A stretch of DNA of 64,000 nt from Parcubacteria group bacterium (lineage in GTDB: Bacteria; Patescibacteriota; Patescibacteriia; Buchananbacterales; UBA6539). Shown here piece after piece: positions 1 through 64,000 of this stretch. The notes below the pieces were generated by a model. The model had not been told where the DNA came from, did no database searches, and was given only the letters and a program-made list of their open reading frames with translations. The position numbers were made by a program, and so were the translations under genes. Each line of letters begins with the position of its first letter. Positions within the stretch are counted from its first letter, which is position 1. The stretch covers positions 149,607-213,606 of the forward strand of contig NYZP01000001.1 in NCBI GenBank assembly GCA_002687175.1, read 5' to 3'.

Positions 1-531
1 CATCTTTGGCGCCACTCAAATCTAGACCAGCGAAAACTTTATATTCATTGGTTTGCTTATAATCTTCAATTAGGTTAGCCACGGTTTCTCTTAATCGATG
101 CCTTAAAGTAATATTAGTATAATCAGTAGACTTGTAGTTACGAATATCTTGATAGGTCAATTTATGAATGTAGTTAATAATTGTCTCAGCTGATAAAGCT
201 AAGCCGTTGCTATTGGTAATCTCTCCTTCGTCACGAATCATATCAATCAACTGATGGTAATCTTTGGCTTGACTAAAATCAACAACTTTACCTTCTTTAT
301 TTAAAAAGTCTTCCTTTTTCAGTTCTGGTGGCGCATTTTTCCCAACTTCTGCGGCTGGCTTTTTTTTCTTTCTCTCGGCTTCCTCGATATGCGCACTGAG
401 ATCTGGAACACCCCACTTTTGATCAAGTTCTGCTTGAACTTCTTCAAGATTTAATAATTCTTCTTCTGTTGGCTGAGCCTTTTCTGGTTCTTGTTCAGCT
501 AATGCTTGTCCTCCCTCAATGCTTTTTTGCA
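1..531 (-). CDS. Hypothetical protein, N-terminal part; the gene runs off the window start
   Basis: Open minus-strand frame with ATG at 529-531 (plus CAT). Translation begins MQKSIEGGQALAEQEPEKAQ..., acidic and Lys-rich. It is absent from the ORF track because it is truncated by the window edge. No recognisable motif. Confidence 0.3.
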
Positions 532-620
532 TATAGTTAAATTTTATTAAGTAAAACTAATTAAAAAATAACACAAAATTAGTCTTTTTTCAAGACTAAA
601 AATTATAAGAATTATCTCTA

Positions 621-1844
621 TTAATCTAATTGCTGTCTTAAATCAGTGATAGCACCAAAATAAGTTTCTTTATTTTCTTCAGCAATTCCTTTACTTGGAG
701 GGAATACCTCGCGTAACGGATTTATTTTGGTGCCATACTTGACCATCTCATAATGTAAATGGGGTCCAGTAGAAAGTCCAGTTGAACCAACATAACCAAT
801 GGTTTGACCTTGAGAAACTTTTTGACCGTAACTAACAGCTAAACGTGACATATGGGCATAATTTGTTGAGTAAGTGCCATTATGATGAACACTGACTTTA
901 TTTCCATAAGATCCATCCCAACCAGCAAAAGATATAGTGCCATCACCAACTGATCTGACCGGCGTACCATAAGTAGCAGCATAGTCAATGGCTCGATGAC
1001 CAGTAGAAATATTAAAGGCGGAAATGTATCGACTGCCAGTGGTAAACCCCGAGGTAATGTATTTAAAAGCGACCGGTGCCTTTAAGAATATTTTTTGAGC
1101 TGAATCACCGTTTTGGTCAAAAAAGCCTAAATTGTCTTCTGACTCTTGGTAGTAAAAAGCATAAAGTTCATCACCGTCATTAACAAATTTACCCGCTAAT
1201 ACCTGACCCGGCATAATATATTCACCATCAAGATATCGCTCTTCATATATAAATTTAAAAGTATCACCTTGACGAACTTGCCAAACAAAATCAACTGTCC
1301 ACTGAAAAGCTTCGGCAAAGGCAATCACCGCTCGCTCATCAATACCCTTAGCTAAAGCCGCTTCATACATTGAACTGTCAATTACTCCCTCGGCCGTAGC
1401 TATTTTAATTTCATAAGGTATGGCAATTCTGGCAGCCGACCAAATTGGGTCTGAAGAAGTTGCTGTTGTGCTTGTCCTAACTGTTTGACTGACGTATAAT
1501 TTTTCTTCACTGTCAATCTGATAAACTAATTGTTCAAGTTCATCGCTTTGCTTATTGTAAATTAAGTCAATGGTTCGGCCCAATCTCACTTTGCTTAAAT
1601 CATAAACGTCTTCAGCTGCCGTAAAAATTAACTGCCTAGTGCTAGTGGGAACTCGCGCCTCTTGCATTAAAATACCATAGGTTGACCCATCGGTAATTTC
1701 TATTTTTTTAGTATAGGTTAATTCTGGCTCTGGCTCTTTATCAGTAATACTTGAATCAGCTCCGGTGGTATTTGACTGCCAAATAAAAAATGCCAGGGCT
1801 CCCCCGACAATCAATAATATTATATTTAGCTTAGAAAACTTCAT
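621..1844 (-). CDS. M23 family metallopeptidase (LytM-like) with N-terminal transmembrane anchor
   Basis: C-terminal HRAIDYAA...GDG...HHNGTYSTNYAHM...GYVGSTGLSTGPHLHYE, the HxxxD plus HxH pattern of M23/LytM peptidases. N-terminal hydrophobic helix. Confidence 0.8.
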   Translation of the reverse strand: MKFSKLNIILLIVGGALAFFIWQSNTTGADSSITDKEPEPELTYTKKIEITDGSTYGILMQEARVPTSTRQLIFTAAEDVYDLSKVRLGRTIDLIYNKQSDELEQLVYQIDSEEKLYVSQTVRTSTTATSSDPIWSAARIAIPYEIKIATAEGVIDSSMYEAALAKGIDERAVIAFAEAFQWTVDFVWQVRQGDTFKFIYEERYLDGEYIMPGQVLAGKFVNDGDELYAFYYQESEDNLGFFDQNGDSAQKIFLKAPVAFKYITSGFTTGSRYISAFNISTGHRAIDYAATYGTPVRSVGDGTISFAGWDGSYGNKVSVHHNGTYSTNYAHMSRLAVSYGQKVSQGQTIGYVGSTGLSTGPHLHYEMVKYGTKINPLREVFPPSKGIAEENKETYFGAITDLRQQLD

Positions 1845-1903
1845 AGATCCTCATTATATCAACATTTCAAAAAACCGTCTACAACCTTTAATTAAATGAG
1901 AAA

Positions 1904-2815
1904 CTATTTTCTGGCTAACTGATTAACTGGAAAAGTAACTGTTACTTGAGTACCGGTACCTCTAATACTTTCTACCGTAATACTACCATTCATTAACTCA
2001 ACCAACTGTTTTGTGATCCAAAGTCCTAAGCCAGTGCCTTGAATAAACTTTGTTTTAATACTTTTTACCCTAAAAAATTTCTCAAATAATTTCTGCTGAT
2101 TTTCTGGAGACATACCGATGCCGGTATCTTTTACCTCAATGGCTACTTTGTTATTAACAACCTGAAGACTTACATCAACCGAACCTTTCTCGGTATACTT
2201 GATAGCATTACCAACAATGTTAATTAATATTTGTTTTAATTTATCAACATCAATATTAATTTTAGGAATACTGTCTTTAGCGCTAAAGTTTAATTTTAAC
2301 TTTTTGTTGTGGGCAGTTAATGATAGTTCATCAACGACGTCCTGAACTATCGCCGTAGGTACAACATTTTTAGAATTAAGTTGAATACGTCTTTGCTCAA
2401 TACGAGAAACATCCAATAAATTTTCTACCAAGTCACCTAAACGATTAGCCGAGGCCATAACTTTTTGGATTGCTGGTTTCATTTTGCTACTGACTTTACC
2501 TAAACTACCTTCCAGAATCAATGATAAATAGCCTTTGACCGCCGTAATTGGCGTTCGGAGTTCATGGGAAGCCATAGAAATAAATTCATCTTTCATTTGA
2601 TCAACCTCTTTAATTTTTCGATACAAGGTAGCATACCCCCAAAGCCTAGTACTAACTGCTAAAAATAAAATAGTAATCAAGATAGTCAAAGCTAACGAAT
2701 AAAGTGAAGATCTCCAAGTTAAATTAGCCAGATTATGAACTACTTGGGAAGATAAAGTGAGGCTTAACAAGGCCACTTTATTATTTTGGCTATCTACCAG
2801 TGGTAGAGAAATCAA
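1904..2815 (-). CDS. Sensor histidine kinase: TM helix, HisKA and HATPase_c (the catalytic portion)
   Basis: H-box SMASHELRTPITAVKGY and G-box GTGLGLWITKQLVELMNGSITVES. The ORF track uses a TTG start. Confidence 0.8.
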   Translation of the reverse strand: MISLPLVDSQNNKVALLSLTLSSQVVHNLANLTWRSSLYSLALTILITILFLAVSTRLWGYATLYRKIKEVDQMKDEFISMASHELRTPITAVKGYLSLILEGSLGKVSSKMKPAIQKVMASANRLGDLVENLLDVSRIEQRRIQLNSKNVVPTAIVQDVVDELSLTAHNKKLKLNFSAKDSIPKINIDVDKLKQILINIVGNAIKYTEKGSVDVSLQVVNNKVAIEVKDTGIGMSPENQQKLFEKFFRVKSIKTKFIQGTGLGLWITKQLVELMNGSITVESIRGTGTQVTVTFPVNQLARK

Positions 2816-3297
2816 CCAAAATCTCTCATCCTGCTCTAAAATTTCTGGGTTTACTTCCTCGCCGACTGAGGATAAGAGAAGCGAATTAGTTGCTAAAGCA
2901 TCATTACCTGTCTGTTGCCAGGCAAAAGTGTAATAATAAAAATTAATAACTTGGTTAATCGCTTCTGGCTTAGCACTGGCAATTACTTTAAAATCTGATC
3001 CTTGGGCACCAGGACCTGGAGATTTAAGATGTCCGGGCTAGCACCGCTAATTTCTTCAACCTTTTGTTGCAATAATACCTGATCATTAACACCATCTTTG
3101 ATAAATGTTGAAAAAATCCGGCCGACTAAAAGTCCTCGACGTTGCAAAGAAATATCAATCGTTTCGTTATAACGATTAATAATAAAAATGGCATTAAAAA
3201 TAATTACTAAAGGAATGAGTATAATTTAAAAAACTCCGTAAATAAGTTGAAACCGTTCATCACCCAGTAAAACTTTTATTTTTGAAGTGATTTTCAT
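1904..3297 (-). pseudogene. Disrupted full-length sensor histidine kinase; the N-terminal TM1 and periplasmic sensor part is broken by an in-frame TAA and a frameshift
   Basis: The minus strand from the ATG at 3295-3297 reads MKITSKIKVLLGDERFQLIYGVF, then TAA, then a TM helix IILIPLVIIFNAIFII and ~60 aa of sensor sequence. Around plus 3030-3045 the frame shifts. The shifted frame continues in-frame into the kinase ORF (..KSPGPGAQGSDFKVIASAKPEAINQV..ERFWLISLPLVD..). Confidence 0.5.
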
Positions 3298-3299
3298 GT

Positions 3300-5852
3300 T
3301 TACTCAACACCTCCATCAATTATCCCACCGGTAGTTTCATTGCTTGGACTACTTTTACGAAATTTAAGAAAATAAACAAACAACACGATGCCAGCGATAG
3401 TAAAGATAAAAGCCAATATGATGTAAATAAAAATTTGTTTACTTTGAGCACTGCTACGGGCAGATCGTTGAGCGGCAATAAATTCTTCTGGTGAAACCGC
3501 TTTAGCTTCTTCAATCAAAAAACTCAACGGATTACTCTTAGCAATAATCTTGCCTGTATTATCATTAACTGTCAGATAAATTTCGTGCTTACCGTCAACC
3601 AATGATCGTTGTAAGGTATATTCCCAGTTACCAAACTTATCTACATTGACCGTTACTACCAGAGGTAAATCACTATAAATATAAAGCGTCACGACACTAT
3701 CAGGAAAAGCTAATCCAGAAAATTTTTGGACTGTTATCCCCTCGGCGGCAAGTTTCACATCTTCAACATTTGTCACAATTAATTGACGGGAGATTGCTCC
3801 AGCTACTTTCGGCTGCTCGATGATTGCTTTATTAACTAACGCCTGCTCTGCCGGGGTTAAGTTGATTAGTAGATCACCACCGCCAGAGGGATTAAGATTT
3901 TTTCTTAATTCATCACCGTCAATAAACCCATCAGAATCAGTGTCCGCCAAAAATGGATTTGTTCCCAAACGACGTTCAATTTCATCGGATACTCCATCAC
4001 TATCACTATCAAAAATAATTACTGCCGAGGGAGTTTGCACTATTTCGTCGCGTTCGTTTAATAAAACCTGACTAACAGATGGTAGCAAAGTTATATTTGT
4101 GTCATCTTCAATAACAATTGGTACAAAATTTTCTATGCTATCTTCGGCCACTTCCTCGGTAACCTTTTGCAGGGTTACCGTTTGATTATTATTTTCTAGA
4201 ATTATTTCTTCAATAATTTGGTTCTGCTGCTGAATAATAATAAGATCATTTAAATGTCGTTCACGAAGTGCTCGGCTACATGTTTGGTCGTCCAGACCAT
4301 TGCAAGTAACGTCTGTTGCGTAGGTTTCTAAAATATGATCTTGACAAGCATCCACATCTGTTTTATCGGCCAAAGAACATTCTACATCAAGATATTGTTC
4401 ATTTAAATACTCATCACAGACACTCTGGTCAAGGATATTTGCACTCAAACATTCAGGTGATAAATAAAGTCCCGCTAAATAAATATCACAATCATCAACT
4501 GAACTAATATTTGCCTGACGACATTCATCTGGCAAAAAAGTATTTTTCAAAAACTGGTCACACTGTTCTTGATTTGTTATATTTGCTTCGATGCATTGTT
4601 GAGGAAGTAGGTTTTCTGGTGAGTCATCAATTAGTTGATTACTAATCTCAAATAAAAATCTGTTACAAGCATCGAAATCTACAATACCAGCAATAGCACA
4701 CTCTTCGGCAATCTCCGGATTAACCCTGTCCGGTTCTGGTTCTGGTTCCGGCTCTGGTTCTGTAGTTGATTCATTAAATTCCGTATCATCTTCCGGACTG
4801 TCACAATCAAAATCAACTAAATCGGTGTACCCATCACCATCGTTATCAAAACCGTCGGAACACTGTGTTGTTGTCTCTGGTTCTGGCGGTGGCGGTGGCG
4901 CTTCGGTTGGTTCATTAAACTCGTTATTATCTTCCGAATTGTCACAACCTGGATCATTAAGATCTATCAAGCCATCACCATCATTATCAATATAATCTGC
5001 ACAGGCAGTAACAAGAGTCGTAATAACATTTTGAATGTTAAAATTAATCTGGCTGCTAGCAAAATCTGGCGGATCATTAATAATCGCTTCGGCCAATAAA
5101 TTGTATGAACCGTCAGAAACACTATTAGTATCATATAAAATTTCCCAGCTTTCATCAGCTAACTGACTGGCAGAGCCAAGTGGTATATTACCAATACCAC
5201 TGACTAAAACAAAAGACAAAGAGTCAACTGGAATATTTGTTTCAGCATTAAATATTGTAATACCAGAAACTGTTGCTTCATTAACTGGTTCTTTAATTGT
5301 CACAGCAAGAGATTCCGTGATTGGGTTAGAAACTTCAACTGAAATTGGATCACTCCGGTAGGGGGATCCATCACTATCATCATAGGCAACTATAGTTATT
5401 GAGTAAGATTGATTAATCTCTCCTTCTGTCGACCAAACACCCTCCCAAAAAATATCATTCAAAGTTGTTGAAAGACGATAAACGCTTTCAGATTCTATCT
5501 CAAATTCAACATTTATCGGTTCTATCCCAAAAACTGTTGCCGAAAGTTCTTCTAGACCGGTGAGGATACTACCCTCAATTGGTGTTATAAAGGTAAATTC
5601 AACTGCGCCAGAACTAGAAAAACTACTTACATCAAACTCCTCATTATCTTCCAGGCTGACACAACCTGGATCATCTGGATAATCAATGAAACCGTTACCA
5701 TCATTATCAATGCCGTCTGTGCATTCGGTAAGTGTATTAGTACTTTGGGCAAATAAAATAGGGGTTGGTAAGACCCCAAATAAAGTAGCCAAAACAGCTA
5801 ACAAAAAAATAAAAAAAGTTGTATAAACTAGCTTAGATACAAACCTACTCAT
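3300..5852 (-). CDS. Large secreted/cell-surface protein with signal peptide, Asp-rich Ca-binding-type repeats, five tandem ~22-aa Cys repeats and a C-terminal TM anchor
   Basis: N-terminal signal MSRFVSKLVYTTFFIFLLAVLA. Three copies of C-x-DG-x-DNDG-x-G-x-x-D...PGC, a PEPEPEPEP linker, DTDSDGFIDGDE (thrombospondin-3-like) and repeats of C-x9-11-C-D-x-(F/Y)L. C-terminal hydrophobic helix plus basic tail. Confidence 0.6.
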   Translation of the reverse strand: MSRFVSKLVYTTFFIFLLAVLATLFGVLPTPILFAQSTNTLTECTDGIDNDGNGFIDYPDDPGCVSLEDNEEFDVSSFSSSGAVEFTFITPIEGSILTGLEELSATVFGIEPINVEFEIESESVYRLSTTLNDIFWEGVWSTEGEINQSYSITIVAYDDSDGSPYRSDPISVEVSNPITESLAVTIKEPVNEATVSGITIFNAETNIPVDSLSFVLVSGIGNIPLGSASQLADESWEILYDTNSVSDGSYNLLAEAIINDPPDFASSQINFNIQNVITTLVTACADYIDNDGDGLIDLNDPGCDNSEDNNEFNEPTEAPPPPPEPETTTQCSDGFDNDGDGYTDLVDFDCDSPEDDTEFNESTTEPEPEPEPEPDRVNPEIAEECAIAGIVDFDACNRFLFEISNQLIDDSPENLLPQQCIEANITNQEQCDQFLKNTFLPDECRQANISSVDDCDIYLAGLYLSPECLSANILDQSVCDEYLNEQYLDVECSLADKTDVDACQDHILETYATDVTCNGLDDQTCSRALRERHLNDLIIIQQQNQIIEEIILENNNQTVTLQKVTEEVAEDSIENFVPIVIEDDTNITLLPSVSQVLLNERDEIVQTPSAVIIFDSDSDGVSDEIERRLGTNPFLADTDSDGFIDGDELRKNLNPSGGGDLLINLTPAEQALVNKAIIEQPKVAGAISRQLIVTNVEDVKLAAEGITVQKFSGLAFPDSVVTLYIYSDLPLVVTVNVDKFGNWEYTLQRSLVDGKHEIYLTVNDNTGKIIAKSNPLSFLIEEAKAVSPEEFIAAQRSARSSAQSKQIFIYIILAFIFTIAGIVLFVYFLKFRKSSPSNETTGGIIDGGVE

Positions 5853-5898
5853 ATATTTACTTTATTATAACAAAAAACAGTAAAATTATCGACTATTA

Positions 5899-5927
5899 TT
5901 GACAAATTCCAAATATCATGATACTAT
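5899..5927 (+). promoter_or_regulatory. Sigma70-like promoter, TTGACA-N17-TACTAT
   Basis: TTGACA at 5899-5904, a 17-nt spacer, TACTAT at 5922-5927. AAGGAG at 5966-5971 lies downstream. Confidence 0.45.
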
Positions 5928-5953
5928 TGAATGTTGTTAAATAGCAACATAAA

Positions 5954-6247
5954 TTGCAACCTAAAAGAAGGAGTGATTACAATGATCCAAATTTCATGAT
6001 CGCAAATATCGTCGACTCTATCGTCGATTTCGTTGACAACTGGGTATGGATTTGGCTGATCGCTTCGGTCGCCTCGGTGTTGCTAATGCTGGCTTGTAGT
6101 AACGCGTGGGAAAAACTTGAGGACAAAAAGCATCAGCCTTTGCTGTGGGGCACTTGGACCTTCGGATTCCTTCGATTACCGTTCAGCATCTTGCTCATTG
6201 TTTCCGTTTATATCAACCTTATCAGGGCTTATGTCTATGTCGCCTAG
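5954..6247 (+). CDS. Small two-TM membrane protein of atypical (higher) G+C; the real start is probably the ATG at 5996
   Basis: Frame open from a TTG at 5954. Two hydrophobic helices (WVWIWLIASVASVLLMLA; FGFLRLPFSILLIVSVYINLI). Codon usage is GC-rich relative to its neighbours. It is preceded by a mini-ORF MIQIS whose TGA stop overlaps the ATG at 5996 (ATGA). Confidence 0.5.
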   Translation: MQPKRRSDYNDPNFMIANIVDSIVDFVDNWVWIWLIASVASVLLMLACSNAWEKLEDKKHQPLLWGTWTFGFLRLPFSILLIVSVYINLIRAYVYVA

Positions 6248-6278
6248 CGCAACCAATCGCCCTGAACAATGTTTATAG

Positions 6279-6330
6279 GCTGTCTCTAAGGAGACAAAAA
6301 CGACCCGCCTGTTAAGTGGTCGTTTTTTCT
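6279..6330. terminator. Bidirectional intrinsic terminator between convergent genes
   Basis: Hairpins GTCTC-taagg-GAGAC and AAACGACC-cgcctgttaagt-GGTCGTTT, followed by TTTTTT (6323-6328). Confidence 0.55.
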
Positions 6331-6350
6331 TTTATAATTTTCTGACTAAT

Positions 6351-7190
6351 TCAGGAATATTGACCGCGTTGATCTTCTGGTAGCATCTCGGCAATAACCT
6401 TTGCAACCTGATCAGCTTGTTTTTTTAGTTCTTGATGAACTTGGCTAAATTGTTCTCTTTCTTCTGGGCTAATTTTTTCACGATTTTTTCTTTTTTCTAA
6501 AACCTCCTCGATAATACTAACGTCAGTCTCCGGTAAATCAATAATATCTCCAACGTGATAGATAGCCTCTGCTCTCTTGGCTACACCCTTGGCCAATTCA
6601 AGTGGTCCTTCTAAATTAATTGAACCGCCTTCCAGTTCTAAGGCAGTGGGAATGATTTTAGCTCCGGTTTTGTGTGCTAAATATACTGAACCAATTTTTG
6701 GATCTTGCATTTCCTCTTCAAGGGTGAAAGGATGAATAGCCATCCAGGGGGTTTTGCCGTCTTCAATTTGTTCGGAAAGTAACTTAAAATCGTCAGGATT
6801 AAAAACTCCATGTTTCCCCTTTTTGGTTTTTTTATATTGTAAAGAAGTGAATTGATCTTTACCGGCTAGTCTAAAAAGCACTTCTTGTGGCGTTGCACCA
6901 CGCAGAACTGATTCGGTAGTAATCTGAATATCGAGTTTATCTCCTAAAGCTTTAATTGCCGCGGGGGCATCAAGGTTAGAAATATGTGAAGACGCCACTA
7001 TAAATTTCGAATCCGGTTCAACTTCCTGAATTTGTGTTAAATTTTCCTTACCATCAACCGTAAATTCCTTACAAAAAAGACCAAGAACTTTATCAACTTT
7101 ATTGCGTAAAGCCTCGTTAGTAACATTACTTTTTGCCTCTTTTGGTTGATTAGCTTCTGGAGGAATATAACTGGGAGTCTCTGGAGTCAT
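6351..7190 (-). CDS. Putative lysophospholipid/glycerolphosphate acyltransferase family protein (HX4D motif)
   Basis: VASSHISNLDAPAA contains H-x4-D. No other strong motif. TGA stop. Confidence 0.35.
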   Translation of the reverse strand: MTPETPSYIPPEANQPKEAKSNVTNEALRNKVDKVLGLFCKEFTVDGKENLTQIQEVEPDSKFIVASSHISNLDAPAAIKALGDKLDIQITTESVLRGATPQEVLFRLAGKDQFTSLQYKKTKKGKHGVFNPDDFKLLSEQIEDGKTPWMAIHPFTLEEEMQDPKIGSVYLAHKTGAKIIPTALELEGGSINLEGPLELAKGVAKRAEAIYHVGDIIDLPETDVSIIEEVLEKRKNREKISPEEREQFSQVHQELKKQADQVAKVIAEMLPEDQRGQYS

Positions 7191-7205
7191 ATTTTTCTAT
7201 ATTAA

Positions 7206-8789
7206 TTAAAAATCTTTCTTATGTCTAACTATTTTTTGATAATTAATAGCAAACCGATGAGCTTCGTCCCTGATTCGTTGCAAAAGCTTCAACGAGTCGG
7301 CTTTCTTGCTTAATCTTAACGGAAATTTACTATATAAAGTATAAATCTCCTCATTTTTCTTGGCAAGGGCAATTAGCGGAACATCTTGCAGACCTAATTC
7401 CCTTAAAGACTGCTTGGCTGCTGAAAGTTGCGGCTTACCGCCATCCACCATCACCAAATCTGGCATTTTTGATTTTTCTTTGGTGATTTTATAGTAACGA
7501 CGAAACACAACTTCTTTCATCGCATCAAAATCTGATTGACCACGAACAGTTTTAACTTTAAATTTGCGATAATTATTTTTATCGGGCTTGGCATCTTTAA
7601 AATGAACCATAGAACCAACTACTCCAGTTGGTCCAAGGTTAGAAATGTCAAAGCATTCAATTATGCGTGGCAACTTTGGTAAATTTAATTTATTTTGTAG
7701 CTCCAGTAAGCTGGAATCGCCGGCGGTTAAGTTAACTTCAATATTTTTCTTAACCATCTTTAACAATTTTAACTTGTCACCTTTCTGTGGCACAAACAAC
7801 ACCACTTTACTACCAGACAACTTTGATAAATATTTATTAATCACTTCAGCGTCAGCAAACTTAACTGGCACGATGATTTCTTGGGGAATGTCATTACTGT
7901 AATAAAACTGTTTGATAAACTCTGCTACTTCCTCGACCACACTACGTCCAGGAAGCTTTTGTAATTTAAACTCTTTACGACCAGAAATTATGCCTTTATT
8001 GATGTTAAACAGTTGTACAACAATTTTGTTCACTATTTCTAAGTAGTTGATAACGTCTTGATTATATCTTTTTTGCAGCTGAACTTTTTGACGAATAGCT
8101 AAATTTTCCAAAGCATTGATCTGATCACGACGCAGTTTGGCCAGCTCATACTTTTTCTGGGTAGAAAACTTTTTCATTTCTACTGCTAAATTTTTAACTA
8201 ACACTTTAGTATCACCTTTAAGTAGCAAGATTGCCTTGGCTAAATTATTTTGATAATCTACTTCGCTCATCTTTTGAACAAATGGTACCGAAGAGCTATG
8301 GTAATGATAAAGCTCACCCACCTTTTTTACTTTACCACCAACCCGTAACTTAAACAGTTGATTGGCTAACCGGATGGCATTTTGTCTGGCCGACCCAGAC
8401 GTATATGGTCCAAACACTTGATCACCTTTTTTTATCACTCTAGTCACCACCAAACGAGGAAAAAGTTCCGTCGTCACTTTAATATAAGCGTAGCAGACGC
8501 TGTCTTTAAGTTCAATGTTGTATTTTGGTTTATGTTGACGGATTAATCCGGCTTCAAGCAGTAAGGCTTCAACTTCATTGTCAGTTATTATAAATTCAAC
8601 GTCATTAATCTGTTTCACTAAGTCTTTAGTCTTAGCATCTTGATTTTTTGAACGAAAATAAGATGGAACACGCTTAGCTAAACTTTTTGCTTTACCAATA
8701 TAAATAACTTTACCCCCAGCATTTTTAAATAAATAACATCCTGGCTGCTTAGGTATTTTTTTTAATTTAGTTTTTAATAATTTTGTCAT
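7206..8789 (-). CDS. uvrC: Excinuclease ABC subunit C (UvrC), short form
   Basis: N-terminal GIY-YIG (GCYLFKNAGGKVIYIGKAKSLAKRVPSYF). C-terminal RDEAHRFAINY endonuclease motif. Confidence 0.85.
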   Translation of the reverse strand: MTKLLKTKLKKIPKQPGCYLFKNAGGKVIYIGKAKSLAKRVPSYFRSKNQDAKTKDLVKQINDVEFIITDNEVEALLLEAGLIRQHKPKYNIELKDSVCYAYIKVTTELFPRLVVTRVIKKGDQVFGPYTSGSARQNAIRLANQLFKLRVGGKVKKVGELYHYHSSSVPFVQKMSEVDYQNNLAKAILLLKGDTKVLVKNLAVEMKKFSTQKKYELAKLRRDQINALENLAIRQKVQLQKRYNQDVINYLEIVNKIVVQLFNINKGIISGRKEFKLQKLPGRSVVEEVAEFIKQFYYSNDIPQEIIVPVKFADAEVINKYLSKLSGSKVVLFVPQKGDKLKLLKMVKKNIEVNLTAGDSSLLELQNKLNLPKLPRIIECFDISNLGPTGVVGSMVHFKDAKPDKNNYRKFKVKTVRGQSDFDAMKEVVFRRYYKITKEKSKMPDLVMVDGGKPQLSAAKQSLRELGLQDVPLIALAKKNEEIYTLYSKFPLRLSKKADSLKLLQRIRDEAHRFAINYQKIVRHKKDF

Positions 8790-8826
8790 CAGTTTTATAT
8801 TTTTTATCTTAACACAGCAATTTTTA

Positions 8827-8855
8827 TTGACAAACCCAAATAGATATGATATACT
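8827..8855 (+). promoter_or_regulatory. Near-consensus sigma70 promoter, TTGACA-N17-TATACT
   Basis: TTGACA at 8827-8832, a 17-nt spacer, TATACT at 8850-8855. Confidence 0.45.
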
Positions 8856-8907
8856 AATGGTAGTAGATGTTCATCAATGTTTTTATATACTACTGGAGGA
8901 TTTTCTC

Positions 8908-9027
8908 ATGCATACGGACAGCTACTATCGCACATTTGGTAGGCAAAAACGCAGTCCACTCGATTTTTCCTTCGGGATTTATCACTTCTTCAGAAATTGG
9001 AGAGAAATAATTGGACTAAAGCCATAA
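8908..9027 (+). CDS. Candidate small basic/aromatic protein of 39 aa (or sRNA) with its own promoter, SD and terminator
   Basis: GGAGG at 8895-8899 is 8 nt upstream of the ATG at 8908. Product MHTDSYYRTFGRQKRSPLDFSFGIYHFFRNWREIIGLKP. Followed by the hairpin AGCGTC-tctcgaca-GACGCT plus a T-run. Confidence 0.3.
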   Translation: MHTDSYYRTFGRQKRSPLDFSFGIYHFFRNWREIIGLKP

Positions 9028-9140
9028 ATCCGAATGGATCCACTCGGCACAAAGCGTCTCTCGACAGACGCTTTTGCCATCTGTAAAATACAAGACGCCT
9101 ATTATTAAAAGGCTGTTTTTTTATTTCATTATCATTTGCT

Positions 9141-11969
9141 TTAGTATCTCAACATCCTTTTTAAGTATTTTCCAGTATAACTCCACTTGGCACACTTAGC
9201 TATTTTTTCTGGAGTACCTTCAGCAATCACCCGTCCACCTTTGTCGCCACCTTCTGGTCCCAGATCAATTACCCAGTCAGCACATTTAATGACATCTAAA
9301 TTATGCTCAATTACTACCACAGTATTACCTTTGTCGGTTAAGCGATACAAAACATTTAATAATTTATTAACATCATCAAAATGTAATCCAGTGGTTGGTT
9401 CATCTAAAATATACAGAGTATCACCACCTTTACGAGAAAGTTCGGAAGTTAATTTAATGCGCTGGGCTTCTCCTCCAGACAAAGTGGTGGCTGGCTGACC
9501 TAAAGTAATATAACCAAGCCCTACATCAAACAGTGTTTGTAATTTATTTTTGATGGCTGGAATATTTTGAAAAAATACCAGGGCTTCTTCAACCGTCATT
9601 TTTAAGACATCAGAGATGTTTTTATTTTTATATTTAATTTCCAAGGTATCTTCATTGTATCTTGTGCCTTTACATTTTTCACACTCAATGTAAACATCCG
9701 GCAGAAAATTCATCTCAATTTTTTTAACGCCATCACCTTCACACTCTTCACACCGTCCGCCATGAACATTAAATGAAAACCGCCCAGGTTTATAACCTCG
9801 AGTTTGGGCTTCTTTAGTTTTAGCAAATAATTCTCTAGTTGGTGTAAACACTCCAATATAAGTAGCTGGGTTAGATCTTGGTGTCCGGCCAATTGGTGAC
9901 TGGTCAACAATAACCGCTTTTTCTAATTTTCCAAATCCTTTAATTTCTTTATGCTTACCTGGTTTATCGTTTGTCGCCCAAAATATTTTGTATAAAGATT
10001 TATATAAAATATCGTTTATCAAACTACTTTTACCTGAACCGGAGACACCGGTAACACAGGTTAAAACTTTTAATGGAATTTTAACGTTGATGCTTTTTAA
10101 ATTATTCTCTTCAGCCTCAAAAATTTCTAAATAATCAAAAGCTCTACGTCTCTTCTCCGGAATTATAATATTTTTTTTATTACTGATGTAATCTCCGGTA
10201 ACTGAATTTTTAGCTTTAGCAATATTCTTGGGATCTCCCGAAAAAACAACTTCCCCACCGTGAATCCCTGCTCCTGGACCTAAATCAATAACATGATTGG
10301 CGGCATGGATAGTTTCTTCATCGTGTTCGACTACCACTACCGTATTTCCTAGGTCACGTAATTTTTTTAAGGTACTTATTAACTTTTCATTGTCTTTTTG
10401 GTGTAAACCAATTGATGGTTCATCTAAAATATAGAGTACTCCGCGAAGTTCTGAACCAATTTGAGTAGCTAAACGTATTCTTTGGGCTTCACCACCAGAT
10501 AAAGTCCGAGCACTACGAGCTAAGTTCAAATAATCTAGGCCAACATTAATTAAAAACTGCAACCGACTATAAATTTCTCGTAAAATTAGCGTGGCAATGA
10601 TCGTTTCTTGTTTATTGAGCTTTAAATCCTTAAAAAATTTTAATAACTTATCAATTGATAGCTCACTGATTTGCCAAATATTTTTGTCACCGACAGTGAC
10701 CGCTAAAATTTCTGGCTTTAATCTTTTACCGTCACAGGTTTGACAAGGTCCAGTACGCATATACTTTTCAATTTCCCGACGACGATACTCTGACTCCGTT
10801 TGATTATATAATCTTTTCAGTTGAGGAATAACACCTTCAAACTTACCGTACCAGTTATAGCTTGATCCTGTTTTGCTGGAGCTTAGATTAAATCTCATTT
10901 CTTCATCTGACCCATTTAAAATGATGTTCTGGACTTTTTTAGATATATCTTTCCAGGGAGTGAACATATCAAAACCATGTTTATCGGCCAAACCATCCAG
11001 CAACTGTTTGCGCCAACCCTCGCCATGGGTTTGCCATGGTCTAACAGCACCTTCAGATAATGATAAATTTTCATTGGGTATTACTAATTCTTGATCAACA
11101 CTTTGTAAGAAGCCGAGACCGTGACACTGTTCACAGGCACCAAATGGTGAGTTAAAAGAAAATGACCGCGGTTGAAATTCTTCCATCGAAATACCACAGT
11201 CCAAGCAGGCATTGTGTTGGGAAAATAATTTTTCTTTCTTGCCCACTATAGCCAAAATCAAACCATCGGCTTCGTGCAACGAAGTTTCTACCGCTTCCGA
11301 CAACCTATTGTTTATTCCTTTTTTTAAAGCCAAACGATCAACAATTATTTCAATATCATGTTTGACCTGTTTGTTAAGTTTAATTTTATCGCCATCAGAT
11401 AATTCATAAACTTTATTATCAACACGTACCCGACTAAAACCACGTTCCTCGAAATCTTTAAATAACTGTTCATATGTCCCTTTTTTGCTTCTGATAACCG
11501 GTGCTAAAATCTGTACCTTTGATCCTATTTTTTCTTGCAACAAAATTTTGGTAATAGTTTCCGCTGATTGTGAGTAAATTCTTTTCCCACACTTTGGGCA
11601 GTGCGGTACTCCCACTCGAGCATAAAGTAAACGCAGATAATCAGAAACTTCAGTAATGGTACCAACCGTTGATCGCGGATTCTTGGAAATTGATTTTTGT
11701 TCAATCGAAATGGCTGGAGATAAACCCTGAATCTTGTCAACGTCGGGTTTATTCATTAAGCCCAAAAACTGCCTGGCATAAGCTGACAATGATTCAACAT
11801 AGCGACGCTGACCCTCTGCATATAAAGTGTCAAATGCTAAAGTTGATTTGCCTGAACCAGACAAACCAGTAATTACGGTTAATTCATCGATTGGAATTTC
11901 AACGTTAATATTCTTAAGATTATGCTCTCTGGCACCTTTTATAGATATTTTATTACTGTTCTTGGACAT
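9141..11969 (-). CDS. uvrA: Excinuclease ABC subunit A (UvrA)
   Basis: [35 protein letters not shown]. Two ABC modules with LSGGE signatures and zinc-finger Cys pairs. 942 aa. Confidence 0.95.
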
Positions 11970-11983
11970 AATTTAACTTTTCA

Positions 11984-12012
11984 TTGACAATTTAATTAAT
12001 TTATGATATAGT
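11984..12012 (+). promoter_or_regulatory. Near-consensus sigma70 promoter, TTGACA-N17-TATAGT
   Basis: TTGACA at 11984-11989, a 17-nt spacer, TATAGT at 12007-12012. AAGGAG lies 9 nt before the ATG at 12060. Confidence 0.5.
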
Positions 12013-12059
12013 GCGTAGTTAAAATAGAAACTAAAACGTTCTTCAAGGAGATCTTTAAC

Positions 12060-12533
12060 ATGATTACGTTCATGGAGAAGCCCGCTACACAAGAGGTAAT
12101 TACTCCTACTCAAGCCAGAGACAGGATCTCAAACAGGGAAACGCTCAGCGGTTTTAAGATCAACGGTGATCTGGACCTACGAGGTCTTAGAACTCCTGGA
12201 CATCTGAACATTCGTGGAGTCACCATCGATGGCGATCTCCTGCTTACTGGGGCAAACATTGGCCAAGGCCTAGATATTGGCGATGCCGATGTTTGGGGTC
12301 TAGTCAATCTTTCTCGGATCAATGTCGGCGGAAAACTTTTCCTACTTGGTACTAAAGTTGGCACATCGTTGAGCTTGTTTCGAGCCACCATCGTTGATGA
12401 CATCAATCTGCATAAAGCAGAAGTGGCTGGCATGATCGACCTAACCGGTACAAACATCGTATCTGGAAAATTAATCACCGGCAATATGCAAGTTGGTCGT
12501 GTCCACGGAGGTGTTGCTCTCTTGGCTTCTTAG
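12060..12533 (+). CDS. Pentapeptide-repeat-like protein of atypical (higher) G+C
   Basis: Continuous 5-residue periodicity (GDLDL RGLRT PGHLN IRGVT IDGDL LLTGA NIGQG LDIGD ADVWG LVNLS RINVG ...). GC-rich codons (ctg, ggc, atc), unlike the flanking uvr genes. Confidence 0.55.
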   Translation: MITFMEKPATQEVITPTQARDRISNRETLSGFKINGDLDLRGLRTPGHLNIRGVTIDGDLLLTGANIGQGLDIGDADVWGLVNLSRINVGGKLFLLGTKVGTSLSLFRATIVDDINLHKAEVAGMIDLTGTNIVSGKLITGNMQVGRVHGGVALLAS

Positions 12534-12560
12534 TCATCTGGCAAAAACACGCCACATACC

Positions 12561-12600
12561 CCCTCAATGAATTTTATTCGTTGAGGGTTTTTATTTTTAT
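12561..12600 (+). terminator. Intrinsic terminator
   Basis: CCCTCAA-tgaattttattcg-TTGAGGG followed by TTTTTATTTTTAT. Confidence 0.55.
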
Positions 12601-12602
12601 AA

Positions 12603-12690
12603 TTTTTCTTTCAACTTTTCAACCTTATCTCTTAACTCAATAGCCTTTTCAAAATCTAACTCTTCAGCGGCAGCGGTTCTCCGGTAGCAG
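12603..12690 (-). repeat. Diverged duplicate of the uvrB 3' end (UVR-domain remnant) just downstream of the uvrB stop
   Basis: The minus strand in the +1 frame reads ..AAAEELDFEKAIELRDKVEKLKEKL*. The authentic UvrB C-terminus (12697-12790) reads ..AAEELDFEKAIDLRDKIDSLKNKLK*. By eye the DNA is about 70-75% identical. Confidence 0.6.
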
Positions 12691-12696
12691 ACTTCG

Positions 12697-14673
12697 CTAC
12701 TTTAATTTATTTTTTAAACTATCAATCTTATCTCTAAGGTCTATGGCTTTTTCAAAGTCTAATTCTTCCGCCGCCACTCGCATCCGCCCTTCCAGATCTA
12801 AGATCACTTTATCAAGTTCCAGCTCTTTTCCTTTCTCTCCTGGCTCAATCACCACTTCTTCTTCAGCAATAGCTTTAACTATTGATTTTGGAGTAATACC
12901 GTGTTTTTTATTATAATCTGCTTGAACTTTACGACGACGGTTAGTTTCATTGATCGCATCTCTGATTGAACCAGTCTGACGGTCAGCATACATGATAACC
13001 CGGGAATGAACATTTCTGGCCGCCCGACCACTGGTTTGAATCAAACTCCTGGTATTACGTAAAAAACCTTCTTTGTCAGCATCCAAAATTGCCACCAGGG
13101 CCACTTCCGGAATATCCAAGCCTTCTCGTAACAAATTAATTCCCACTAAAACATCATACTTGCCAACTCTAAAATCTCTAATTATTTTAATTCGTTCCAT
13201 TGATCCAATATCAGAATGCATATAAACCGCTTTAATGTCATTATCAATCAAATGATAACTTAAATCCTCGGCCATTCTTTTGGTTAAGGTAGTTACTAGG
13301 GTACGGTGACCCTTCCTGATTACTTTTTTAATTTCTGTCATCACATCATTAATTTGTCCATCAACCGGTTTAATGGTAATTGGTGGATCAATTAGGCCAG
13401 TTGGTCGTACTACTTGCTCAACAATTTTTTTACTATTTTCAATCTCGTAATCTCCGGGGGTGGCAGAGGTGTAAATTACATGATGTAAATATTTCTCAAA
13501 CTCCTTAAACTTTAACGGTCTATTATCTAATGCACTGGGTAAGCGAAACCCGTAATCAACTAAATTTTCCTTTCGGGCTCGATCACCATTATACATTCCA
13601 TGAACTTGGGGAACACTTTGATGACTTTCATCAATGACAAACAACCAATCTTTTTTAAAACGATAATTAAAAAAATCTAGCAATGTGTAAGGTGGTTCTC
13701 CAGGCTGACGATTGTCAAAATGACGAGAATAATTTTCAATCCCTTTACAATAACCAAGCTGTTCAATCATCTCTAAATCATAATTTGTTCGTTGTTTTAA
13801 ACGATGAGACTCAACCGTATCAAGTTTTGGTAAACGCTGCTTTAACTCTTTTCTAATTGATGATAAGGCCTTAGGAATTCGTTCACTGGGTACGACAAAT
13901 GGTCTAGCCGGATATATCCAAACATCTTTTAAATCTTCTAGCTTTTGTTTGGTCATGGCCTGAATTTTAGTCAGCTTATCAACTTTGTCACCTAGTAAAT
14001 TAATCCTGATTAAATAGTTACTGGCATAACCGGGGAATAGATCGATCGTGTCACCTTTAGCTCGAAATAATCCTGGTTTAACTTCCATATCATTTCGCTC
14101 ATACTGAATTGAGATTAATCTACTTAGTAATTCTTGGCGATCTATTTTTTGACCTTTTTTTAAATAGAAACTTTCATTTTCAAAATCTTGTGGTTGACCA
14201 AAGCCATAAATGCACGAAATAGACGAGACAATAATAACATCATCTTGCGACAGCAATGAAGTGGCTGCTTCTAGCCTAAGCTGCTCAATCTTTTCATTAA
14301 TATCGGCATCTTTTTCAATATAAGTGTCCGAAGCTGGCAAATAACTTTCTGGTTGATAATAATCATAATAAGAAATAAAATAATTAACTTTATTGTCTGG
14401 AAAAAATGTTTGAAATTCTTGATAAAGTTGAGCCGCTAAAGTTTTGTTATGAGATAGTACTAGAGTCGGCTTTTGAATTTTATCAATAACATTAGCAATA
14501 GTATAAGTTTTACCAGATCCGGTCACACCTAAAAGCGTCTGATTACTATTTTTATTATAACCAGACACCAATTGTCTTATCGCCTTAGGTTGATCTCCTC
14601 TAGGGGGGTTAGCTTTGTTTAACTGAAACTTAGACATATTAAGCTTAGAGGACCGCAAGCGAGTCCCCTTCAA
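12697..14673 (-). CDS. uvrB: Excinuclease ABC subunit B (UvrB)
   Basis: LLGVTGSGKTYTIANVI Walker A, helicase motifs and a C-terminal UVR domain. 658 aa. Confidence 0.95.
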   Translation of the reverse strand: MKGTRLRSSKLNMSKFQLNKANPPRGDQPKAIRQLVSGYNKNSNQTLLGVTGSGKTYTIANVIDKIQKPTLVLSHNKTLAAQLYQEFQTFFPDNKVNYFISYYDYYQPESYLPASDTYIEKDADINEKIEQLRLEAATSLLSQDDVIIVSSISCIYGFGQPQDFENESFYLKKGQKIDRQELLSRLISIQYERNDMEVKPGLFRAKGDTIDLFPGYASNYLIRINLLGDKVDKLTKIQAMTKQKLEDLKDVWIYPARPFVVPSERIPKALSSIRKELKQRLPKLDTVESHRLKQRTNYDLEMIEQLGYCKGIENYSRHFDNRQPGEPPYTLLDFFNYRFKKDWLFVIDESHQSVPQVHGMYNGDRARKENLVDYGFRLPSALDNRPLKFKEFEKYLHHVIYTSATPGDYEIENSKKIVEQVVRPTGLIDPPITIKPVDGQINDVMTEIKKVIRKGHRTLVTTLTKRMAEDLSYHLIDNDIKAVYMHSDIGSMERIKIIRDFRVGKYDVLVGINLLREGLDIPEVALVAILDADKEGFLRNTRSLIQTSGRAARNVHSRVIMYADRQTGSIRDAINETNRRRKVQADYNKKHGITPKSIVKAIAEEEVVIEPGEKGKELELDKVILDLEGRMRVAAEELDFEKAIDLRDKIDSLKNKLK

Positions 14674-14730
14674 AAAATCAGTAATAAATTTGTTACTTTA
14701 TTATAACAGAGCTTAAAATAAAGTCAAAAT

Positions 14731-14964
14731 CTATAGACCGAGAGCTTCCGTCAGTCCTTTTTGATCAAAACCAACCATAATTTTACCATCAATATCAATG
14801 ACCGGTACTCCCATTTGGCCTGATTTATCAATCATCTCTTGAGCCTTTTTTTGATCTAAGGATACATCAATCTCAGTATACTCAACATTATTTTCCTTAA
14901 AAAATGCTTTAGTTTTTTTACAGTAAACACAAGTTGGTGTTGAATAAATAGTTACATTCTTCAT
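14731..14964 (-). CDS. Glutaredoxin-like protein (NrdH/Grx-like)
   Basis: 77 aa with a TCVYCKK CxxC motif in a thioredoxin fold. Confidence 0.7.
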   Translation of the reverse strand: MKNVTIYSTPTCVYCKKTKAFFKENNVEYTEIDVSLDQKKAQEMIDKSGQMGVPVIDIDGKIMVGFDQKGLTEALGL

Positions 14965-15423
14965 AATTTTATCTTTAATAATTTCAACTTATTTAAAGCT
15001 TTCAGTTGTGATGTTTCAATATGAATTTCTGGTCTTTTTTTTCTAATTTTGGCAACTGCTTGTTTAACAGTTAAACCTTGACTGACAAAATAGGTGGCTA
15101 ACATTGTTGGCGCCCGACCATGACCATTCTTACAATGCATGTAAGTCTTGATTTTATTTTTTACTAAATAATCAATTTGTCGAATACCCAACAACAACTG
15201 ATGTTTTTTTGGTGGGTTGTGGTCTTTTGTAGGCAACCACAAAAAATAATCCACCCCCCCCCCAAGCAGCATCAATTCTTTTTTCTTCTAAACTAATATC
15301 AGCCCGAATGCCTTTTTCTAATAACTCTTTTTTGAAATGCATTTGACAGCAAGAATTACTGCCAACATAAATCATTGGGGTAATTTGATTATATTCCATT
15401 TTAACACCATGTTTTTTTGCCAT
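14961..15423 (-). pseudogene. Dual-specificity protein phosphatase (CX5R) split by a frameshift inside a G10 homopolymer; candidate phase-variable gene
   Basis: ORFs 15172..15423 and 14961..15275 overlap in different frames. The downstream one carries HCKNGHGRAPT (HCx5R). The two frames meet at C10 on the plus strand (15254-15263), which is G10 on the coding strand and encodes a Gly run. G9 or G12 would give one ~165-aa ORF. Confidence 0.6.
15254..15263. repeat. Homopolymeric C10/G10 tract inside a coding sequence
   Basis: Plus strand reads ccaCCCCCCCCCCaag. Confidence 0.9.
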
Positions 15424-15428
15424 ATCAT

Positions 15429-16394
15429 TTAGCCCTCAGCCGGACTTCCTTTCTTTAGATCTAAAATATAAGAATAAGCTGCTAAAGCGGCTCTAACACC
15501 GTCGCCAACCGAAATATTATTCTGTTTATAGGGATCATTGGAAACATCGCCAGCCGCAAAAATTCCTGGATGTGAAGTTTTGGCATGCATTGCATCAATT
15601 TTAACTTGTCCCCAATCGTCAATATCAACAACCCCTTTAACAATCTCTGAATTTGGTACCGAGCCAATTTCGACAAAAACTCCACCAACTTTTAACTCTT
15701 TTTCCTCCCCGCTTTTAGTGTCTTTATACTTCAAACCAGTTACCATTTTATCACCTAAAATCTCGACGGTCTCCGCGTTGGTAATAATTTCTACTTTAGA
15801 ATTTTTTTTGATTTGCGCTTGGGTTACTGGATCGCCGCTCAATTTATCACCACGTTGCAATAGATAAACTTTAGTGGCGTAGGCAGATAAATCAACGACT
15901 GCCTCCAAACCTGAATTACCACCACCAACCACCACCACATCCTTGTCTTTAAAAAGCGGGGCATCACAGGTTGAGCAGTATGATACTCCTTTACCGTTAT
16001 ACTCATCTTCGCCGGGTACTTTCAACTTTCGATGTCTGGCACCAGATGCTAAGATAATTGCTTTACCCATGTATTTACCTTCTCCAGTCTCAACTTCAAA
16101 ATCACATTCCCGATGATGGTCAAGACATTTATTATCAGAAATTTTTGTGACTTTTTCCGGCGACTTGATTGTTACCATATCAGGAAAACTTCTGGCATGT
16201 TCTTCTAATTTTTTGGCCAGATCAATACCGGAAATATTTTTTTCACCAATCCAATTGCCAATATCATCAGACACAATTGATTGACCACCAAACTGATCAG
16301 TAATTAATAAAGTTTTAAGTTGTTTCCTAGCAGTGTAAACCGTCGCCGCCACTCCGGCCGGTCCACCACCAATAATAATGACATCATACAGCAT
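15429..16394 (-). CDS. trxB: Thioredoxin-disulfide reductase
   Basis: N-terminal GGGPAG FAD motif, redox-active CSTCD and a second NAD(P) Rossmann motif (VVVVGGGNSG). Confidence 0.85.
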   Translation of the reverse strand: MLYDVIIIGGGPAGVAATVYTARKQLKTLLITDQFGGQSIVSDDIGNWIGEKNISGIDLAKKLEEHARSFPDMVTIKSPEKVTKISDNKCLDHHRECDFEVETGEGKYMGKAIILASGARHRKLKVPGEDEYNGKGVSYCSTCDAPLFKDKDVVVVGGGNSGLEAVVDLSAYATKVYLLQRGDKLSGDPVTQAQIKKNSKVEIITNAETVEILGDKMVTGLKYKDTKSGEEKELKVGGVFVEIGSVPNSEIVKGVVDIDDWGQVKIDAMHAKTSHPGIFAAGDVSNDPYKQNNISVGDGVRAALAAYSYILDLKKGSPAEG

Positions 16395-16404
16395 AATTTT
16401 ATAT

Positions 16405-16917
16405 TTATTCTTCTAGCAAGTAAGCTAATTCTTCGCCAAATTCAAGAGCCGCCTCTGGTCCTTTGGCGGTCACAATTTTACCATCCACTTCAACTGGCAT
16501 CCCGGTATAATCAGCCCCTTTGTCACGTAAATTTTGTTCTTGACTGGGAAATGACGTAGCTGTTTTACTGATCAGCAGTCCAGCATTGGCTAAGATTGAT
16601 GGCGCAATACAAATTGCCCCAACAATCTTTCCCGCTTGTTTAAAATCTTTAGCTAAGTTTAACACTGTTTCATTGTTGAAATAGTCAACTGCTCCGGCCC
16701 CACCAACAAATGCGACAGCATCAAAATCTTTTACCAAAATTTCGGGAATAGCTAAGTCTGGACTAATTTCCGTCCCCAGCTTTCCTTTGGCTTTATTCCT
16801 GGTTTTTGTTGCCACTTTAACCTCAATCTTTCTTTTGATTAGAACTTCTTTAGGCTTTAAAAGTTCTTCATCTCTAAAATTATTTTGGGCCACAATAAAT
16901 ACCACCTTTTTTGACAT
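16405..16917 (-). CDS. DJ-1/PfpI family protein
   Basis: AICIAP nucleophile elbow and FVGGAGA motif. 170 aa. Confidence 0.7.
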   Translation of the reverse strand: MSKKVVFIVAQNNFRDEELLKPKEVLIKRKIEVKVATKTRNKAKGKLGTEISPDLAIPEILVKDFDAVAFVGGAGAVDYFNNETVLNLAKDFKQAGKIVGAICIAPSILANAGLLISKTATSFPSQEQNLRDKGADYTGMPVEVDGKIVTAKGPEAALEFGEELAYLLEE

Positions 16918-17018
16918 AGCTTGAAAATTATTTAAATATCAAAAATATTATAGCATAATAAAAGAGGACAAGCCAATATTATTGAGTTGTCCTCTTTATA
17001 TTATACAATAAATATTAT

Positions 17019-17516
17019 TTAACGACTGACTGTAATAGCCGGTCTTTCACCAGCAATATCCTCTTCGTTACATGACCCAACGGTAATTCGGCCACTGGCC
17101 GAACGATAAACAAAATAATCAGTGTCTGCAGCATCAGGTGTTAAAGGGTCTTCAGGAATTTTAGAAAGATAGGTTGGTACTAAATCACTACTGAGATCAA
17201 TACAGGCGACCGGGGTGGTAGTGGCAACACCAGCAAGTCCATAAGTGCAATCATCACAATCAAGAGTACCGGTACCAAGTTTGTATGTTCCGGTGAATTC
17301 ATTTGTTAAAGCAGTTGGTAAAACTCCTTTATTATCAACCGTATATTTCAAAATACCATTTAAGATAGCGTTAGTTGAGCTCCACCTTTCGGCGTTTCTG
17401 GCTTCAGATAATCGCCTAGCTGGATCAACAACCACATATATAATAGCGGCTAAGATGGCGATGATGCCAATAACTATTAAAAGTTCGATCAGAGTAAAAC
17501 CTTTATATTTTTTCAT
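17019..17516 (-). CDS. Type IV pilin-like protein (prepilin N-terminal methylation motif)
   Basis: KGFTLIELLIVIGIIAILAAI. Confidence 0.7.
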   Translation of the reverse strand: MKKYKGFTLIELLIVIGIIAILAAIIYVVVDPARRLSEARNAERWSSTNAILNGILKYTVDNKGVLPTALTNEFTGTYKLGTGTLDCDDCTYGLAGVATTTPVACIDLSSDLVPTYLSKIPEDPLTPDAADTDYFVYRSASGRITVGSCNEEDIAGERPAITVSR

Positions 17517-17593
17517 AAATTCACCCCCTTCTTTAATTAAATTATTTTTATATTAATTTACTAACTAAATTATAACATAAAACTGTTTAATTG

Positions 17594-19444
17594 TTATTCC
17601 ACCTTATCCACATAAACTGAAGAAATCCAGCCTTTTGTACCTTCCTCAAACTCAATCTGATACCAACCTTGTGATTCATCAAGTACTGCAAACTCCTCAT
17701 CAGGCAAAACTTCACCAATTTTAGCATTGCCTGTTCCCGGACCCTCTCTGACATTTAAATACCCTAAGCTGGTATCGTTTATTATTATGCTTATCTTAGG
17801 CACTGGCTCAGGTTCAACAACTTCTTCCGCTTCTTCTTGAACCTCTCCGTCTTCAGTTGACTCATCTTCAATTAACTCTGGCTCAATAAGTTCGGCAAAA
17901 TTAGAAGATACCCATCCAACCGTTTCTTGATCTAACTCTATTTGATACCAATCATCTTCTTCGGCAATAAACAAATACTCTTCGCCGGGCAAGGCTTGAC
18001 CAATTTTTGGATTATTAGTCCCTGGCCCTTCTCTAACATTCAAAAATCCGGTGCCAGTATTAATAATCTGAACTTTAATTTCTGGTTCAATAGCTTCGGT
18101 CTCTTCCTCATCAATTTCCTCTTCTTCAGAATCGATAAACTGCTGACGTAATTGGTCTAAGGAATCAAAATTAATGTTTTCAAAATTAGCCTGAAAAGTT
18201 GGCTGGGGAAATAATTTTCGGTAAAAGTCCTGACCTTGTTTTTGGGCAAATAATAATCCACCAAATATTACAACCAGAATAACAAAAATTGCTAAACGAA
18301 TATATATAGATTTCCAAGCCTTTTTTTCTTCTTTCGGCGGTGCTAAAGCAAACTTCATCTTGCTACTAGGCAATAGGTTAATGTCGCTACTTACTGGATC
18401 TTTACTGATCCCTCGTAAAGCTAAGCCAGTAACATTGGAAAATAAAACTGACTTACCTTTTAGTTTAGCTAAATCATTAGGATCAGAAATTTTGGTAAAT
18501 GGTTTACCAACAGTTGTTTCAATATTAAAATTATCTGCCAGATACTGATCGATTGCGGGCAGTAATGATGATCCACCGGCTAAAATTACTTTGTCAATTT
18601 GTCCTTGTTGCTCCGTCTGAAAATAATCAATTAATTTCTTAGCTTCCTCAATAATTCTCTTGAATTCGTTCTGTAAAACTAACAACACTTTACCTTGTTC
18701 TTGTTTTGGATTAAAACCACTTTTCATTTTTAGCTCATTTGCTTTTTGAGGCGTAACCTTTAACTTGCTGGAAATTGCTTTGGTAAACCGATCACCAGCA
18801 ACATTGATTGATACACTTTGCCGAATACCACCATGACTAAAAATATTTAAATTAGTTGTTCGGTCTCCAATATCCATTATTAATTTAGCACCGGCAGATT
18901 TTTTATTACTATCTACTACGGCTCGAGCTAAGCTGATTGATTCTAAATCAAAGGCTAAAGGATTTAGTCCGATACCTTCTAAAACTGCTAAATAGCTATC
19001 GACCACTTTAATTGGCACGGCCACATAAAAAACTTCTTGGGTTTCACCTTCTTGAGCAATTGGTTTAAAGTCAAAATAAATTTCTGAGGTCTTAAAAGGA
19101 ATTACCTCTTCGGCCTTGAAGGGAATAGTATTTTTTATTTCATCTCGCTTTAAACCAGATGGTAGCTTAAAAATTGTGGTAAAAACCTGTGACTCTGGCA
19201 GTGATATTACGCAATAAGGTGTACGAATTGGTTTAGGCACCCCTGATTCCAAAAGTTTGAATATACTGTCGGCTAACTTTTCTGGTTTTTTAATAATGCC
19301 ATTTTTTATAATTTCTCCACGTAAAATTGTTCTGGCGTAAGAGGTAATCTTTGGTTTACCAAAAAAAGGCTTAGTTAAAACTAAAGCCTCTATTGAATGA
19401 TCAGAAATATCAAGCCCAAAAATTTGTTTTTTTATTATTTTCAT
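17594..19444 (-). CDS. PilM-like actin-fold protein fused to a PilN-like TM segment and two C-terminal SH3b-like domains
   Basis: N-terminal FGLDISDHSIEALVL..GGS (PilM/FtsA-like). Mid-protein TM helix AIFVILVVIFGGLLFA. Two repeats of LNVREGPGT(N/G)..KIG..LP.EE....E...WYQIE......GW.SS. Confidence 0.6.
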   Translation of the reverse strand: MKIIKKQIFGLDISDHSIEALVLTKPFFGKPKITSYARTILRGEIIKNGIIKKPEKLADSIFKLLESGVPKPIRTPYCVISLPESQVFTTIFKLPSGLKRDEIKNTIPFKAEEVIPFKTSEIYFDFKPIAQEGETQEVFYVAVPIKVVDSYLAVLEGIGLNPLAFDLESISLARAVVDSNKKSAGAKLIMDIGDRTTNLNIFSHGGIRQSVSINVAGDRFTKAISSKLKVTPQKANELKMKSGFNPKQEQGKVLLVLQNEFKRIIEEAKKLIDYFQTEQQGQIDKVILAGGSSLLPAIDQYLADNFNIETTVGKPFTKISDPNDLAKLKGKSVLFSNVTGLALRGISKDPVSSDINLLPSSKMKFALAPPKEEKKAWKSIYIRLAIFVILVVIFGGLLFAQKQGQDFYRKLFPQPTFQANFENINFDSLDQLRQQFIDSEEEEIDEEETEAIEPEIKVQIINTGTGFLNVREGPGTNNPKIGQALPGEEYLFIAEEDDWYQIELDQETVGWVSSNFAELIEPELIEDESTEDGEVQEEAEEVVEPEPVPKISIIINDTSLGYLNVREGPGTGNAKIGEVLPDEEFAVLDESQGWYQIEFEEGTKGWISSVYVDKVE

Positions 19445-19447
19445 TTT

Positions 19448-19822
19448 TTACTCTTCCCAAGATGTTACCTCTAAAGTATCATCAACTTGGATTTTTATTT
19501 TTTGTTTAAATATATCAACAGTTCCCGTGGCTGCTAAAGTAGCATTGCTACCATTAACAACTATATCTATTATACACGAATCTTGATCAATTGCCAAAGA
19601 ACCGGAGTAATTAGACCAATTAACTCGTAATCTTTCAAGTCCATCCTCAATACAACTATTTGTTATTGATTTTGCCCTGGCCGCCTGGCTAGTACCAAAA
19701 CTTAACTGTACTTCTTCAATCCCTCCTAAACTTAAAGCAATGCCGATGGTCAGTCCAGTGGCTGACACAAGCAACAATGCGATCAATGCAATATATCCTT
19801 GTTGATTATTATTATAATACAT
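19448..19822 (-). CDS. Hypothetical pilus-associated protein with N-terminal hydrophobic segment
   Basis: YIALIALLLVSATGLTIGIALSLGG. It sits inside the pilin cluster. Confidence 0.3.
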   Translation of the reverse strand: MYYNNNQQGYIALIALLLVSATGLTIGIALSLGGIEEVQLSFGTSQAARAKSITNSCIEDGLERLRVNWSNYSGSLAIDQDSCIIDIVVNGSNATLAATGTVDIFKQKIKIQVDDTLEVTSWEE

Positions 19823-19835
19823 AAATTAGTGATAA

Positions 19836-20402
19836 TTAACGGTAGCCCCTTAATTCGACTGAAAAATTTGCCGTGGTACTGGCATTATAATCCGGTAAAT
19901 TACTAGGATTTTTGTAAGACACAATAAGTTCAATATTGATATTTTTTGTTCGAGTTAAATAAGATAAGTCAGTAAAGTTACCAGTAATATTTACTCGCGT
20001 ACTGTTTAAATCCTCGGCCGTGGCTACCCCCAACTGTCTGGTTATTTTATTATCTAGTGAATCAAAATTATAAGTTATATCATCTCCCGGCATAGTTAAA
20101 ACTAAGGTGTCGGCGGCTAAACTACCAATCGCCTGAGCCGATTTTATGTCTTTGGTTAAGGTATTAGAAATAAATCTTATATTTTGATTAACGTCGCTAC
20201 TGGCATAACCACGAATTTGACCACTAATTAAATCTAAAATTAAATAGGAGATACTAACCAAAATAATACCAACAATTAAAATATAAATTATCATTTCAAT
20301 TAATGTAAACCCACCACCTTTTTTAATAGTTGAGTATATCTTTTCTCTCTTTCCCCATAAAAGGTGGGGGGTGAACCCAGATTTTAAGTTAGATTTATTC
20401 AT
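19836..20402 (-). CDS. Pseudopilin with prepilin-type N-terminal domain
   Basis: GGFTLIEMIIYILIVGIIL. Confidence 0.6.
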   Translation of the reverse strand: MNKSNLKSGFTPHLLWGKREKIYSTIKKGGGFTLIEMIIYILIVGIILVSISYLILDLISGQIRGYASSDVNQNIRFISNTLTKDIKSAQAIGSLAADTLVLTMPGDDITYNFDSLDNKITRQLGVATAEDLNSTRVNITGNFTDLSYLTRTKNINIELIVSYKNPSNLPDYNASTTANFSVELRGYR

Positions 20403-20909
20403 GGTGTGTAATTAATTTTAATTTCTTGAAATATTGGCGTGTCTAATCCGTCACCACTCAAAAAAAGTTTATACTTTAGCCATTGATCATCATTATGACC
20501 ATTGGTTAAAGGAATTAAAATCTCGGCTCCATCATCATAAAAACTTCCCGCCCCAGTCGGCCCCATCCAGGCTGACCAAGTACCAGGTGAACCACCGTCG
20601 TCAGGAGCTGTGGCAAGTTGTACTTGGATATCTTCAGCCCCTGAAGGCAGGGTCTCTAGTCAAAATAAAAAATTAAATGATGCGACATTAGTAGTATCAA
20701 AAGCTGATGATTCTAAAATACCGTTAGTGGCATAACCCGAACCTGAATCTTCTCCCCAGCCAATCCGTACATTGTCAAGCTGAACTTGTTGACTACCATC
20801 GCCAGTTAAAAAAGCCTGAAACGTAATCTCATGAAATAAAACGACGATACTGCTACTTAGTAATATCGTTGATGTTTTTTACACTCTTATATTGTGATTA
20901 ATCGAGAGA

Positions 20910-21698
20910 CTATACTTCCGGATGAACCGTTTTAACCAATAGCCTTAGAGCTTCAACTAGCCTAGGGCCTGGTCGATTTAGCAAGGAATCATTAAAGACA
21001 AAAATATTGTTATTTTTAACAGCCGTTAATTTATCATAACCAGGACGTTTTTTCACTGTTTCAATGCTGGCTTGATCGGCAAAACCGCACCAACTTAAAA
21101 TAATGTACTCTGGATCAAACTCAATTAACTGCTCCGTGGTAACCGCTGTGCTGTAAACCCCTGATTTTATCAAAGGGTAATCAGTTTGGGCCATGGCTAC
21201 AATATCCGGTACCCAATTACCAGAAACCGTTGGTGGCTTATGCCATTCTTCAATATATAACCGTGGTTTAGTTGTTGCATACTGCAAACTGTCTTGAATC
21301 TCGTCAAATTGGTTAACCATTTTTTCAATCAATATTGTAGCCTGATCTTCTCTGCCAGTTAACTGACCAATTTGAAAAATACTGTCATACACTTCGTCTA
21401 AAGTTTTAGGCCGAACAGCCACAATATTTAAATCTGAATCTTGATAACGTTTAGTTATATCATCCTGAACAAAAGTGGAAGTTAAAATCAAATCTGGGTG
21501 TAAGGAATTGACTAGATCATCATTAACATCAATCCAGCCACCAACCATTTTTTTTGAGTTAGCGTCATTAGGAAAATCGCAAAACCGGGTTACCCCCACA
21601 ATACTTTCTTCTAAGCCTAAAGCGTACAAAATTTCAGTATTGCTTGGTGCCAAACTGATGATCCGACGATATTTTGTTCTGATCATATTAAGTAACAT
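20910..21698 (-). CDS. ABC transporter substrate-binding protein, TroA/BtuF/FecB-like
   Basis: SLAPSNTEILYALGLEE..VGVTRFCDFP...LHPDLIL is typical of cobalamin/Fe3+-siderophore binding proteins. Confidence 0.5.
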   Translation of the reverse strand: MLLNMIRTKYRRIISLAPSNTEILYALGLEESIVGVTRFCDFPNDANSKKMVGGWIDVNDDLVNSLHPDLILTSTFVQDDITKRYQDSDLNIVAVRPKTLDEVYDSIFQIGQLTGREDQATILIEKMVNQFDEIQDSLQYATTKPRLYIEEWHKPPTVSGNWVPDIVAMAQTDYPLIKSGVYSTAVTTEQLIEFDPEYIILSWCGFADQASIETVKKRPGYDKLTAVKNNNIFVFNDSLLNRPGPRLVEALRLLVKTVHPEV

Positions 21699-22069
21699 TA
21701 TAATCCAAAAAATTTCTTAGCATCTTTAATATCTTTTTTAATTTGTTTTTGTAATTCCGCTATACTGGGAAATCTTTCCACTTCCCGGAATCTAAAAATT
21801 AATTTTTTTTCAACAGTTTTATTATATAAGTCTTGTCTTAAAGTTAATAAATGTGTTTCACAGGTAGCTCCTTTTAAACTAAAAGTTTTGGTCGGTCCTA
21901 AATGGGTGATCCCGGGATAAAATTTTTCTTTAATTTTAATTAAAGAAAAATATACTCCCCACTGCTTCTTCTTTATACTGTTAGGAACTGCAATATTAAT
22001 AGTTGGAAAACCTAACTTTTTTCCCTGACGCTTACCTTTTTTTACCTTGCCTGATAAAGTAAGAAACAT
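21698..22069 (-). CDS. Riboflavin kinase (monofunctional, RibF C-terminal-domain-like)
   Basis: GKRQGKKLGFPTINI...GVYFS...GITHLGPTKTF....ETHLL. Confidence 0.6.
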   Translation of the reverse strand: MFLTLSGKVKKGKRQGKKLGFPTINIAVPNSIKKKQWGVYFSLIKIKEKFYPGITHLGPTKTFSLKGATCETHLLTLRQDLYNKTVEKKLIFRFREVERFPSIAELQKQIKKDIKDAKKFFGL

Positions 22070-22074
22070 AGAGT

Positions 22075-22809
22075 TTATTGTTTGGTGATAACTCCTAAAT
22101 TAACAACCAACAGCTCAAACACTGAAGCTAATATAGTTAATAACACCAGACCTAAAAAAGTAATGACTAATAACTGATTTTGAGCACCACCGGCCAAGCT
22201 CAATACTCCGGCAAAGAAAATTAAAATTACTAACAGTGGTAAGATAGAAATTAGTACCACAATAGATGAATTTAAAACTCGTCGTTTTTTAAAACGATCA
22301 CCTAAAATCTGACCAAAACGATACCACACAATGGCACTACTGGCGGCAAACAGAAAAACTACCAGCAGCGGGATAAAAGCGATAAAAATTCCCTCGACTT
22401 CAAATAATGAACCTAGAATTGAAAAACCAATAAAGCCGAACAGAAATGCCAAAAATAAGGCAATATTAAAACCAAAGAGTACCAGCCCATTTTTCAAAAT
22501 TTGTTCTTTAGCCTTTTCTCGATTTCTTTGCTTTACTTTTTTTATTACCCCCATAAAATTTTTTGTTATTTTTAAATTATTGATTCTTTCTCTAATTTTT
22601 AATAAACGACGGTTGACTTTTGGCGTGATTTTACTGTAATCACTTTTAATCATCAACGAATACAAGGCAACCGCAAAACCAATCAAGAAAACTCCTGGTA
22701 AAATTGGCAAAAACACGCCTAGGGCTCCCAGCAATAAAACAAGTAAGATTATAATTAATAGTACAAACTCAATGGCCAAGGCTAAAATTAAGGTGATGTT
22801 CTTAAGCAT
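22075..22809 (-). CDS. Polytopic membrane protein, hypothetical
   Basis: Multiple hydrophobic helices. No motif. Confidence 0.4.
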   Translation of the reverse strand: MLKNITLILALAIEFVLLIIILLVLLLGALGVFLPILPGVFLIGFAVALYSLMIKSDYSKITPKVNRRLLKIRERINNLKITKNFMGVIKKVKQRNREKAKEQILKNGLVLFGFNIALFLAFLFGFIGFSILGSLFEVEGIFIAFIPLLVVFLFAASSAIVWYRFGQILGDRFKKRRVLNSSIVVLISILPLLVILIFFAGVLSLAGGAQNQLLVITFLGLVLLTILASVFELLVVNLGVITKQ

Positions 22810-22852
22810 TTTATTGACATTTTTGTTTTATTGGCTACCAAATTGATATTTT

Positions 22853-23806
22853 TTATTTCTTTCCTAAAAATTTTCTAACCTTGGGAAGCTGTCCAGCACT
22901 GCCAAGTTTCTTATTTTTGTTAACAATATACTTAGCATATTCGGCCATAAAGATTTTGCCTGGACCACGTAAGTCAAAAACTTCTGGTTGATCACGAAAA
23001 ACTTCACGGTGAACTCTGGTCCAAACTAATCGACCATCGGTATCAATATTAACCTTGGTCACTCCTAACTTAGCGGCTTTTTTAAACTGATTTTCATCAA
23101 CTCCTTTAGCACCGCCTAACTTTCCTCCGGCGGCATTAATTCGCTTAACCTCATCCTGCGGTATAGAACTGGAGCCATGCATCACTAACGGAAATTTAGG
23201 TGCTAATTTTTGAATTCTTTTTAAAATATCAAAATGGATGGCCTGACTACCTGAAAACTTATAGGCTCCATGACTGGTACCAATGGCACAAGCCAAGCTG
23301 TCACAGCCAGTCTGGTTAATAAAATCTTTAGCCTCTTCCGGATCAGTCAAATGAGCATCCTTCTCATCAACGGCAATGTGCTCCTCCACTCCTCCCAATT
23401 GACCAAGCTCGGCTTCAACAGTAATTTTTTTGGCATGAGCGGCCTTTACTACCTTTTTAGTTATGGACACATTATTTTTAAAATCTTGATCTGAAGCATC
23501 TATCATCACCGAAGAGTAAAAACCACTTTTGATTGAGTCTAGGCAGCTTTCTAAATCTCCATGATCAAGATGAACGGCAAACACCGCCTTAGGAAAAATT
23601 TGTTCCGCCGATTTTATCATGCCTTCTAATAAAAGTTTATCAGTATAAGCTCTGGCACCTCTAGAGATTTGAATAATGAAAGGTGCTTGGCTGTCAATAT
23701 TACCACGGAATAATCCCATGATCTGTTCGGCATTGTTTATATTGTAAGCGCCAAGGGCATATTTACCATAAGCGTGTTGAAATAATTTTTTGGTTGAAAC
23801 AATCAT
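22853..23806 (-). CDS. fba: Class II fructose-bisphosphate aldolase
   Basis: YALGAYNINN...HLDHG...GSS..; 317 aa. Confidence 0.9.
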   Translation of the reverse strand: MIVSTKKLFQHAYGKYALGAYNINNAEQIMGLFRGNIDSQAPFIIQISRGARAYTDKLLLEGMIKSAEQIFPKAVFAVHLDHGDLESCLDSIKSGFYSSVMIDASDQDFKNNVSITKKVVKAAHAKKITVEAELGQLGGVEEHIAVDEKDAHLTDPEEAKDFINQTGCDSLACAIGTSHGAYKFSGSQAIHFDILKRIQKLAPKFPLVMHGSSSIPQDEVKRINAAGGKLGGAKGVDENQFKKAAKLGVTKVNIDTDGRLVWTRVHREVFRDQPEVFDLRGPGKIFMAEYAKYIVNKNKKLGSAGQLPKVRKFLGKK

Positions 23807-23814
23807 AATGTAAT

Positions 23815-24765
23815 TTAAATTTTATGATGAGTAGTGATATAACGGACAGTACCTGATTTTCCTCTCATTACCACTGAGTGGGTTATCAGATGATTCTCTT
23901 TATAGATTATGCCATCGATTAAAGGACCCCCCAAAATTCCAGTTGCCGTGAAGGTTAATTGATCACCTTGAGCCATGCTTTCAGCATTAAATAAATAGTT
24001 AATGTCTTTAATCTTGGCTTTAGTTAAACATTTTAAAATATCCTTTTCGTCCTCATCAGAACGTGGGTTAAACCGACAAATAATTTCACCGCCATAGATC
24101 TTCATTGGTACAGCAGCCAGAACCGCTTCAGTACTACCACCGACCCCCATTAATAAATCAATCCCTGAATCGGGCATACAAGTAGCAATCGCTCCAGCCA
24201 CATCACCATCAGTAATAAATTTTATCCTAGCACCAGCCTGTCTAATTTCCCCAACTAATTTTTTATGTCGAGGTCGATCCATAACCATTACGGTAATCTC
24301 GCTCACTTTTTTACCTAACGCTTTAGCAGTTTTTTTGATATTGTCTTTGACTGGAGCATCGAGCTCAATTACTTTAGCCGCTTGTGGCCCAGCGGCAATC
24401 TTATTCATATAAGTATCTGGGGCGTGTAAAATTTTGCCTTTAGCCCCGGTGACAATCATTGATTGGGCATTACTACGACCGTGAGCTACGCTGTCGGTTG
24501 CTTCAAGAGGATCAATTGCTAAATCCATTTTTGGGCCTTTACCAGCACCAACTTTTTCGCCGGTATACAATTTTGGGGCCTCATCTTTTTCACCTTCACC
24601 AATCACCACTTCACCTGCAAAATCAACTTGATTAAATCGATCACGCATTTCATCCACTGCCGCTTTGTCAGCCGCCTTAGGATCTTTTTTCCCCACCCAT
24701 TTAGCGGCGGCAATTGCGGCCGCTTCGGTCACTCGGACAAATTCTAAAGCTAGGTTACGGTCCAT
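23815..24765 (-). CDS. glpX: Class II fructose-1,6-bisphosphatase (GlpX)
   Basis: MDRNLALEFVRVTEAAAIAAAKWVGKKDPKAADKAAVDEMR matches the GlpX N-terminus. 316 aa. Confidence 0.85.
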   Translation of the reverse strand: MDRNLALEFVRVTEAAAIAAAKWVGKKDPKAADKAAVDEMRDRFNQVDFAGEVVIGEGEKDEAPKLYTGEKVGAGKGPKMDLAIDPLEATDSVAHGRSNAQSMIVTGAKGKILHAPDTYMNKIAAGPQAAKVIELDAPVKDNIKKTAKALGKKVSEITVMVMDRPRHKKLVGEIRQAGARIKFITDGDVAGAIATCMPDSGIDLLMGVGGSTEAVLAAVPMKIYGGEIICRFNPRSDEDEKDILKCLTKAKIKDINYLFNAESMAQGDQLTFTATGILGGPLIDGIIYKENHLITHSVVMRGKSGTVRYITTHHKI

Positions 24766-25213
24766 AAATTCATTAAATAATACTCGTTAATTATATCAAA
24801 AAACCGCCCATAAGGCGATTTTTCGTACCTCTGAAAGTTCGTTTTTTATGTCTTCATACTCTTGGTATCCCTTCGGGGAGCTACTTTTGTAACCAAAAGT
24901 AGCCAAAAGTTCCGGGGGCCTTTATTCGCCTTATGGGCGGTTTACCTATAGCTCTCTCGCCAGGGGCTCAGAACGGCCCCCGGACCCCCGCCCACAAGAA
25001 CATTACTGTGGTATTAAATCTATAGAGGCAAAATCATTAGCAAAAAACTAATAAATGGGGGTTTGGGGGCGGCGCCTTAGCGCCCCTATAGATACGGCAG
25101 AGGGTTAATCAACGTGATAGCGATTCGCCGCCCCCAAGAGTTTTCTGACCACTTTTGCGGCCAAAAGTGGTCACCGCCGTCAGGCAGAACAATACCACAC
25201 GGGTGACAAAAAT
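24766..25213. other. GC-rich, ORF-free, hairpin-dense block (candidate structured RNA or MITE-like element) of undetermined family; on the minus strand it forms the leader of glpX
   Basis: 18-bp perfect inverted repeat AAACCGCCCATAAGGCGA (24798-24815) with its complement at 24920-24937. 9-bp hairpins CTACTTTTG/CAAAAGTAG and CCACTTTTG/CAAAAGTGG. A UUCG tetraloop hairpin (cccTTCGggg). GGGGCGGCG/CGCCGCCCC long-range pair. CCCCCAAACCCCC on the minus strand. No ORF of 60 aa or more. Confidence 0.4.
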
Positions 25214-25699
25214 TTAAATCTGATCAGCAATAGCAATATCGTACTTTTCCGAAATAATCTGCTGAATTGTTTTGAGGTGCTGCTCACCAACTTCTTCAGT
25301 AATAGCGGTGGCAAAATATTCAGCTAATAGTGGATTACCATGACCTTCTAGAATTTCACCAATGCACTCACCACAAGGATGCCTGCCATCAACAATATCA
25401 ACTAAACAATGACAACTAGCTCCCTCACCATGGCCAGGAGTTTTTTCCAAACAGTAAGTACAAGGTTTCTCTAAACAACAAGCATAATCACCATGGGTCA
25501 TCATTTCTCCCATCATCGAATTCTTCATGGTAATAAAATGCTCTCGATTATGTTCCATATTACCAAAACTGATATCAGCCATCATATGATGTCGGCTACC
25601 GCTGAAACCACCAAAAAAACCAAAGCTAATAACAACTATTACCGCTAAAAGCAAAACCATACTAGAATAAAACGGAAATTTATTATTTAAGTTATTCAT
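25214..25699 (-). CDS. Cys/His/Met-rich secreted or membrane-anchored protein, putative metal binding; start probably MNNLNNK
   Basis: HHMMADISFGNMEHNREH and CCLEKPCTYCLEKTPGHGEGASCHC...CGEC. Confidence 0.35.
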   Translation of the reverse strand: MNNLNNKFPFYSSMVLLLAVIVVISFGFFGGFSGSRHHMMADISFGNMEHNREHFITMKNSMMGEMMTHGDYACCLEKPCTYCLEKTPGHGEGASCHCLVDIVDGRHPCGECIGEILEGHGNPLLAEYFATAITEEVGEQHLKTIQQIISEKYDIAIADQI

Positions 25700-25709
25700 G
25701 TTTTTGAGA

Positions 25710-26192
25710 TTAAAAATTAATTGAATTAGTAACTGCACCATCATGCAGGGCAAAGATCTTAAAATCTCCCCTCTTAATTCCTGGCATGCCTGATGAACCA
25801 GCCGGCATTCCCGGCAAAGCAACAACCTCTAAATCAGGGTTTTGCTCTCTAATCATGGTTACGGCATCCAAAGGAACATGACCTTCAATAGCCACGTCAT
25901 CCATTACCGTAGTATGACAACTTTGCATGTTGTGCGGGATATTATACTTATCTTTAATATCAGCAGTATCGTTAGTAGACACTACCGTGACATCATAACC
26001 ATTTTTCTTAAGATAAGAAATATAGTTAACGCAACAACCACATGACAGCGATTTATAGACAGTTACTTTTGGACCTGTACCGTTAGATATTGGATCGGTT
26101 GAATCACCAGAAAAGACTAGAGCAATAATAACCGCAATCATTGCACCCCCAATGAAACCATACATTAAATTTTTATTAAGAGTATTATTCAT
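25710..26192 (-). CDS. CopG-like CxCC protein (DUF411-like), copper-associated thioredoxin-like fold
   Basis: VYKSLSCGCCVNY...CHTTVMDDVAIEGHVP pattern. N-terminal TM helix. Confidence 0.45.
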   Translation of the reverse strand: MNNTLNKNLMYGFIGGAMIAVIIALVFSGDSTDPISNGTGPKVTVYKSLSCGCCVNYISYLKKNGYDVTVVSTNDTADIKDKYNIPHNMQSCHTTVMDDVAIEGHVPLDAVTMIREQNPDLEVVALPGMPAGSSGMPGIKRGDFKIFALHDGAVTNSINF

Positions 26193-26262
26193 AAAATATT
26201 TTGATTAATCATAACAAAAAAACCTACTCTTAAATTCAAAGAATAAGCTTATTAAATCTTAG

Positions 26263-26670
26263 CTAGTAAATTTTGGGATGAATACTCCCCTGACTAAATA
26301 GAGGGGTTAAATAGACAAACAGTTTAAAATCACCAAACTGTTGATGAATATTTTTAAAATAATTATTGACTGAATTTAAATTTTTATATAAATGCTTAAT
26401 CAGCAGTAAGAATAAAACGCTTACCGATAAACCTAAAATCAAGACATCAGCTGTTGCCAGAACAGTATTTTTGATTACTCCTAAATATTGGGCTTGGCAC
26501 ATGTTCTGATGACCCATCATTAAACAATGAGAATGGGATCCAAAGATTACAAAAATACTGGCATAAAGTAATATACCAACCATGCCAAAAACAAAAGCGG
26601 TCAGTATGGTGGTTCTGCCAATATTTTTTAAATTTTTAATCATATTAATTCTTATAATATTATTATACAA
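26263..26670 (-). CDS. Small polytopic membrane protein with HSHCLMMGHQNMC motif
   Basis: Three hydrophobic helices. Confidence 0.35.
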   Translation of the reverse strand: MYNNIIRINMIKNLKNIGRTTILTAFVFGMVGILLYASIFVIFGSHSHCLMMGHQNMCQAQYLGVIKNTVLATADVLILGLSVSVLFLLLIKHLYKNLNSVNNYFKNIHQQFGDFKLFVYLTPLFSQGSIHPKIY

Positions 26671-26704
26671 CTACATTTAGTAGTAGTCAAATTAAGTGAA
26701 TTTT

Positions 26705-26746
26705 TTAAATTAAAAAATCTCCCTTGTTCATCCTTGAACAAGGGAG
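26705..26746 (-). terminator. Strong intrinsic terminator
   Basis: 12-bp perfect stem CTCCCTTGTTCA-tcc-TGAACAAGGGAG with an adjacent A/T run. Confidence 0.6.
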
Positions 26747-26764
26747 GTGGTACCGCGGCAAGAC

Positions 26765-27421
26765 TTACAAATCTCTGGGTTTGAAACCACCCATGGACGT
26801 TTGTGTCATACTCATGGTTGCGTCTCTGACACCTTGTGGTGTGGCCACTACAGTTACTGCGTGCTCGTCATCCGTTGGAAAACCCATGCCTTTGGCCAGT
26901 TCCTTGGCATCAATACCAATGCCGAAAGTCAAAAGTTCCCAACCCAGTGACTGTGCCTCGGCGGCGATGGCTTGCAGCGCTTCCGGCTGCAAAGATTTAT
27001 CCGATTCATTATCATCGCCGTCGCTGAAAACACCGATCACTACTCTGGTATCATCCCGCAATTCTGTCGGAATTCGCGACCGGTAAAAATTGAGAAGATC
27101 GTTAATGGTCTTATTGACCGTTTCCCAAAGTAGGGTCATGGCATGAGGACGATAGCCCTCAAGCATACCGAAGTCTTCCACTGGCATCAAGGGAATCTTC
27201 ACCTCATTGTCACTGGCGAAAGTGATGACCGCACAAAGATATTGTCGTCCATCATCACATTTCCTTAATGCTTCGTGATGGGCGTCCATCGCTTCCGGCG
27301 GTGTATTTCCATACTCCTCCATCGAGCCTGATTCATCAAGAATCGATACAGCAATAGTGGTCGCCTTCCCAGTGGTAATCTTCGTTTGAGCTGGTACTAT
27401 CGCAAACCCATTTTCGGTCAT
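26765..27421 (-). CDS. von Willebrand factor A (vWA) domain protein of atypical (higher) G+C
   Basis: MIDAS motif ILDESGSM (DxSGS), vWA fold spacing. Likely start MTENGF, preceded by AAAGGAGGG. GC-rich codons. Confidence 0.6.
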   Translation of the reverse strand: MTENGFAIVPAQTKITTGKATTIAVSILDESGSMEEYGNTPPEAMDAHHEALRKCDDGRQYLCAVITFASDNEVKIPLMPVEDFGMLEGYRPHAMTLLWETVNKTINDLLNFYRSRIPTELRDDTRVVIGVFSDGDDNESDKSLQPEALQAIAAEAQSLGWELLTFGIGIDAKELAKGMGFPTDDEHAVTVVATPQGVRDATMSMTQTSMGGFKPRDL

Positions 27422-27587
27422 AATCCAGCCCTCCTTTCTTGTTAGTGAAACCTCCATCAAGAAGTTGACATCAGCAAAATACTGAGCAACTGTTGATGTT
27501 ATACTAATTATTAAATTTTGTCAATACTAAAAACCGCCTTTCCTTGTTAATTCGCCACACCAGTGATTTAACAAGATAAACGGTTTA

Positions 27588-28751
27588 TTACCTAAAAATA
27601 TTTGGATTAATTTTTATAATTTTATCGTCATTAAAACGCATGGTACCCCGACCATCGGTATTAGAAGTAGTTAAGTACATAAATCCGGCATTGTCTAAAA
27701 CCACTGCCCTCAACCGACCAAACTCTTGAAAAAAATGAGAACTAAGTTCACCGCTAGCTAAACTAAATTCATATAAAGCTTCGCCACGTAAACCGGCAAA
27801 AAAGATACTGTCATTCCAAAAAATTGCTCCGGCCGGGGCCCAAGTAACATCTGGACCAGAGTGAATTCGCGGGGAAATCATTTCGACTTCTTCTTCGTCC
27901 CCTTGAACAACCGGCCAACCATAATTCTTACCAGGCTCAATTAAGTTCAATTCATCTAAACCGGAAAGTGCTCCTGATCGGCCATGTTCGGTAATCCATA
28001 GTCGATCAAATCGATCCCAAACTAACCCTTGAGGATTACGGTGACCATAAGAGTAAATCTCTGTACCAAAAGGATTATCTTCAGGCACTGAACCATCAGC
28101 ATTAAGCCGTAAAATTTTACCACCTAAGTAATCTAGATCCTGAGCCTTGTCACTTTGACCGGCATCACCAGTAGTGATATATAATTTATCATCAGGGCCA
28201 AATTCAATTCGACCACCATCATGAAAACGAGCCCCGGGAATATTATCAATAATTATGGTCTTATTTTCTAAACTGTTGCCAACTAATTGATAGCGTTCAA
28301 CTCGATTGATCAAACCATCTTTGGTCTTGGTGGTTAAGTATAAATAGATTAAATTATTATTAACAAAATCAGGATGTAAGGCCAATCCCTGTAAACCACC
28401 TTCACCAACATGCTCTACCCCAGAAATTTTAATCACCGTTCTGTCTTGGCCAATTTTTAATAAATTACCTGGTCGTTCGGTAACTAATAACTCACCAGTT
28501 GGTAAAAAAGTTATCTCCCAAGGTATTTGAAGGTCACTGACAATTATTTCGATATCTTCGGTTTCTGCCATTTCCTCTGAACTGACACCAATGTTGCCAC
28601 TTGGACCAGTTGGTGTAAAAACTTCAACTACAATTTTTTGACGAAAAAAATAAGCACCTGTTAAAATAATGGCCGCCGAAATAATTATAATTAATAAAGC
28701 TTTTTTTCCGCCAGAGGCGGATCCGCCTTTGGCGGACATATTATCTTTCAT
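27588..28751 (-). CDS. Soluble glucose/sorbosone dehydrogenase-like (PQQ-type) beta-propeller protein with N-terminal TM anchor
   Basis: GLQGLALHPDF, NRVERY, HDGGRIEFGPDDKLYITTGDAG, GKILRLNADGS.P.DNPF, YSYGHRNPQGLVWD, ITEHG. Confidence 0.6.
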   Translation of the reverse strand: MKDNMSAKGGSASGGKKALLIIIISAAIILTGAYFFRQKIVVEVFTPTGPSGNIGVSSEEMAETEDIEIIVSDLQIPWEITFLPTGELLVTERPGNLLKIGQDRTVIKISGVEHVGEGGLQGLALHPDFVNNNLIYLYLTTKTKDGLINRVERYQLVGNSLENKTIIIDNIPGARFHDGGRIEFGPDDKLYITTGDAGQSDKAQDLDYLGGKILRLNADGSVPEDNPFGTEIYSYGHRNPQGLVWDRFDRLWITEHGRSGALSGLDELNLIEPGKNYGWPVVQGDEEEVEMISPRIHSGPDVTWAPAGAIFWNDSIFFAGLRGEALYEFSLASGELSSHFFQEFGRLRAVVLDNAGFMYLTTSNTDGRGTMRFNDDKIIKINPNIFR

Positions 28752-28757
28752 AGATCT

Positions 28758-29294
28758 TTATTCAAAAATTACTGGCACTTCAAGCTGATCATCAAGTTCT
28801 CTAAGATCGGAAGGATTATCTTTTTGTAAAATCAACTTTCCTTTACCGAAACCAGGAGAACTAAAGTCAAGCTCTGCCTCAAAAGACACAAAATCTTCTG
28901 TCATCCATTCGCCTTGCGCTGTGGCAATACCAACAGCAATTTGCTCGCCAGCGGCGTTCAATAATCTAACTGGAAAATCTCCTTCAAAAAACCAAACCCC
29001 ACTGGCACTTCCGATAATTTTTAAAGGACTCCTAATAACTTGACTTGGTCGTGGTGATTCAATCCTGATTAAATCCATTTTTTCCAGTTCATTACCAATA
29101 TCCTCGACGAAAATTTGATCACCGGCTCGACATTGCCTAGGGTAACTTTTCATAATAGAATTTCCAGCCGCTACACAATCTTCAAAACTTAAAATTTGGT
29201 CATTATTAGTGACAAGATCATCTTTAACATAATAAAAATAACCAACAATCAAAATTGCTAATGCTAAAATAATTAAAAGAAAATATTTTTTCAT
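28758..29294 (-). CDS. Hypothetical exported/lipoprotein-like protein
   Basis: N-terminal hydrophobic helix. No motif. Confidence 0.35.
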   Translation of the reverse strand: MKKYFLLIILALAILIVGYFYYVKDDLVTNNDQILSFEDCVAAGNSIMKSYPRQCRAGDQIFVEDIGNELEKMDLIRIESPRPSQVIRSPLKIIGSASGVWFFEGDFPVRLLNAAGEQIAVGIATAQGEWMTEDFVSFEAELDFSSPGFGKGKLILQKDNPSDLRELDDQLEVPVIFE

Positions 29295-29540
29295 CTATAA
29301 ATTAAAACCAAATACATAAAATGCTAAAAAAGTATGGATCAATACTGAAACAAAAAAAGCCCACCAATAATAACAATGATACTTATATACTTTCTTAAAC
29401 CATGAGTATCTAAACAACCAAGTTGTAATTTTTTGGCCGGCTAAACAACGGCAAGAAAAAAACACTAACAAAATAAAAATTACGTTAGCAATACCAGCCC
29501 AAAATAATATTTTTACAGCCAGAGCAGTATCAAGCATCAT
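29295..29540 (-). CDS. Small membrane protein
   Basis: 81 aa with two hydrophobic helices. Confidence 0.3.
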   Translation of the reverse strand: MMLDTALAVKILFWAGIANVIFILLVFFSCRCLAGQKITTWLFRYSWFKKVYKYHCYYWWAFFVSVLIHTFLAFYVFGFNL

Positions 29541-29553
29541 TATGATTTAATCA

Positions 29554-30120
29554 CTAGTTAACAATCAAAGTTCCTTCCATGCTACCATGGCCTGAGCCAC
29601 AAAAAACTGAACAGAAAAACCTGAAGCTACCAGATTTATCAGCCACAAACTCAATAGTGGTTATTTCACCAGGATTTAGATCTGAATTAACCCCAAATTC
29701 AGGAATGGCAATGCCGTGTTTTACATCGATACTGTTAATAATCATTTTAACGGTATCGCCTTTATTGACCGTAATAGTTGATGGTACAAAATCCCACTGT
29801 TTGGCTACCATGTCAAAGGTCTTTATGGTTGATACTGGATCATTATCACCGGCAACATCTTCGGGGTCAGGTGGCGGTGGCGGTGCTGTATCAAGATTAG
29901 CATCACCATCGGCTTCGGGATCAGGTGGCGGTGGTGGATTATCAGTTAATGGAAAATCACCGTCTGTTTCGGGATCAGGTGGCGGTGGTACATTGTCGAG
30001 ATTACCAGCTTGATCGCCCCCAGTGCCGGTAGCATCATTATTCGCCGTTCCCTGGTTTAAACAACCACTGATCACCAATCCAGTGATTAATAAGCTGAAA
30101 AGTAAGAAAAATTTTTTCAT
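29554..30120 (-). CDS. Cupredoxin-like lipoprotein with CuA-type ligand motif
   Basis: Lipobox LITGLVISGC, Pro-rich PPPPDPE repeats, C-terminal FFCSVFCGSGHGSMEG (C-x3-C-x3-H-x2-M). Confidence 0.5.
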   Translation of the reverse strand: MKKFFLLFSLLITGLVISGCLNQGTANNDATGTGGDQAGNLDNVPPPPDPETDGDFPLTDNPPPPPDPEADGDANLDTAPPPPPDPEDVAGDNDPVSTIKTFDMVAKQWDFVPSTITVNKGDTVKMIINSIDVKHGIAIPEFGVNSDLNPGEITTIEFVADKSGSFRFFCSVFCGSGHGSMEGTLIVN

Positions 30121-30148
30121 ATTTTTTTAATTAGTTATTTAATTTATA

Positions 30149-30415
30149 TTAAGGTAATGTTTGACGGTCAGCAATTTCAGCTATTACATCACTTTCCGTC
30201 TGGGCTTGCTTACGGGCCATTGTCTCCTCATTAGATAAACGCTCGTCAACAATTGACCTAATATCTTCAACAACATCTCCGTTACCACTACCAATTGCTT
30301 TAGCCAACTCATCAAATTTATCTTCTTCTAGTCTCAAAGCCCCTTTGCTTAAATATGGAAGATTCTTTTTCAAAACCGCTGTTTTGCCTTCGGCAATTAA
30401 TGTGGCCATCATCAT
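30149..30415 (-). CDS. Hypothetical protein
   Basis: 88 aa, overlaps the upstream gene by 4 bp. No motif. Confidence 0.3.
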   Translation of the reverse strand: MMMATLIAEGKTAVLKKNLPYLSKGALRLEEDKFDELAKAIGSGNGDVVEDIRSIVDERLSNEETMARKQAQTESDVIAEIADRQTLP

Positions 30416-31281
30416 AATCCGTTCCTCGGCCTTAGCTCTTTTAGCCCGACGGTCAGAATATTAATCATAAAATCTTGCAGTTTCTTTATTAAGACATCTT
30501 TATCTTTTAACATTTCAGCTTTCATCTCAGCGGGTATGGCTTTAACAAAAACCTCAGCCGCTTCTTGAATGCTGGCCACACCATAATTTAAAACGGGATC
30601 TAAATCTACCGGGACAGTTTCACCATCATCGCCTTTAATCTCAATTTTGCTATGACCAATTTGAACTTTTTTTAATAAGTCATGTACCTCCTCGTCTGGC
30701 TTTGGAGCAATGATCGCAAACTCATCCCCGCCAATACGGTAGGCAACACTTTTAAGTTTATCGTCGCTCACATCTGGTTCCTCTTCGGCAATCACCTCAG
30801 TCATATCATTGGCCATTTCTTCTAAAATTTTATCACCACCACCATGGCCACCACCGAAGTGCTTGGTAATTTCAGGATCTTCATTATACTTACTCAAAAA
30901 ACCTAGATCGATTGAAGTTACTGAAAAATCGATTTTTCCTAAATGTTCTAAATCTTCATCACTTAATGAATCCTGTTCAAGCAATTTTAATAATTTATCA
31001 TCATTATCTAAATGACCCTCTAAATTATCATATAACCTATTAAAAAAGTTACCTCTGTTTTCCAGCCCCGTTAAGGTGTCTCGTTTTAACTTCTCAATCT
31101 GTTCTTTAAGATCTAATACTTCGCCTTCCAATTCTAATTTTTTTCTTTCGGCGGCATTAACTCTTCTTTCTCTGCGTTCATTCTCTGTTTTTGATTCAGC
31201 AAGCTCTTGCTCTAAACGAGCAATCTTTTCCGCATCGCTTTCTTTGTCTGGTGATCCAGATCCACCTTCCGGAGATACCAT
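30412..31281 (-). CDS. GGDEF-domain protein (putative diguanylate cyclase) with N-terminal coiled coil
   Basis: LTGLENRGNFFNRL and RIGGDEFAII. Confidence 0.65.
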   Translation of the reverse strand: MVSPEGGSGSPDKESDAEKIARLEQELAESKTENERRERRVNAAERKKLELEGEVLDLKEQIEKLKRDTLTGLENRGNFFNRLYDNLEGHLDNDDKLLKLLEQDSLSDEDLEHLGKIDFSVTSIDLGFLSKYNEDPEITKHFGGGHGGGDKILEEMANDMTEVIAEEEPDVSDDKLKSVAYRIGGDEFAIIAPKPDEEVHDLLKKVQIGHSKIEIKGDDGETVPVDLDPVLNYGVASIQEAAEVFVKAIPAEMKAEMLKDKDVLIKKLQDFMINILTVGLKELRPRNGL

Positions 31282-31335
31282 AATTTAAGAATTATTTATA
31301 AAAAAGAATGCAAGGGCCGTATAGATCCTTGCATT
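31282..31335 (-). terminator. Intrinsic terminator
   Basis: Minus strand: TGCAAGG-atctatacggc-CCTTGCA followed by TTCTTTTTT. Confidence 0.5.
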
Positions 31336-31674
31336 TTAAGCAGAAGAGGTAGCGGTAGGTGTTTGATTTTCAGAAGTGACAGAAAAAGCAGAGCAGGTTG
31401 ATGTCCAAATTTCATCAAAGTCAATCTGTCGTCCGTCAGTAAGACGGTCTAATTCTTGTTCGTTTGTGACGCCCAGGGCTTTCATCAATAAAGACAACGC
31501 AGAATCCACACCTCGTGGAGACCACCCTCTCTTTAATCCCTCGATTTGCTCCCTTGCGGTAGCGTGTGTTGATGCCTTTTTACTTGCCATCAACCTTGAC
31601 GCCGGGTCCGCACGTGTCGGAAACAGCTCTATGGGTGTAAGTTTTTTTGTAGTATCCATAATAACTGTCTCCAT
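31336..31674 (-). CDS. Small hypothetical protein of atypical (higher) G+C; start METVIMDTTKK
   Basis: Own TTGACA-N17-TATTAT promoter and RBS. GC-rich codons. No motif. Confidence 0.4.
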   Translation of the reverse strand: METVIMDTTKKLTPIELFPTRADPASRLMASKKASTHATAREQIEGLKRGWSPRGVDSALSLLMKALGVTNEQELDRLTDGRQIDFDEIWTSTCSAFSVTSENQTPTATSSA

Positions 31675-31695
31675 TTCCTTCTTGTGCTTAAAAAT

Positions 31696-31724
31696 ATAAT
31701 ACAATGGAGACCTAAAATTGTCAA
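31696..31724 (-). promoter_or_regulatory. Consensus-like sigma70 promoter, TTGACA-N17-TATTAT
   Basis: Minus strand reads ttgacaATTTTAGGTCTCCATTGtattat. Confidence 0.5.
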
Positions 31725-31741
31725 TGAATATTTTACATAAA

Positions 31742-31785
31742 ATAAAAAGCCCCATGTTCTTAATTTTGAACATGGGGGTCGTGAT
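31742..31785 (-). terminator. Intrinsic terminator
   Basis: CCCCCATGTTC-aaaattaa-GAACATGGGG followed by CTTTTTATTTT on the minus strand. Confidence 0.55.
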
Positions 31786-31809
31786 GTTTCTCTGCAATGT
31801 CGCGGAGTG

Positions 31810-32379
31810 TTAGAGTGTGTAAGGAACAGCGCCACCAGTTACGGTGTCAATACGGATCGCCTCCGGTGGTTCAAAGCCAGTGGCTCCGGCTATTGCGACG
31901 ATCTCGTCTTGGTTAACACCGTCACCACTTACGCCAAGGCCACCGACCAATTTTCCATTAATATAGAGCGGAACGCTTCCGGGAAATTCGATGATCCCGT
32001 GCTCGCGGTTACTGTTGCCGATCTGCCACAAATCTCCGTCAGGCTGTGAAAGTAAGCCGATTGAATGGGAGGTTAAGGCATTTTCATCGCTAGAAAAAGC
32101 CATGGCGGTAAAAGCTTTAGATTTGGCAATACTTATGCTGCCAAACCAAGCACCGTCCATTGATCGGTGATCCATTGTCATTTCATCAATGCGAGAGACA
32201 CAGAGTTCCATCCTGCAAGTCTGAGGCTTGCCCTCGGCATCCACGCGCAGTAGCGAAAGAAGACCGTTTGCCGTCGATTCCGCCTGATCTAAGATCTTAT
32301 TGACCATCTGTTCCGACAGAACATTTTCCTTATCTTGACTCGAAACACTGTTGGCCAATGCTGTCAGAGGTAGCACCAC
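31810..32379 (-). CDS. GlcG/HbpS-like DUF336 protein of atypical (higher) G+C, possibly secreted
   Basis: LYINGKLVGGLGVSGDGVNQDEIVAIAG and AKSKAFTAMAFSS patterns. The in-frame upstream extension KKLLLSRKSSIIITFLVVLPLTALA looks like a signal peptide but has no ATG. Confidence 0.5.
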   Translation of the reverse strand: MVLPLTALANSVSSQDKENVLSEQMVNKILDQAESTANGLLSLLRVDAEGKPQTCRMELCVSRIDEMTMDHRSMDGAWFGSISIAKSKAFTAMAFSSDENALTSHSIGLLSQPDGDLWQIGNSNREHGIIEFPGSVPLYINGKLVGGLGVSGDGVNQDEIVAIAGATGFEPPEAIRIDTVTGGAVPYTL

Positions 32380-32620
32380 GAGAAACGTGATTATGATGCT
32401 GGACTTTCGGGAAAGTAAGAGCTTCTTTATTGGTAATCCTCCCTTGCAAAGTTTTTACACAGTTAATATTTCTGAAATATTACTCTGTTTAATTTTCCTC
32501 CCTTTTCTCCTTTCGCTAATTGGCTGAGTGCTAATTAGTTGTTGTTTTACACTATTTTTTAAAAAATGTCAATAATAAAATAAAGGACCAAATAATCAAG
32601 GTCCTCTATTTAAAAATATA

Positions 32621-33946
32621 TTAAGCTAGATAATGCTTGTGTACTGATCGAGTGTTAGCATAGCTCTGGCAATCATCAATTTCCTCCAACACAATATCAG
32701 CATATGCCTGGTGCATGGTGCCAAGTTTATCAGCCAAGCTCTGATTATTTGAGTATTCTTGATAAGCCTCCCAGAGATTACGAGGTAACATGGTAAGTTT
32801 TTGTTCTTTAATCTCCTGTGGGCTAAGTGCCGAAAAATTTATATTTACAAAACCGGGAAATGGCAATTGTTGTTCGATACCACCTAAACCAGCAGCAATA
32901 AATCCGGCTGACATTAGATAGGGATTAGTTAAGGGATCAGGAAAACGAAACTCGGCTCTTAAAGCTTTACTCTTAGTTGTGGCATCAGCGATGGCCGGAA
33001 CTCGACAAGCAGCTGATCTATTATGGGCACTAATAGAAGCTATGACTGGTGCTTCAAATCCGGGAACTAACCTGGCATATGAAACCTCGGTTGGATTAGT
33101 GATAGCGGCTAAGGCTCTGGAGCTACTTAATATCCCAGTTAAAAATTGCAGCCCCTTAACGGAAAAATTCATATCAGTGCTTTCGGCATCATAAAATAAA
33201 TTTTCTTTATCACTTTGGACTGAGACATGGCAGTGCATTCCCGAACCGTTTCGATTATGATATGGCTTTGGTAAAAAAGTTACATCGTAACCAAATTTTC
33301 TGGCTACTTTGTGTACCATTAATTTGTAGTACTGAATTCTGTCAGCATTTCTTTCCGCACGATCATATTTCCAATTAGTTTCAAACTGTTCATCTCCAAC
33401 TTCCGTATGAGCTCGTTCAATCTCAAAATTCATCTGGTTAAGGACATTTGAAATTTCAGTAATAATCAAAGTTCGAGGATCTTTGGGGTTAAAATAATTT
33501 GAATTTCCACCACCTTTAGTAAACCCCTGCTCATGAGATATAAAGTATGATTCTGGCTCACTGCCCATAAAAAGTTTACCACCGCCCCAAACCCGTTCAA
33601 GTTCTGTCTGTAAACGTACCAGTTGACTTCTGGCACAATTAGGATGTGGTTGATGATCAACCGTCTGAATATTACAAATAATCATATATTCGGCTTTCTC
33701 CGAATCGGCAAATTTTTGTGGTATTTGAACTAAGGTTTCTGGAACACCAACCAAGATAGAGTCCGAACTCTCAATGCTATTAATGCCAGAAAAGCTGGAA
33801 CCATCGTAAGCCATCCCTGAACTGACAATCTCGTTTAACCTTGAAGTATGAGATATAATCTCCTTAAAACTGCCTGATAAATCAGTAACCATTACTTTTA
33901 GAATAGCGTCCTCCTTAACTATCATGTTTATATCTAGTTGTGACAT
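32621..33946 (-). CDS. glnA: Glutamine synthetase (type I-like)
   Basis: NGSGMHCHVSV matches the GS catalytic motif (E. coli GSGMHCHMS). 441 aa. Confidence 0.8.
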   Translation of the reverse strand: MSQLDINMIVKEDAILKVMVTDLSGSFKEIISHTSRLNEIVSSGMAYDGSSFSGINSIESSDSILVGVPETLVQIPQKFADSEKAEYMIICNIQTVDHQPHPNCARSQLVRLQTELERVWGGGKLFMGSEPESYFISHEQGFTKGGGNSNYFNPKDPRTLIITEISNVLNQMNFEIERAHTEVGDEQFETNWKYDRAERNADRIQYYKLMVHKVARKFGYDVTFLPKPYHNRNGSGMHCHVSVQSDKENLFYDAESTDMNFSVKGLQFLTGILSSSRALAAITNPTEVSYARLVPGFEAPVIASISAHNRSAACRVPAIADATTKSKALRAEFRFPDPLTNPYLMSAGFIAAGLGGIEQQLPFPGFVNINFSALSPQEIKEQKLTMLPRNLWEAYQEYSNNQSLADKLGTMHQAYADIVLEEIDDCQSYANTRSVHKHYLA

Positions 33947-34060
33947 AAAAATATTTGAGTTTAATCTTTAAATAGTTTATTATCTTACACTAATTAAAGA
34001 TTCAAAGCAAATAAAAAAAATCAGCCGTCATATGTTGATTACAGCTAATTTTTAATTAAG

Positions 34061-35599
34061 CTAATTTTTAAGAGAATCTTTGATATAGGAAAAAGCCATG
34101 GATTCGGTCATAAATTCTACGGGTGCTTTATCGTCGGTCAAAGTTATCAGCTTGTCACTGTAATTTATTTTCTCGGTTTTTTCAATCATCACTAACGTTA
34201 AGTCAGATAATTCCGGATTGACTGTTTTATTACTGATCGAGTTAAAATCAAGCTCCGTCTGTGAGGCAGTTATTAAATAGTTCCAGCTATTGTCCGATAG
34301 CGAAGTTAAATAAGTATGATCGAAAACACTGGCAATAGTATTAGAAATTGAATTTAATAAATCTGACTGCCTAACGATAGAATTAACATTAATCGTAATC
34401 AAACCATTATCAGTTAGCCTGTCTTTAATTAGAGTCCAAAATTCTTGGGTGGTTAAAGTCCAGGGTATATACAATTCCTTTTGATAAGCATCAACTATTA
34501 CTAAGTCATATTTGTCTTCGCTAACAGAATTACGTAAAAACATCCGTCCATCTTGATTATAAATATTAACTTTTGAGCTATCTAATCCAAAATATTCTTC
34601 GCCAGCATTAATTACTTTTTGATCAATTTCAACTCCATCTATAATAATTTCATCTTGAAAAAAATAGTTTAACTGACTGGCAATTGTTCCACCAGCTAAA
34701 CCAATGACCAAAACTCTCTTTTGACTATTTGTTTCTATTAAATATGGCAGTAGATTAATATTATCAAAATAGTTACCGGTTAAAATACTGCCATGACGTT
34801 TAACTGACTGGACTCCGCCACCTTCATTATAAACCAAAAATCTGTCTCCCTGGTTGTTCTGAAAAACACTAATATATTGATAGGCTGATTCATCTTCAAA
34901 AATTAAATCGGCGTTATCTTTAATACCAAGCTGGGCCGAATAAAATGCCAGAAATAAAAATAGTAATATACTGCCTAAACGAAACTTTATATTAATAAAA
35001 CCTAAGCTTCCTAAAACAATTAACACCATAGCAAAAATATTAATCGTCGCCTTGGTGCCTAAAACCGGAATAAAATACAAAGTTGGTAAAAAGGTTCCTA
35101 AAATACTACCGATGGTTGAAACGGCAAAAATTGTACCGGCCATTTGTCCAATATTTTCTTTCTCTAGGAGAGAATATAATTTAATTATAAAAGGACTAAC
35201 CATTCCTAAAATAAACAAGGGGATTGCAAAAAGAATTACTGTTACAATTAACGATGAAATAAAAATTACTACAGATGCTGTTTGTAAATTAGAAATTCCT
35301 AAATCAACAAATGAGGTCAGTGGCTTTATCACCATTGGAATGACTAAAAGTAAAATTCCAGCCAGCAGAATTAATTTAAGTAAAATATTAATCTGGGGTT
35401 TTTTATCAGCTAATTTTCCACCTAGGTAATAACCCAAAGATAAAGCAATTAAAACTACGCCAATAATATTTGTCCAAACAAATAATGATGTCCCGAAGTA
35501 TGGTGCTAACAACCTGGAAGCTGATATTTCCATGGCCATAATCGCAAAGCCGGCAACAAAGCTGATAAGTAACAAAAGACGAGGTGATGATTTAATCAT
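34061..35599 (-). CDS. Spermidine-synthase-like (aminopropyltransferase fold) protein fused to an N-terminal polytopic membrane domain
   Basis: VLVIGLAGGT...DGVEID and a ~7-TM N-terminus. Confidence 0.55.
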   Translation of the reverse strand: MIKSSPRLLLLISFVAGFAIMAMEISASRLLAPYFGTSLFVWTNIIGVVLIALSLGYYLGGKLADKKPQINILLKLILLAGILLLVIPMVIKPLTSFVDLGISNLQTASVVIFISSLIVTVILFAIPLFILGMVSPFIIKLYSLLEKENIGQMAGTIFAVSTIGSILGTFLPTLYFIPVLGTKATINIFAMVLIVLGSLGFINIKFRLGSILLFLFLAFYSAQLGIKDNADLIFEDESAYQYISVFQNNQGDRFLVYNEGGGVQSVKRHGSILTGNYFDNINLLPYLIETNSQKRVLVIGLAGGTIASQLNYFFQDEIIIDGVEIDQKVINAGEEYFGLDSSKVNIYNQDGRMFLRNSVSEDKYDLVIVDAYQKELYIPWTLTTQEFWTLIKDRLTDNGLITINVNSIVRQSDLLNSISNTIASVFDHTYLTSLSDNSWNYLITASQTELDFNSISNKTVNPELSDLTLVMIEKTEKINYSDKLITLTDDKAPVEFMTESMAFSYIKDSLKN

Positions 35600-35631
35600 A
35601 AGTTAATAATATAAATCTTCATATTTTAATA

Positions 35632-36072
35632 TTAAACTAAAATATAATCAAAGTAAAAAATTTTTAATATATGACGTCGGCAAACCGCAGTCTTTGGCTC
35701 CTTGAACCACTGTTTTTCGGTACTGGTGCTAGGTAGATCAATCTTTTCCTGATTTTTTTTGAAATAAACAATTGCTTCAATCACTTTACCCTCGTTGTTT
35801 TTTATTTTGAAATTATTTCTACCATAATAACCAGGGTAGCCTTCATGAAAATCAAGAGCGTCTAAATCATTTTGACTAATATCGTAAACTCCTCCCCAAA
35901 CCACATCACCAGGAGACTTTATAATATTTGCTACTGAGCCATCCCATTTTTTAGCATAACCTTCATAAACAAATTTAAAATCTTCAAGCAAGGCCGGCAT
36001 CATAAATTTACTGTCAAGACAACGCTCTTTGATTTGCTTATGATTTAAATTTGATCCGTAGGCAAAATATAA
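35632..36072 (-). CDS. Gamma-glutamylcyclotransferase/AIG2-like protein
   Basis: MLYFAYGSNLNHKQI is typical of the GGCT/AIG2 fold. The ORF-track extension to 36129 is probably upstream read-through. Confidence 0.45.
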   Translation of the reverse strand, partial: LYFAYGSNLNHKQIKERCLDSKFMMPALLEDFKFVYEGYAKKWDGSVANIIKSPGDVVWGGVYDISQNDLDALDFHEGYPGYYGRNNFKIKNNEGKVIEAIVYFKKNQEKIDLPSTSTEKQWFKEPKTAVCRRHILKIFYFDYILV

Positions 36073-36476
36073 CATAAAAAATATAAAAAAAGAAGAACTA
36101 AGCTCCCAACTACGGTCTAGTCCACCCACATCGGCGTTTTTGGGAGGTTTTTGGGGTATAAATTCGGAGTGAAATAACGCAGTACGGTCGGGGTAAATGA
36201 GACAAATGAGACAGTATAAAAAGGAACAAAATATAAATCAAAAATGTAATACAACAAAAAGCCCCAAATAAGCGTAATTTGACAGTATTTAAAAAGTGGT
36301 AGATAATTAATACAACGGTAGCGATGTCCTCTTTTACGAAAGAGGATCAACATCAAAAGCCATTCTGATAAGTCAGAGAAATTTCTCGACTTTTTAGTTT
36401 GGCTTTTTTTCGTGGAGTTTTTTCTTCTCATTAATTAAGTCATCTAAAAAGACTAATTAATAACTTTTTCAAAGAT

Positions 36477-37802
36477 ATGAAAGAGAAAAAACTTAAGGTG
36501 GTGCAGGTATCCACCAACCAACTAAAACCTGCGACTTATAATCCAAGGAAATGGAATCAAAGTGCAATTGATCAGTTAACCGAAAGCGTTAAGCGATTCG
36601 GATTAGTTGATCCAATCATCTGTAATTCCTCTCCTAAACGCCATAACATTGTTATTGGCGGACATTTTCGTTTAAAGGTCGTCAAAGATTTAAAAATCAA
36701 AGAAGTTCCAGTTGTCTATTTAGACATCCCCGACATTAAAAAAGAAAAGGAACTTAACCTCCGTCTTAATAAAAATGTCGGGGAGTTTGATATGGATTTG
36801 TTAGCCAAATTTGATGAGAACTTCCTATCCGACCTTGGTTTCAACAGTGAAGATTTAGATGAGATATTTGAGATTGAAGATAATCCGGAAAAATTTGATC
36901 TCAAAAAAGAGCTAGAAAAACTAGACATCAAAAAAATTGAGATTAAAAAGCAAGATATTTGGAAACTTGGTAATTCAAAATTAATGTGTGGTGATAGCAC
37001 CATAGAAGCTGATGTGTTAAAGCTCATGGCTGGCGAAAAAGCGGTTATGTGCTTTACGGATCCGCCTTATATTTTAGATTATCTTCGTGGGAAAAAGAAA
37101 AATGGTAAGGTGACGGAAGGATTTGGCCTAAAACGAGATCGAAAGTATCTTGAAACTGATGTCCTGCCCGACAATTTCACTGAACTTTGGATGAATAGTA
37201 TTTCTAAAATTCAGAAAAAAGATTTCTCAATTATTATTTTTGAAAATCCTAAAAATCTCCGTACTATTTGGAACGAAATGGAAAAACACTGGAAGTATCG
37301 CAATACTATTGTTTGGCATTTACCAAATCGTGTTCAGGGATTTGCCGCAAAGTATAAATTCTTCAATAAGCACGACATCGCTCTTGTTGGCACCAAAGGC
37401 AAGACGCCAATAAATATTGAACCCGAAGATCCTTTATTTCAAGAAGAATATGAGAATGCATTATTTGCCACCTCGGGTACTCCTACATGGGAATCATATA
37501 AAAAAGGAAAGAAATATTGCCCAACTGATTTCATTGACTATAAAGCCAGCGATGAAAAAAGCTCCGGCCAAGGAATTATCTTTGGTACTAAGCCAATAGA
37601 AATATTAATTCCCTATATCAAAGTTCTCACTAAGAGAGATGATTTAATTGTGGAACCTTTCGGCGGAAGTGGATCAACTCTTATTGCGGCCACAAAAATG
37701 AAACGGAGATGCTATATCATGGAGAAATCCCCTGTCTATGCTGAGGTAATTAAAAAACGTTGGGAAAAACTAACTGGTCAAAAAGCAAGGAGGGTTAAAT
37801 AA
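36477..37802 (+). CDS. ParB-like nuclease domain fused to an N6-adenine/N4-cytosine DNA methyltransferase
   Basis: N-terminal ParB-like domain (..NQLKPATYNPRKW..FGLVDPIIC..IVIGGHFRLKV). MTase motif IV TDPPY and motif I VEPFGGSGST. Confidence 0.75.
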   Translation: MKEKKLKVVQVSTNQLKPATYNPRKWNQSAIDQLTESVKRFGLVDPIICNSSPKRHNIVIGGHFRLKVVKDLKIKEVPVVYLDIPDIKKEKELNLRLNKNVGEFDMDLLAKFDENFLSDLGFNSEDLDEIFEIEDNPEKFDLKKELEKLDIKKIEIKKQDIWKLGNSKLMCGDSTIEADVLKLMAGEKAVMCFTDPPYILDYLRGKKKNGKVTEGFGLKRDRKYLETDVLPDNFTELWMNSISKIQKKDFSIIIFENPKNLRTIWNEMEKHWKYRNTIVWHLPNRVQGFAAKYKFFNKHDIALVGTKGKTPINIEPEDPLFQEEYENALFATSGTPTWESYKKGKKYCPTDFIDYKASDEKSSGQGIIFGTKPIEILIPYIKVLTKRDDLIVEPFGGSGSTLIAATKMKRRCYIMEKSPVYAEVIKKRWEKLTGQKARRVK

Positions 37803-37803
37803 T

Positions 37804-38256
37804 ATGGAAAAAGAAATAAATCCTACAATTCAAAAACGACAGGATAAAAATAAGGGTTTAATTATTGAGCAGTTAAAGAAAACTCCAGTGATTGAAATTG
37901 CTTGTAAAAAAGTTGGTATTGGTCGAGCCACCTATTACAGATGGAAAAAGGATGATATAGATTTCGCCGAAAAAGCAGGGATATCCCTTGAAGATGGACT
38001 GGGCATGATTTCCGATTTGGCTGAATCAAAACTTATTAGCGCTATTCAAGATGAAAATATGACAGCGATAATTTTCTGGCTTAAATCACATCGCAATGCT
38101 TATAGGAACAGGGTTGAACTAAGTACTTCTGAAAAACCAAAAGAAGAACTAACTCCCGAGCAACAACAAGCAGTAGAAAAAGCTCTTACCCTAGGTCAAT
38201 TGACCGACGATCATAAAGAAAATCAAGATGACAAAGATAATATCCCCAACAAATAA
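37804..38256 (+). CDS. Phage terminase small-subunit-like HTH protein
   Basis: IEIACKKVGIGRATYYRWKKDD HTH. It sits immediately upstream of the large-terminase gene, with a 29-bp overlap. Confidence 0.45.
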   Translation: MEKEINPTIQKRQDKNKGLIIEQLKKTPVIEIACKKVGIGRATYYRWKKDDIDFAEKAGISLEDGLGMISDLAESKLISAIQDENMTAIIFWLKSHRNAYRNRVELSTSEKPKEELTPEQQQAVEKALTLGQLTDDHKENQDDKDNIPNK

Positions 38257-39673
38257 TATCCTAGAAAAAATATATAAGGATAGATTAATTAGGTCATCAG
38301 TAACTGAAAAAAGTCATCAGTGGTTTTTTCATATTTATTTTGGCAATTATGTTAAATATCAGACTGCTCCATTCCAGCAAGAGATATTAAAATTAACTGA
38401 GGATCAAACTTTACCCTTGGTAGCTATAATGGCATTTCGTGGATCAGGTAAATCAACAATTGTTACCTGCTCCACGGCCATTTGGTCTGTGCTTGGATCA
38501 CCAAATAAAAAATATGTGGTCATCCTAACTAAAACCCAGCAACAAGCTCGACAACATTTAGCTAATATAAGGTACGAGTTTGAAAATAATGAGTTACTAA
38601 GAAATGATTTTGGCCCATTTGAAGACAAAAATTCTGAGTGGACTTCTTCATCTTTAACTCTGCCAAAATACGGAGCTAAAATCATTGCTGTTAGTGCTGA
38701 GCAAGGAATTCGTGGATTAAGACATAGAGAGTACCGACCAGATCTACTATTGGTGGATGATGTTGAAGATGATCAAAGTGTTAGAAACAAAGACAGCAGA
38801 GACAAAACTTATGATTGGTTTGTGCGAGAAGTAATACCTATTGGCGATGAAAATACCAAAATTATAGTTGTGGGAAATTTACTTCACCGAGATTCACTGA
38901 TGATGAGAATTAAAAATGATATTAGTAAAAAAAATAGAGAAGGAATATTTAAATCCTACCCAATTATAAATGATGATAAATTAATTAGTTGGCCAGCAAA
39001 ATTTCCATCATCAAAAGAAGTGGAAGATCTTAGATTAAAGATTGGTGATGAAAAAGCTTGGAAACAAGAATATGTTTTAAAAATTGTCTATGATGATAGT
39101 AGAGTAATACGACCAGAATGGATTCAGTATTATAATGAAATAAAAGAACATGAAGATAGTCTAAGATACAATGCTATCGGTGTTGATCCAGCTATATCTG
39201 AATCCACTTATGCTGATTACACCGGCATCGTATCAGCTAAGGTTTATGGCAATAGAGAAAATCTGAGGATATATATCCTACCCAATCTAATAAACCAAAA
39301 GATGAATTTCCCAAAATCAGTGGAAACCATAAAAAGCTTATACAAAACCATGAGCCATTGTGAAACCACTAAAGTTTTTGTTGAAAGTGTAGCTATGCAG
39401 GGAGCTGTTGCTCAAGCACTTAATCACGAGGGTATCCCCGCGGAAGAAATTAGAATCAAGGGTGATAAGAGAGCTAGACTAAGTGTATTGGGTGGAAATA
39501 TCCAAAAAGGCCAAATTCTATTTCCCAAAATTGGAGCTGAAGAATTAATAAATCAAATGATTGATTTGGGAACACATGGCCATGATGATTTGGCAGATGC
39601 ATTTAGTTTGTTGTGTAATAAGCTAATAGAAGAAGATGAGAATTTCACTATGCCAGATTTATATATTCTTTGA
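38228..39673 (+). CDS. Phage terminase large subunit
   Basis: Walker A AFRGSGKST, Walker B LLLVDDVED and a C-terminal RNaseH-like nuclease region. Confidence 0.75.
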   Translation: MTKIISPTNNILEKIYKDRLIRSSVTEKSHQWFFHIYFGNYVKYQTAPFQQEILKLTEDQTLPLVAIMAFRGSGKSTIVTCSTAIWSVLGSPNKKYVVILTKTQQQARQHLANIRYEFENNELLRNDFGPFEDKNSEWTSSSLTLPKYGAKIIAVSAEQGIRGLRHREYRPDLLLVDDVEDDQSVRNKDSRDKTYDWFVREVIPIGDENTKIIVVGNLLHRDSLMMRIKNDISKKNREGIFKSYPIINDDKLISWPAKFPSSKEVEDLRLKIGDEKAWKQEYVLKIVYDDSRVIRPEWIQYYNEIKEHEDSLRYNAIGVDPAISESTYADYTGIVSAKVYGNRENLRIYILPNLINQKMNFPKSVETIKSLYKTMSHCETTKVFVESVAMQGAVAQALNHEGIPAEEIRIKGDKRARLSVLGGNIQKGQILFPKIGAEELINQMIDLGTHGHDDLADAFSLLCNKLIEEDENFTMPDLYIL

Positions 39674-39683
39674 TTACTTATAA

Positions 39684-40070
39684 TCATAAAGACTTTTTTA
39701 TATCTTCATCAGACCAACCAGCATTTACTAGATTCTCTTTGATTTCTTTTCTCTTCATTCCAGAGGCCTGTGCCTTGCTAACATAATCTTGAAGTGCGCT
39801 TGAAATATTTTCCTCTCTATTTAAAAAAGTTGACCCGGATTGATTATCATCCTTAAACTTATCAATAATACTAAAAAATATTGAGCCAATAGCATATGAA
39901 ATAAAAATAATAACTACCCCTCCTATACCAACAGTACAAACAGTAGCTATAAATAGAAAACCAAAAACACTTTGAATATTACCAAGAAATATTAATAAAA
40001 TAACAACGAGAATTAAAAATCCAACAAGGGTTTTTAATAACTTACTCTTTGGCTTATTTATGGAATTCAT
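39684..40070 (-). CDS. Small membrane protein
   Basis: Two hydrophobic helices. No motif. Confidence 0.3.
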   Translation of the reverse strand: MNSINKPKSKLLKTLVGFLILVVILLIFLGNIQSVFGFLFIATVCTVGIGGVVIIFISYAIGSIFFSIIDKFKDDNQSGSTFLNREENISSALQDYVSKAQASGMKRKEIKENLVNAGWSDEDIKKSL

Positions 40071-40080
40071 ATTTTATATA

Positions 40081-40890
40081 TTAATTTTTATTATCTAATA
40101 TAATTTCCCAATACCTAACGAAAGTAATTACTAGTGCCAAATACAAAGGAATGGCAAATAAAACCTCAAATGCCAATACGGTCCCCGGAACCATAAAACC
40201 CATAAAATTATTTGTTAAACTTTCACCATATTGCCTAACTCCAGTTGCAACTAAAAAATTTTCAATTGGTATAGTAATAACAGTTAATAGAACAAGGTAT
40301 GCTATAAATCTTTTAACTAAATTTTCCTTAATCATAAAATAATCAACAATAGAAGTTGAAACATAAATCAAAAACACCCAACCAAGTGTGATTATAAAGC
40401 TAATATCATGATAGATATATGACCAATTTGGTAGATTGGCATTAATCACCATTGGTTCTATCATAACCTCATATAACAACACACCAATTATTGCAATAAT
40501 TAAATTTCTAATCCACTTATTTTTATTGATTGGTAAAATTATTTTTTTCGATAAATGTAAATCCCAATACTTATAAAACGCAATTATTAGACTCATAAAT
40601 ACTGGAATATAATAAAGTGACTCAATTGGAAGTTTTAAAAGTGGAATGTTAATATTAATTAGAATATTAGCCACTTCTGGGGCATAAGTTCTAATCCCAA
40701 TACCAACAACCCATGCCTCACCCAATAAACCCAAAATTGTCGCAATTACTAAATAAACAAAAAATCTAGTTCTTTCTTTAATAGTCTTGAAAAAATAATC
40801 ACCAGCAATTACTGCCAAAGATATCAAACCAGTCCATCCTAAAGTTAAAATCCAACTAACATCATAATAAACATAAGCAAAACGACCCAT
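40081..40890 (-). CDS. Polytopic membrane protein
   Basis: About eight hydrophobic helices. Confidence 0.35.
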   Translation of the reverse strand: MGRFAYVYYDVSWILTLGWTGLISLAVIAGDYFFKTIKERTRFFVYLVIATILGLLGEAWVVGIGIRTYAPEVANILININIPLLKLPIESLYYIPVFMSLIIAFYKYWDLHLSKKIILPINKNKWIRNLIIAIIGVLLYEVMIEPMVINANLPNWSYIYHDISFIITLGWVFLIYVSTSIVDYFMIKENLVKRFIAYLVLLTVITIPIENFLVATGVRQYGESLTNNFMGFMVPGTVLAFEVLFAIPLYLALVITFVRYWEIILDNKN

Positions 40891-41546
40891 ATTATAACTA
40901 TAACCATGACATTAGCGGCAATGTCGACTGGAACTAAATTAACATACCCACTGAGCTTAGGGAAACGCACTACATCATTAGTGGAGTTTAACGCTTTAAT
41001 AAAGGCTCCTAAAGCAAGATAAAAGCCGCTAAAATTAATAATTTCACCAGTCCTGCTGTGCCCGGTTAAAATTGATGGTCTAAAAATTGTACTCGAAACT
41101 TTAGAATTTATGAGAATCTCTTCGGCCTTACTTTTATCTTCCTCATACTGGTTGCTAAAAGGCTCTTGATTTGGTTTATAAAGATACGCTGTACTAGCAT
41201 AGGATAATTGTATGTCGGAATTATTAATGTGCTTAATAAGATTCATCATCATTCTTTGATTAGAATCTTTGGCGTCATGAAAATGAACGATACCAGCGCA
41301 GTGAATAATTGCGCTGGCATTTTTTATCACAAAAGAGGGCAGCGGGTCTTTTACAAGGTCACAAAAGACAACTTCTTTAAAACTGGATAAATTATTAAAA
41401 CTAGTCTTTAACTTGCCTAAGCTCTCCTGAGAGCTTAACACGGGAACTACTCCATAGTTTTTAGATAGTAGCTTTCTTCCAATCTCCGCTCCAAGGTTGC
41501 CCGTCACTCCTGTAAGAATTATATTCATATCTGTATATTTTACCAA
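40845..41546 (-). CDS. NAD(P)-binding Rossmann-fold protein (short epimerase/SDR-like)
   Basis: ILTGVTGNLGAEIGRKL glycine-rich motif. Confidence 0.4.
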   Translation of the reverse strand: MVKYTDMNIILTGVTGNLGAEIGRKLLSKNYGVVPVLSSQESLGKLKTSFNNLSSFKEVVFCDLVKDPLPSFVIKNASAIIHCAGIVHFHDAKDSNQRMMMNLIKHINNSDIQLSYASTAYLYKPNQEPFSNQYEEDKSKAEEILINSKVSSTIFRPSILTGHSRTGEIINFSGFYLALGAFIKALNSTNDVVRFPKLSGYVNLVPVDIAANVMVIVIIWVVLLMFIMMLVGF

Positions 41547-41591
41547 AAAATCGCCTTATTGGCGACTTATCTGGCATTTTTAGATGTCGGG

Positions 41592-42434
41592 TTAATCAAA
41601 CTCGCGAATTCTTTTTGAGAACTCCTTACCCACAACTTCATTGCCCAGTGCACGTGCGCGGTCATTAACATAGTAGTAATCTCTAATTTTCTTCCACTCT
41701 AGGTCACTATCAATCATGTCTAAATTGTACGCCAAGTGATCGGAGTACCCAGGAAAAATTGTTCCAACATGCCATTTAGGAACTCTACTCGGCAGCAAAT
41801 CATTAACGTGTTGAATTAAAGTGCTAGTGCAGTTATGAGTCAGCGTATTATAAAATTCTGGTTTTTGCCTTAATTCATTTGTGCGTTCCAACATGGCAAC
41901 GAATACATGACGCATTCTCTCCGGAGTAGTTTTGATTGGATAAAGATGAACAGCTTCATTTTCTCGATAATTTGTACGAACTTTAATAATATCATTTTCA
42001 TCACCAATTTGGTAAATAATTTCATAGGCGTTAGCCAAACCAGTCAACGGTGAGTACTCTTCTCCTTCTTCCATTCTGGTCTCAACTGAAACGGAGATAT
42101 ATTCATCATCAGTAAATCCAAAACTAACAAAAGTGTGAGCAATACCTCTCCATGACTTAAAAGGATTTACTCCGAGCCAAGCTGATTCAATGTTACTTAA
42201 ATCAAAAGTCTTATCGTAGTAATCGGGAGTAATATCTAAATGATCTTTGCCATACTTAAAATTACGAATATTGTGGATTGTCACCAAATCTCCGTCAAAA
42301 GTAGTGTAAGGCATTATTGAATCTTCAATCGCCCAATTGCGATCATTGGATGGTCGCCTTAGAGAAATAAAAAAAGATCCTACAATGACTCCTACTACCA
42401 AAATTAACATAATGGAAACAATTGTTTTCTTCAT
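41592..42434 (-). CDS. Membrane-anchored hypothetical protein (DUF4105-like?)
   Basis: N-terminal TM helix. No catalytic motif recognised. Confidence 0.3.
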   Translation of the reverse strand: MKKTIVSIMLILVVGVIVGSFFISLRRPSNDRNWAIEDSIMPYTTFDGDLVTIHNIRNFKYGKDHLDITPDYYDKTFDLSNIESAWLGVNPFKSWRGIAHTFVSFGFTDDEYISVSVETRMEEGEEYSPLTGLANAYEIIYQIGDENDIIKVRTNYRENEAVHLYPIKTTPERMRHVFVAMLERTNELRQKPEFYNTLTHNCTSTLIQHVNDLLPSRVPKWHVGTIFPGYSDHLAYNLDMIDSDLEWKKIRDYYYVNDRARALGNEVVGKEFSKRIREFD

Positions 42435-42469
42435 AATTCTATTTTACCAAAAAACCCATGATTAAGCGA

Positions 42470-42497
42470 TTTGACCGTTGATTGGACTCGAACCAAA
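42470..42497 (-). other. Orphan tRNA 3'-end-like fragment (T-arm plus acceptor 3' strand), possible att-site remnant
   Basis: The minus strand reads TTGGTTCGAGTCCAATCAACGGTCA (GGTTCGAGTCC T-loop motif) with no matching 5' half nearby. Confidence 0.35.
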
Positions 42498-42522
42498 AAT
42501 TTTTACTAAAATAAGCCATCCG

Positions 42523-42594
42523 CTCCGAGGGCCGGATTCGAACCGGCAACCAATTGATTAACAGTCAACTGCTCTACCATTGAGCTACCTCGGA
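42523..42594 (-). tRNA. tRNA-Asn(GTT), copy A
   Basis: Minus strand reads TCCGAGGTAGCTCAATGGTAGAGCAGTTGACTGTTAATCAATTGGTTGCCGGTTCGAATCCGGCCCTCGGAG. Anticodon loop is CUGUUAA. Confidence 0.85.
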
Positions 42595-42683
42595 GCACAT
42601 GGCTCATTTTTTACTCTATTGCGCTATATTCTAATTTTAAAGTCTTTGACGGAAACCGGTCGGTCAGAAACGCTTCCGGTCTC

Positions 42684-42755
42684 CTCCGGGGGTCGGATTC
42701 GAACCGACAACCAATTGATTAACAGTCAACTGCTCTACCGTTGAGCTACCCCGGA
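42684..42755 (-). tRNA. tRNA-Asn(GTT), copy B (variant stems)
   Basis: Same fold with compensatory changes (CCCCGGA..GTCGG/CCGAC). Confidence 0.8.
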
Positions 42756-42845
42756 GCACATGGCTCATTTTTTTGCTCTACAAACTATATTTTAAATTTT
42801 CAAGCCCCTGACAGGAACCGGTCGCTTTGGAAAGCGTCCGATCTC

Positions 42846-42917
42846 CTCCGAGGGCCGGATTCGAACCGGCAACCAATTGATTAACAGTCAACTGCTCTAC
42901 CATTGAGCTACCTCGGA
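42846..42917 (-). tRNA. tRNA-Asn(GTT), copy C
   Basis: Identical to copy A. Confidence 0.85.
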
Positions 42918-42957
42918 ACTTAATTCTCCTTAATTACTTTTACCTTCTAAACCTTGA

Positions 42958-44220
42958 TTAATAATCTTTTAATTTACCAATCAAGTGATGTTTTTCAATC
43001 TTTTCTAGAGCCTTGGCCTCAATTTGTCTAATTCTTTCGCGAGTAACATCAAATTCTTGACCGACTTCTTCAAGGGTATGAGCGATTCCATCTTTCAAAC
43101 CAAAACGCATTTCTAAAATCTTTTGTTCTCGGGGAGTTAAGTCTTGGATAACATCAGTGACATAATCACGTAAAAGTTGTAAGGCCGCTACCCGGTCAGG
43201 AGTAATTGTTTTAACATCTTCGATGAAATCTTCAAGCGTGCTGTCTTCATCGTCTTCACCAACAGAAGTTTCAATTGAAATAGTATCCTGACTAATTTTA
43301 ATAATATGTAAAATTTTATCAAGTGGCTGGCTCATCTCAGCGGCAATTTCTTCTGGCAAAGGTTCCCGACCAAGATCTTGAATCAACTGTCGTTCTGCTT
43401 GCTTGAATTTATTAATCGTTTCCACCATATGCACTGGAATCCGAATTGTTCTTGATTGATCAGCCAAGGCTCTAGTGATCGCCTGGCGAATCCACCAGGT
43501 AGCATAAGTGGAAAATTTATATCCACGCCGGTAATCAAATTTTTCTACCGCTCGAAAAAGACCAATGTTACCTTCTTGAATCAAATCTAGCAATGATAAG
43601 CTTTTCCCGGTAAAACGTTTAGCAATAGAAACTACTAATCGTAAATTTGCTTCTATTAATTTTTTCTTAGCTTCCTTATCACCATGCTCAGATTTTTTAG
43701 CTAAATTAATTTCTTCATCTGCTTTAAGTAAAGACACTTTACCGATTTCTCGTAAATACATCTGGATTGAGTCAGCCGAGATATCTGATATATCAATTCT
43801 TTTTTTACCCTTTTTAGCAAGCCCAATTTTTTCTAATGCCTCAGATCTTTTTTCTTCAGTTTCTAAAAGTCCAGCTTCCGTTTCTACAACGCTTAAACCA
43901 AGTTTATCAATAGTAAATAAAAAATCCTCATACTGGTCAACATACTCCTCAATTTCGGGAAAAGCATGTAAGACCTCTACTTCAGTAATAAATCCTCTGG
44001 TGTTACCTTTTTTAATCAGTTTGTCAATATCTTCTTGATTAGAAGAAACTTTAACTTTAGTTCTTTTAGTAGAATCAGGCTTCTTTTTTTTAGCTGTGGT
44101 TTTTTTAGCTGTGGTTTTTTTGGTAGCTTTTTTTACCTTGCTTTTTGTAGTCTTTTTCAAAACTTTCTTCTTTTTAGTTACCTTTTTTGCCACTTTCTTG
44201 GTTGTATTTTTAGCAGGCAT
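42958..44220 (-). CDS. rpoD: RNA polymerase sigma factor RpoD (sigma-70) with a Lys/Thr-rich N-terminus
   Basis: Regions 2 to 4 including [14 protein letters not shown] and the region 4 HTH. Confidence 0.9.
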
Positions 44221-44227
44221 AAATATA

Positions 44228-46015
44228 TTATTCTAAAACATTTAACTGAGCAATGACTTGATTAAATTGCTCAATTAATTTTTTTACTTCTTCACTCTCT
44301 CCTTTGTTTTCCGCCGTTTTTATCTGTCCTTCAATTTCTTTAAGTTGAAAATTATAATGATTTTCTTTACAAAACTTAGTTGCTTTAATCAACTCATCTC
44401 TAATTATTTCTGAATCGAAATCAAAAAAATCCTTCTCTGCCAAGAGAACGAGTTTATCAGCAATGACATCGAGGCTGTCGGCTTTAAGTTTATTATGAAA
44501 TTCTTGATAATCAAAATTATCTATATTATTATCAATGTCTTCAGTATAGTAAATAATGAGCTTTTTGTAAAGGTCATTTAAACTATCATCAATAAATATT
44601 TCTGGTTCTAGGTTATCAATTAGATAAGGCAGATTTATCGGATATTTTAAAACCATGGCTAAAACCTGCTCCAACAACATTGTATTACGACTTTTAGTTA
44701 CCTGAACAGTGGCTTCAGTTTTTTCAGGAGATTTTTCTGGTTCTGATTTTGGTAAAGACTCACGTAAGATTGATTCAGTAACATTTAATAAGCTGGATAA
44801 TTTTTGTAGCCAATGGGTCTGTTCTATTTTGTTACTTATTTTGTTGATGATTGGCAACAATATTTTGGCGGCTTCTTTTTTACCCTCAACATTACCTAAA
44901 TTAATACGGTCTAAAGTTTGATCAAAGTAATAATCCATGATTGACTTAGCATTTTTATTAGCTTCTTCCCAAACCTTTTTATCAGCTTTAATAACATCGT
45001 CTGGATCTTTACCGTCAGGCAACACAATAATTTTAACATTTAGATCTTCAGATAAAGCTAAAGCAATGCCCCGCTTAGCGGCTGATTCACCGGCAACATC
45101 AGTGTCAAAAGCAATTTTAATATTTTTAGTATATCTTTTCAATAATTTAAGTTGATCTAAAGTAAAAGCCGTTCCTGATGCTGCAATAACGTTCTTTGTT
45201 CCAGCCTGCCAAGCAGCTAAAACATCCATTTGACCTTCAACCACAATGGCGTAATCATTTTTTTTAATATACTCCTTGGCTTTATCTAAATTATAAATAA
45301 CTAAACTTTTATTATAGACTAAAGTTTGTGGCGTGTTGATATATTTACCACCTTTTTCATCAGTTTTTAAAGCTCGGGCAGAAAAACCAACTGGACTACC
45401 ATGAGCATCATTGATCGGAAACATTAAACGACCACGGAACCGATCATAAAATCCTTGACCTCGTTCTTTCTTAACCGTTAAACCAGCTAAAAATATTTCT
45501 TGCTCATTGAAACCTTTACTCTTCAGATGGTTAAACATGTTACCCCAAGAATCATGAGCATAACCTAATTTAAATTCTTCCGTTGTTTCTTTATTAAGTT
45601 GACGATCATTAATTAAATATTCATTAATTTTCTTTGCCGATTCTGGCTTTAAATTCTCAGACCAAAATCTGGATGCCTCTTGGCAAATATCTAAAATCTT
45701 ATTCTTCTGACTGGCTAGCTTTGGATCTTGCGCTACCAACTTGACTCCAGCTTTTTGGGCTAACAGTCTTAAAGCCTCTGGAAAATCCATCCCTTCCATC
45801 TTCTGGACAAACGTAAAAATATCACCGCCTTCACTACAGCCAAAACAATGAAAAATTTGTTTGTCTTTAGAAACAACAAAAGATGGAGTTTTTTCATTAT
45901 GAAAAGGACATAGCGCTTTCCAGCTATTTGTTCCCGCTTGTTTTAGCCTAATATATTCTGAAACTAACTCAACTATATCAAGTCTATTTTTTATCTCTTC
46001 ACTTTGATTCGCCAT
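44228..46015 (-). CDS. dnaG: DNA primase
   Basis: Zinc finger [25 protein letters not shown] and a TOPRIM domain. Confidence 0.9.
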
Positions 46016-46123
46016 AAAAGTATTGTCATTGTACTCTAATTATCGTTATTTAGGCAAGAAGACTTTGACTAATTAGTGATTTTCTGCTTTAATAGTATAG
46101 TATTAAAAACTTTTCATAATAGA

Positions 46124-46185
46124 GTGGAGGGGTGCCCCCGGCAGCTTGCCCCGTTGAAGAACGGGGCCGGGGCAGGCTCCGTGGT
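46124..46185 (+). other. Degenerate GC-enriched tRNA-Ser-like fragment
   Basis: GGAGGGGTGCC...CTTG...GGGGCAGGCTCCGTGGTC shares its start and the CTCCGTGG block with the tRNA-Ser at 46544 but lacks a T-loop. Confidence 0.35.
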
Positions 46186-46208
46186 CTATAAATATTTATT
46201 AAGAACAA

Positions 46209-46247
46209 AGCGGAGGGGTGCCAGAGTGGTCGAATGGGACAGTCTTG
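46209..46247 (+). repeat. Exact 39-nt duplicate of the 5' half of tRNA-Ser(TGA), truncated inside the anticodon loop
   Basis: AGCGGAGGGGTGCCAGAGTGGTCGAATGGGACAGTCTTG is identical to 46541-46579. The copy ends after CTTG of the anticodon loop and is followed by two GC hairpins (CCCGCC-agag-GCGGG and TCCGCC-ttcg-GCGGA). Confidence 0.85.
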
Positions 46248-46295
46248 CCCGCCAGAGGCGGGTCCGCCTTCGGCGGAAAAACAACTACCTTGAGT

Positions 46296-46580
46296 ATGCC
46301 TTGCACTTATATTTTATATAGTAGGTCAACCAACAAATTTTATACTGGATCAAGCAGAGAAAAAGCCGCTAATAATCGTTTAAAATCACATAACGCCGGA
46401 AAAACTAAATCGACAAAAGCTGGCCGTCCCTGGATAATTATTCATCAAGAAAAATACCAAAATTATACTGATGCCAGAAAAAGAGAAATTTTTTTAAAAT
46501 CAGGTCAAGGACGCAAATATATTAAAACTTTAAACAGCAGAGCGGAGGGGTGCCAGAGTGGTCGAATGGGACAGTCTTGA
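46296..46580 (+). CDS. GIY-YIG nuclease family protein (~94 aa); its 3' end overlaps the 5' half of tRNA-Ser
   Basis: MPCTYILYSRSTNKFYTGSSREKAANNRLKSHNAGK...RPWIIIHQEKYQNYTDARKREIFLKSGQGRKYI gives the GIY...YIG...R...E...N pattern. Confidence 0.55.
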   Translation: MPCTYILYSRSTNKFYTGSSREKAANNRLKSHNAGKTKSTKAGRPWIIIHQEKYQNYTDARKREIFLKSGQGRKYIKTLNSRAEGCQSGRMGQS

Positions 46581-46630
46581 AAACTGTTGAGGCAGCAATG
46601 TCTCCGTGGGTTCGAATCCCACTCCCTCCG
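46544..46630 (+). tRNA. tRNA-Ser(TGA)
   Basis: GGAGGGG-TG-CCAGAGTGGTCGAATGGG-ACAGTC-TTGAAAA-..., long variable arm, GTGGGTTCGAATCCCAC T-arm. No encoded CCA. Confidence 0.85.
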
Positions 46631-46656
46631 CTCTGCTGTTTATTTAACTTATAAGA

Positions 46657-46748
<92 letters not shown>

Positions 46749-46766
46749 TTTTACATTCAGCGAAAT

Positions 46767-48119
46767 ATGGTAGACTCAGCAATAGAACGCGCGCAAAACG
46801 AAAACGAAAACTACGATCGCCTTATTGGCGAGAAAAAAATATTAGAATACCTCAATACTGTATTGAAAGGAGAAAAACCTGAATCGTTTATTGCGCGGCC
46901 AATGAGCCAAGATTGCAAAGTAGCTGTAATGATTCCTGCCTATAATGAAAGTGCGTCAAATATCTTGCGTTCTTTGTCATCTTTAGCAGAACAAGAAGAA
47001 GTCGACCCTAATTTATTTGAGGTTGATTTGGTTGTAAACAATCGCAGAATTGATGCCGAGCAAAACACTCCTGCGTTTTTAGCAAATCAAGAATCAATAA
47101 GATTAATAAAATACATAAATGGCGAATCTCAAGAAATACCAGAAGGTTTAACTACTGAACAAGCTGAACAGATAGAAAAAATAAGAAAGGCGGAAATAAA
47201 AATCAACGTCATTGATAAATCTTCAGTAAATACATCAGATGAAGAAAATAATGTTGGCGTCGCAAGAGATAGGGCTGGGGCTGAAATCCTTGATAGGTTT
47301 ATGAAATCGTCTGGCAACACAGAGGGCGCTCTTGCAATCACTGATTGCGACTGCACATTTTCCCGCAATTTTATAAAGTCGTTAATTCAGTCATTTGAAC
47401 AACATAAAATCAACGGGGTTTCTGGTAATTTAGAGTTTGAAATTGATTCCTCATTGCCCAACCAAGAGTTGATTAAAAAAGCTTTTGATATTTATATGGG
47501 TAAGAACGGGCCCAAACAAGATTATTCAGGTGAGCCTAATTTCAAAATTCAAAAAGAAGGTGCCCTGCAAGCCGGTGCGAATATGGCTGTAACCGCAAAG
47601 GCGTGGGCAATGGTTAATGGAATGCCTAGAATCGCTGGCGGTGAAGATATTCGCTTTGGCAAAAATATTGAAGATTTACGGGGACAAGTAGCAAAAAATT
47701 ACGACTACACTATTACATCCCTTATACGCGTTTCAGAGCGTACCGGCTTGCAGGGCAATGGAAGAATAGTTAAAAAAATAAAAGAATCCGTGGACGATTT
47801 TGTTGCGGGTAAAACAGATAGAATCGTTGTTGAAGATAGAGAAATGGTTGATAAATTTTTTAATGGAGTTTTACGAGCAAATGAAAGTAAGGCGTTAAAA
47901 GGAAAATTATTTTTAGATTTAATGAAAGAATGCAATTTTAAACAAAATAATATTCCTGAGGCAGAATACGATGAACTGGCAAGTGAAATTAATACAGAAT
48001 TGGAAAAACCAAGGTCGGAGCAAGAATTGAAAAAGATTGAAAGATTGATTTTAGAGAAAATTTATCCTTACTATCCAGAAAGAGATGTAACTGATAAAAT
48101 AGTAAAGAAAGAATCTTAG
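46767..48119 (+). CDS. Glycosyltransferase family 2-like protein
   Basis: VAVMIPAYNESASNILRSLSSL GT2 N-terminal motif and ITDCDC. Start taken at the first ATG after the tRNA, since the ORF-track start at 46689 overlaps the tRNA. Confidence 0.5.
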   Translation: MVDSAIERAQNENENYDRLIGEKKILEYLNTVLKGEKPESFIARPMSQDCKVAVMIPAYNESASNILRSLSSLAEQEEVDPNLFEVDLVVNNRRIDAEQNTPAFLANQESIRLIKYINGESQEIPEGLTTEQAEQIEKIRKAEIKINVIDKSSVNTSDEENNVGVARDRAGAEILDRFMKSSGNTEGALAITDCDCTFSRNFIKSLIQSFEQHKINGVSGNLEFEIDSSLPNQELIKKAFDIYMGKNGPKQDYSGEPNFKIQKEGALQAGANMAVTAKAWAMVNGMPRIAGGEDIRFGKNIEDLRGQVAKNYDYTITSLIRVSERTGLQGNGRIVKKIKESVDDFVAGKTDRIVVEDREMVDKFFNGVLRANESKALKGKLFLDLMKECNFKQNNIPEAEYDELASEINTELEKPRSEQELKKIERLILEKIYPYYPERDVTDKIVKKES

Positions 48120-48469
48120 GCGGCGCGCCAACTTCGTTGGCACGAAATTCGGCGACGGCGGAAAGCGAGGGCGGGCAAAAATTCCTTCCCCCCCCCAACC
48201 CCCTTCCTTTTTGCCCGCCCGAGCGTTGGGGTGGGAAGCGGCTCGTCTCTGCGTCAGCAGAGAAGCAAAGCTCGCAAAAATTGTTTCCTTAATTAAAATT
48301 TGCGCGCGCCCATTAAAAGAAAAAGAAATTTTTGCGAGCTTTGCTGGCCGCCGTCAGGCGGCGAGCCGATGGGCGGGTTCACTCAGCGAAATCCGTAGGA
48401 TTTTGCTCAAACATTGTTCGAACTTCGTCCAAAAAACACCGCCACTATTAAAAATCTAAAAAATTATTT
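48120..48469. other. GC-rich, ORF-free, hairpin-dense block of undetermined family between convergent genes
   Basis: UUCG hairpin GCCAAC-ttcg-GTTGGC. Long stem GCGAGGGCGGGCAAAAA...TTTTTGCCCGCCCGAGCG enclosing a C9 run (..TTCCCCCCCCCAACCCCC..). CTCTGC-gtca-GCAGAG and GCCGCC-gtca-GGCGGC hairpins. A ~20-bp long-range pair GAAGCAAAGCTCGCAAAAATT / AATTTTTGCGAGCTTTGC. Shares CCGCCGTCAGGC and the CCCCCAA(A)CCCCC motif with block 24766-25213. Confidence 0.4.
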
Positions 48470-48520
48470 TTAATTAAAAAAATACCCGCTAGATCAATTC
48501 TAGCGGGTATTTAAAATTAA
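48470..48520. terminator. Bidirectional intrinsic terminator
   Basis: ACCCGCTAG-atcaattc-CTAGCGGGT flanked by A-run and T-run. Confidence 0.55.
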
Positions 48521-48524
48521 ATTT

Positions 48525-49268
48525 TTAGTTTAACAAACCATCAATAATTGTAGTAAAGGTGGCCAGAGGATAAGCTCCTTTTACTAATTCACTGTTAACG
48601 AAAGTTCCCGGGGTTCCAGTGATTCCAGCTGCTTGAGCTTCGGCTGCTTGACCATTAACTTTACTGGCATACTTATCTGAATCAAGACAGCTATCAAACT
48701 GACTTTGATTTAAACCAAGATTACCAGCGTATGATTTAAGATTAGTGATTTGTAAAGCAGTTTGATTTTCAAACAAGGTATCATGATATTCCCAAAATTG
48801 GCCCTGTTCACCAGCACATTCAGAGGCCTCGGCCGCTTTTTGAGCTTGAGGGTGAATTGAGTTTAAAGGAAAGTGTCGGTAAACCAATCGAACGTCACCT
48901 TCATACTGTTCTAATACTTGTTCAAGGGTTGGGATGTGTCTTTGACAAAATGGACACTGAAAATCAGAGTACTCTATTAACGTTACCGAAGCATCTACAT
49001 TACCTCTAATGTGATCAGCGTCAGTCACTTCAGCCACCTTGGAACTATCTCCAGTAGAAGGCGGGGATGGAGGTGTTGGTGAAGGCGTTGGAGCAGTGTT
49101 AGTACCGGCTACTGAATCACTGGTAGTTCCTGGTTGATTATCGGTTAACATAACTGCTAGAGCAATAACACTAACAATGGCAATACCTCCTACCAAACCC
49201 ATTACCAAACTTTGCTTGGACGACATGTCAAAAAAATCTCGTTCAGACATAAATTTCAAATTAATCAA
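48525..49268 (-). CDS. DsbA-like thiol:disulfide oxidoreductase with N-terminal TM anchor
   Basis: YSDFQCPFCQRH CxxC motif. Confidence 0.65.
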   Translation of the reverse strand: MINLKFMSERDFFDMSSKQSLVMGLVGGIAIVSVIALAVMLTDNQPGTTSDSVAGTNTAPTPSPTPPSPPSTGDSSKVAEVTDADHIRGNVDASVTLIEYSDFQCPFCQRHIPTLEQVLEQYEGDVRLVYRHFPLNSIHPQAQKAAEASECAGEQGQFWEYHDTLFENQTALQITNLKSYAGNLGLNQSQFDSCLDSDKYASKVNGQAAEAQAAGITGTPGTFVNSELVKGAYPLATFTTIIDGLLN

Positions 49269-49306
49269 TAATTAAATCTTTTTTATTATATGATAACTAT
49301 GTTATT

Positions 49307-50779
49307 TTAGTCAACATTGGGCTTTTTGGTGTGCCAATCAGTTGCCTGCTGATATTGATGCCCAACTCTTAAAATAGTTCCTTCGTCAAACTGCTTTCCA
49401 ATAATTTGCAGACCCACGGGTAGCTCTTTTTCGCCATCTTTTGGTTTAGCCATGCCACACGGCAGAGAAACTCCAGGCAGCCCAGCAATATTAGCTGTTA
49501 CTGTAAAAACATCATTTAAATACATAGTGATAGGATCTTCAATTTTTTCACCTAATTTAAAAGCTGGCGTAGGAGTTGTGGGGGTTACCAAACAATCAAC
49601 CTGTTTAAAAACATTTTCAAAATCTTTTTTAATTAGAGTTCTAACTTTTTGAGCTTTTAGATAGTAAGCATCATAGTAACCAGCAGATAATGAATAGGTT
49701 CCAACCATTATGCGTCTCCGTACTTCATCTCCAAAACCAGTTGCCTTAGTTTTTAAATATTGATCTAAAAGATTTTCTGCTGGTTCAACACTACCATACC
49801 TAATACCATCATAACGTGCTAAATTTGAACTTAATTCGGATGGCATAATAATATAGTAAACCGGTAAACCATATTTAGTATGAGGTAAGCTAACATCAAC
49901 AATTTCTGCTCCTAAATCTTTTAATTGATCAATTGCTTGTTTAACAACTTTTTCAACTTCTGGATCAATACCTTCAATAAAATATTCTTTTGGTATTCCA
50001 ATTTTTAATCCTTTAATGTCTTTATTAATTTCGTTAACATAGTCAGGAACATCTTTATTTACTATAGTGGAATCTTTTTTATCCAAGCTGGCAATTTGTT
50101 TTAAAACAATAGCTGCGTCTTCTACCGTTTTCGTTACTGGACCAACTTGATCTAAAGATGATGCCATGGCAATTACTCCATAACGGGAAACTCGTCCATA
50201 AGTTGGCTTTAGTCCTACCACGCCTGTCAGAGAAGCTGGCTGTCTAATTGAGCCTCCAGTGTCAGTACCAAGAGCATAAATACATTGATCAGCTGACACC
50301 GAAGCGGTTGAACCTCCAGAGCTGCCACCAGGAACCCTCTCTAAATCCCAGGGATTTTTGGTCTGGCCAAAGTAAGAAGTTTCAGTTGATGATCCACAAG
50401 CAAATTCATCCATATTAGTTTTACCAACAATAACTGCATCATCCCCTAAATTTTTAACCGCTGTTGAAGAGTACGGTGGGGTATAATTTTCTAAAATTTT
50501 TGAAGCGGCCGTGGTTTTAATATCCTTAGTACAAAAAATATCTTTTATGCCGACAGGAATACCGGACAAGGGATTTTCAAAATTTTCTGCATCATCAACC
50601 TTCTTGGCCTTAGCCAGGGCTTCATCTTTAGTAACCGTAATAAAAGCTTTTAGCTTTTCGTCTGTCTTTTCAATATTATCTAAACAAACTTGGGTTAACT
50701 CAACTGAAGAAAATTCTTTTTTCTTCAAACCTTCATTGGCCTGTTTGATTGTCAGTTCGTTTAAATTCATACTATTCAA
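49307..50779 (-). CDS. gatA: Glu-tRNA(Gln) amidotransferase subunit A
   Basis: Amidase signature [11 protein letters not shown]...[12 protein letters not shown]. 490 aa. Confidence 0.9.
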
Positions 50780-51065
50780 ACACTGCTTTGGTCTTAATTA
50801 AATCATCTTCGGTTTTGGGTGCTTGCTTAAGTAATTTATCACGGACTTCCTTGTCAGTTTCTTCAACTGAGTCTTCACGCATCACATTTTCCAACCCAGT
50901 CACTTGAGCACTTGGCTCAACACCATCAGTCTTAACTTCTTTTAACTGTTCAACATAATCTAAAATAGAGGAAAGCTGAGTAGTAAACTTCTCTTTTTCC
51001 TCTTCAGTTAAGCCCAGACGGGCTAATATGGCTATTTTTTCGACTTCTTCTTTAGATAAAGACAT
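50772..51065 (-). CDS. gatC: Glu-tRNA(Gln) amidotransferase subunit C
   Basis: 97 aa, [21 protein letters not shown], overlaps gatA by 8 bp. Confidence 0.8.
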
Positions 51066-51168
51066 AAATAATACCTATATAGTATAGCCACAATTTATCC
51101 ATTTGACAACCTAAAACAGTAATGATATCATTTTTATTATTCCAATAAACTATTTTGTTTTATTGGTA

Positions 51169-51293
51169 GGGCTTGTAGCTCAGGGGTAGAGCGTCTGAGA
51201 CCAACATTTTAATCAATCAGTGAGGGTACCCGATCTGTGCGATGATGTTGGAAAATCAGAAAGTCAGGGGTTCAAATCCCTTCAGGCCCACCA
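51169..51293 (+). tRNA. tRNA (Ile-like acceptor and T-arm) with a ~50-nt intervening sequence in the anticodon loop; anticodon unresolved
   Basis: GGGCTTG-TA-GCTCAGGGGTAGAGC-G-TCTGA-[57 nt: GACCAACAT...ATGTTGGAAAA]-TCAGA-AAGTC-AGGGGTTCAAATCCCTT-CAGGCCC-A-CCA. The insert has a 7-bp stem CCAACAT/ATGTTGG. Followed by TTTTTT. Confidence 0.55.
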
Positions 51294-51310
51294 TTTTTTG
51301 TTCTTAAAGA

Positions 51311-51390
51311 GCTGGGGTAGCTCAGTGGTAGAGCTGTTGACTTCTTCGGATAGTTGATGGTCGGGGGTTCAAATCCCTCCTCCAGCTCCA
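51311..51390 (+). tRNA. Atypical tRNA, candidate tRNA-Arg(UCG) with an apparently extended (8-bp, G:U-rich) anticodon stem
   Basis: GCTGGGG-TA-GCTC-AGTGGTA-GAGC, anticodon loop CUUCGGA, GGGGG-TTCAAAT-CCCTC T-arm, CTCCAGC-T-CCA. There are 28 nt between the D and T stems where 22-23 are expected. Direct repeat GTTGA...GTTGA. Confidence 0.45.
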
Positions 51391-51394
51391 ATTA

Positions 51395-51953
51395 CTTTTG
51401 ATCCGGTCCCCGCTGAAAAGTGGCGATACGTCTATTTGACAGAACCGAGGGGTTCTCCAAACAGAGAAGACAGGGTAATGTCACCGGATCTTGGAACGGA
51501 TGTCCTCGGACATAGTGTTCTCCCCCTATCTAGGGCGAACTAATGCGCAAGCATTATTACTTCAGACTTTGGTCTGACCGTTCCGCCAATGTTTCAACTT
51601 TGTCTCGAATTCGCAAGAGGCGAGACGAGTTGACCCCGGACACTCAGACTGCACCCCCAGCCTGAGTGTCCACTCTACATTTTTTCCAGCCTGAATCCCT
51701 TGCGGCCAGGCTGTCACCTGGGGTCACCTGGATAACCCGAGTCTGGGTGACCCCTCTATTACAATGTCCCGCGCTCAAGCGCTTGGCATAGGCACATCTT
51801 TATCTTCAAAAGCCCAAACAAACTCGACGAGACCATGATTTGGTGCAACCCTTCAAAAGAGGATCCCGGGATTCTCTGGCGCTAGGCGTTCAATCCTTTC
51901 ATGTCTTTCGAAAAAAAATCGCTCTTAGCTGTGAGCGGCGTAACGGGCTCCTA
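51395..51953 (+). other. GC-rich, ORF-free, hairpin-dense block ending in a plus-strand terminator; candidate structured RNA of undetermined family
   Basis: Perfect 10-bp hairpin GGACACTCAG-actgcacccccagc-CTGAGTGTCC, GGGTCACC...GGTGACCC, GTCTCG-aattcgcaagag-GCGAGAC, GAACC-gagg-GGTTC. No RNase P (GGAAAGTCCGGGC / ACAGAA..GCTTA in the right order), tmRNA or SRP (GGAAGGAAGCAGC) hallmark was found by eye. Confidence 0.4.
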
Positions 51954-51979
51954 GAAGGTGATGTGCCTTCTTTTTTTAC
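51954..51979 (+). terminator. Intrinsic terminator
   Basis: AGAAGG-tgatgtg-CCTTCT followed by TTTTTT. Overlaps the ligA stop on the opposite strand. Confidence 0.5.
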
Positions 51980-53997
51980 TTTAATAATTTTAAAAACTCT
52001 TTCTCCTCAATAACCTTAACTCCCAAGTCCTTGGCTTTTTGTAACTTTGATCCAGGGTTTTCACCAACTACCAGGTAATCAGTATTCTTAGAAACCGAAG
52101 ATACCCAGTCCCCTCCAACTTGTCGGATTTTCTGTTTAGCTTCATCGCGAGATAAAGAAGAGAGTGAACCAGTAACCACAATTTTTCTACCAGTTAATGG
52201 TCCAGATTTAATTGAAACTTTTTGATTCTGGACATCAACTCCAACACTTGCTAAATCATCAAGTAACTTTAAATTATTTTTATCACTAAACCAATCGGCG
52301 ATACTTTGTGCCACAATCGGACCAATATCTTCCACTGATTCTAAGTCACTGTCTGATAATTTTTTAATCTTGGCTAAACTGCCAAATTTATTTGCCAAAG
52401 CAATCGCCGTTTCTTCACCAACGTTAGCTATTCCTAAAGAATATAAAAATTTAGGTAAAGTTATTGTCTTAACCTGGTTAATTGAGTCAAGCAAGTTGTC
52501 AGCAGATTTTTCAGCAAAGCGTTCTAAGCCAACCAGGTCATCTTTTTCTAATCTAAAAATATCGGCCGGAGTTTTTAGTAAACCTTCCTCCATTAATTGA
52601 ACCACAATTTTTTCTCCCAACCCGTCAATATTAAAAGCCTTCTTGGATACAAAATGAATTACTCCTCGTTGTTGTTGAGCAAAACACTGTTTATTGGTAC
52701 AAAACAGATCAACGCTATCACTACCTTTCTCAGCGCGTTTTTGAGTTATTGCCGAACCGCAAGCCGGACACTTATGAGGCATAACAAACTTCTTTTCTTT
52801 ACCTGTTCGTAGCTTTGTTAAGACAGACACCACTTCGGGAATAATTTCTCCAGCCTTACGAATGACTACAGTATCACCAATTTTCACTCCCAAGCGTTTA
52901 ATCTGGTCTTCATTATGTAACGTTGCACGCTTGACCGTTGTTCCGGCCAGTTTAACCGGGCGGAGGTGGGCCACTGGCGTGAGGGTGCCAAGCCGACCGA
53001 CTTGAACCGTAATATTTTCAATGACCGTTGTAACTTTTTCAGCGGCAAATTTGAAAGCAATGGTTGATCGAGGCGCTTTGCCAACAAACCCTAAACGATC
53101 TCGATAATCAACACTATTAATTTTAACCACCACCCCATCAATCCAATATGGTTCTGACTTCCGTTTTTTATCCCAAGTTTTCCAGAAACTGATCACTTCC
53201 TCTAAATTTTTACACACCTGGTAATGCTGATTAACTTTAAAACCTAATTTTTTTAGCTCTTCAAGTTTTGCCAACTGATTAGTTGGTATTTTATCGGTAC
53301 CGCCAGACCAGGAATAAATAAAACAGTCCAGTTTTCTTTTAGCCGCTACTTTAGGGTCTAATTGTCTAATGGTACCGGCCGCAGCGTTACGAGGATTAGC
53401 GAATTCTGGTTGGCCATCTTTCTTTCTTTGTTTATTAATCAAATTAAGCTGTTTTTCTGACAACCAAACTTCTCCTTCAACGATAATGTTAGCTGGTTTT
53501 TTTAATTTTAATGGAACGCTTTGAATAGTTTTTATATTTTTGGTAACATCTTCGCCAATCTGGCCATCACCACGTGTAGCCGCCGTCACTAAAACTCCAT
53601 TTTCATAAGTGAAAACAATGTGCAAGCCGTCAATTTTAATTTCACAGACATATTCTAGCTTTGGCTTATGCCCTAAATTTTTAATTAATAATTTTTCAAT
53701 TCTTTCTTGCCAATCAAAAAGTTCCGCTTCCGAAAAAGCATCATTAAAAGACCACTGACGTACTTGATGTTTTACTTTTACAAATTTATCAAGCGGTTCT
53801 CCGCCAATTCTTTCCAATGGAGAATCAGCACGTTTTAAATCCGGAAATTCTTTTTCTAACTTAGCTAATTCTTGCTGCAAAGAATCATAAACCTCATCAC
53901 TCACTGCCGGATCATCCAAAACATGATAGCGCTTCCGCAAATCATCAATTTGTACAACCAGTTTGTCTATTCTGTTTTTAGCTGACTTTTTATCCAT
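51976..53997 (-). CDS. ligA: NAD-dependent DNA ligase
   Basis: KIDGL adenylation motif, Zn-finger cysteines, HhH and C-terminal BRCT. 673 aa. Confidence 0.95.
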   Translation of the reverse strand: MDKKSAKNRIDKLVVQIDDLRKRYHVLDDPAVSDEVYDSLQQELAKLEKEFPDLKRADSPLERIGGEPLDKFVKVKHQVRQWSFNDAFSEAELFDWQERIEKLLIKNLGHKPKLEYVCEIKIDGLHIVFTYENGVLVTAATRGDGQIGEDVTKNIKTIQSVPLKLKKPANIIVEGEVWLSEKQLNLINKQRKKDGQPEFANPRNAAAGTIRQLDPKVAAKRKLDCFIYSWSGGTDKIPTNQLAKLEELKKLGFKVNQHYQVCKNLEEVISFWKTWDKKRKSEPYWIDGVVVKINSVDYRDRLGFVGKAPRSTIAFKFAAEKVTTVIENITVQVGRLGTLTPVAHLRPVKLAGTTVKRATLHNEDQIKRLGVKIGDTVVIRKAGEIIPEVVSVLTKLRTGKEKKFVMPHKCPACGSAITQKRAEKGSDSVDLFCTNKQCFAQQQRGVIHFVSKKAFNIDGLGEKIVVQLMEEGLLKTPADIFRLEKDDLVGLERFAEKSADNLLDSINQVKTITLPKFLYSLGIANVGEETAIALANKFGSLAKIKKLSDSDLESVEDIGPIVAQSIADWFSDKNNLKLLDDLASVGVDVQNQKVSIKSGPLTGRKIVVTGSLSSLSRDEAKQKIRQVGGDWVSSVSKNTDYLVVGENPGSKLQKAKDLGVKVIEEKEFLKLLK

Positions 53998-54006
53998 AAA
54001 AACTAA

Positions 54007-54924
54007 TTAATTTTTTTCAATTTTTTCTTCGGAGAATAATACAAAATCATAAAGGCCAGAAAGTGACGGACGAACTGGAGCTCTGACTTTTACTCGCTGA
54101 AATGAGTTACCAAAAATTGACTCCGAATCAATTAGCAGTCGGCCGGGAATTGGTAGCTGAGCACCTGAAGTTTTATTAAATACATTTAATACAAGCGAGA
54201 CAGGCCCATCATATTCATCTATAGGATAACCAAACTTAAATGTATAAGAGCACTGTTCTAAAATACTTATCCTATCAACTGAAGTAATTGGAAAAGGAGA
54301 GAAAGATATTGGTGTTATTTCTTTTAAAACAGGCGGTTTAGTTAAACAATCGGAAGCTTGAGGATTTGTAACATTTAAAATCTTAGTTAAGTTAATCAAC
54401 TCAGTATTCCAATATATTTGAAGATTATCGATTACTAATTCTAGGCGGCCAATGTCAGATTTGAATGATTGGAATGGATTAAATAAATCAATTTGAAACG
54501 AATCACCCTTTTTTAAAACAATAGAAAAATCAAAAGTGTTAGTGGCATTAACCGACCAGTCACCCCGGGCACTTAAACCACTATCATCTATATTAACACA
54601 GGGAGCTGTTGGTTCATTAGTACAAAATCCCGTATTTTGACAAGCACAAAGTGCCGGAGGGTTACAAGCAATATCGGGAAACTCTTCAATAATTCGACAG
54701 TCCCTAACTGCTTCACGGTGTCTAATCTGTTGCAGTGCTCGCTCTACGCCACTTTCTGCTAAGTAGCGAGATTGGATTGACTGATCTATTAAGCGTGATT
54801 GCAAGATATCCCTAATAATCAAATTAGAAAATAAAACCGCTCCGCCAATGGCAACCGCAATCAAAATAACGGCTAAGATTAAAATCATTCCCGATTGATT
54901 TTTTGGTTGAGACTTTATTTTCAT
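54007..54924 (-). CDS. Pseudopilin/minor pilin-like protein
   Basis: N-terminal hydrophobic helix GMILILAVILIAVAIGGAVLF. Cys-rich middle. Confidence 0.45.
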   Translation of the reverse strand: MKIKSQPKNQSGMILILAVILIAVAIGGAVLFSNLIIRDILQSRLIDQSIQSRYLAESGVERALQQIRHREAVRDCRIIEEFPDIACNPPALCACQNTGFCTNEPTAPCVNIDDSGLSARGDWSVNATNTFDFSIVLKKGDSFQIDLFNPFQSFKSDIGRLELVIDNLQIYWNTELINLTKILNVTNPQASDCLTKPPVLKEITPISFSPFPITSVDRISILEQCSYTFKFGYPIDEYDGPVSLVLNVFNKTSGAQLPIPGRLLIDSESIFGNSFQRVKVRAPVRPSLSGLYDFVLFSEEKIEKN

Positions 54925-54927
54925 AAA

Positions 54928-55731
54928 TTATCTTTTATAAATTCGGCTTAAAACCGTAGTTTGCAAAAAAACTATTTTTCTGTCTTCTGGTCTAACGGTT
55001 ACTGACTCAAACCCTACGACAATAGTTACTCGAGGTTGATTATCAAAAGGTAGACAAATTCCAACACCGCCAGGATCCGGACAATTGTTAGTGGAACACT
55101 CTGAATCTTGACTACATTGACAAAATCCAATTTCGGCAACATCAGAACATTTTCCACCTGGACATTGAATATCGCTGGTACAAACATTACCGGCATTACT
55201 ACCACCTTCACAAACTCTTTTTAAAGTACATGAATTACTTAGGCAATCGGTATCTTCATTACATCGATCGGCTGTGGAAAATGGGTTAGTTGTCGGGTCA
55301 ATATAAAATAAAAGTTTAACGACATTTATTTCACTTGGATCCGTAAATGAAGAAACTTGTTCCTTAACTTTTATTTTCACCACACCTTTACCACTACCGC
55401 TGTCAGTTTCTAGAAAATAACTAAACTCATTATTACTTTCATCGACAAGATGTAATTCTTTTTCATCATCCTGGATTCCGGCAACAGTATCCAAGTCATA
55501 AGACTTAGTATAATCAATCTCTGATATTCTAATTTGTTGTGCCATACTTTCCATAGTAAAGCGTAAGTTATCAATTGATGTTTGCCTGAAAGAGGCTTGA
55601 CGTTGAGATTGCAAAGATAAAATAAAAACTGTAATAATTACGGTCACCAGAACAACAAAAATACCCATGGCAACAATAATTTCCATTAAGGTGAACCCCT
55701 GTTTATTATTATTCAAATTATTTCCAAGCAT
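54928..55731 (-). CDS. Type IV pilin-like protein with a Cys-rich C-terminal domain
   Basis: QGFTLMEIIVAMGIFVVLV prepilin motif and more than 14 cysteines C-terminally. Confidence 0.6.
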   Translation of the reverse strand: MLGNNLNNNKQGFTLMEIIVAMGIFVVLVTVIITVFILSLQSQRQASFRQTSIDNLRFTMESMAQQIRISEIDYTKSYDLDTVAGIQDDEKELHLVDESNNEFSYFLETDSGSGKGVVKIKVKEQVSSFTDPSEINVVKLLFYIDPTTNPFSTADRCNEDTDCLSNSCTLKRVCEGGSNAGNVCTSDIQCPGGKCSDVAEIGFCQCSQDSECSTNNCPDPGGVGICLPFDNQPRVTIVVGFESVTVRPEDRKIVFLQTTVLSRIYKR

Positions 55732-56287
55732 AAAGAAAACTTTCTAAAGTAACTTGTCGATCTCGGCCCCGCTCCAGCCAGCTTACTTCCGAGGTAACCT
55801 TAACACCAATTTTCTGTCCTGTGCTACATGGCGGTGAAACTTCAATGGTTTCACCATCATCTAAACAAATATCGTCTAGAGTTAAAATACGACGAAACTC
55901 TGATGGCTGACCACTGCCATCATGACTATAAAGACCTCGGCTAAGACCACTGGATATATACAGCAGATCATCGGTAAAATCAAAATTTAAACTCCAAGTA
56001 TTAGTAACAATATCAAATTCGGCCGTAGCGACATTTTTAGTCGCGTCAGTCAGACCTTCATCCCAAGCTACTCCGGCCAGCCAATTACTGTCACGAATAC
56101 TACGAACAACTTCAATACCTTCACGCGCCAAATTATTAGCCACTATCTGAAACTCACTTTCTTTCTGCCCAACAATGTTAGATGTTGTCAGTGCTAAAAC
56201 AGCCGAGAGTGCCATAACTAAAATTGTAAGAGCAATAACTACCTCTAATAAACTTTGGCCTGATTGTGACTCTTTCAAATTTTTCAT
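55718..56287 (-). CDS. Prepilin-type N-terminal domain protein
   Basis: GQSLLEVVIALTILVMALSAV. Confidence 0.55.
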   Translation of the reverse strand: MKNLKESQSGQSLLEVVIALTILVMALSAVLALTTSNIVGQKESEFQIVANNLAREGIEVVRSIRDSNWLAGVAWDEGLTDATKNVATAEFDIVTNTWSLNFDFTDDLLYISSGLSRGLYSHDGSGQPSEFRRILTLDDICLDDGETIEVSPPCSTGQKIGVKVTSEVSWLERGRDRQVTLESFLYAWK

Positions 56288-56928
56288 AAACTAAAATCAC
56301 TAACCACTAATCCAGAGAGAACCGACACATAGAAATAAGCCTCTTGGCCAGTTTCCGTATGTCTAATTTTTCCACCAACAAAAATAAATTTAGTACTAAA
56401 ATTATCTTCAGACGGAACAGCCGTAATCTCACCTGGTGCCGAAAAAATTATTTCTAGCGGATTGATTGATTGACTTAAGGTGTCCCAGTTTCCCTCACAG
56501 GGAAGTCCGCTAGCAACTGTATCATCTGTCAATCCACAAAATTCTATAAACTCAATCTTGTCTAATTCAAACTTATCAATTTCGATTTCACCGGTAGTAT
56601 CAACGGCAAATAAAGTTACTTCATCGGGTGTGGGGCTTGGTAAAATTTCAAAACGAATACCATAGCCACCATCAGGAAAAATTTCATTCGGTGGTGGCAC
56701 TGGATTATCGATCAATTGCCCACCTAAATTCATATTACGCACAGTGGTCACTCCATTTACAATTTTTTTTACAATACCTTCAAAATTAACAATATTTTCA
56801 GCGGTGTTAAAATTGACCAACACAAAACTAAATAAAATTATAATAATTGATATTGACACAATCAAATCAATAACCGTGAATCCTTTATTATTTTTTAAAA
56901 AGTTATAAGACCGTCTAAATTTAAACAT
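56284..56928 (-). CDS. Prepilin-type N-terminal domain protein
   Basis: KGFTVIDLIVSISIIIILF. Confidence 0.55.
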   Translation of the reverse strand: MFKFRRSYNFLKNNKGFTVIDLIVSISIIIILFSFVLVNFNTAENIVNFEGIVKKIVNGVTTVRNMNLGGQLIDNPVPPPNEIFPDGGYGIRFEILPSPTPDEVTLFAVDTTGEIEIDKFELDKIEFIEFCGLTDDTVASGLPCEGNWDTLSQSINPLEIIFSAPGEITAVPSEDNFSTKFIFVGGKIRHTETGQEAYFYVSVLSGLVVSDFSL

Positions 56929-57670
56929 AGAGCAAACGTAGATACCAATTTAATATAACCTGACCATAAATAAGGCTAACTAAAGTTGCCACAGTTAGAA
57001 ATGGACCAAACGGAACTTGGGATGACATCTTTTTTTTATTAAGAGCAATTAAACTTAGGCCAAAAATTGCACCAATTAAATAGGCCAAAAATAAAGCCAC
57101 TAACAAGAGCTGCCAACCAAGTATTAAACCCATTAGTATTCCTAAGCGAATGTCGCCACCACCAACCCACTTACCTTTAGAGATAAAATACTGAGCTGCA
57201 AAAAAACCTCCCCCAATTAAAGCACCAATAATCAAATTAAATAAACTCAACCCAAGGATTAAATTTGCAACAAATGCCACTACCATCGCCGGCAGCGAAA
57301 CCTTGTCCAGAATTAAATAGTGTTTAAGATCATAAACAAAGATGATAATCAGAAAACTGACAAAGACTACATAACTAAAAAATTTAAAAGACAATCCAAA
57401 ATTAAAATAGAGTAAGACAAAAATTAAGGCCGTAGCTATTTCAATAACTAAATATTGCCACGATATTTTTTTATCACACTGGCGACATCGAGCTTTTAAA
57501 ATTAAGAAACTTAAAACCGGAATATTATCGTACCAACTAATTATTTTTTTGCAATTTGGGCAGTGTGATCTGCCTCCTAAAAATGATTTTTTTGTTCCTA
57601 AACGTAAAATAACTACATTTAAAAAACTTCCGCTGGCTAAGCCAAAAAGAAAAATAATTAAAAATATCAT
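56921..57670 (-). CDS. pilD: Prepilin peptidase (A24 family)
   Basis: CPNC...C..C zinc-binding N-terminus, polytopic, ~250 aa. Confidence 0.8.
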   Translation of the reverse strand: MIFLIIFLFGLASGSFLNVVILRLGTKKSFLGGRSHCPNCKKIISWYDNIPVLSFLILKARCRQCDKKISWQYLVIEIATALIFVLLYFNFGLSFKFFSYVVFVSFLIIIFVYDLKHYLILDKVSLPAMVVAFVANLILGLSLFNLIIGALIGGGFFAAQYFISKGKWVGGGDIRLGILMGLILGWQLLLVALFLAYLIGAIFGLSLIALNKKKMSSQVPFGPFLTVATLVSLIYGQVILNWYLRLLYV

Positions 57671-57825
57671 GCCTTAATTTTACCTTGAGGCATTAAATAA
57701 GGCAAACTTAAATTTATCTTAAACTAAACCAAAAACCCTGCAAAAAAAGCAGGGTTTTTAATTGAATTTATTTGTGAAATTCTGAATCTTCTGTAAATTT
57801 ATGACCAGAATAATAACGTTAGCTA

Positions 57826-58401
57826 CTACGGGCAAACACCGTCTGAGATACCTGAAGGTGTCGCACATTTATCACCACCACTTAAATCACCCGCTCCACC
57901 TTCTAAGTAAAAGTCTATTGTATAGGTGACACATTCCCCAAAATCTTCACAAGCTATAGGTACCTCATCACCAGTCTCGGCCGCGTAAACAAAATCATAA
58001 GTTGGTGATTGTGGATCATCTGGTACTAAACCAATATATATCGGATCACTGCAACTTGTATCAAATCCACCACCATCAAGACAATCTACATCTACTCCTA
58101 AGGTATAGCTGCTACTAGCACCGAGATCTGGATAGCTGGTGTTAGAATTAAAAAATAGCTCAAGGGCTGTCTGAATATTTTTAACGTCAGCGACCCTTTT
58201 GGCATCTCGTGATTTCTCGCGAGCTGAGTCTAAAGCAATAGCGGCAAAAGTTGCTAACAGGCCAATAATAGCAATAACCACTAAGAGTTCTATTAAAGTA
58301 AACCCAGCACCTTTTTTAGATGTTAAGTGGTTAGATTGTTTATGTCCCAGCAAAAGGTGCTGGGTAAAACCTTTTTTCTTCATGTTTCCACCTCCTTTCA
58401 A
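57826..58401 (-). CDS. Type IV pilin
   Basis: KKGAGFTLIELLVVIAIIGLLATFA. Confidence 0.65.
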   Translation of the reverse strand: MKGGGNMKKKGFTQHLLLGHKQSNHLTSKKGAGFTLIELLVVIAIIGLLATFAAIALDSAREKSRDAKRVADVKNIQTALELFFNSNTSYPDLGASSSYTLGVDVDCLDGGGFDTSCSDPIYIGLVPDDPQSPTYDFVYAAETGDEVPIACEDFGECVTYTIDFYLEGGAGDLSGGDKCATPSGISDGVCP

Positions 58402-58483
58402 GCCTTTAATATAAATAAAGGCTTTATTTTGATGTTAATTTATATACTTAATTATACTAATTTTTCACAATTTTAACAATAAG

Positions 58484-60301
58484 TTATTCACTATCTTCTA
58501 GCCAGTCCCCTCGATAGTCAATATACCTACGATACTCATGATTAAATGGTAAAGGATCAAAAGCGATTGCTTTAACTAAAAACTCTTGAGATTTTTCTAT
58601 TTGTCCATCATTTAAATAAAAGGTGGCTAAGTTGTAATAATAATGAGAAGCCAAACCAGTGTCCGGATAACTACTAAACTCATCAATTTCATCTATATTT
58701 CTTAAGGTCACATTATAGCCATCCAAATCCCCTTTTTTGGCCTCAGCAAAATTAGAATAAATCTTATGAACATAACCATTAGATCGACTAAAAATATCCA
58801 GAGCAAAATCATCATTAGTTACTGAAAAATTTGTATATATCGGTCTGTCTTCAACCTCCTGCAAAAGACCAATAATCTCATTTCTTTTTTCATCAAACGT
58901 AAGAGCATAGTGATCCTTAGGTACGCGCATCGCCACATCTTTATAAAAAAAGTTATGCTCAGAAATAATATCAATGTCTGACCTTAGATTTTCCACCATT
59001 TTGAAATAAATTATACTAAATATTTCTGAATCCCCCTGTAAAGTTTCGTCATATGCAAAATAATATAGACTATCTGGTTCCATACTATTTAGTAGGTTTT
59101 TACCATAATCATAGGCCAACCAATAATTACTTAGATCGGATCTTTTATAATTCATTATTAAAAAACTTATTGGTAGCGAGAACAAAACTATAAAAAAAAC
59201 TATTTGAAAAAATTTAAAGGATAAGACAGAACTTTTTTTCAAGGCTTTAACGAAAAAAGTATAAAGATACTCTGCGGTATGAGCAAACCAAAAAATAATA
59301 ATCATGAATACTGGCAAGTAATAAACTCGGTAGGTGTACTCAATACCAATAGTCCAACCAAATTTTCTTAAATATATGATGGCCACACCATTAAGTAAAA
59401 AAATACCGATAGTTAATACCGCCAAAGCCCTGGACTTTTTTAGTAAATAAACTGCTCCACCAAAGGCTAGCAATAAAGTTGGCAGAAAAAATTGCTGATA
59501 AATTTCAAAGAAAAAAGTTATGACCACACCAGTTTTACTGTAAGTGTTAACTAACGGTGAAAAATCATCATACTGAGCTCGACTAATATGATTCCAAACG
59601 TCCGGCCAAGCAGTGATAGGTCCCCAATTAAAAACTGGTGATTGGGAAGCCCTGAGTGGTAAATAAAGATAAACTGTTAAACCTAATAGAAATAAAAAGA
59701 ACATTTTAAAAATTAATTTCCAATTGGTATTAAAACTTTTGTCGCTCAGTAATATATAAAGTCCAAAAGCCGGGGCCAACAAAACTGACATTGTGTGATT
59801 TGTTAAACTCAAACCAAATAAAAAAGCAAACCACAAAAGATATTTATTTTTTTTATTTTCTTGCCAAATTAGCAAGATTAAAATCAGTAAAGCTACGAAA
59901 AAAGTGTTTAAAGTATAAACTTCCGCAATAAGACTTTGAGACCAAAATACCGGACTAAAAGCAAACATTAATGAAAAACTAAAAGCAATAATTTTATTTC
60001 TTGTTGTTTTATGAATTATTAAATACAACAAGGCAATAGTCAGGGCGCCAAAAAAAGCTGACATCAAATTAACTCTCCAGGCAATTGATCCTAAAGGAAT
60101 AAAGGTAAATAATTTACCTAAAATAACATACAAGGGGAACCCCGGGGGATGAGGAATACCTAAAGTATAGGCAGCTGCGACTAATTCACCGCTATCTTCC
60201 ATAGTGATACTAGGGGCTAAAGTAAATAAATAAACAACACCAGAAATCAAAAAGATTATTGATGATAACAAAAAATTAATATTAAACTTTTTCAAATTCA
60301 T
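58484..60301 (-). CDS. Polytopic membrane protein, DUF2723/TMEM260-like putative glycosyltransferase with a C-terminal soluble domain
   Basis: N-terminal MEDSGELVAAAYTLGIPHPPGFPLY motif and about ten TM helices. Confidence 0.45.
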   Translation of the reverse strand: MNLKKFNINFLLSSIIFLISGVVYLFTLAPSITMEDSGELVAAAYTLGIPHPPGFPLYVILGKLFTFIPLGSIAWRVNLMSAFFGALTIALLYLIIHKTTRNKIIAFSFSLMFAFSPVFWSQSLIAEVYTLNTFFVALLILILLIWQENKKNKYLLWFAFLFGLSLTNHTMSVLLAPAFGLYILLSDKSFNTNWKLIFKMFFLFLLGLTVYLYLPLRASQSPVFNWGPITAWPDVWNHISRAQYDDFSPLVNTYSKTGVVITFFFEIYQQFFLPTLLLAFGGAVYLLKKSRALAVLTIGIFLLNGVAIIYLRKFGWTIGIEYTYRVYYLPVFMIIIFWFAHTAEYLYTFFVKALKKSSVLSFKFFQIVFFIVLFSLPISFLIMNYKRSDLSNYWLAYDYGKNLLNSMEPDSLYYFAYDETLQGDSEIFSIIYFKMVENLRSDIDIISEHNFFYKDVAMRVPKDHYALTFDEKRNEIIGLLQEVEDRPIYTNFSVTNDDFALDIFSRSNGYVHKIYSNFAEAKKGDLDGYNVTLRNIDEIDEFSSYPDTGLASHYYYNLATFYLNDGQIEKSQEFLVKAIAFDPLPFNHEYRRYIDYRGDWLEDSE

Positions 60302-60981
60302 AAATTAATTTTTTTTACTCTAAATACAATTATTTTCCACATATTAAAAATAATATTTTTTTCTCCTACAATAGAAAACCCTTGATCTTCAAAAAGCTTA
60401 AAACCTTCTTTCTTAAAATCATGTACATGAATATCGTCCCAAACTTTTCCTCTTAATCTAGTCCAAAAAAACCAAGCTAATTTAAATAGAAAATTCTCAC
60501 TTGGTATACCTACTACTAGATAGCCATCTTTATTTAGCAATCTTTTAATTTCTGCTAAAACATCTGGTAAGTCTGGAACATGCTCTAAGACGTCAAAGGC
60601 TGTTACGGCCTGAAAATAGCTATCACTAAAAGGAGAATTTCGTGGAAAATCATTATAAATAAAAGTAATTTTGGAAAATCGAGATTTAGCGTAATCAATT
60701 GCTTGAGGAGAAATATCTATGCCATAGACCTGACAGTCAGTAGCTTTATTGATAACATTGGTACGATCACCGCTGTGACACCCTAAATCTAATATCTTGC
60801 CATTCAAATTCAAATTTTTAACTACTCGGCTAATGTGCTTAATACAACTGCCGTGCCAATATTTCTGAAAAATATTTGTTTTAACACCTCGCTGATAATA
60901 ATCAACTGGGACAGATTGATGCTTGTGATCCAACTCTTCTTTAGTGATCATGATTATTTTTAAGCTTAGGCAAGACATCAA
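60298..60981 (-). CDS. Class I SAM-dependent methyltransferase
   Basis: ILDLGCHSGDRT motif I. Confidence 0.65.
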   Translation of the reverse strand: MMSCLSLKIIMITKEELDHKHQSVPVDYYQRGVKTNIFQKYWHGSCIKHISRVVKNLNLNGKILDLGCHSGDRTNVINKATDCQVYGIDISPQAIDYAKSRFSKITFIYNDFPRNSPFSDSYFQAVTAFDVLEHVPDLPDVLAEIKRLLNKDGYLVVGIPSENFLFKLAWFFWTRLRGKVWDDIHVHDFKKEGFKLFEDQGFSIVGEKNIIFNMWKIIVFRVKKINL

Positions 60982-62335
60982 GTTTATAAATTTCTAAAAC
61001 AATTAGAAGAATCAAAATACCTGATATACCAAAATAATAATTAGTAAAACCTCTCTTAATTAGATAAAGGGACAGTAAAAAAATTGTCCCCGAAAAGATA
61101 ATTCCACTTAATGTTCGCTGAGTTTTAATTAATAAAAATAGCAATAAAAATATTAGAGCAATAATCATAGCAGTTAAAGGGATACCGTCATAAAAAATAA
61201 TTTTATTTAAAGAATTAAAAGACAAAGAATGAAGAGCGTCTTCATATTGTAATTGATCAAGGAACACATCATAGATAAAATCATTAAAATTCCATACCGC
61301 AAATGGTAAAACAATAATAACCAAAGTAATAAGTGTTAGAAAAAACTTTTTAAAATTTAATTCTTGAAATCTGGCCAAAAATGGTAAAAAAATTAGATAA
61401 GGTTGCTTGGAAGATAAAAATAATCCAAACACTACGTAAGGGACATACTTATAGCCACGCAATACTAAAAAAACGAATAGATAAAGTAGGAATAGCGACA
61501 ACGAATCAACCCAGGTTTGTTCTAAAACATATAAACTTAAAGGTAAATAAAGAATAAGTAAGGAGCTTAACTCGGCAATTTTTAAATTATTTGAAAATTT
61601 CTTCTTAAGTAACGAATAAATTATGGCAGCGGTACCAAAAATAGAAAAAACAAAAGTAAATCTAATATCACCAAATAAAAATTTAAAAAAAGTAGTGGCG
61701 ACCATGGTTGATGGTAAATAAGAATAATTATCATTCTTGCAATCAGGATCCTGGTACAGGGCTTCACATTCTGCCGGTGAATAAACATTATAAAAATCAC
61801 CTGAATATGGGTTATTACCAGTGATTAATGAATCACTAGCACCTTGTAAAAGCCAAAAAATATCAATTCTTGGCTGAGGTGAATAAAAAATTGTAGCCAG
61901 ACGTAAAATTAATGCTAAAGATACGAGATAAACGAATTTGTACTTTTTTAAATGGATTAAAAAAATACTAAAAAAATTTTTCTGTTTAAAACTAAAATCA
62001 ACCAAATACAAAAAAAATAAACTTATTGCAAAAAACTTCAACAAAACTGTATTATTATAAGCCTGGTTTGAGATTAAAAAAATTCCACCATCAATGAAAT
62101 AAAATAAGACAAAACTGATTAAATTTGCTGTCAGTAATAAAGTTAATGGATTTAAGTTAAAATTAAAATTCAACCAAAATTTTTTTAAAAAAATCAATAC
62201 TAAAACCAGTAAACCTAAAAATAAAAACCAAAGCTGAGCTTGATGAATAAATAAACCTTTGTTCATTGAATATCCTAATAAAATTAGAATATGAGCAATA
62301 ATGAGATATGATAAATTTTTTGATTTAATTTCCAT
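60941..62335 (-). CDS. Polytopic membrane protein, hypothetical
   Basis: About ten hydrophobic helices. Confidence 0.3.
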   Translation of the reverse strand: MEIKSKNLSYLIIAHILILLGYSMNKGLFIHQAQLWFLFLGLLVLVLIFLKKFWLNFNFNLNPLTLLLTANLISFVLFYFIDGGIFLISNQAYNNTVLLKFFAISLFFLYLVDFSFKQKNFFSIFLIHLKKYKFVYLVSLALILRLATIFYSPQPRIDIFWLLQGASDSLITGNNPYSGDFYNVYSPAECEALYQDPDCKNDNYSYLPSTMVATTFFKFLFGDIRFTFVFSIFGTAAIIYSLLKKKFSNNLKIAELSSLLILYLPLSLYVLEQTWVDSLSLFLLYLFVFLVLRGYKYVPYVVFGLFLSSKQPYLIFLPFLARFQELNFKKFFLTLITLVIIVLPFAVWNFNDFIYDVFLDQLQYEDALHSLSFNSLNKIIFYDGIPLTAMIIALIFLLLFLLIKTQRTLSGIIFSGTIFLLSLYLIKRGFTNYYFGISGILILLIVLEIYKLDVLPKLKNNHDH

Positions 62336-62337
62336 GT

Positions 62338-63918
62338 TTACTGATTAACTTGCTTCTTCTGATTAATAAAGTAATAAAGTAAATATAAAAATAAAATAAG
62401 AATAGTTAGCAAAGTTAGTAGCTTGCCAATAAAGTAGGGCATTGATTTAAATAAAAATTTTATCTCGTGCTGTCCAGCTGGAATTTTAATCGCTGTAAAA
62501 GCGTAATTAGCTCTAACAATTTCTACTTCACTATCATTAATATAGGCTTGCCATCCAGGGAAAAATGCTTGGCTTAAATAAAGATATCCTGGATCAGAAA
62601 AATTGGCTGTTAGCTTAAAACTGTTATCAGTTTGTTTAATTATTACAACCTCAGCCGTAGACTCTGAAGTCTGATCATTTAATAAAGGCTGGCCGGAAGC
62701 AATCACTGTCTGGTGTTCCGGGTCAAAATTTTCTTCAAATAATAGACCGAGTGCCTGATCGGTACTTGATGATTCTACGACATCAAATATTCCAAAGGTA
62801 AAGGGTAAAAAGTACTGATTTTCGTAAATCTTTAATGATGGTAAAAAATCTCGACGTATCTCCTTAACAAGCTCCAAATTTTCATTTTTTAAATCTTTAT
62901 ATGATAAAACATATTTAACATTTCCTAAACCAAAAACTTTTAAAGCTTGATCACTGATAGTAATTTTACCTTCGCTATCTTGATCAGACCAACTAGCAGT
63001 AACTAAACGGTTAATTAATAAATGATTTTCCCTGACTAACATCCCTCCCTCAGATGACGCCCTGTCTTGTACCGAATTGATGCCCCAAAAAACATTTAGG
63101 TTAGGGGGGATTAACTCTTTTCCCGAAACAAAAAAATCTAAATTATTTTGCCAACCGCCTGATACTTGATAAAGTGAGTGCCAAGCTCCCGGCCAGTCAA
63201 TGCTATAAATTCTAAAAATATCATTGTCTTGTTTTAAAAATTGGGCACTGTCTGATGGTGTAAAATATTTTTTGTAATCCATCGAACCAAGATAGTTAAA
63301 GGCAACAAAAAATAAATCTACAGCTACTATTAAAATTATCAAAGATGGTAATAAAGTAGAAAATAACAATTTGGATTTTAACATTCTTTTAGATCGTTTT
63401 TGCCAATCTTGAAGCTTTTGCCATAAAAAATCAAAACCAAAGCCAGCCAAGACAGTAAAACAAACAAGGGCTAACAATAAAAACCGTTGAGGAAAACGAA
63501 ACATTTGAAAACCGGGAATTACATTCCAAAAAATTATAAACAACGGACTAAAGTCACCAAAAGCAAATAAAAAGGATATAGTCAATAAAATGAATAAAAA
63601 TCTAACCACTTTATTTCTGGCGAAAAGAAAAAATATAGCAATGAGTGACAGGGCAAGTGGTGCCAACCCAAAATATATATTATTCTCCCAAAAAATGCCA
63701 AAAATATTTATTTCAAGAGGGTAAGTATTAAAGGCCGGGTTGCCCCAAAAATAGGGAGCAACAAAATTAATTATACTTGATGCTGGATAAGGAAAACTGG
63801 TTATATCCCCGTAGGTCATAGTTTGACTACGACTAGAAATTGCTGAATAAAAAAAGGTTGGTAAAAGTTGAATGGCAACTAAACCAAATAGCATTACCGC
63901 TAACAGCAGCCACGGCAA
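62338..63918 (-). CDS. Polytopic membrane protein, hypothetical (YfhO-like?)
   Basis: Hydrophobic N-terminal half, soluble C-terminal half. Confidence 0.3.
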   Translation of the reverse strand: MPWLLLAVMLFGLVAIQLLPTFFYSAISSRSQTMTYGDITSFPYPASSIINFVAPYFWGNPAFNTYPLEINIFGIFWENNIYFGLAPLALSLIAIFFLFARNKVVRFLFILLTISFLFAFGDFSPLFIIFWNVIPGFQMFRFPQRFLLLALVCFTVLAGFGFDFLWQKLQDWQKRSKRMLKSKLLFSTLLPSLIILIVAVDLFFVAFNYLGSMDYKKYFTPSDSAQFLKQDNDIFRIYSIDWPGAWHSLYQVSGGWQNNLDFFVSGKELIPPNLNVFWGINSVQDRASSEGGMLVRENHLLINRLVTASWSDQDSEGKITISDQALKVFGLGNVKYVLSYKDLKNENLELVKEIRRDFLPSLKIYENQYFLPFTFGIFDVVESSSTDQALGLLFEENFDPEHQTVIASGQPLLNDQTSESTAEVVIIKQTDNSFKLTANFSDPGYLYLSQAFFPGWQAYINDSEVEIVRANYAFTAIKIPAGQHEIKFLFKSMPYFIGKLLTLLTILILFLYLLYYFINQKKQVNQ

Positions 63919-64000
63919 AATTATTTTATGAAAAATTTTTTTTAATTTAAAATTATCTTTTCCTTCAAAAAAAACTTTTAAACAAAAATAAATAAAGGCG

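What the first reader, a model, noticed from the sequence alone, without database searches (positions are those of the whole stretch)
14961..15423. G10 homopolymer splits a dual-specificity phosphatase gene: candidate phase-variable contingency locus
A perfect 10-nt poly-G (coding strand) lies exactly at the junction of two overlapping ORFs. Together they make a ~165-aa HCx5R protein phosphatase, and G9 or G12 would restore one frame. Long G/C homopolymers are rare in an AT-rich genome and are the classic slipped-strand switch. It could equally be a sequencing error at a homopolymer.
Basis: seen in the sequence. Interest (0 to 1): 0.65.

Follow-up and report, generated by a model that had tools for sequence, protein, structure and literature searches.

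The report
Unstable poly-G tract splitting a phosphatase gene
A run of ten G's breaks a small phosphatase gene in an uncultured marine Parcubacteria genome, and other assemblies of the same population carry nine G's and an intact gene, so this is probably a slippage on/off site, though only raw reads can rule out a sequencing artefact.

Summary
C10 lies at window 15254-15263 (G10 on the coding minus strand), inside the overlap of an 83-aa and a 104-aa ORF. G9 gives a 153-aa HCx5R dual-specificity phosphatase, not about 165 aa. The source is a marine Parcubacteria (CPR) MAG.

All 25 aligned homologues have one Gly at this site, and the closest orthologue reads TGG GGC GTG. The tract is therefore a lineage-specific expansion.

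Five assemblies of the same population span the site. The four I could align are identical over 4.2-6.4 kb except at the tract. Two have G10, two give the G9 in-frame product, and one has G9 plus an extra T 9 nt upstream. Two further assemblies break inside the tract. A G9 control tract at 48188-48196 has the same length in all three assemblies that cover it. Among 304 homopolymer runs, no other gene in the window is broken.

The best reading (about 0.5) is a real G9/G10 length polymorphism that turns the phosphatase on and off. No reads were available, so error and a recent pseudogene remain open. Adaptive maintenance is not shown. If real, it is a new member of a known kind (poly-G phase variation). 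Interest is modest.

The parts
15254..15263 (-). Poly-G tract: G10 on the coding strand, C10 on the + strand. This is the frameshift site, covering codons 54-57 of the gene.
   Evidence: The length differs among assemblies: G10 in the window and L002, G9 in L001, and G9 plus a T insertion 9 nt upstream in L003.
14961..15423 (-). Dual-specificity/PTP-fold phosphatase gene, out of frame at G10. G9 gives a 153-aa product.
   Evidence: Pfam PF22785 49.8 bits, PF22784 44.1 bits, PF00782 35.3 bits, all above their cut-offs. There are 1228 homologues of about 150 aa. AF2 pLDDT 87.6. Foldseek TM 0.82 to DUSP23/VHZ and about 0.80 to PTPMT1.
15172..15423 (-). Upstream ORF of the G10 allele: 83 aa, of which 57 are native, followed by an out-of-frame tail.
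   Evidence: Exactly this product is also called on ENA contig ERZ11848503 NODE_12174.
14961..15275 (-). Downstream ORF of the G10 allele (104 aa from a TTG). It carries the catalytic part and is annotated at NCBI as the 103-aa MAF13428.1.
15114..15137 (-). P-loop HCKNGHGR, the catalytic Cys-x5-Arg motif. It is intact downstream of the frameshift.
   Evidence: Read from the sequence. H96, C97, G100, H101, G102 and R103 are invariant in the 26-sequence alignment.
14961..14964 (-). ATGA overlap of the phosphatase stop codon with the start codon of the NrdH/glutaredoxin-like gene. No Shine-Dalgarno sequence is visible before that start.
   Evidence: Sequence and ORF coordinates. That the two genes are translationally coupled is an inference.
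14731..14964 (-). NrdH/glutaredoxin-like redoxin gene (77 aa), immediately downstream.
   Evidence: MAF13427.1, named NrdH-redoxin.
15429..16394 (-). Thioredoxin-reductase-like flavoprotein gene (321 aa). Its stop codon is followed by a 5-nt spacer and then the phosphatase start.
   Evidence: PF07992, PF13738, PF00070. The same gene precedes the orthologue in L004.
16405..16917 (-). DJ-1/PfpI family gene (170 aa), the probable first gene of the operon. A promoter-like site lies at 16976-16947.
48188..48196 (.). Control tract: an intergenic C9 in the loop of a hairpin. Its length is the same in the three assemblies that cover it.

Best explanation
The tract is a slippage-prone poly-G run that arose recently in this Parcubacteria lineage, inside the loop-coding part of a small Cys-based (HCx5R) phosphatase gene. 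That gene sits in a DJ-1 / thioredoxin-reductase / phosphatase / NrdH-redoxin operon.

Gain or loss of one G during replication toggles the gene between G9 and G10. G9 is in frame and gives a 153-aa enzyme with one extra Gly in a loop. G10 is out of frame and gives an 83-aa truncated product. Both states appear to exist in the natural population and were captured by different assemblies.

The phosphatase stop codon overlaps the start codon of the redoxin gene, which has no visible Shine-Dalgarno sequence. The OFF state may therefore also lower redoxin translation.

Shown: the tract, the frame arithmetic, the family and fold, the derived nature of the tract, and the length differences among assemblies.

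Inferred: that the differences are biological rather than technical, that the switch is reversible, and the polar effect on the redoxin gene.

Not shown: that switchability is selected for.
For: 1. G9 and G12 restore one ORF with an intact HCKNGHGR motif. The G9 protein keeps all 22 invariant residues of the family. It models confidently (pLDDT 87.6, pTM 0.84), with W54-G56 in the loop 45-58, and it matches the DSP fold.

2. All 25 aligned homologues have a single Gly at the site. The closest orthologue, which also lies downstream of trxB, reads TGG GGC GTG. Two others read GGA and GGC. None of 14 related loci (about 85 kb) has a G/C run of 7 or more. The tract must therefore have grown in this lineage, which is what slippage does.

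3. Five assemblies span the site:
- the window: G10;
- ERZ11848503 NODE_12174: G10;
- TARA_SAMEA2619974 scaffold_6: G9;
- a second indexed contig of 20-50 kb, which carries the exact G9 product;
- the UBA MAG contig DJKP01000086: G9 plus a T insertion.
Over the 4.2-6.4 kb that I could align in three of them, the only differences from the window are at the tract.

4. The contig of the Tara CEPX assembly starts with exactly G9 followed by TGGATT. That is where a de Bruijn graph would branch if both T-G9 and G-G9 k-mers were present. A Logan contig starts inside the tract.

5. The control G9 tract at 48188 has the same length in three assemblies, with no other differences except at the very end of contig L025. 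Of 304 homopolymer runs of 6 nt or more in the window, only this locus gains an ORF from a one-base change. The assemblies therefore have no general homopolymer problem.

6. Two metaSPAdes-style assemblies of different data sets gave different lengths. This points to the data rather than the assembler.

7. According to PMC8808543, Illumina indels in homopolymers are a problem mainly above 14 bp.
Against: - No reads were available, so heterogeneity within a sample is not demonstrated.
- Coverage is low where it is known (4.8x for L002; 2.2-2.4x for the contigs that end near both G tracts).
- Poly-G templates cause Illumina-specific artefacts (PMC9187656).
- A low-coverage assembly also breaks 31 nt from the control tract. 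This shows that G runs disturb assembly in themselves.
- I do not know which samples were shared between assemblies.
- The G9+T variant in the UBA MAG is not explained by simple slippage.
- The tract is absent from the nearest available orthologue, so there is no sign of long-term maintenance.
- The gene is cytoplasmic, which is not the usual class of phase-variable gene.
- Only G9 and net-+1 products are on record. No G8, G11 or G12 products were found.
Confidence: 0.5

Rival explanations
1. Recent pseudogene. The true and fixed state is G10 (net +1), the phosphatase is dead, and the G9 assemblies reflect -1 stutter or consensus error.
For: Three of the five spanning assemblies are out of frame by +1, including one with a different lesion (G9 plus a T insertion). 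Contraction by one base is the commonest PCR and sequencing stutter for homopolymers (my own knowledge). Genomes of this group are reduced, and the gene's neighbourhood is not conserved among relatives.
Against: The downstream 96 codons have no stop codon and keep every invariant residue, including the P-loop. Any inactivation is therefore very recent. Two assemblies independently give the exact in-frame product. The G9 control tract shows no such error.
Confidence: 0.2
2. Pure artefact. The organism has G9 and an intact gene, and G10 in the window is a homopolymer error of sequencing or assembly.
For: G9 gives an intact, well-modelled enzyme. Long G runs are known trouble spots for Illumina. 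Contigs break at or near both G tracts in low-coverage assemblies.
Against: A +1 error would have had to win the consensus independently in the window assembly and in ERZ11848503, and a net +1 would also have had to arise in the UBA assembly. Insertions are the rarer stutter direction (my own knowledge). No other homopolymer among 304 runs is broken in the window. The G9 control tract is stable in three assemblies.
Confidence: 0.17
3. Recoding. G10 is the genomic state, and full-length protein is made by +1 ribosomal slippage on GGG_G or by RNA-polymerase slippage on the G run.
For: A P-site tRNA-Gly can re-pair perfectly in the +1 frame within the run. That would give the same WGGVDYF product as G9 (read from the codons). 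An mRNA hairpin follows the tract (z = -3.1).
Against: No orthologue has a slippery site or split frames here, so nothing is conserved. A downstream hairpin is a stimulator of -1 shifts, not +1. Known transcriptional slippage uses A/T runs (my own knowledge). The existence of G9 DNA alleles makes recoding unnecessary.
Confidence: 0.05

Closest known systems
Poly-G/C simple-sequence contingency loci of Campylobacter jejuni, Neisseria, Helicobacter and Bifidobacterium breve (intragenic G tracts of about 8-13 nt that switch genes ON and OFF by slipped-strand mispairing)
   Same: An intragenic G9/G10 tract in the first third of the ORF. A one-base length change toggles the frame. Different lengths occur in sequences from one otherwise identical population. 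The genome is AT-rich, so the tract stands out.
   Different: The host is an uncultured marine Parcubacteria (CPR) bacterium, for which I found no report of repeat-mediated phase variation. The target is a cytoplasmic phosphatase in a redox operon, not a surface, glycosylation or restriction-modification gene. The window holds no set of several such loci: there is one coding tract in 64 kb. Neither switching rate nor reversibility has been measured. The tract is not conserved in the nearest orthologue.
Homopolymer frameshift switches in metabolic or regulatory genes, for example the Mycobacterium tuberculosis glpK 7C tract and homopolymer variants across the M. tuberculosis complex
   Same: A cytoplasmic enzyme is reversibly inactivated by a one-base change in a G/C run. 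The evidence comes from comparing many sequenced samples.
   Different: Those cases rest on thousands of isolates and on experiments (papers listed). This one rests on five metagenome assemblies without reads.
Atypical dual-specificity phosphatases of the PTP fold: DUSP23/VHZ, PTPMT1, Tk-PTP, SsoPTP (Pfam PF22785, PF22784, PF00782)
   Same: About 150 aa, an HCx5R P-loop, and the DSP fold (TM about 0.8). Profile E-values are 1e-15 to 1e-12 to PDB 25xa, PTPMT1 (3rgo) and Tk-PTP (5z5b).
   Different: Identity to any solved structure is 26% or less. The substrate is unknown: protein, lipid (as for PTPMT1) or sugar phosphate. Neighbouring genes vary among relatives: trxB here and in L004, PfkB with aldolase and transketolase in L005, L006 and L010, and a GH1-like gene in L011 and L015 (some neighbours were identified by motif only).

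Membership tests
Simple-sequence-repeat phase-variable (contingency) locus | A hypermutable repeat (a G/C homopolymer of about 8 nt or more) within the ORF or promoter | tested here: met
   G10 at 15254-15263, inside codons 54-57.
Simple-sequence-repeat phase-variable (contingency) locus | A change of one repeat unit switches between a full-length and a truncated product | tested here: met
   G9 and G12 give 153 and 154 aa. G8, G10, G11 and G13 truncate at 83-86 aa.
Simple-sequence-repeat phase-variable (contingency) locus | Tract-length polymorphism within a clonal population or between closely related strains | tested here: inconclusive
   Five assemblies of one otherwise identical population give G10 (2), the G9 product (2) and G9+T (1). 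Two more break in the tract. The control G9 tract is invariant. No read-level data were available, so a technical origin is not excluded.
Simple-sequence-repeat phase-variable (contingency) locus | High-frequency, reversible switching with a phenotype | not testable with these tools
   This needs cultures or deep error-corrected sequencing. The organism is uncultured.
Simple-sequence-repeat phase-variable (contingency) locus | The repeat is maintained in related strains or species, which would be evidence of selection for mutability | tested here: not met
   The closest orthologue (71% aa identity) has TGG GGC GTG (G4). The 25 aligned homologues have one Gly. There are no G/C runs of 7 or more in 14 related loci. 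Caveat: no relative closer than 71% was available.
Cys-based PTP-fold / dual-specificity phosphatase superfamily | The P-loop signature HCx5R, with the catalytic Cys and Arg | tested here: met
   HCKNGHGR at 15137-15114. H, C, G, H, G and R are invariant in 26 sequences.
Cys-based PTP-fold / dual-specificity phosphatase superfamily | Profile match above the curated threshold | tested here: met
   PF22785 49.8 bits against a cut-off of 27; PF22784 44.1 against 27; PF00782 35.3 against 33.5.
Cys-based PTP-fold / dual-specificity phosphatase superfamily | The DSP fold | tested here: met
   AF2 model with pLDDT 87.6 and pTM 0.84. Foldseek TM 0.82 with rmsd 2.1 A to DUSP23 (2img), and TM 0.80 to PTPMT1 (3rgo).
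Cys-based PTP-fold / dual-specificity phosphatase superfamily | Phosphatase activity and a known substrate | not testable with these tools
   No biochemistry was possible. Gene neighbourhoods among relatives are inconsistent.
Programmed +1 ribosomal frameshift genes (prfB-like) | A shift site and split frames conserved among orthologues | tested here: not met
   All homologues are single-frame proteins of about 150 aa without a G run at the site.

The most novel reading that the evidence does not exclude
A true contingency locus in a CPR/Patescibacteria bacterium. On this reading, selection keeps a poly-G switch that stochastically turns off a redox-sensitive Cys-phosphatase and, through translational coupling, the downstream NrdH-like redoxin of a thioredoxin-system operon. 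This would give an ultra-small, probably episymbiotic marine cell bet-hedging over its redox or phospho-signalling state. It would be the first repeat-mediated phase variation described in this radiation.
Probability: 0.15. Interest if true: 0.55.

Novelty: new member of a known kind. Interest (0 to 1): 0.35.

Why it matters
If the polymorphism is real, slipped-strand on/off switching also operates in natural populations of uncultured, genome-reduced CPR bacteria. That mechanism has been studied almost only in host-adapted pathogens and commensals. Here it would act on a signalling or redox enzyme rather than a surface structure. In the literature library I found no paper linking repeat-mediated phase variation with Patescibacteria or Saccharibacteria.

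There is also a practical lesson. The NCBI record annotates only the 103-aa C-terminal fragment as a hypothetical protein. Public assemblies of the same population disagree at exactly this base. Gene catalogues built from them therefore hold three different products for one gene.

If it is an artefact or a fresh pseudogene, it is ordinary.

Tried and rejected
- I scanned the JGI metagenome contigs twice: once with both flanks and a variable G gap, and once with the left flank plus G6. I scanned the GTDB genome contigs once with the flank pattern. All gave 0 hits, so no further tract lengths came from there.
- A protein-based scan of the GTDB genomes returned only relatives of 65% identity or less. 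The species itself is not represented.
- Exact-product look-ups for G6, G7, G8, G11, G12 and G13 alleles found none on record.
- Look-ups through trxB and DJ-1 for contigs ending at the tract from the upstream side gave no new tract data.
- The look-up of the NCBI 103-aa product found no indexed contig, so the window's own record could not be re-read.
- Recoding was considered and rejected as the main explanation. Nothing is conserved at the site, and the downstream hairpin suits -1 shifts, not +1.
- A general homopolymer error problem in this assembly was rejected. Of 304 runs of 6 nt or more, only this locus is frame-broken. The hit at 21707 merely fuses two neighbouring genes.
- I tried to infer a substrate from gene neighbourhoods. 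It failed because the contexts differ among relatives.
- Rfam found no family in the GC-rich region around the second tract.

Full report
**Observation**

The + strand of the window has ten C's at 15254-15263, which is G10 on the minus strand. Two minus-strand ORFs overlap there: 15423..15172 (83 aa, ATG start) and 15275..14961 (104 aa). I replaced the tract in silico by G8 to G13. G9 and G12 give one ORF of 153 or 154 aa with the motif HCKNGHGR. All other lengths truncate the product at 83-86 aa. The estimate of about 165 aa is slightly high.

The window is 36.3% G+C. Its only G/C runs longer than 6 nt are this one and a C9 at 48188-48196. A first-order Markov model expects 0.037 runs of 10 or more per window. 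GGG makes up 9.6% of Gly codons, and no other in-frame GGGGGG occurs in 50 long ORFs.

**What the gene is**

The G9 product matches three Pfam families above their cut-offs: PF22785, PF22784 and PF00782. It has 1228 homologues of about 150 aa, mostly from Patescibacteria and Woesearchaeota metagenome bins. A profile of 26 of them hits PDB 25xa, PTPMT1 and Tk-PTP at E-values of 1e-15 to 1e-12.

An AlphaFold model has pLDDT 87.6 and pTM 0.84. It superposes on DUSP23/VHZ with TM about 0.82 and on PTPMT1 with TM about 0.80. The residues encoded by the tract (W54-G56) lie in the loop 45-58 between two strands. The substrate cannot be told.

In this genome the gene sits between a thioredoxin-reductase-like gene, 5 nt upstream, and an NrdH/glutaredoxin-like gene whose ATG overlaps the phosphatase TGA (ATGA at 14961-14964). 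A DJ-1/PfpI gene and a promoter-like site lie further upstream. No terminator-like site lies within the cluster. Relatives have other neighbours, such as PfkB with aldolase and transketolase, or a GH1-like gene.

**Source**

The 103-aa C-terminal fragment is identical to MAF13428.1 of a 'Parcubacteria group bacterium' MAG, on a 224-kb contig. A neighbouring protein clusters with a Tara Oceans gene labelled TARA_037_MES_0.1-0.22.

**The tract is derived**

In an alignment of 25 homologues, every sequence has a single Gly where the window encodes GG (G9) or GGG (G12). The closest orthologue has 71% aa identity and also lies downstream of trxB. It reads TGG GGC GTG. Two others read GGA and GGC. 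None of 14 related loci, about 85 kb in total, has a G/C run of 7 or more. The run must therefore have lengthened in this lineage by at least one whole codon. This is independent evidence that slippage really happened at this spot.

**Comparison of assemblies**

Exact-sequence look-ups showed that the G9 product (153 aa) is on record from ENA on two contigs. The G10-type 83-aa product is on record from ENA, and a near-identical variant from NCBI. I fetched the DNA and aligned it to the window.

| Assembly | Length aligned | State at the tract |
|---|---|---|
| Window (the Parcubacteria MAG) | reference | G10 |
| TARA_SAMEA2619974 scaffold_6 (242 kb) | 6.46 kb | G9, in frame |
| ERZ11848503 NODE_12174 (coverage 4.8) | 4.25 kb | G10 |
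| UBA MAG contig DJKP01000086 | 6.25 kb | G9 plus one extra T 9 nt upstream, net +1 |
| Second indexed contig, 20-50 kb | DNA not shown by the tool | carries the exact G9 product |

Each of the three aligned contigs is identical to the window everywhere outside the tract and the T insertion.

Two more assemblies break inside the tract. A Tara CEPX contig starts with exactly G9 followed by TGGATT, and a Logan contig starts with G6. A start at exactly G9 is where a de Bruijn graph would fork if reads with T-G9 and with G-G9 were both present. This last point is my inference.

No product of a G6, G7, G8, G11, G12 or G13 allele is on record.

**Controls**

- The intergenic C9 at 48188-48196 has length 9 in the window, in a MEGAHIT contig of ERR594345 and in the UBA MAG. 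Over 13.0 and 7.9 kb there are no other differences, except at the very end of the first contig.
- I changed each of the 304 homopolymer runs of 6 nt or more by one base. Only the phosphatase locus gains an ORF this way. The hit at 21707 merely joins two adjacent genes. The window assembly therefore has no general homopolymer defect.
- One low-coverage assembly (about 2x) ends 21 nt from the phosphatase tract and 31 nt from the control tract. G runs therefore disturb assembly in themselves.

**Interpretation**

Under an error-only model, the wrong length would have had to win the consensus in at least two independent assemblies, while a same-base tract one nucleotide shorter was always assembled correctly. 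Illumina homopolymer indels are described as a problem mainly above 14 bp (PMC8808543). G-tract templates do, however, show peculiar artefacts (PMC9187656).

I therefore favour, at about 0.5, a real G9/G10 polymorphism. That makes the gene mechanically phase-variable. The rivals are:

- A recent fixed G10 pseudogene (0.2). The intact downstream half argues against it.
- A true G9 with recurrent +1 error (0.17). The number of independent +1 outcomes and the control tract argue against it.
- Recoding (0.05). Nothing is conserved at the site.

Whether switchability is selected for is open. The tract is absent from the nearest orthologue, and the 64-kb window has only this one coding tract. The G9+T haplotype in the UBA MAG is unexplained.

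**A possible consequence**

The redoxin gene lacks a visible Shine-Dalgarno sequence and overlaps the phosphatase stop codon. In the G10 state, ribosomes stop about 210 nt earlier. This may reduce redoxin translation. That is an inference and was not tested.

**Comparison with known systems**

The locus works like the intragenic poly-G switches of Campylobacter, Neisseria, Helicobacter and Bifidobacterium. It meets the sequence-level criteria for membership: the repeat, and the ON/OFF frame logic. The population criterion is met only at the assembly level. The conservation criterion is not met, and switching itself cannot be tested here.

I found no paper in the library that links repeat-mediated phase variation with Patescibacteria or Saccharibacteria. 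One CPR study notes that Saccharibacteria lack MutS and MutL (PMC8406219). The mismatch-repair status of this Parcubacteria genome is unknown.

**Verdict**

If real, this is a new member of a known kind. Interest is about 0.35. Read pile-ups at this tract against the control tract would settle the matter.

Noticed in passing
window 48120-48420: A GC-rich intergenic island lies between a glycosyltransferase-like gene and a DsbA-like gene. It has two long hairpins: arms 48162-48181 / 48208-48227 and a perfect 19-nt pair 48264-48282 / 48327-48345. The window's only other long G/C run (C9, then AA, then C5) sits in the loop of the first hairpin. No Rfam family matches. The C9 length is the same in three assemblies.
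   Followed up: partly
L003 3152 (equivalent to window about 15272): The UBA MAG (GCA_002434675.1, DJKP01000086) has G9 plus an inserted T 9 nt upstream of the tract (ATTGTATGCTGCTT-G9). Its total length equals that of the G10 allele, and it is also out of frame. This could be a second real lesion, a complex slippage event or a CLC assembler artefact. It is unexplained.
   Followed up: partly
window 51169-51290: An Rfam tRNA match (53.7 bits) spans the full model but is 122 nt long, with 57 nt where the anticodon loop should have 7. That implies an insert of about 50 nt, possibly an intron. ARAGORN does not call it. The adjacent tRNA-Lys (51311-51390) also has an enlarged anticodon region.
   Followed up: partly
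window 42522-42918: There are three tandem copies of tRNA-Asn (GTT) at a spacing of about 161 nt.
   Followed up: no
window 46189-46580; L025 13043-13060: A MEGAHIT contig of ERR594345 is identical to the window over 13 kb. It then diverges at 46189-46208 and ends there. This is just beside an ORF at 46218-46580 that looks like a GIY-YIG nuclease by motif (not tested against Pfam) and lies next to two tRNA-Ser genes. It may be a strain-variable or mobile insertion.
   Followed up: no
window 1-64000: Gene orientation is extremely biased: about 49 kb of long ORFs lie on the minus strand and about 5 kb on the plus strand. GC skew is uniformly negative on the plus strand. Both are consistent with one replichore with co-oriented genes.
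   Followed up: no
window 15150-15290 (minus strand): The mRNA around and just 3' of the G run folds more stably than shuffled sequences (-37.2 kcal/mol, z = -3.1). A 10-bp hairpin begins a few nucleotides after the tract, and part of the G run pairs with a downstream CCCACC. Its relevance to slippage is unknown.
   Followed up: partly
L005, L006, L010, L017: In several relatives the phosphatase homologue directly follows a PfkB-family sugar kinase. In L005 and L006, where Pfam calls are on record, an FBP aldolase and a transketolase also precede it. In L010 and L017 the kinase was recognised by sequence motif only. For part of the family this hints at a role in carbohydrate phosphate metabolism rather than protein dephosphorylation.
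   Followed up: partly

What the first reader, a model, noticed from the sequence alone, without database searches (positions are those of the whole stretch)
24766..25213. GC-rich structured block forming the leader of glpX-fba, with an 18-bp perfect long-range inverted repeat
This 450-bp stretch has no ORFs and markedly higher G+C. It contains an 18-bp perfect inverted repeat spanning ~100 nt, several perfect 9-bp hairpins, UUCG and GUCA tetraloop hairpins and G/C runs. On the minus strand the distal repeat copy is followed by a U-tract about 60 nt upstream of the glpX ATG. That suggests a riboswitch or attenuator-type leader, or else an inserted MITE or structured sRNA. No RNase P, tmRNA or SRP hallmark was found by eye.
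Basis: seen in the sequence. Interest (0 to 1): 0.65.

Follow-up and report, generated by a model that had tools for sequence, protein, structure and literature searches.

The report
Orphan GC-rich palindromic noncoding block
The 450-bp gap upstream of glpX is a real, hairpin-dense noncoding element, but it is not a glpX leader: it is a one-off quasi-palindromic tail behind the neighbouring metal-handling genes, and it ends in a terminator hairpin that many Parcubacteria reuse almost letter for letter.

Summary
Positions 24766-25213 have no ORF above 36 aa and 47% GC against 36% for the window. They contain a perfect 18-bp inverted repeat and perfect 10- and 12-bp hairpins.

The "glpX-fba leader or riboswitch" reading is not supported:
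- No Rfam family matches on either strand, and ARAGORN finds no tmRNA.
- glpX relatives at 65-72% identity have short upstream gaps without the block.
- glpX has its own extended -10 promoter (TGATATAAT), downstream of the U-tract.

The glpX-proximal repeat arm is an intrinsic terminator. The same 18-mer occurs in 76 metagenomic stretches, at least two of them traceable to Parcubacteria. It usually sits as terminator, T-tract, TGnTAnnnT, then the ATG of the next gene. The second arm is an inverted copy of that core only.

The body of the block (24862-25192) is a 330-bp quasi-palindrome. Its two inverted arms are 63% identical and keep one fold, with 9 pairs maintained by changes on both sides.

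My best reading (about 0.4) is a lineage-specific structured 3' tail or insulator of the DUF411-ORF3 operon on the minus strand. A neutral or selfish DNA palindrome is the main rival. No homologue was found, so no cross-species covariation test was possible. Interest is moderate.

The parts
24797..24825 (-). Intrinsic terminator: CGAAAAAUCGCCU-UAU-GGGCGGUUUUUUG. It contains IR arm 1 (24801-24818) and the U-tract (24798-24803).
   Evidence: Folds to -15.6 kcal/mol as a 13-bp hairpin. It has a U.G wobble on the minus strand, which would be a C.A mismatch on the plus strand. The nhmmer profile of the metagenomic module hits 24828-24787(-) at E 2e-12.
24790..24798 (-). Extended -10 promoter of glpX (TGATATAAT), 24 nt upstream of the ATG at 24765.
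   Evidence: Found. All 6 perfect TGNTATAAT sites on the minus strand of the window lie just upstream of minus-strand gene starts, and there are none on the plus strand.
24926..24943 (+). IR arm 2: an inverted copy of the 18-nt terminator core, inside the left arm of the palindrome.
   Evidence: Located. The nhmmer profile matches only the 18 nt and not the module's flanks (E 1.5e-4).
24862..24989 (+). Left arm of the quasi-palindrome: TGGTAT, cUUCGg hairpin 24868-24879, hairpin A 24880-24903, and the GC clamp 24911-24920/24975-24984 enclosing arm 2.
   Evidence: The covariance model built on the right arm hits 24875-24984(+) at 46 bits, E 1e-6 in 590 kb. The local alignment is 63% identical over 141 columns, scoring 53 against shuffles of 24-25 +/- 4.3.
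24990..25056 (.). A/U-rich central spacer with a small hairpin (AUUAG...CUAAU) and a second TGTGGTATT.
25057..25192 (-). Right arm of the quasi-palindrome: TGGTATTGT, hairpin B 25146-25173, and the GC clamp 25063-25074/25126-25137 enclosing a diverged counterpart of the terminator core.
   Evidence: Of 38 model pairs, 95.9% of cells are paired in both arms and 9 pairs are changed on both sides. None of 500 shuffles reaches this, and slid controls give at most 3.
25189..25197 (-). Weak extended -10-like site (TGGTATTGT) just after the ORF3 stop codon; a possible start of an independent transcript.
   Evidence: It is the only other TG.TA...T site on either strand inside the 448-nt gap. One more, TGATATTGT at 25400(-), lies inside ORF3. 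It has no -35 partner.
25214..25699 (-). ORF3 (161 aa, Cys/His-rich, N-terminal hydrophobic segment). With DUF411 (25710-26192) it forms the upstream transcription unit. No U-tract terminator is seen between ORF3 and the block.
   Evidence: In relatives the DUF411-ORF3 pair sits in metal-resistance clusters without the block.
23815..24765 (-). glpX (class II fructose-1,6-bisphosphatase), followed by fba (22853-23806).
   Evidence: Pfam E-values 5e-121 and 8e-79.

Best explanation
The block is not a glpX leader. It is a lineage-specific noncoding tail on the minus strand. It begins right after the stop codon of the DUF411-ORF3 metal-handling gene pair and ends at an intrinsic terminator (24797-24825). 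The terminator's U-tract runs directly into glpX's own extended -10 promoter.

The body (24862-25192) is a 330-bp quasi-palindrome. Its two diverged inverted arms each keep the same fold: a 10-12-bp hairpin, an A-rich linker, and a 10-12-bp GC clamp closing an insert of about 50 nt.

The 'perfect 18-bp inverted repeat' has two parts. One is the terminator core, a hairpin reused almost verbatim at gene junctions in Parcubacteria-like contigs. The other is an inverted copy of that core inside the left arm.

Inferred mechanism (not shown): transcription from the upstream operon runs through the block and stops at the terminator. The stack of GC-rich helices insulates glpX-fba from read-through and gives the upstream mRNA an exonuclease-resistant 3' end. 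This is how REP/BIME/ERIC-type transcribed palindromes work in other bacteria.

The inverted copy can also pair with the whole terminator over 18 bp. The two folds are nearly isoenergetic, so a termination/read-through toggle is possible, but it is not required by the data.
For: Boundaries and strand:
- The terminator carries a U.G wobble and a U6 tract only on the minus strand.
- No U-tract terminator is seen between ORF3 and the block, and no convincing promoter lies inside the gap.
- Each arm and the spacer fold somewhat better on the minus strand. The whole block gives -167.8 against -157.9 kcal/mol.

glpX has its own promoter:
- TGATATAAT lies downstream of the U-tract. All 6 such sites on the minus strand of the window are promoter-positioned.
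- glpX relatives have promoters within about 45 nt of the ATG.

The terminator is a generic module:
- The metagenome scan found 76 stretches with 84 matches, 83 of them with at least 30 nt of downstream sequence. Of those 83, 73 are followed by a T-run, 54 by T-run + TGnTAnnnT, and 45 of these have an ATG within 30 nt.
- A variant of the module is in this window at 41527-41575.

Quasi-palindrome with a conserved fold.

Composition: GC is about 0.50 in a 0.36 genome. Stability per nucleotide equals that of two other GC-rich noncoding blocks, which also lie just upstream of terminators.
Against: - There is no transcript evidence.
- No homologue turned up anywhere searched: Rfam, phages, plasmids, viral contigs, about 0.6 Mb of Parcubacteria-like loci, and 10 kb more of the same genome. 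So there is no cross-species covariation.
- The six contigs that carry the locus are 100% identical over the part of the block each one covers, so they give no population signal.
- The stems are perfect, with no wobbles in the long ones. That fits recent or DNA-level origin, such as template switching or gene conversion, as well as it fits RNA selection.
- The arm-to-arm pair counts come from an alignment fitted to a structure derived from one arm.
- One 14-bp helix with two G.U pairs forms only on the plus strand.
- The fold z-score is not an outlier against the genome background.
Confidence: 0.4

Rival explanations
1. A neutral or selfish DNA palindrome. The block is a decayed foldback or MITE-like insertion, or a pile-up of terminator-hairpin modules left by rearrangement at a synteny break. 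It has no function as RNA. Its stems are kept perfect by replication template switching or gene conversion.
For: - The two inverted arms and the perfect 10-18-bp stems lack wobbles.
- The 18-nt identity stops exactly at the core, while the rest of the arms is 63% identical. That suggests local conversion from the adjacent terminator.
- The block sits where two gene groups meet that are unlinked in relatives.
- Both strands fold almost equally well.
Against: - No second copy appears in 64 kb plus 10 kb of the genome or in any collection searched.
- No target-site duplication was seen at the arm ends or the IR ends, by inspection.
- A streamlined AT-rich genome would be expected to erode or delete a useless 50% GC block.
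- Nine compensated pairs between the arms argue for constraint on the fold.
Confidence: 0.3
2. An independent small RNA gene, or two convergent paralogous ones. A transcript of about 385 nt would start at the weak TGGTATTGT (25197, minus strand) and end at the terminator. Alternatively, each arm is transcribed from its own TGGTAT motif towards the centre.
For: - Both arms begin with TGGTAT.
- The block has the GC-rich, structured, ORF-free profile typical of ncRNA genes in AT-rich genomes.
- The fold is conserved between the arms.
Against: - The -10 hexamers are poor (TATTGT, TATCCC) and have no -35 partner.
- There is no terminator for a plus-strand arm transcript.
- The left arm folds better as minus-strand RNA than in its own 'sense' (-52.7 against -47.7 kcal/mol).
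- There are no homologues.
Confidence: 0.15
3. A read-through attenuator or riboswitch for glpX-fba. The upstream copy (24926-24943) would pair with the terminator and let transcription from the upstream operon continue into glpX. A ligand or protein bound to the structured body would control this.
For: Terminator-forced and 18-bp-duplex-forced folds are nearly isoenergetic: -166.1 against -163.2 kcal/mol for the full RNA, and -80.9 against -84.7 for the 3' half. The upstream copy is sequestered by a 9-10-bp GC clamp in the terminator-forming fold.
Against: - glpX has its own promoter after the terminator.
- The complementarity covers the whole hairpin, including its loop. That is what an inverted DNA copy gives, not what antiterminators look like.
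- No relative has the block, and no known aptamer matches.
- None of the 76 other loci carrying this terminator has an inverted copy within 400 nt.
Confidence: 0.1
4. An invertible DNA switch (inverton). The perfect 18-bp inverted repeats would flank a 107-bp segment that a site-specific recombinase flips, next to the glpX promoter.
For: Perfect inverted repeats of inverton-like length and spacing lie directly upstream of a promoter.
Against: - No recombinase gene was seen among the neighbouring genes examined.
- All six independent assemblies show a single orientation.
- The -10 element lies outside the repeats.
- The repeat is simply a common terminator hairpin.
Confidence: 0.03

Closest known systems
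Intrinsic (Rho-independent) terminator abutting the next gene's extended -10 promoter
   Same: 24797-24825 has a GC stem and a U6 tract. It is followed at once by TGATATAAT and a short leader. The same arrangement occurs at 41527-41575 and about 16955 in this window and in dozens of metagenomic loci.
   Different: Terminators are normally not conserved in sequence. This 18-mer is identical across contigs traceable to different Parcubacteria (DG_74_1 and a Nealsonbacteria-like one) and recurs several times per contig.
REP/BIME, REPIN and ERIC-type transcribed intergenic palindromes (enterobacteria, pseudomonads)
   Same: It is a GC-rich imperfect palindrome in a transcribed gap at the 3' end of an operon. 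Copies lie in opposite orientation. The expected roles are termination, insulation and 3' mRNA protection.
   Different: Those families have tens to hundreds of copies per genome, often alongside a RAYT transposase. The 330-bp body here is single-copy as far as could be searched, it is much longer than a REPIN, and no RAYT was seen.
MITEs with promoter/terminator activity (e.g. Neisseria Correia elements)
   Same: It has inverted arms, no ORF and an intergenic position, with hairpins that can terminate or be processed.
   Different: There is no target-site duplication and no second copy. The arms are only 63% identical and about 130 bp long.
Riboswitch / attenuator leaders
   Same: Mutually exclusive terminator and long-range pairings exist with similar energies.
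   Different: The block lies upstream of the promoter of the gene it was proposed to control. It has no conserved aptamer and no Rfam hit, and it is absent from homologous loci.
Large orphan structured ncRNAs found as GC-rich gaps in AT-rich genomes (OLE, GOLLD, ROOL, raiA class)
   Same: It is a long GC-rich ORF-free gap with very stable predicted structure in an AT-rich genome.
   Different: It matches none of those Rfam models. It has no homologues or covariation. Its architecture is an inverted duplication rather than an ornate multi-junction fold.

Membership tests
Riboswitch / attenuator leader of glpX-fba | Lies between the regulated gene's promoter and its start codon | tested here: not met
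   TGATATAAT (24790-24798) lies downstream of the terminator, 24 nt from the ATG. All 6 such sites on the minus strand of the window are promoter-positioned.
Riboswitch / attenuator leader of glpX-fba | Conserved sensor domain upstream of orthologous genes | tested here: not met
   glpX relatives at 65-72% identity have short gaps (142 nt in L194/L197) or tightly packed upstream genes, and no block.
Riboswitch / attenuator leader of glpX-fba | Match to a described aptamer or leader family | tested here: not met
   Rfam 15 at gathering score and at E<=10, on both strands, gave only chance hits to the terminator hairpin.
Riboswitch / attenuator leader of glpX-fba | Mutually exclusive terminator and antiterminator pairings | tested here: met
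   Constrained folds give -166.1 (terminator) against -163.2 kcal/mol (18-bp duplex).
Intrinsic terminator | GC-rich stem-loop followed directly by a U-tract on the transcribed strand | tested here: met
   A 13-bp hairpin at -15.6 kcal/mol followed by U6 on the minus strand. The simple pattern scanner missed it.
Parcubacteria terminator-promoter hairpin module (defined here) | TCGCCTTATGGGCGGTTT core, then a T-run and TGnTAnnnT, then a nearby ATG | tested here: met
   The copy at 24787-24828(-) hits the profile at E 2e-12. The copy at 24926-24943 matches the core only.
MITE / foldback transposable element | Terminal inverted repeats | tested here: met
   Arms 24862-24989 and 25057-25192 are 63% identical. 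The 18-bp perfect IR is at 24801-24943.
MITE / foldback transposable element | Target-site duplication at the ends | tested here: not met
   No direct repeat flanks either the arm ends or the 18-bp IR ends (sequence).
MITE / foldback transposable element | Multiple dispersed copies | tested here: inconclusive
   No second copy was found in 64 kb + 10 kb of this genome, in about 0.6 Mb of related loci, or in phage, plasmid and viral collections. The rest of the genome could not be searched.
REP/BIME/REPIN | Short GC-rich palindromes, extragenic, high copy number, often paired in inverted orientation | tested here: inconclusive
   The 18-mer hairpin is high-copy in some Parcubacteria-like contigs (4 gaps in L143, 4 copies in L191), but always in gene orientation and never as inverted pairs. 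This window holds only 2 exact copies and 1 variant.
Housekeeping RNAs (RNase P RNA, tmRNA, SRP RNA, 6S RNA) and group I/II introns | Match to the family covariance model, or ARAGORN for tmRNA | tested here: not met
   Rfam found nothing at E<=10, and ARAGORN found no tmRNA. By eye, the CR-I/CR-V motifs of RNase P and a T-arm/CCA end are absent.
Functional structured RNA in general | Covariation across homologues | not testable with these tools
   No homologue was found. The nearest glpX and ORF3 relatives are 72% and 66% identical, and the six contigs of the same population are 100% identical. Only the two internal arms could be compared.

The most novel reading that the evidence does not exclude
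The 18-mer would belong to an undescribed, nearly sequence-invariant terminator-promoter 'punctuation' element of Parcubacteria. It is often paired with a tRNA-3'-half-like motif, AAACAGGTTCTAACATCGTCC. It would be either mobile or read by a dedicated factor. On this reading, the block is a compound derivative in which an inverted copy converts a constitutive terminator into a bistable termination/read-through switch, embedded in a new large structured RNA of marine Parcubacteria.
Probability: 0.15. Interest if true: 0.65.

Novelty: new member of a known kind. Interest (0 to 1): 0.4.

Why it matters
For this locus, the result removes a tempting but unsupported "sugar-phosphate riboswitch" reading of glpX-fba. 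It replaces it with a testable transcription-unit map: operon, structured tail, terminator, promoter, glpX.

More broadly, it gives a first look at how these tiny uncultured bacteria punctuate their genomes:
- Promoters are of the extended -10 type with very short leaders.
- Terminator hairpins are conserved in sequence across contigs from different Parcubacteria.
- At least three large GC-rich structured noncoding blocks lie within 64 kb, and none of them matches Rfam.

If any of these blocks is a functional RNA, it would be a class invisible to current annotation.

Tried and rejected
Known RNA families:
- Rfam at gathering score and at E<=10 on the block gave only chance matches to the terminator hairpin: RNAI, Phe leader, STnc420.
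- ARAGORN found no tmRNA or tRNA. The apparent tag-like reading AKSLAKN** on the plus strand has no tRNA-like ends.
- RNase P, SRP, 6S, group I/II intron, retron, TIGR array and omega-RNA were considered. None is supported: motifs are missing, there are no tandem repeats, and no partner protein is nearby.

Coding potential:
- Every one of the six frames has 6-10 stop codons, and nothing looks protein-like.
- The 36- and 29-codon ORFs ending in ALWAV are artefacts of reading through the two repeat arms.

Internal direct duplication: not significant.

Decayed extra copies of the terminator module at 24988 and 25128: not supported by the profile search.

Similarity searches, all negative beyond the 18-mer and its promoter flank:
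- within the window
- phages and plasmids
- viral contigs, 4 patterns
- 80 glpX loci
- 76 hairpin loci
- covariance model of one arm over 590 kb
- 10 kb beyond the left end of the window. Extension to the right failed.

Literature: neither the hairpin sequence nor a matching Parcubacteria repeat was found.

Strand assignment from G.U pairs is ambiguous. Four helices favour the minus strand and one 14-bp helix favours the plus strand.

Full report
OBSERVATION. The gap 24766-25213 lies between two minus-strand genes. On one side is glpX (23815-24765; Pfam FBPase_glpX, E 5e-121), followed by fba. On the other is a 161-aa Cys/His-rich ORF (25214-25699) that follows DUF411 by 10 nt.

Nothing longer than 36 codons is open inside the gap. 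GC is 0.47, peaking at 0.52, against 0.363 for the window. The perfect 18-bp inverted repeat (24801-24818 / 24926-24943, 107 nt apart), the perfect 10- and 12-bp hairpins and three perfect 9-12-bp long-range stems are all present. The 18-mer is far beyond chance. Two of the window's roughly nine perfect hairpins of 9 bp or more fall in this 0.7% of the sequence.

Both strands fold well below shuffled controls, with z -5.9 and -6.8. A scan of the whole window tempers this. Ordinary 300-nt windows average z -0.9 with sd 1.65, and some coding windows reach -6. One detail needs correcting: the U-tract is about 32 nt, not about 60 nt, from the glpX ATG.

ORGANISM AND RELATIVES. The glpX protein is found, residue for residue, on contigs of a marine 'Parcubacteria group' MAG (GCA_002434675.1) and on several ocean assemblies. 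The six contigs retrieved are 100% identical to the window over the part of the block each one covers, so they carry no variation.

The next-closest glpX in 5.8 billion proteins is only 72% identical, and the next ORF3 is 64-66%. In those relatives glpX-fba is preceded by a tightly packed upstream gene or by a 142-nt divergent gap. In L002-L004 a TTGACA-17-TAAATT promoter lies within about 45 nt of the ATG. The DUF411-ORF3 pair sits in metal-resistance clusters (CsoR-like repressor, P-type ATPase) and is followed directly by another gene. So the block belongs to neither flanking unit in any relative. It lies at a junction of two gene groups that are unlinked elsewhere.

NOT A KNOWN RNA. Rfam 15 finds nothing at gathering score. 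At E<=10 it finds only chance matches to the U-tract hairpin. ARAGORN finds no tmRNA. Phage, plasmid and viral-contig searches are empty.

THE GLPX-PROXIMAL REPEAT ARM IS A TERMINATOR, AND GLPX HAS ITS OWN PROMOTER. On the minus strand, 24825-24797 reads CGAAAAAUCGCCUUAUGGGCGGUUUUUUG. This is a 13-bp hairpin (-15.6 kcal/mol) with a U.G wobble that would be a C.A mismatch on the other strand, followed by U6. The last U of the tract and the following bases form TGATATAAT, 24 nt before the ATG. Perfect TGNTATAAT occurs six times on the minus strand of the window and never on the plus strand. All six sites sit immediately upstream of minus-strand gene starts, several of them 8-11 nt from the ATG. 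The block therefore lies upstream of the glpX promoter, not inside its leader.

THE 18-MER IS A WIDESPREAD MODULE. The single metagenome scan with the 18-mer returned 76 stretches holding 84 matches. Of the 83 matches with enough downstream sequence:
- 73 are followed by a T-run;
- 54 are followed by a T-run and then TGnTAnnnT (most often TGGTAGAAT);
- 45 of those 54 have an ATG within 30 nt.

Upstream of the hairpin there is a gene end, a tRNA 3' end, or a tRNA-3'-half-like motif. The contigs are mostly low in GC (about 0.3-0.4). Two could be traced: one to Parcubacteria bacterium DG_74_1 and one to a Nealsonbacteria-like genome. Some contigs carry the hairpin in several successive gaps (L143, L191).

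A profile of the module hits the glpX-proximal copy, flanks and promoter included, at E 2e-12. It also finds a variant in canonical position at 41527-41575. At 24926-24943 it matches only the bare 18 nt. Only 24766-24831 of the block is shared with these loci. None of them has an inverted copy within 400 nt. The 'long-range inverted repeat' is therefore a generic terminator plus one inverted copy of its core.

THE BODY IS A QUASI-PALINDROME. A covariance model was built from the right-hand domain (minus strand 25176-25062: hairpin B plus the 12-bp GC clamp). Besides itself, it found the plus strand at 24875-24984, at 46 bits and E about 1e-6 in 590 kb.

Direct alignment gives left arm 24862-24989 (plus) against right arm 25192-25057 (minus). 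Identity is 63% over 141 columns. The score is 53, against shuffles of 24-25 +/- 4.3 with maxima of 41-48. The arms are separated by a 67-nt A/U-rich spacer.

On the model's 38 pairs, 95.9% of cells pair in both arms. Nine pairs differ on both sides while staying paired. None of 500 shuffles reaches this, and slid controls give at most 3. The caveat is that the alignment is fitted to a structure derived from one arm. The left arm holds the inverted 18-mer. The right arm holds a diverged counterpart, AAUCGCUAUCACGUUGAUU. The exact 18/18 identity inside arms that are otherwise 63% identical points to recent homogenisation with the adjacent terminator.

STRAND AND TRANSCRIPTION UNIT (INFERRED). 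No U-tract terminator separates ORF3 from the block. The simple scanner found none in 24500-25500, though it also missed the terminator at 24797-24825. Inside the gap the only promoter-like site besides glpX's is a weak TGGTATTGT at 25197. The only clear terminator faces the minus direction. Each arm, the spacer and the whole block fold somewhat better as minus-strand RNA. Wobble evidence is mixed. I therefore read the block as the 3' tail of the DUF411-ORF3 transcript, or possibly a separate RNA of about 385 nt.

SWITCH OR NOT. Forcing the terminator, or instead the 18-bp duplex between the two copies, gives almost the same energy: -166.1 against -163.2 kcal/mol for the full RNA, with the order reversed for the 3' half. 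A read-through toggle is thus physically possible. Three points argue against a designed switch. The complementarity includes the loop. No other locus with this terminator has such a partner. And glpX does not depend on read-through.

VERDICT. The feature is real and unusual in anatomy, but the leader/riboswitch interpretation is not supported.
- Most likely (about 0.4), it works like REP/BIME/ERIC-type transcribed palindromes: a structured 3' tail that ends and insulates the upstream operon.
- A neutral or selfish DNA palindrome is nearly as plausible (about 0.3).
- An independent sRNA (0.15), an attenuator (0.1) and an inverton (0.03) remain.

Membership in any named family fails or cannot be tested, and no homologue exists for covariation. 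The window holds two further large GC-rich structured blocks that also lack Rfam matches, and the terminator module is widespread and apparently undescribed. These two points are the more interesting by-products.

Noticed in passing
L118-L193 (metagenome loci), e.g. L143:650-3200, L191: A nearly invariant hairpin, TCGCCTTATGGGCGGTTT, followed by a T-run and TGGTAGAAT and then a near-leaderless ATG, recurs at gene junctions in low-GC contigs from many metagenomes. Two of the contigs trace to Parcubacteria bacterium DG_74_1 and a Nealsonbacteria-like genome. In L143 it fills four consecutive gaps. Related hairpins keep the 3' half GGCGGT. No Rfam family matches (weak DUF3800-IX similarity, E 0.5), and no paper holding the sequence was found.
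   Followed up: partly
L118-L193; weak match in window 48416-48450 (+): The motif AAACAGGTTCTAACATCGTCC occurs about 60 times in 0.4 Mb of those loci, often just upstream of the hairpin. Its profile also weakly matches the T-arm/acceptor 3' ends of this window's two tRNA-Ser genes (E 0.13 and 7.8), so it resembles a tRNA 3' half. In one subtype it forms a small stem-loop (ACAGGU...ACCUGU) with compensated inner pairs.
   Followed up: partly
window 51388-51975 (+): A second GC-rich (0.50) ORF-free block of about 590 nt lies directly after two tRNA genes and ends in a terminator. Fold z is -7.8. It has no Rfam hit at E<=10, is not a quasi-palindrome, and shows no similarity to block 1 or to any fetched locus.
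   Followed up: partly
window 48120-48475 (+), terminator 48480-48512: A third GC-rich structured noncoding block (z -7.7) follows a 476-aa gene. It contains a 57-nt inverted repeat (48239-48296 / 48313-48368), C-runs and a tRNA-3'-like motif. It shares the 12-mer CCGCCGTCAGGC with block 1. There is no Rfam hit.
   Followed up: partly
window 51169-51290 (+) and 51311-51390 (+): The Rfam tRNA model spans 122 nt, with about 57 nt in place of the 7-nt anticodon loop. The insert is too short for a group I intron, and ARAGORN does not call the gene. The neighbouring tRNA-Lys(CTT) also has an enlarged anticodon-loop region.
   Followed up: no
window 42522-42918 (-): Three tandem tRNA-Asn(GTT) genes lie at spacings of about 160 nt. 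That is unusual redundancy for what is presumably a very small genome.
   Followed up: no
window 41527-41575 (-): A variant of the terminator-promoter module sits in canonical position: GTCGCCAATAAGGCGA-TTTTTTGGTAAAAT, then 8 nt, then ATG.
   Followed up: yes
window 1861, 5872, 14708, 16955, 17577, 24798 (-): Perfect extended -10 motifs (TGNTATAAT) occur only on the gene-bearing strand and always just upstream of a start codon. Two are 8-11 nt from the ATG, which suggests many leaderless or near-leaderless mRNAs.
   Followed up: partly
window 26765-27460 (-): This GC-rich (0.49) stretch is a real gene. It encodes a 231-aa VWA-like protein with a DxSxS (MIDAS) motif, just under the Pfam threshold. 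It is not another noncoding block.
   Followed up: yes
window 36314-36613: A window with 35% GC has an unusually low fold energy on both strands (z -5.5 to -6.5).
   Followed up: no
L134:818-1045 (-): A group I intron (Rfam, 67.6 bits) lies upstream of a tRNA-like 3' end ...CCGGGGGAGCCA, which is followed by the conserved hairpin. This may be an intron-bearing tRNA of the kind reported for Patescibacteria (PMC13011429).
   Followed up: no
L198:13870-14530 (same genome, about 4 kb beyond the left end of the window): A 660-nt gap holds a small SEC-C-motif-like Cys-rich ORF (MPHLGDDCTCGSGKPYGECCG...), further GC-rich noncoding sequence and a terminator. There is no Rfam hit at E<=0.01.
   Followed up: no

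What the first reader, a model, noticed from the sequence alone, without database searches (positions are those of the whole stretch)
25214..30120. Copper/redox-flavoured gene cluster in a minimal genome
Consecutive minus-strand genes encode a Cys/His/Met-rich protein, a CopG-like CxCC protein, a His/Cys-motif membrane protein, a GC-rich vWA protein, a PQQ-type glucose/sorbosone dehydrogenase beta-propeller, a lipoprotein, a small membrane protein and a CuA-motif cupredoxin lipoprotein. Together this looks like an extracytoplasmic electron-transfer or copper-handling module, which is unexpected in a genome otherwise lacking respiratory genes in this window.
Basis: partly seen in the sequence, partly recalled or inferred. 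Interest (0 to 1): 0.55.

Follow-up and report, generated by a model that had tools for sequence, protein, structure and literature searches.

The report
Copper-handling and cupredoxin gene modules
A tiny-genome marine bacterium with no respiratory genes in view carries two neighbouring sets of cell-surface copper genes, each pairing a known copper protein with an undescribed partner protein that recurs in other ultra-small bacteria and archaea.

Summary
The eight minus-strand genes exist and the main domain calls hold: CopG/DUF411, PQQ-type sugar dehydrogenase (GSDH) and a cupredoxin lipoprotein with the full CuA ligand set. They do not form one conserved module. Spacing and composition suggest three units.

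- **H-G-F-E:** CuA cupredoxin, an 81-aa two-helix membrane protein, a Gmad2 protein and GSDH, separated by 13, 0 and 6 nt.
- **D:** a GC-rich, phage-family vWA-like gene, probably foreign.
- **C-B-A:** a membrane protein, CopG and a 161-aa Cys/His/Met-rich protein.

Two gene pairs are conserved elsewhere.

- **CopG with A:** seen in 7 of 7 contexts examined, often with a CsoR or ArsR-type regulator, a copper ATPase or DsbA.
- **G with a cupredoxin:** G is next to or fused to one in 35 of 72 evaluable metagenome loci.

A and G match no Pfam or NCBIfam model and have no solved relative. The CuA cupredoxin family occurs in more than 500 species genomes, mostly Patescibacteria and DPANN archaea. 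No oxidase subunit I was found nearby, though that check was weak.

My best reading is a surface copper-handling unit beside a non-respiratory cupredoxin redox unit. Direction of electron flow, cofactors and copper trafficking are inferred, not shown. Interest is moderate.

The parts
29554..30120 (-). H: lipoprotein with a Pro/Asp-rich linker and a C-terminal CuA-type cupredoxin domain (residues ~99-188)
   Evidence: Pfam COX2 at 1.6e-11 and Cupredoxin_1 at 1.1e-10. PDB Thermus ba3 CuA domain at E 6e-15, with H, C, C, H, M ligands aligned. H135, C170, C174, H178 and M181 are invariant in 27 family members. AF2 domain pLDDT is above 95 over most of the domain; Foldseek rmsd is 1.1 Å to ba3 CuA and 0.9 Å to NosZ CuA.
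29295..29540 (-). G: 81-aa two-helix membrane protein, a cupredoxin-associated family with no Pfam or NCBIfam model
   Evidence: It starts 13 nt after H. No Pfam or NCBIfam hit. In 74 distinct relatives, G16, N19, C30, C32, H55, W59, S65 and H69 are 100% conserved. A cupredoxin is adjacent or fused in 35 of 72 evaluable loci.
28758..29294 (-). F: membrane-anchored Gmad2 Ig-like domain protein
   Evidence: Pfam Gmad2 at E 7.2e-14. N-terminal hydrophobic segment without a lipobox Cys. It abuts G with a 0 nt gap.
27588..28751 (-). E: membrane-anchored PQQ-type soluble aldose/sorbosone dehydrogenase beta-propeller
   Evidence: Pfam GSDH at E 1.5e-77. Near-full-length match to the Pyrobaculum PQQ sugar dehydrogenase 3A9G at E 2.6e-76, with HxGGR and GHRNPQG motifs identical. 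It starts 6 nt after F.
26765..27421 (-). D: cytoplasmic vWA-like protein, probably a foreign phage-family insert and not part of the copper/redox function
   Evidence: VWA at 23.0 bits, below the 23.8 cutoff. GC 0.489 against ~0.36 for the window. PHROG 7371 at E 8.8e-16. About 30% identity to Streptomyces phage hypothetical proteins. No TM segment.
26719..26746 (-). Terminator-like hairpin (12 bp stem plus T-run) after D
   Evidence: Pattern match only; the number of such sites is not above shuffled sequence.
26662..26690 (-). Best promoter-like site of the region (TTGACT-17-TATAAT), in front of C
   Evidence: 11 of 12 matches. Pattern match only.
26263..26643 (-). C: 126-aa two-TM protein with a His/Cys/Met loop, from a small uncharacterised family
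   Evidence: Only 9 representatives among 1.84 billion clusters. Conserved C-terminal YGGFKLF..LFSQGIxHPKIY.
25710..26192 (-). B: membrane-anchored CopG (DUF411) copper protein
25214..25699 (-). A: membrane-anchored protein with a Met/His-rich segment and an 8-Cys core; the conserved partner of CopG
   Evidence: More than 600 clusters, 55-75% identical across Parcubacteria and DPANN archaea, none with a Pfam hit. Eight Cys and three His are invariant. DUF411 lies directly or closely upstream in 7 of 7 contexts.

Best explanation
The interval juxtaposes three units on the chromosome of a marine Parcubacteria (Patescibacteria) MAG. It is not one operon-like machine.

**Unit 1, H-G-F-E: a surface redox unit.** It contains a lipoprotein with a binuclear CuA-type cupredoxin domain and its dedicated two-helix membrane partner G. 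A Gmad2 Ig-like protein and a membrane-anchored PQQ-type aldose dehydrogenase follow. I propose that the cupredoxin is a one-electron carrier held at the membrane by G. I also propose that G links it to the cell, either electronically or by copper hand-over, through two polar clusters. These are C30/C32/H55/C56 at the inner face and N19/S65/H69 in the outer leaflet. In this genome the sugar dehydrogenase is the likely electron donor.

**Unit 2, D: unrelated.** It is a phage-family vWA-like gene acquired from elsewhere.

**Unit 3, C-B-A: surface copper handling.** CopG has a thioredoxin-like fold and a CxCC copper cluster. It works with A, which has a Met/His-rich arm and an 8-Cys core, to bind and redox-convert Cu(I)/Cu(II) outside the membrane. 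That would limit copper toxicity and probably supply copper to the cupredoxin.

**Shown:** domain identities, ligand conservation, export signals, tight gene spacing, and conservation of the H-type/G and CopG/A pairings.
**Inferred:** metal and cofactor content, direction of electron flow, the GSDH-to-cupredoxin step, copper trafficking and transcript boundaries.
For: - **Domain identities:**
- **CuA ligands:** invariant in the family.
- **Export:** seven of the eight proteins have N-terminal or internal hydrophobic segments; D has none.
- **Spacing:** H-G 13 nt, G-F 0 nt, F-E 6 nt; then 166, 121 and 70 nt around D and C by the corrected gene boundaries. A terminator-like and promoter-like pair lies between D and C.
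- **G and cupredoxins:** 33 upstream, 1 convergent and 1 natural fusion among 72 evaluable loci, against 1 non-adjacent cupredoxin among roughly 400 other genes.
- **Topology:** the L157 fusion places the cupredoxin on the outer end of G's first helix.
- **Redox context of G:** other neighbours are DOMON, Fe/Mn-SOD, rubrerythrin, AhpD-like, flavodiiron-like and MsrP-like proteins.
- **CopG with A:** conserved in 7 of 7 contexts, with CsoR in 3, ArsR-type regulators in 2 (one also with a YHS domain), a copper P-type ATPase in 2, and the same cupredoxin family within 6 kb in 2.
- **CopG biochemistry:** as summarised in PMC7558416.
- **No respiratory genes in the window:**
Against: - GSDH, Gmad2 and C are not found near the cupredoxin or G in any of 160 related loci. 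The GSDH-to-cupredoxin link therefore rests on adjacency in this genome alone.
- Only 1 of 80 genome loci with the CuA-type cupredoxin has a G homologue. Most G partners are type-1 cupredoxins.
- The window has no CsoR or copper ATPase.
- Promoter and terminator matches are not more numerous than in shuffled sequence.
- No cofactor evidence exists for G or A. The AF2 model of A is poor, with pLDDT 63 overall and about 50 in the Cys core.
- PQQ synthesis genes were not seen, and only 64 kb of the genome was examined.
Confidence: 0.55

Rival explanations
1. Pure copper-tolerance island. H acts like CopI, a cupredoxin that binds or oxidises Cu(I) outside the membrane. G is a Cu(I) conduit or insertion factor for exported cupredoxins, not an electron relay. 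GSDH and Gmad2 are bystanders.
For: - Cupredoxin-like CopI is implicated in copper tolerance (PMC13308877).
- A cupredoxin-domain gene sits in merR-copA clusters of Alteromonas (PMC8478169).
- The same cupredoxin family lies next to a copper ATPase, cation-efflux gene, DUF411 and A in L090, and near DUF411 and A in another archaeal contig.
- From my own knowledge, G's invariant Cys, Asn, Ser and His resemble the transmembrane Cu(I) sites of P1B ATPases.
- Multicopper oxidases, ZIP and VIT1 transporters are among the cupredoxin's neighbours.
Against: - The ligand set is that of an electron-transfer CuA centre, invariant across the family. H has only two His and lacks the extra His/Met-rich capture regions described for CopI.
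- G also sits beside non-copper redox proteins such as DOMON, Fe-SOD, rubrerythrin and MsrP-like proteins.
- H-G is tightly packed with GSDH, not with CopG.
Confidence: 0.25
2. Extracytoplasmic thiol-oxidation system. In quinone-less Patescibacteria and DPANN, the CuA cupredoxin is the electron sink that re-oxidises DsbA-type oxidoreductases through small membrane partners (DoxX/MauE-like proteins or G).
For: - Immediate neighbours of the cupredoxin in 80 genomes include DoxX (8), MauE (4), DsbA/Thioredoxin_4 (4), DsbD_TM (3) and thioredoxin (3).
- DsbD-DsbA-cupredoxin and DsbH/DsbD-cupredoxin-DoxX arrangements occur.
- DsbA follows CopG and A in several contexts.
- From my own knowledge, MauE, MauD and amicyanin co-occur in methylamine-utilisation clusters.
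Against: - No Dsb gene lies in or next to this interval; the nearest DsbA-like gene is 18 kb away, at 48525-49268.
- Dsb-type neighbours are a minority.
- A cupredoxin carries one electron while thiol-disulfide exchange moves two, and no precedent was found.
Confidence: 0.1
3. One reading: all eight genes form a single co-functional extracytoplasmic electron-transfer or copper module.
For: Same strand, contiguous, and seven of the eight products are exported or membrane-bound.
Against: - The set is not conserved anywhere examined.
- D is compositionally foreign and belongs to a phage protein family.
- Larger gaps and a terminator/promoter-like pair split the run.
Confidence: 0.07
4. H is a decaying remnant of cytochrome oxidase subunit II left after loss of respiration, with no current function.
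For: The best database names are 'cytochrome c oxidase subunit II' and the best Pfam model is COX2.
Against: - All copper ligands are invariant across a family found in more than 500 species genomes.
- It has a lipoprotein architecture instead of the subunit II transmembrane hairpin.
- No subunit I was found in the window or within 10 kb in 80 relatives, the latter by a weak probe test.
Confidence: 0.03

Closest known systems
CuA domain of haem-copper oxidase subunit II and of nitrous-oxide reductase (e.g. Thermus thermophilus ba3, PDB 2CUA; Pseudomonas stutzeri NosZ)
   Same: Same cupredoxin fold: Foldseek rmsd 0.9-1.1 Å over 91-94 columns. Same H..C...C...H..M ligand pattern.
   Different: Stand-alone lipoprotein of 130-190 aa with no transmembrane hairpin. 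No catalytic subunit I or NosZ propeller is nearby. Found mainly in organisms regarded as lacking respiratory chains.
CopG (DUF411) of Gram-negative copper-resistance clusters (PDB 6WIS; reviewed in PMC7558416)
   Same: Sequence match at E 1.6e-21 with the CxCC motif and the Met-containing loop conserved. In relatives it is linked to copper regulators and a copper ATPase.
   Different: Membrane-anchored rather than soluble periplasmic. Always paired with the uncharacterised 8-Cys protein A. This window has no multicopper oxidase, CusCBA or CopA.
CopI-type cupredoxins and cupredoxin-domain genes in copA clusters (PMC13308877, PMC8478169)
   Same: A small exported cupredoxin encoded among copper-homeostasis genes.
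   Different: CopI is described as a cupredoxin-like protein with several His- and Met-rich copper-binding regions (PMC13308877). H has a CuA-type ligand set and no such regions. Homology to CopI was not tested.
PQQ-dependent soluble aldose sugar dehydrogenases (Pyrobaculum aerophilum 3A9G/3A9H, Thermus 2ISM, E. coli YliI 2G8S)
   Same: Near-full-length beta-propeller match with conserved HxGGR and GHRNPQG motifs.
   Different: N-terminal membrane anchor, and encoded in one tight run with a CuA cupredoxin. The physiological electron acceptor is unknown, as it is for most members.
Cupredoxins proposed as electron donors to NirK in Parcubacteria (PMC5581439; PMC12931201)
   Same: Single-domain cupredoxins in Patescibacteria whose membrane electron partner is explicitly unknown.
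   Different: No nirK in this window. H is CuA-type rather than plastocyanin-like. Here a conserved small membrane partner (G) is identified by gene linkage.

Membership tests
CuA-type cupredoxin domain (Pfam COX2 PF00116 / Cupredoxin_1 PF13473) | Profile match above the curated cutoff | tested here: met
   COX2 at 44.6 bits against a cutoff of 22; Cupredoxin_1 at 41.9 against 27.
CuA-type cupredoxin domain | Binuclear-site ligand set: His, Cys, Cys, His, Met | tested here: met
   Aligned to the ba3 CuA ligands. H135, C170, C174, H178 and M181 are invariant in 27 relatives.
CuA-type cupredoxin domain | Greek-key cupredoxin fold | tested here: met
   AF2 domain pLDDT is above 95 over most of the domain. 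Top PDB fold matches are CuA domains at rmsd 0.9-1.1 Å.
CuA-type cupredoxin domain | Actual binding of two copper ions (purple mixed-valence centre) | not testable with these tools
   Needs expression, copper reconstitution and spectroscopy.
Cytochrome c oxidase subunit II (functional respiratory subunit) | N-terminal transmembrane hairpin and a partner subunit I (COX1) | tested here: not met
   H has a lipobox signal (ISGC) and a Pro-rich linker instead of a hairpin. No COX1 in the window. A COX1 probe found nothing within 10 kb in 80 relatives; that test is weak, because the probe came from memory and had no positive control.
CopG / DUF411 | DUF411 profile match, CxCC motif and conserved Met loop | tested here: met
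   63.3 bits against a cutoff of 27. CGCC, SCHT and PGMPAGSSGM align to 6WIS.
CopG / DUF411 | Genomic link to copper export or copper-sensing regulators | tested here: inconclusive
   Met in relatives: CsoR, ArsR-type regulators and a copper ATPase. No such gene was found in this 64 kb window.
CopG / DUF411 | Tetranuclear copper cluster and Cu(I)/Cu(II) redox activity | not testable with these tools
   This is a biochemical property (PMC7558416 summarises the published work).
PQQ-dependent soluble glucose/sorbosone dehydrogenase (GSDH PF07995) | Profile match and full-length similarity to solved PQQ enzymes | tested here: met
   261.6 bits against a cutoff of 25. 3A9G at E 2.6e-76 over residues 67-381.
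PQQ-dependent soluble glucose/sorbosone dehydrogenase | Catalytic His and PQQ-binding Arg/Asn/Gln motifs | tested here: met
   HDGGR and GHRNPQG are conserved against 3A9G and 2ISM. Assigning these motifs to catalysis and PQQ binding rests on my knowledge of sGDH structures.
PQQ-dependent soluble glucose/sorbosone dehydrogenase | Availability of PQQ (pqq genes or uptake) | not tested
   No pqq genes in the window. The rest of the genome was not available.
von Willebrand factor A domain | Profile match above cutoff and a MIDAS DxSxS motif | tested here: inconclusive
   VWA at 23.0 bits against a cutoff of 23.8. DESGS is present in the sequence. No PDB sequence hit. PHROG 7371, unknown function, at E 8.8e-16.
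Gmad2 Ig-like domain | Profile match above cutoff | tested here: met
   52.3 bits against a cutoff of 25.7.

The most novel reading that the evidence does not exclude
The 81-aa G family is a previously undescribed, dedicated membrane partner of exported cupredoxins in organisms without conventional electron-transport chains. It may form a minimal oligomeric transmembrane relay. It has a Cys3-His cluster at the inner face. Two invariant histidines lie 14 residues apart on one helix face, which from my own knowledge is the spacing seen in di-haem cytochrome b helices. Such a relay could pass electrons, or Cu(I), between the cytoplasm and the surface cupredoxin. This would be a candidate for the 'unknown means' by which Patescibacteria and DPANN cupredoxins are connected to metabolism (PMC5581439, PMC12931201). 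Alongside it, protein A would be a new obligate copper-binding partner of CopG.
Probability: 0.3. Interest if true: 0.75.

Novelty: new variant of a known kind. Interest (0 to 1): 0.55.

Why it matters
Patescibacteria and DPANN archaea are usually described as fermenters without electron-transport chains. Yet hundreds of their genomes keep a cupredoxin with an intact CuA electron-transfer site. Published work on cupredoxins in these bacteria states that the membrane link feeding them is unknown.

This locus, with its relatives, gives two testable leads:
- a tiny, strongly conserved membrane protein genetically coupled to cupredoxins and once fused to one;
- a widespread 8-Cys protein that always travels with CopG.

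Either could reveal how ultra-small cells handle copper and surface redox chemistry, including oxygen and ROS defence, without respiration.

Tried and rejected
- **One conserved eight-gene cluster:** rejected. Searching window proteins A-H and four upstream genes against ORFs of 80 genome loci around the cupredoxin and 80 metagenome loci around G found no C, D, E or F homologues.
- **Respiratory subunit II:** rejected on architecture and lack of COX1.
- **D as a defence gene:** no PADLOC hit.
- **Structure of A:** the AF2 model was too poor for a fold search, with pLDDT 63 and a Cys core near 50.
- **Solved relatives of A and G:** profile searches against PDB sequences found nothing.
- **The 81-aa gene after DsbA in CsoR-CopG-A-DsbA operons:** checked as a possible G homologue; it is a different small membrane protein.
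- **First alignment for the genome scan:** A narrower one worked.
- **Rfam:** no known RNA family in the GC-rich intergenic region next to A.
- **Literature:** searches for cupredoxin with Patescibacteria and DPANN together returned nothing.

Full report
**Source and setting**

The window is part of a 242-kb TARA Oceans scaffold. Its proteins are deposited as 'MAG: Parcubacteria group bacterium', locus tags CMI53_.... The window has about 36% GC.

Pfam scans of the ORFs of at least 100 aa (apart from ORFs overlapping a longer one) show housekeeping genes. These include UvrABC, DnaG, RpoD, LigA, GlnA, class II aldolase, GlpX, type IV pilus parts, a thioredoxin-reductase-like gene and a DsbA-like gene. 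There is no oxidase, cytochrome, NADH dehydrogenase, ATP synthase or nirK.

**The observation**

Eight consecutive minus-strand ORFs are present. With boundaries corrected from the contig's gene calls they are:

| Gene | Coordinates | Size | Identity |
|---|---|---|---|
| A | 25214-25699 | 161 aa | 8 Cys, 10 His, 10 Met; one N-terminal TM; no Pfam/NCBIfam hit |
| B | 25710-26192 | 160 aa | DUF411/CopG |
| C | 26263-26643 | 126 aa | two TM segments, HSHCLMMGHQNMC loop |
| D | 26765-27421 | 218 aa | vWA-like |
| E | 27588-28751 | 387 aa | GSDH |
| F | 28758-29294 | 178 aa | Gmad2 |
| G | 29295-29540 | 81 aa | two TM segments |
| H | 29554-30120 | 188 aa | cupredoxin lipoprotein |

- DUF411 at E 1.7e-17.
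- GSDH at E 1.5e-77.
- COX2 at 1.6e-11 and Cupredoxin_1 at 1.1e-10.
- Gmad2 at 7e-14.
- VWA falls just below its cutoff, at 23.0 against 23.8 bits.

B aligns to the solved CopG structure 6WIS at E 1.6e-21, with CxCC, SCHT and the Met-containing PGMPxGSxGM loop conserved. E aligns over nearly its full length to the Pyrobaculum PQQ sugar dehydrogenase 3A9G at E 2.6e-76, with the HxGGR and GHRNPQG motifs intact.

One detail is wrong. F has an N-terminal hydrophobic anchor but no lipobox cysteine, so it is not a lipoprotein. Seven of the eight proteins have hydrophobic export or anchor segments; D has none.

**The cupredoxin (H)**

H has a lipobox (ISGC) and a Pro/Asp-rich linker with three PPPPDPExDGD-like repeats. 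A roughly 90-residue domain follows.
- The domain aligns to the Thermus ba3 CuA domain with every copper ligand in place.
- In 27 relatives, H135, C170, C174, H178 and M181 are invariant.
- H contains exactly two histidines, both ligands. It has three cysteines: two ligands plus the lipobox Cys.
- The AF2 model has pLDDT above 95 over most of the domain.
- Its best PDB fold matches are CuA domains of ba3 oxidase (rmsd 1.1 Å over 91 columns) and of nitrous-oxide reductase (0.9 Å over 94).

It is therefore a CuA-type cupredoxin. It is not a cytochrome oxidase subunit II in the functional sense. It lacks the transmembrane hairpin, and the window has no subunit I. A COX1 probe found nothing within 10 kb in 80 relatives. 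That last test is weak, because the probe was written from memory and had no positive control.

The family is common. About 100 clusters of 110-165 aa proteins were found. More than 516 hits occurred in species-representative genomes. The best 80 are dominated by Woesearchaeota, Nanoarchaeota, Micrarchaeota, Aenigmatarchaeota and Patescibacteria, with some Omnitrophota and Acidobacteriota.

**Is the eight-gene run one module?**

No. I searched A-H and four upstream genes against ORFs of the 80 genome loci (±10 kb around the cupredoxin).
- C, D, E and F never appeared.
- G appeared once.
- A and B together appeared clearly once, in L049.

Within the window the spacing is uneven. H-G-F-E are separated by 13, 0 and 6 nt. 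The gaps around D and C are 166, 121 and 70 nt, by the corrected gene boundaries.

D is a compositional outlier, with GC 0.489 and GC3 0.484 against 0.23-0.33 for its neighbours. It matches a phage protein family of unknown function, PHROG 7371, at E 8.8e-16. It is about 30% identical to Streptomyces phage hypothetical proteins. A promoter-like site precedes it, and a 12-bp hairpin with a T-run follows it. Directly after that hairpin comes the best promoter-like site of the region, in front of C. These are pattern matches whose overall counts do not exceed shuffled sequence, so they are suggestive only.

I read the interval as three units: H-G-F-E, D, and C-B-A.

**The CopG-A pair**

A belongs to a large family without any Pfam model. 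It has more than 600 clusters, 55-75% identical between Parcubacteria, Woesearchaeota and Diapherotrites. Eight cysteines and three histidines are invariant in the consensus YxCCLEKPCxYCIEKTPGHGEGAxCxC..D...G.HPCGECIGEI.EGHG.

In all seven genomic contexts I examined, a DUF411 gene lies directly upstream, or two genes upstream. The surroundings are copper- and thiol-related:
- a CsoR-type repressor directly upstream in three;
- an ArsR-type regulator in two, one of them also carrying a YHS domain;
- a copper P-type ATPase in two;
- DsbA adjacent or nearby in five;
- the same COX2-type cupredoxin family within 6 kb in two.

CopG is described as a thioredoxin-fold periplasmic protein with a CxCC-bound tetranuclear copper cluster. 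It is proposed to oxidise Cu(I) and pass copper to cuproproteins (PMC7558416). The C-B-A unit is therefore best read as extracytoplasmic copper handling, with A as CopG's conserved partner.

C belongs to a very small family of 9 representatives. It has a conserved C-terminal motif and occupies the position where relatives carry the regulator. The AF2 model of A was too poor to use, which fits a fold that depends on bound metal. Profile searches found no solved relative.

**The cupredoxin-G pair**

G has no Pfam or NCBIfam match and only six close clusters by word-indexed search. One homologue sits, overlapping by 8 nt, directly after the same cupredoxin family in a marine DPANN archaeon.

A pattern scan of metagenome contigs confirmed 156 relatives. 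In 74 distinct sequences, 38-64% identical to G, conservation is as follows:
- 100%: G16, N19, C30, C32, H55, W59, S65, H69.
- At least 94%: L25, S29, R31, G35, C56, F62, V66.

Of 72 loci with enough upstream sequence:
- 33 have a cupredoxin immediately upstream on the same strand, with a median gap of 22 nt;
- one has it convergent and adjacent;
- one (L157, 2698-3408) is a single 236-aa ORF with a signal sequence, a type-1 cupredoxin and the G module.

Only one further cupredoxin occurs among the roughly 400 other genes of these loci. Pfam confirms this: 31 of 70 distinct upstream proteins hit Cupredoxin_1 and 29 hit Copper-bind. DOMON (5) and Fe/Mn-SOD (3) come next. The partners are mostly type-1-like (24) and sometimes CuA-type (4).

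Downstream neighbours include rubrerythrin (6 of 26), AhpD-like CMD (3), pyruvate:ferredoxin oxidoreductase (2), an MsrP-like molybdoenzyme and a flavodiiron-like protein.

The fusion and the positive-inside rule both give an N-out topology. That places C30, C32, H55 and C56 together at the cytoplasmic face. N19, S65 and H69 then sit at a common depth in the outer leaflet, beneath the cupredoxin.

**Mechanism**

*Shown.* A CuA-type cupredoxin lipoprotein is encoded in one tight run with a small conserved membrane protein, an Ig-like protein and a PQQ-type sugar dehydrogenase. All of them are exported or membrane-anchored. The cupredoxin-G linkage is conserved and is once a fusion.

*Inferred.* The cupredoxin is a one-electron carrier held at the membrane. 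G couples it to the cell. In this genome the dehydrogenase is the electron donor; from my own knowledge, PQQ and TTQ dehydrogenases are known to use cupredoxins such as azurin and amicyanin. CopG and A control copper speciation and probably metallate H.

For G itself two readings remain open.
- **Electron relay.** Its neighbours include non-copper redox proteins. H55 and H69 lie 14 residues apart on one helix face, as in di-haem cytochrome b helices (from my own knowledge). Cytochrome b559 is a precedent for inter-subunit bis-His haem in tiny membrane peptides (from my own knowledge).
- **Cu(I) hand-over factor.** Its dominant partner is always a copper protein. Its invariant Cys, Asn, Ser and His resemble transmembrane Cu(I) sites of P1B ATPases (from my own knowledge).

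I put about 0.4 on the relay and 0.3 on copper hand-over, conditional on G being a true functional partner.

**Neighbours of the CuA cupredoxin elsewhere**

Immediate neighbours in 80 genomes are heterogeneous:

| Neighbour family | Count |
|---|---|
| DoxX | 8 |
| VIT1 | 6 |
| DsbA/Thioredoxin_4 | 4 |
| RnfD-like | 4 |
| MauE | 4 |
| ZIP | 3 |
| Multicopper oxidase | 3 |
| DsbD_TM | 3 |

The individual contexts examined add DsbH/DsbD, glutaredoxin, thioredoxin reductase, rubrerythrin, desulfoferrodoxin and Ni-SOD. This supports a surface redox, metal or oxidative-stress role rather than respiration. It also keeps a thiol-oxidation hypothesis alive as a minority rival.

**Comparison with the literature**

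Cupredoxins in Parcubacteria have been noted as possible electron donors to NirK, fed 'by an unknown means' (PMC5581439). [quoted passage not shown] CopI shows that cupredoxin-like proteins can serve copper tolerance (PMC13308877). A cupredoxin-domain gene is part of merR-copA clusters in Alteromonas (PMC8478169).

I found no description of the G or A families. The literature search was limited, and both lack Pfam and NCBIfam models.

**Verdict**

- **Observation:** confirmed, with small corrections.
- **Interpretation:** partly supported.
- **Novelty:** a new variant of known copper and cupredoxin systems. It contains two conserved but uncharacterised partner families whose linkage patterns are the most useful result.
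- **Interest:** moderate, at 0.55. It would be higher if G proves to be the missing membrane link for cupredoxins in organisms without electron-transport chains.

Noticed in passing
window 24770-25212 (minus strand): The 448-nt GC-rich spacer between gene A and glpX folds far better than shuffled sequence (MFE -167.8 kcal/mol, z -5.7). It has nested perfect inverted repeats (18 nt at 24801-24818 / 24926-24943; 12 nt at 25063-25074 / 25126-25137) and ends in a terminator-like hairpin just before glpX. No Rfam family matches, so it may be an undescribed structured RNA.
   Followed up: partly
window 36477-39673 (plus strand): A phage-like block lies on the opposite strand to its neighbours: a ParB_N/N6_N4 methyltransferase, a small HTH protein and a terminase-like large-subunit gene. 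GC skew changes sign here. It is probably a prophage remnant.
   Followed up: no
window 42522-42918 (minus strand): Three tandem tRNA-Asn(GTT) genes spaced about 161 nt apart, unusual redundancy for a small genome.
   Followed up: no
window 51169-51290 (plus strand): Rfam reports a tRNA match spanning 122 nt (53.7 bits) that ARAGORN does not call, next to tRNA-Lys(CTT). It may be an intron- or insert-containing tRNA.
   Followed up: no
window 30149-32379 (minus strand): Directly upstream of the cupredoxin, and only 28 nt from it, lies an 88-aa gene overlapping a coiled-coil protein with a weak, partial GGDEF match. A 112-aa ORF and an HbpS-like (haem-degrading/binding family) protein follow. 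They may be co-transcribed with H-G-F-E.
   Followed up: partly
L157 2698-3408: A natural fusion in one 236-aa ORF: signal sequence, type-1 cupredoxin domain and the G-family two-helix module. This is a Rosetta-stone link between the two families and fixes G's N-out topology.
   Followed up: yes
L049 1578-3688 and L090 2533-4529: In two DPANN archaeal loci, two extra conserved genes sit between DUF411 and the A homologue. One is a ~176-180 aa membrane protein starting with an HCPLCT motif; the other is a ~167-199 aa soluble protein. This suggests a larger four-gene version of the CopG-A unit.
   Followed up: no
L153 (DOMON gene 1418-2071, G-family gene 2107-2358, Mo-oxidoreductase gene 2394-3074): A G-family gene sits between a DOMON-domain protein and a molybdopterin oxidoreductase (MsrP/YedY-like). 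From my own knowledge, this arrangement is reminiscent of the haem membrane partner MsrQ.
   Followed up: partly
window 29860-30060 (within gene H): The cupredoxin's linker holds three Pro/Asp-rich repeats (PPPPDPExDGD-like) that most homologues lack, and this may contribute to the gene's higher GC (0.43).
   Followed up: no
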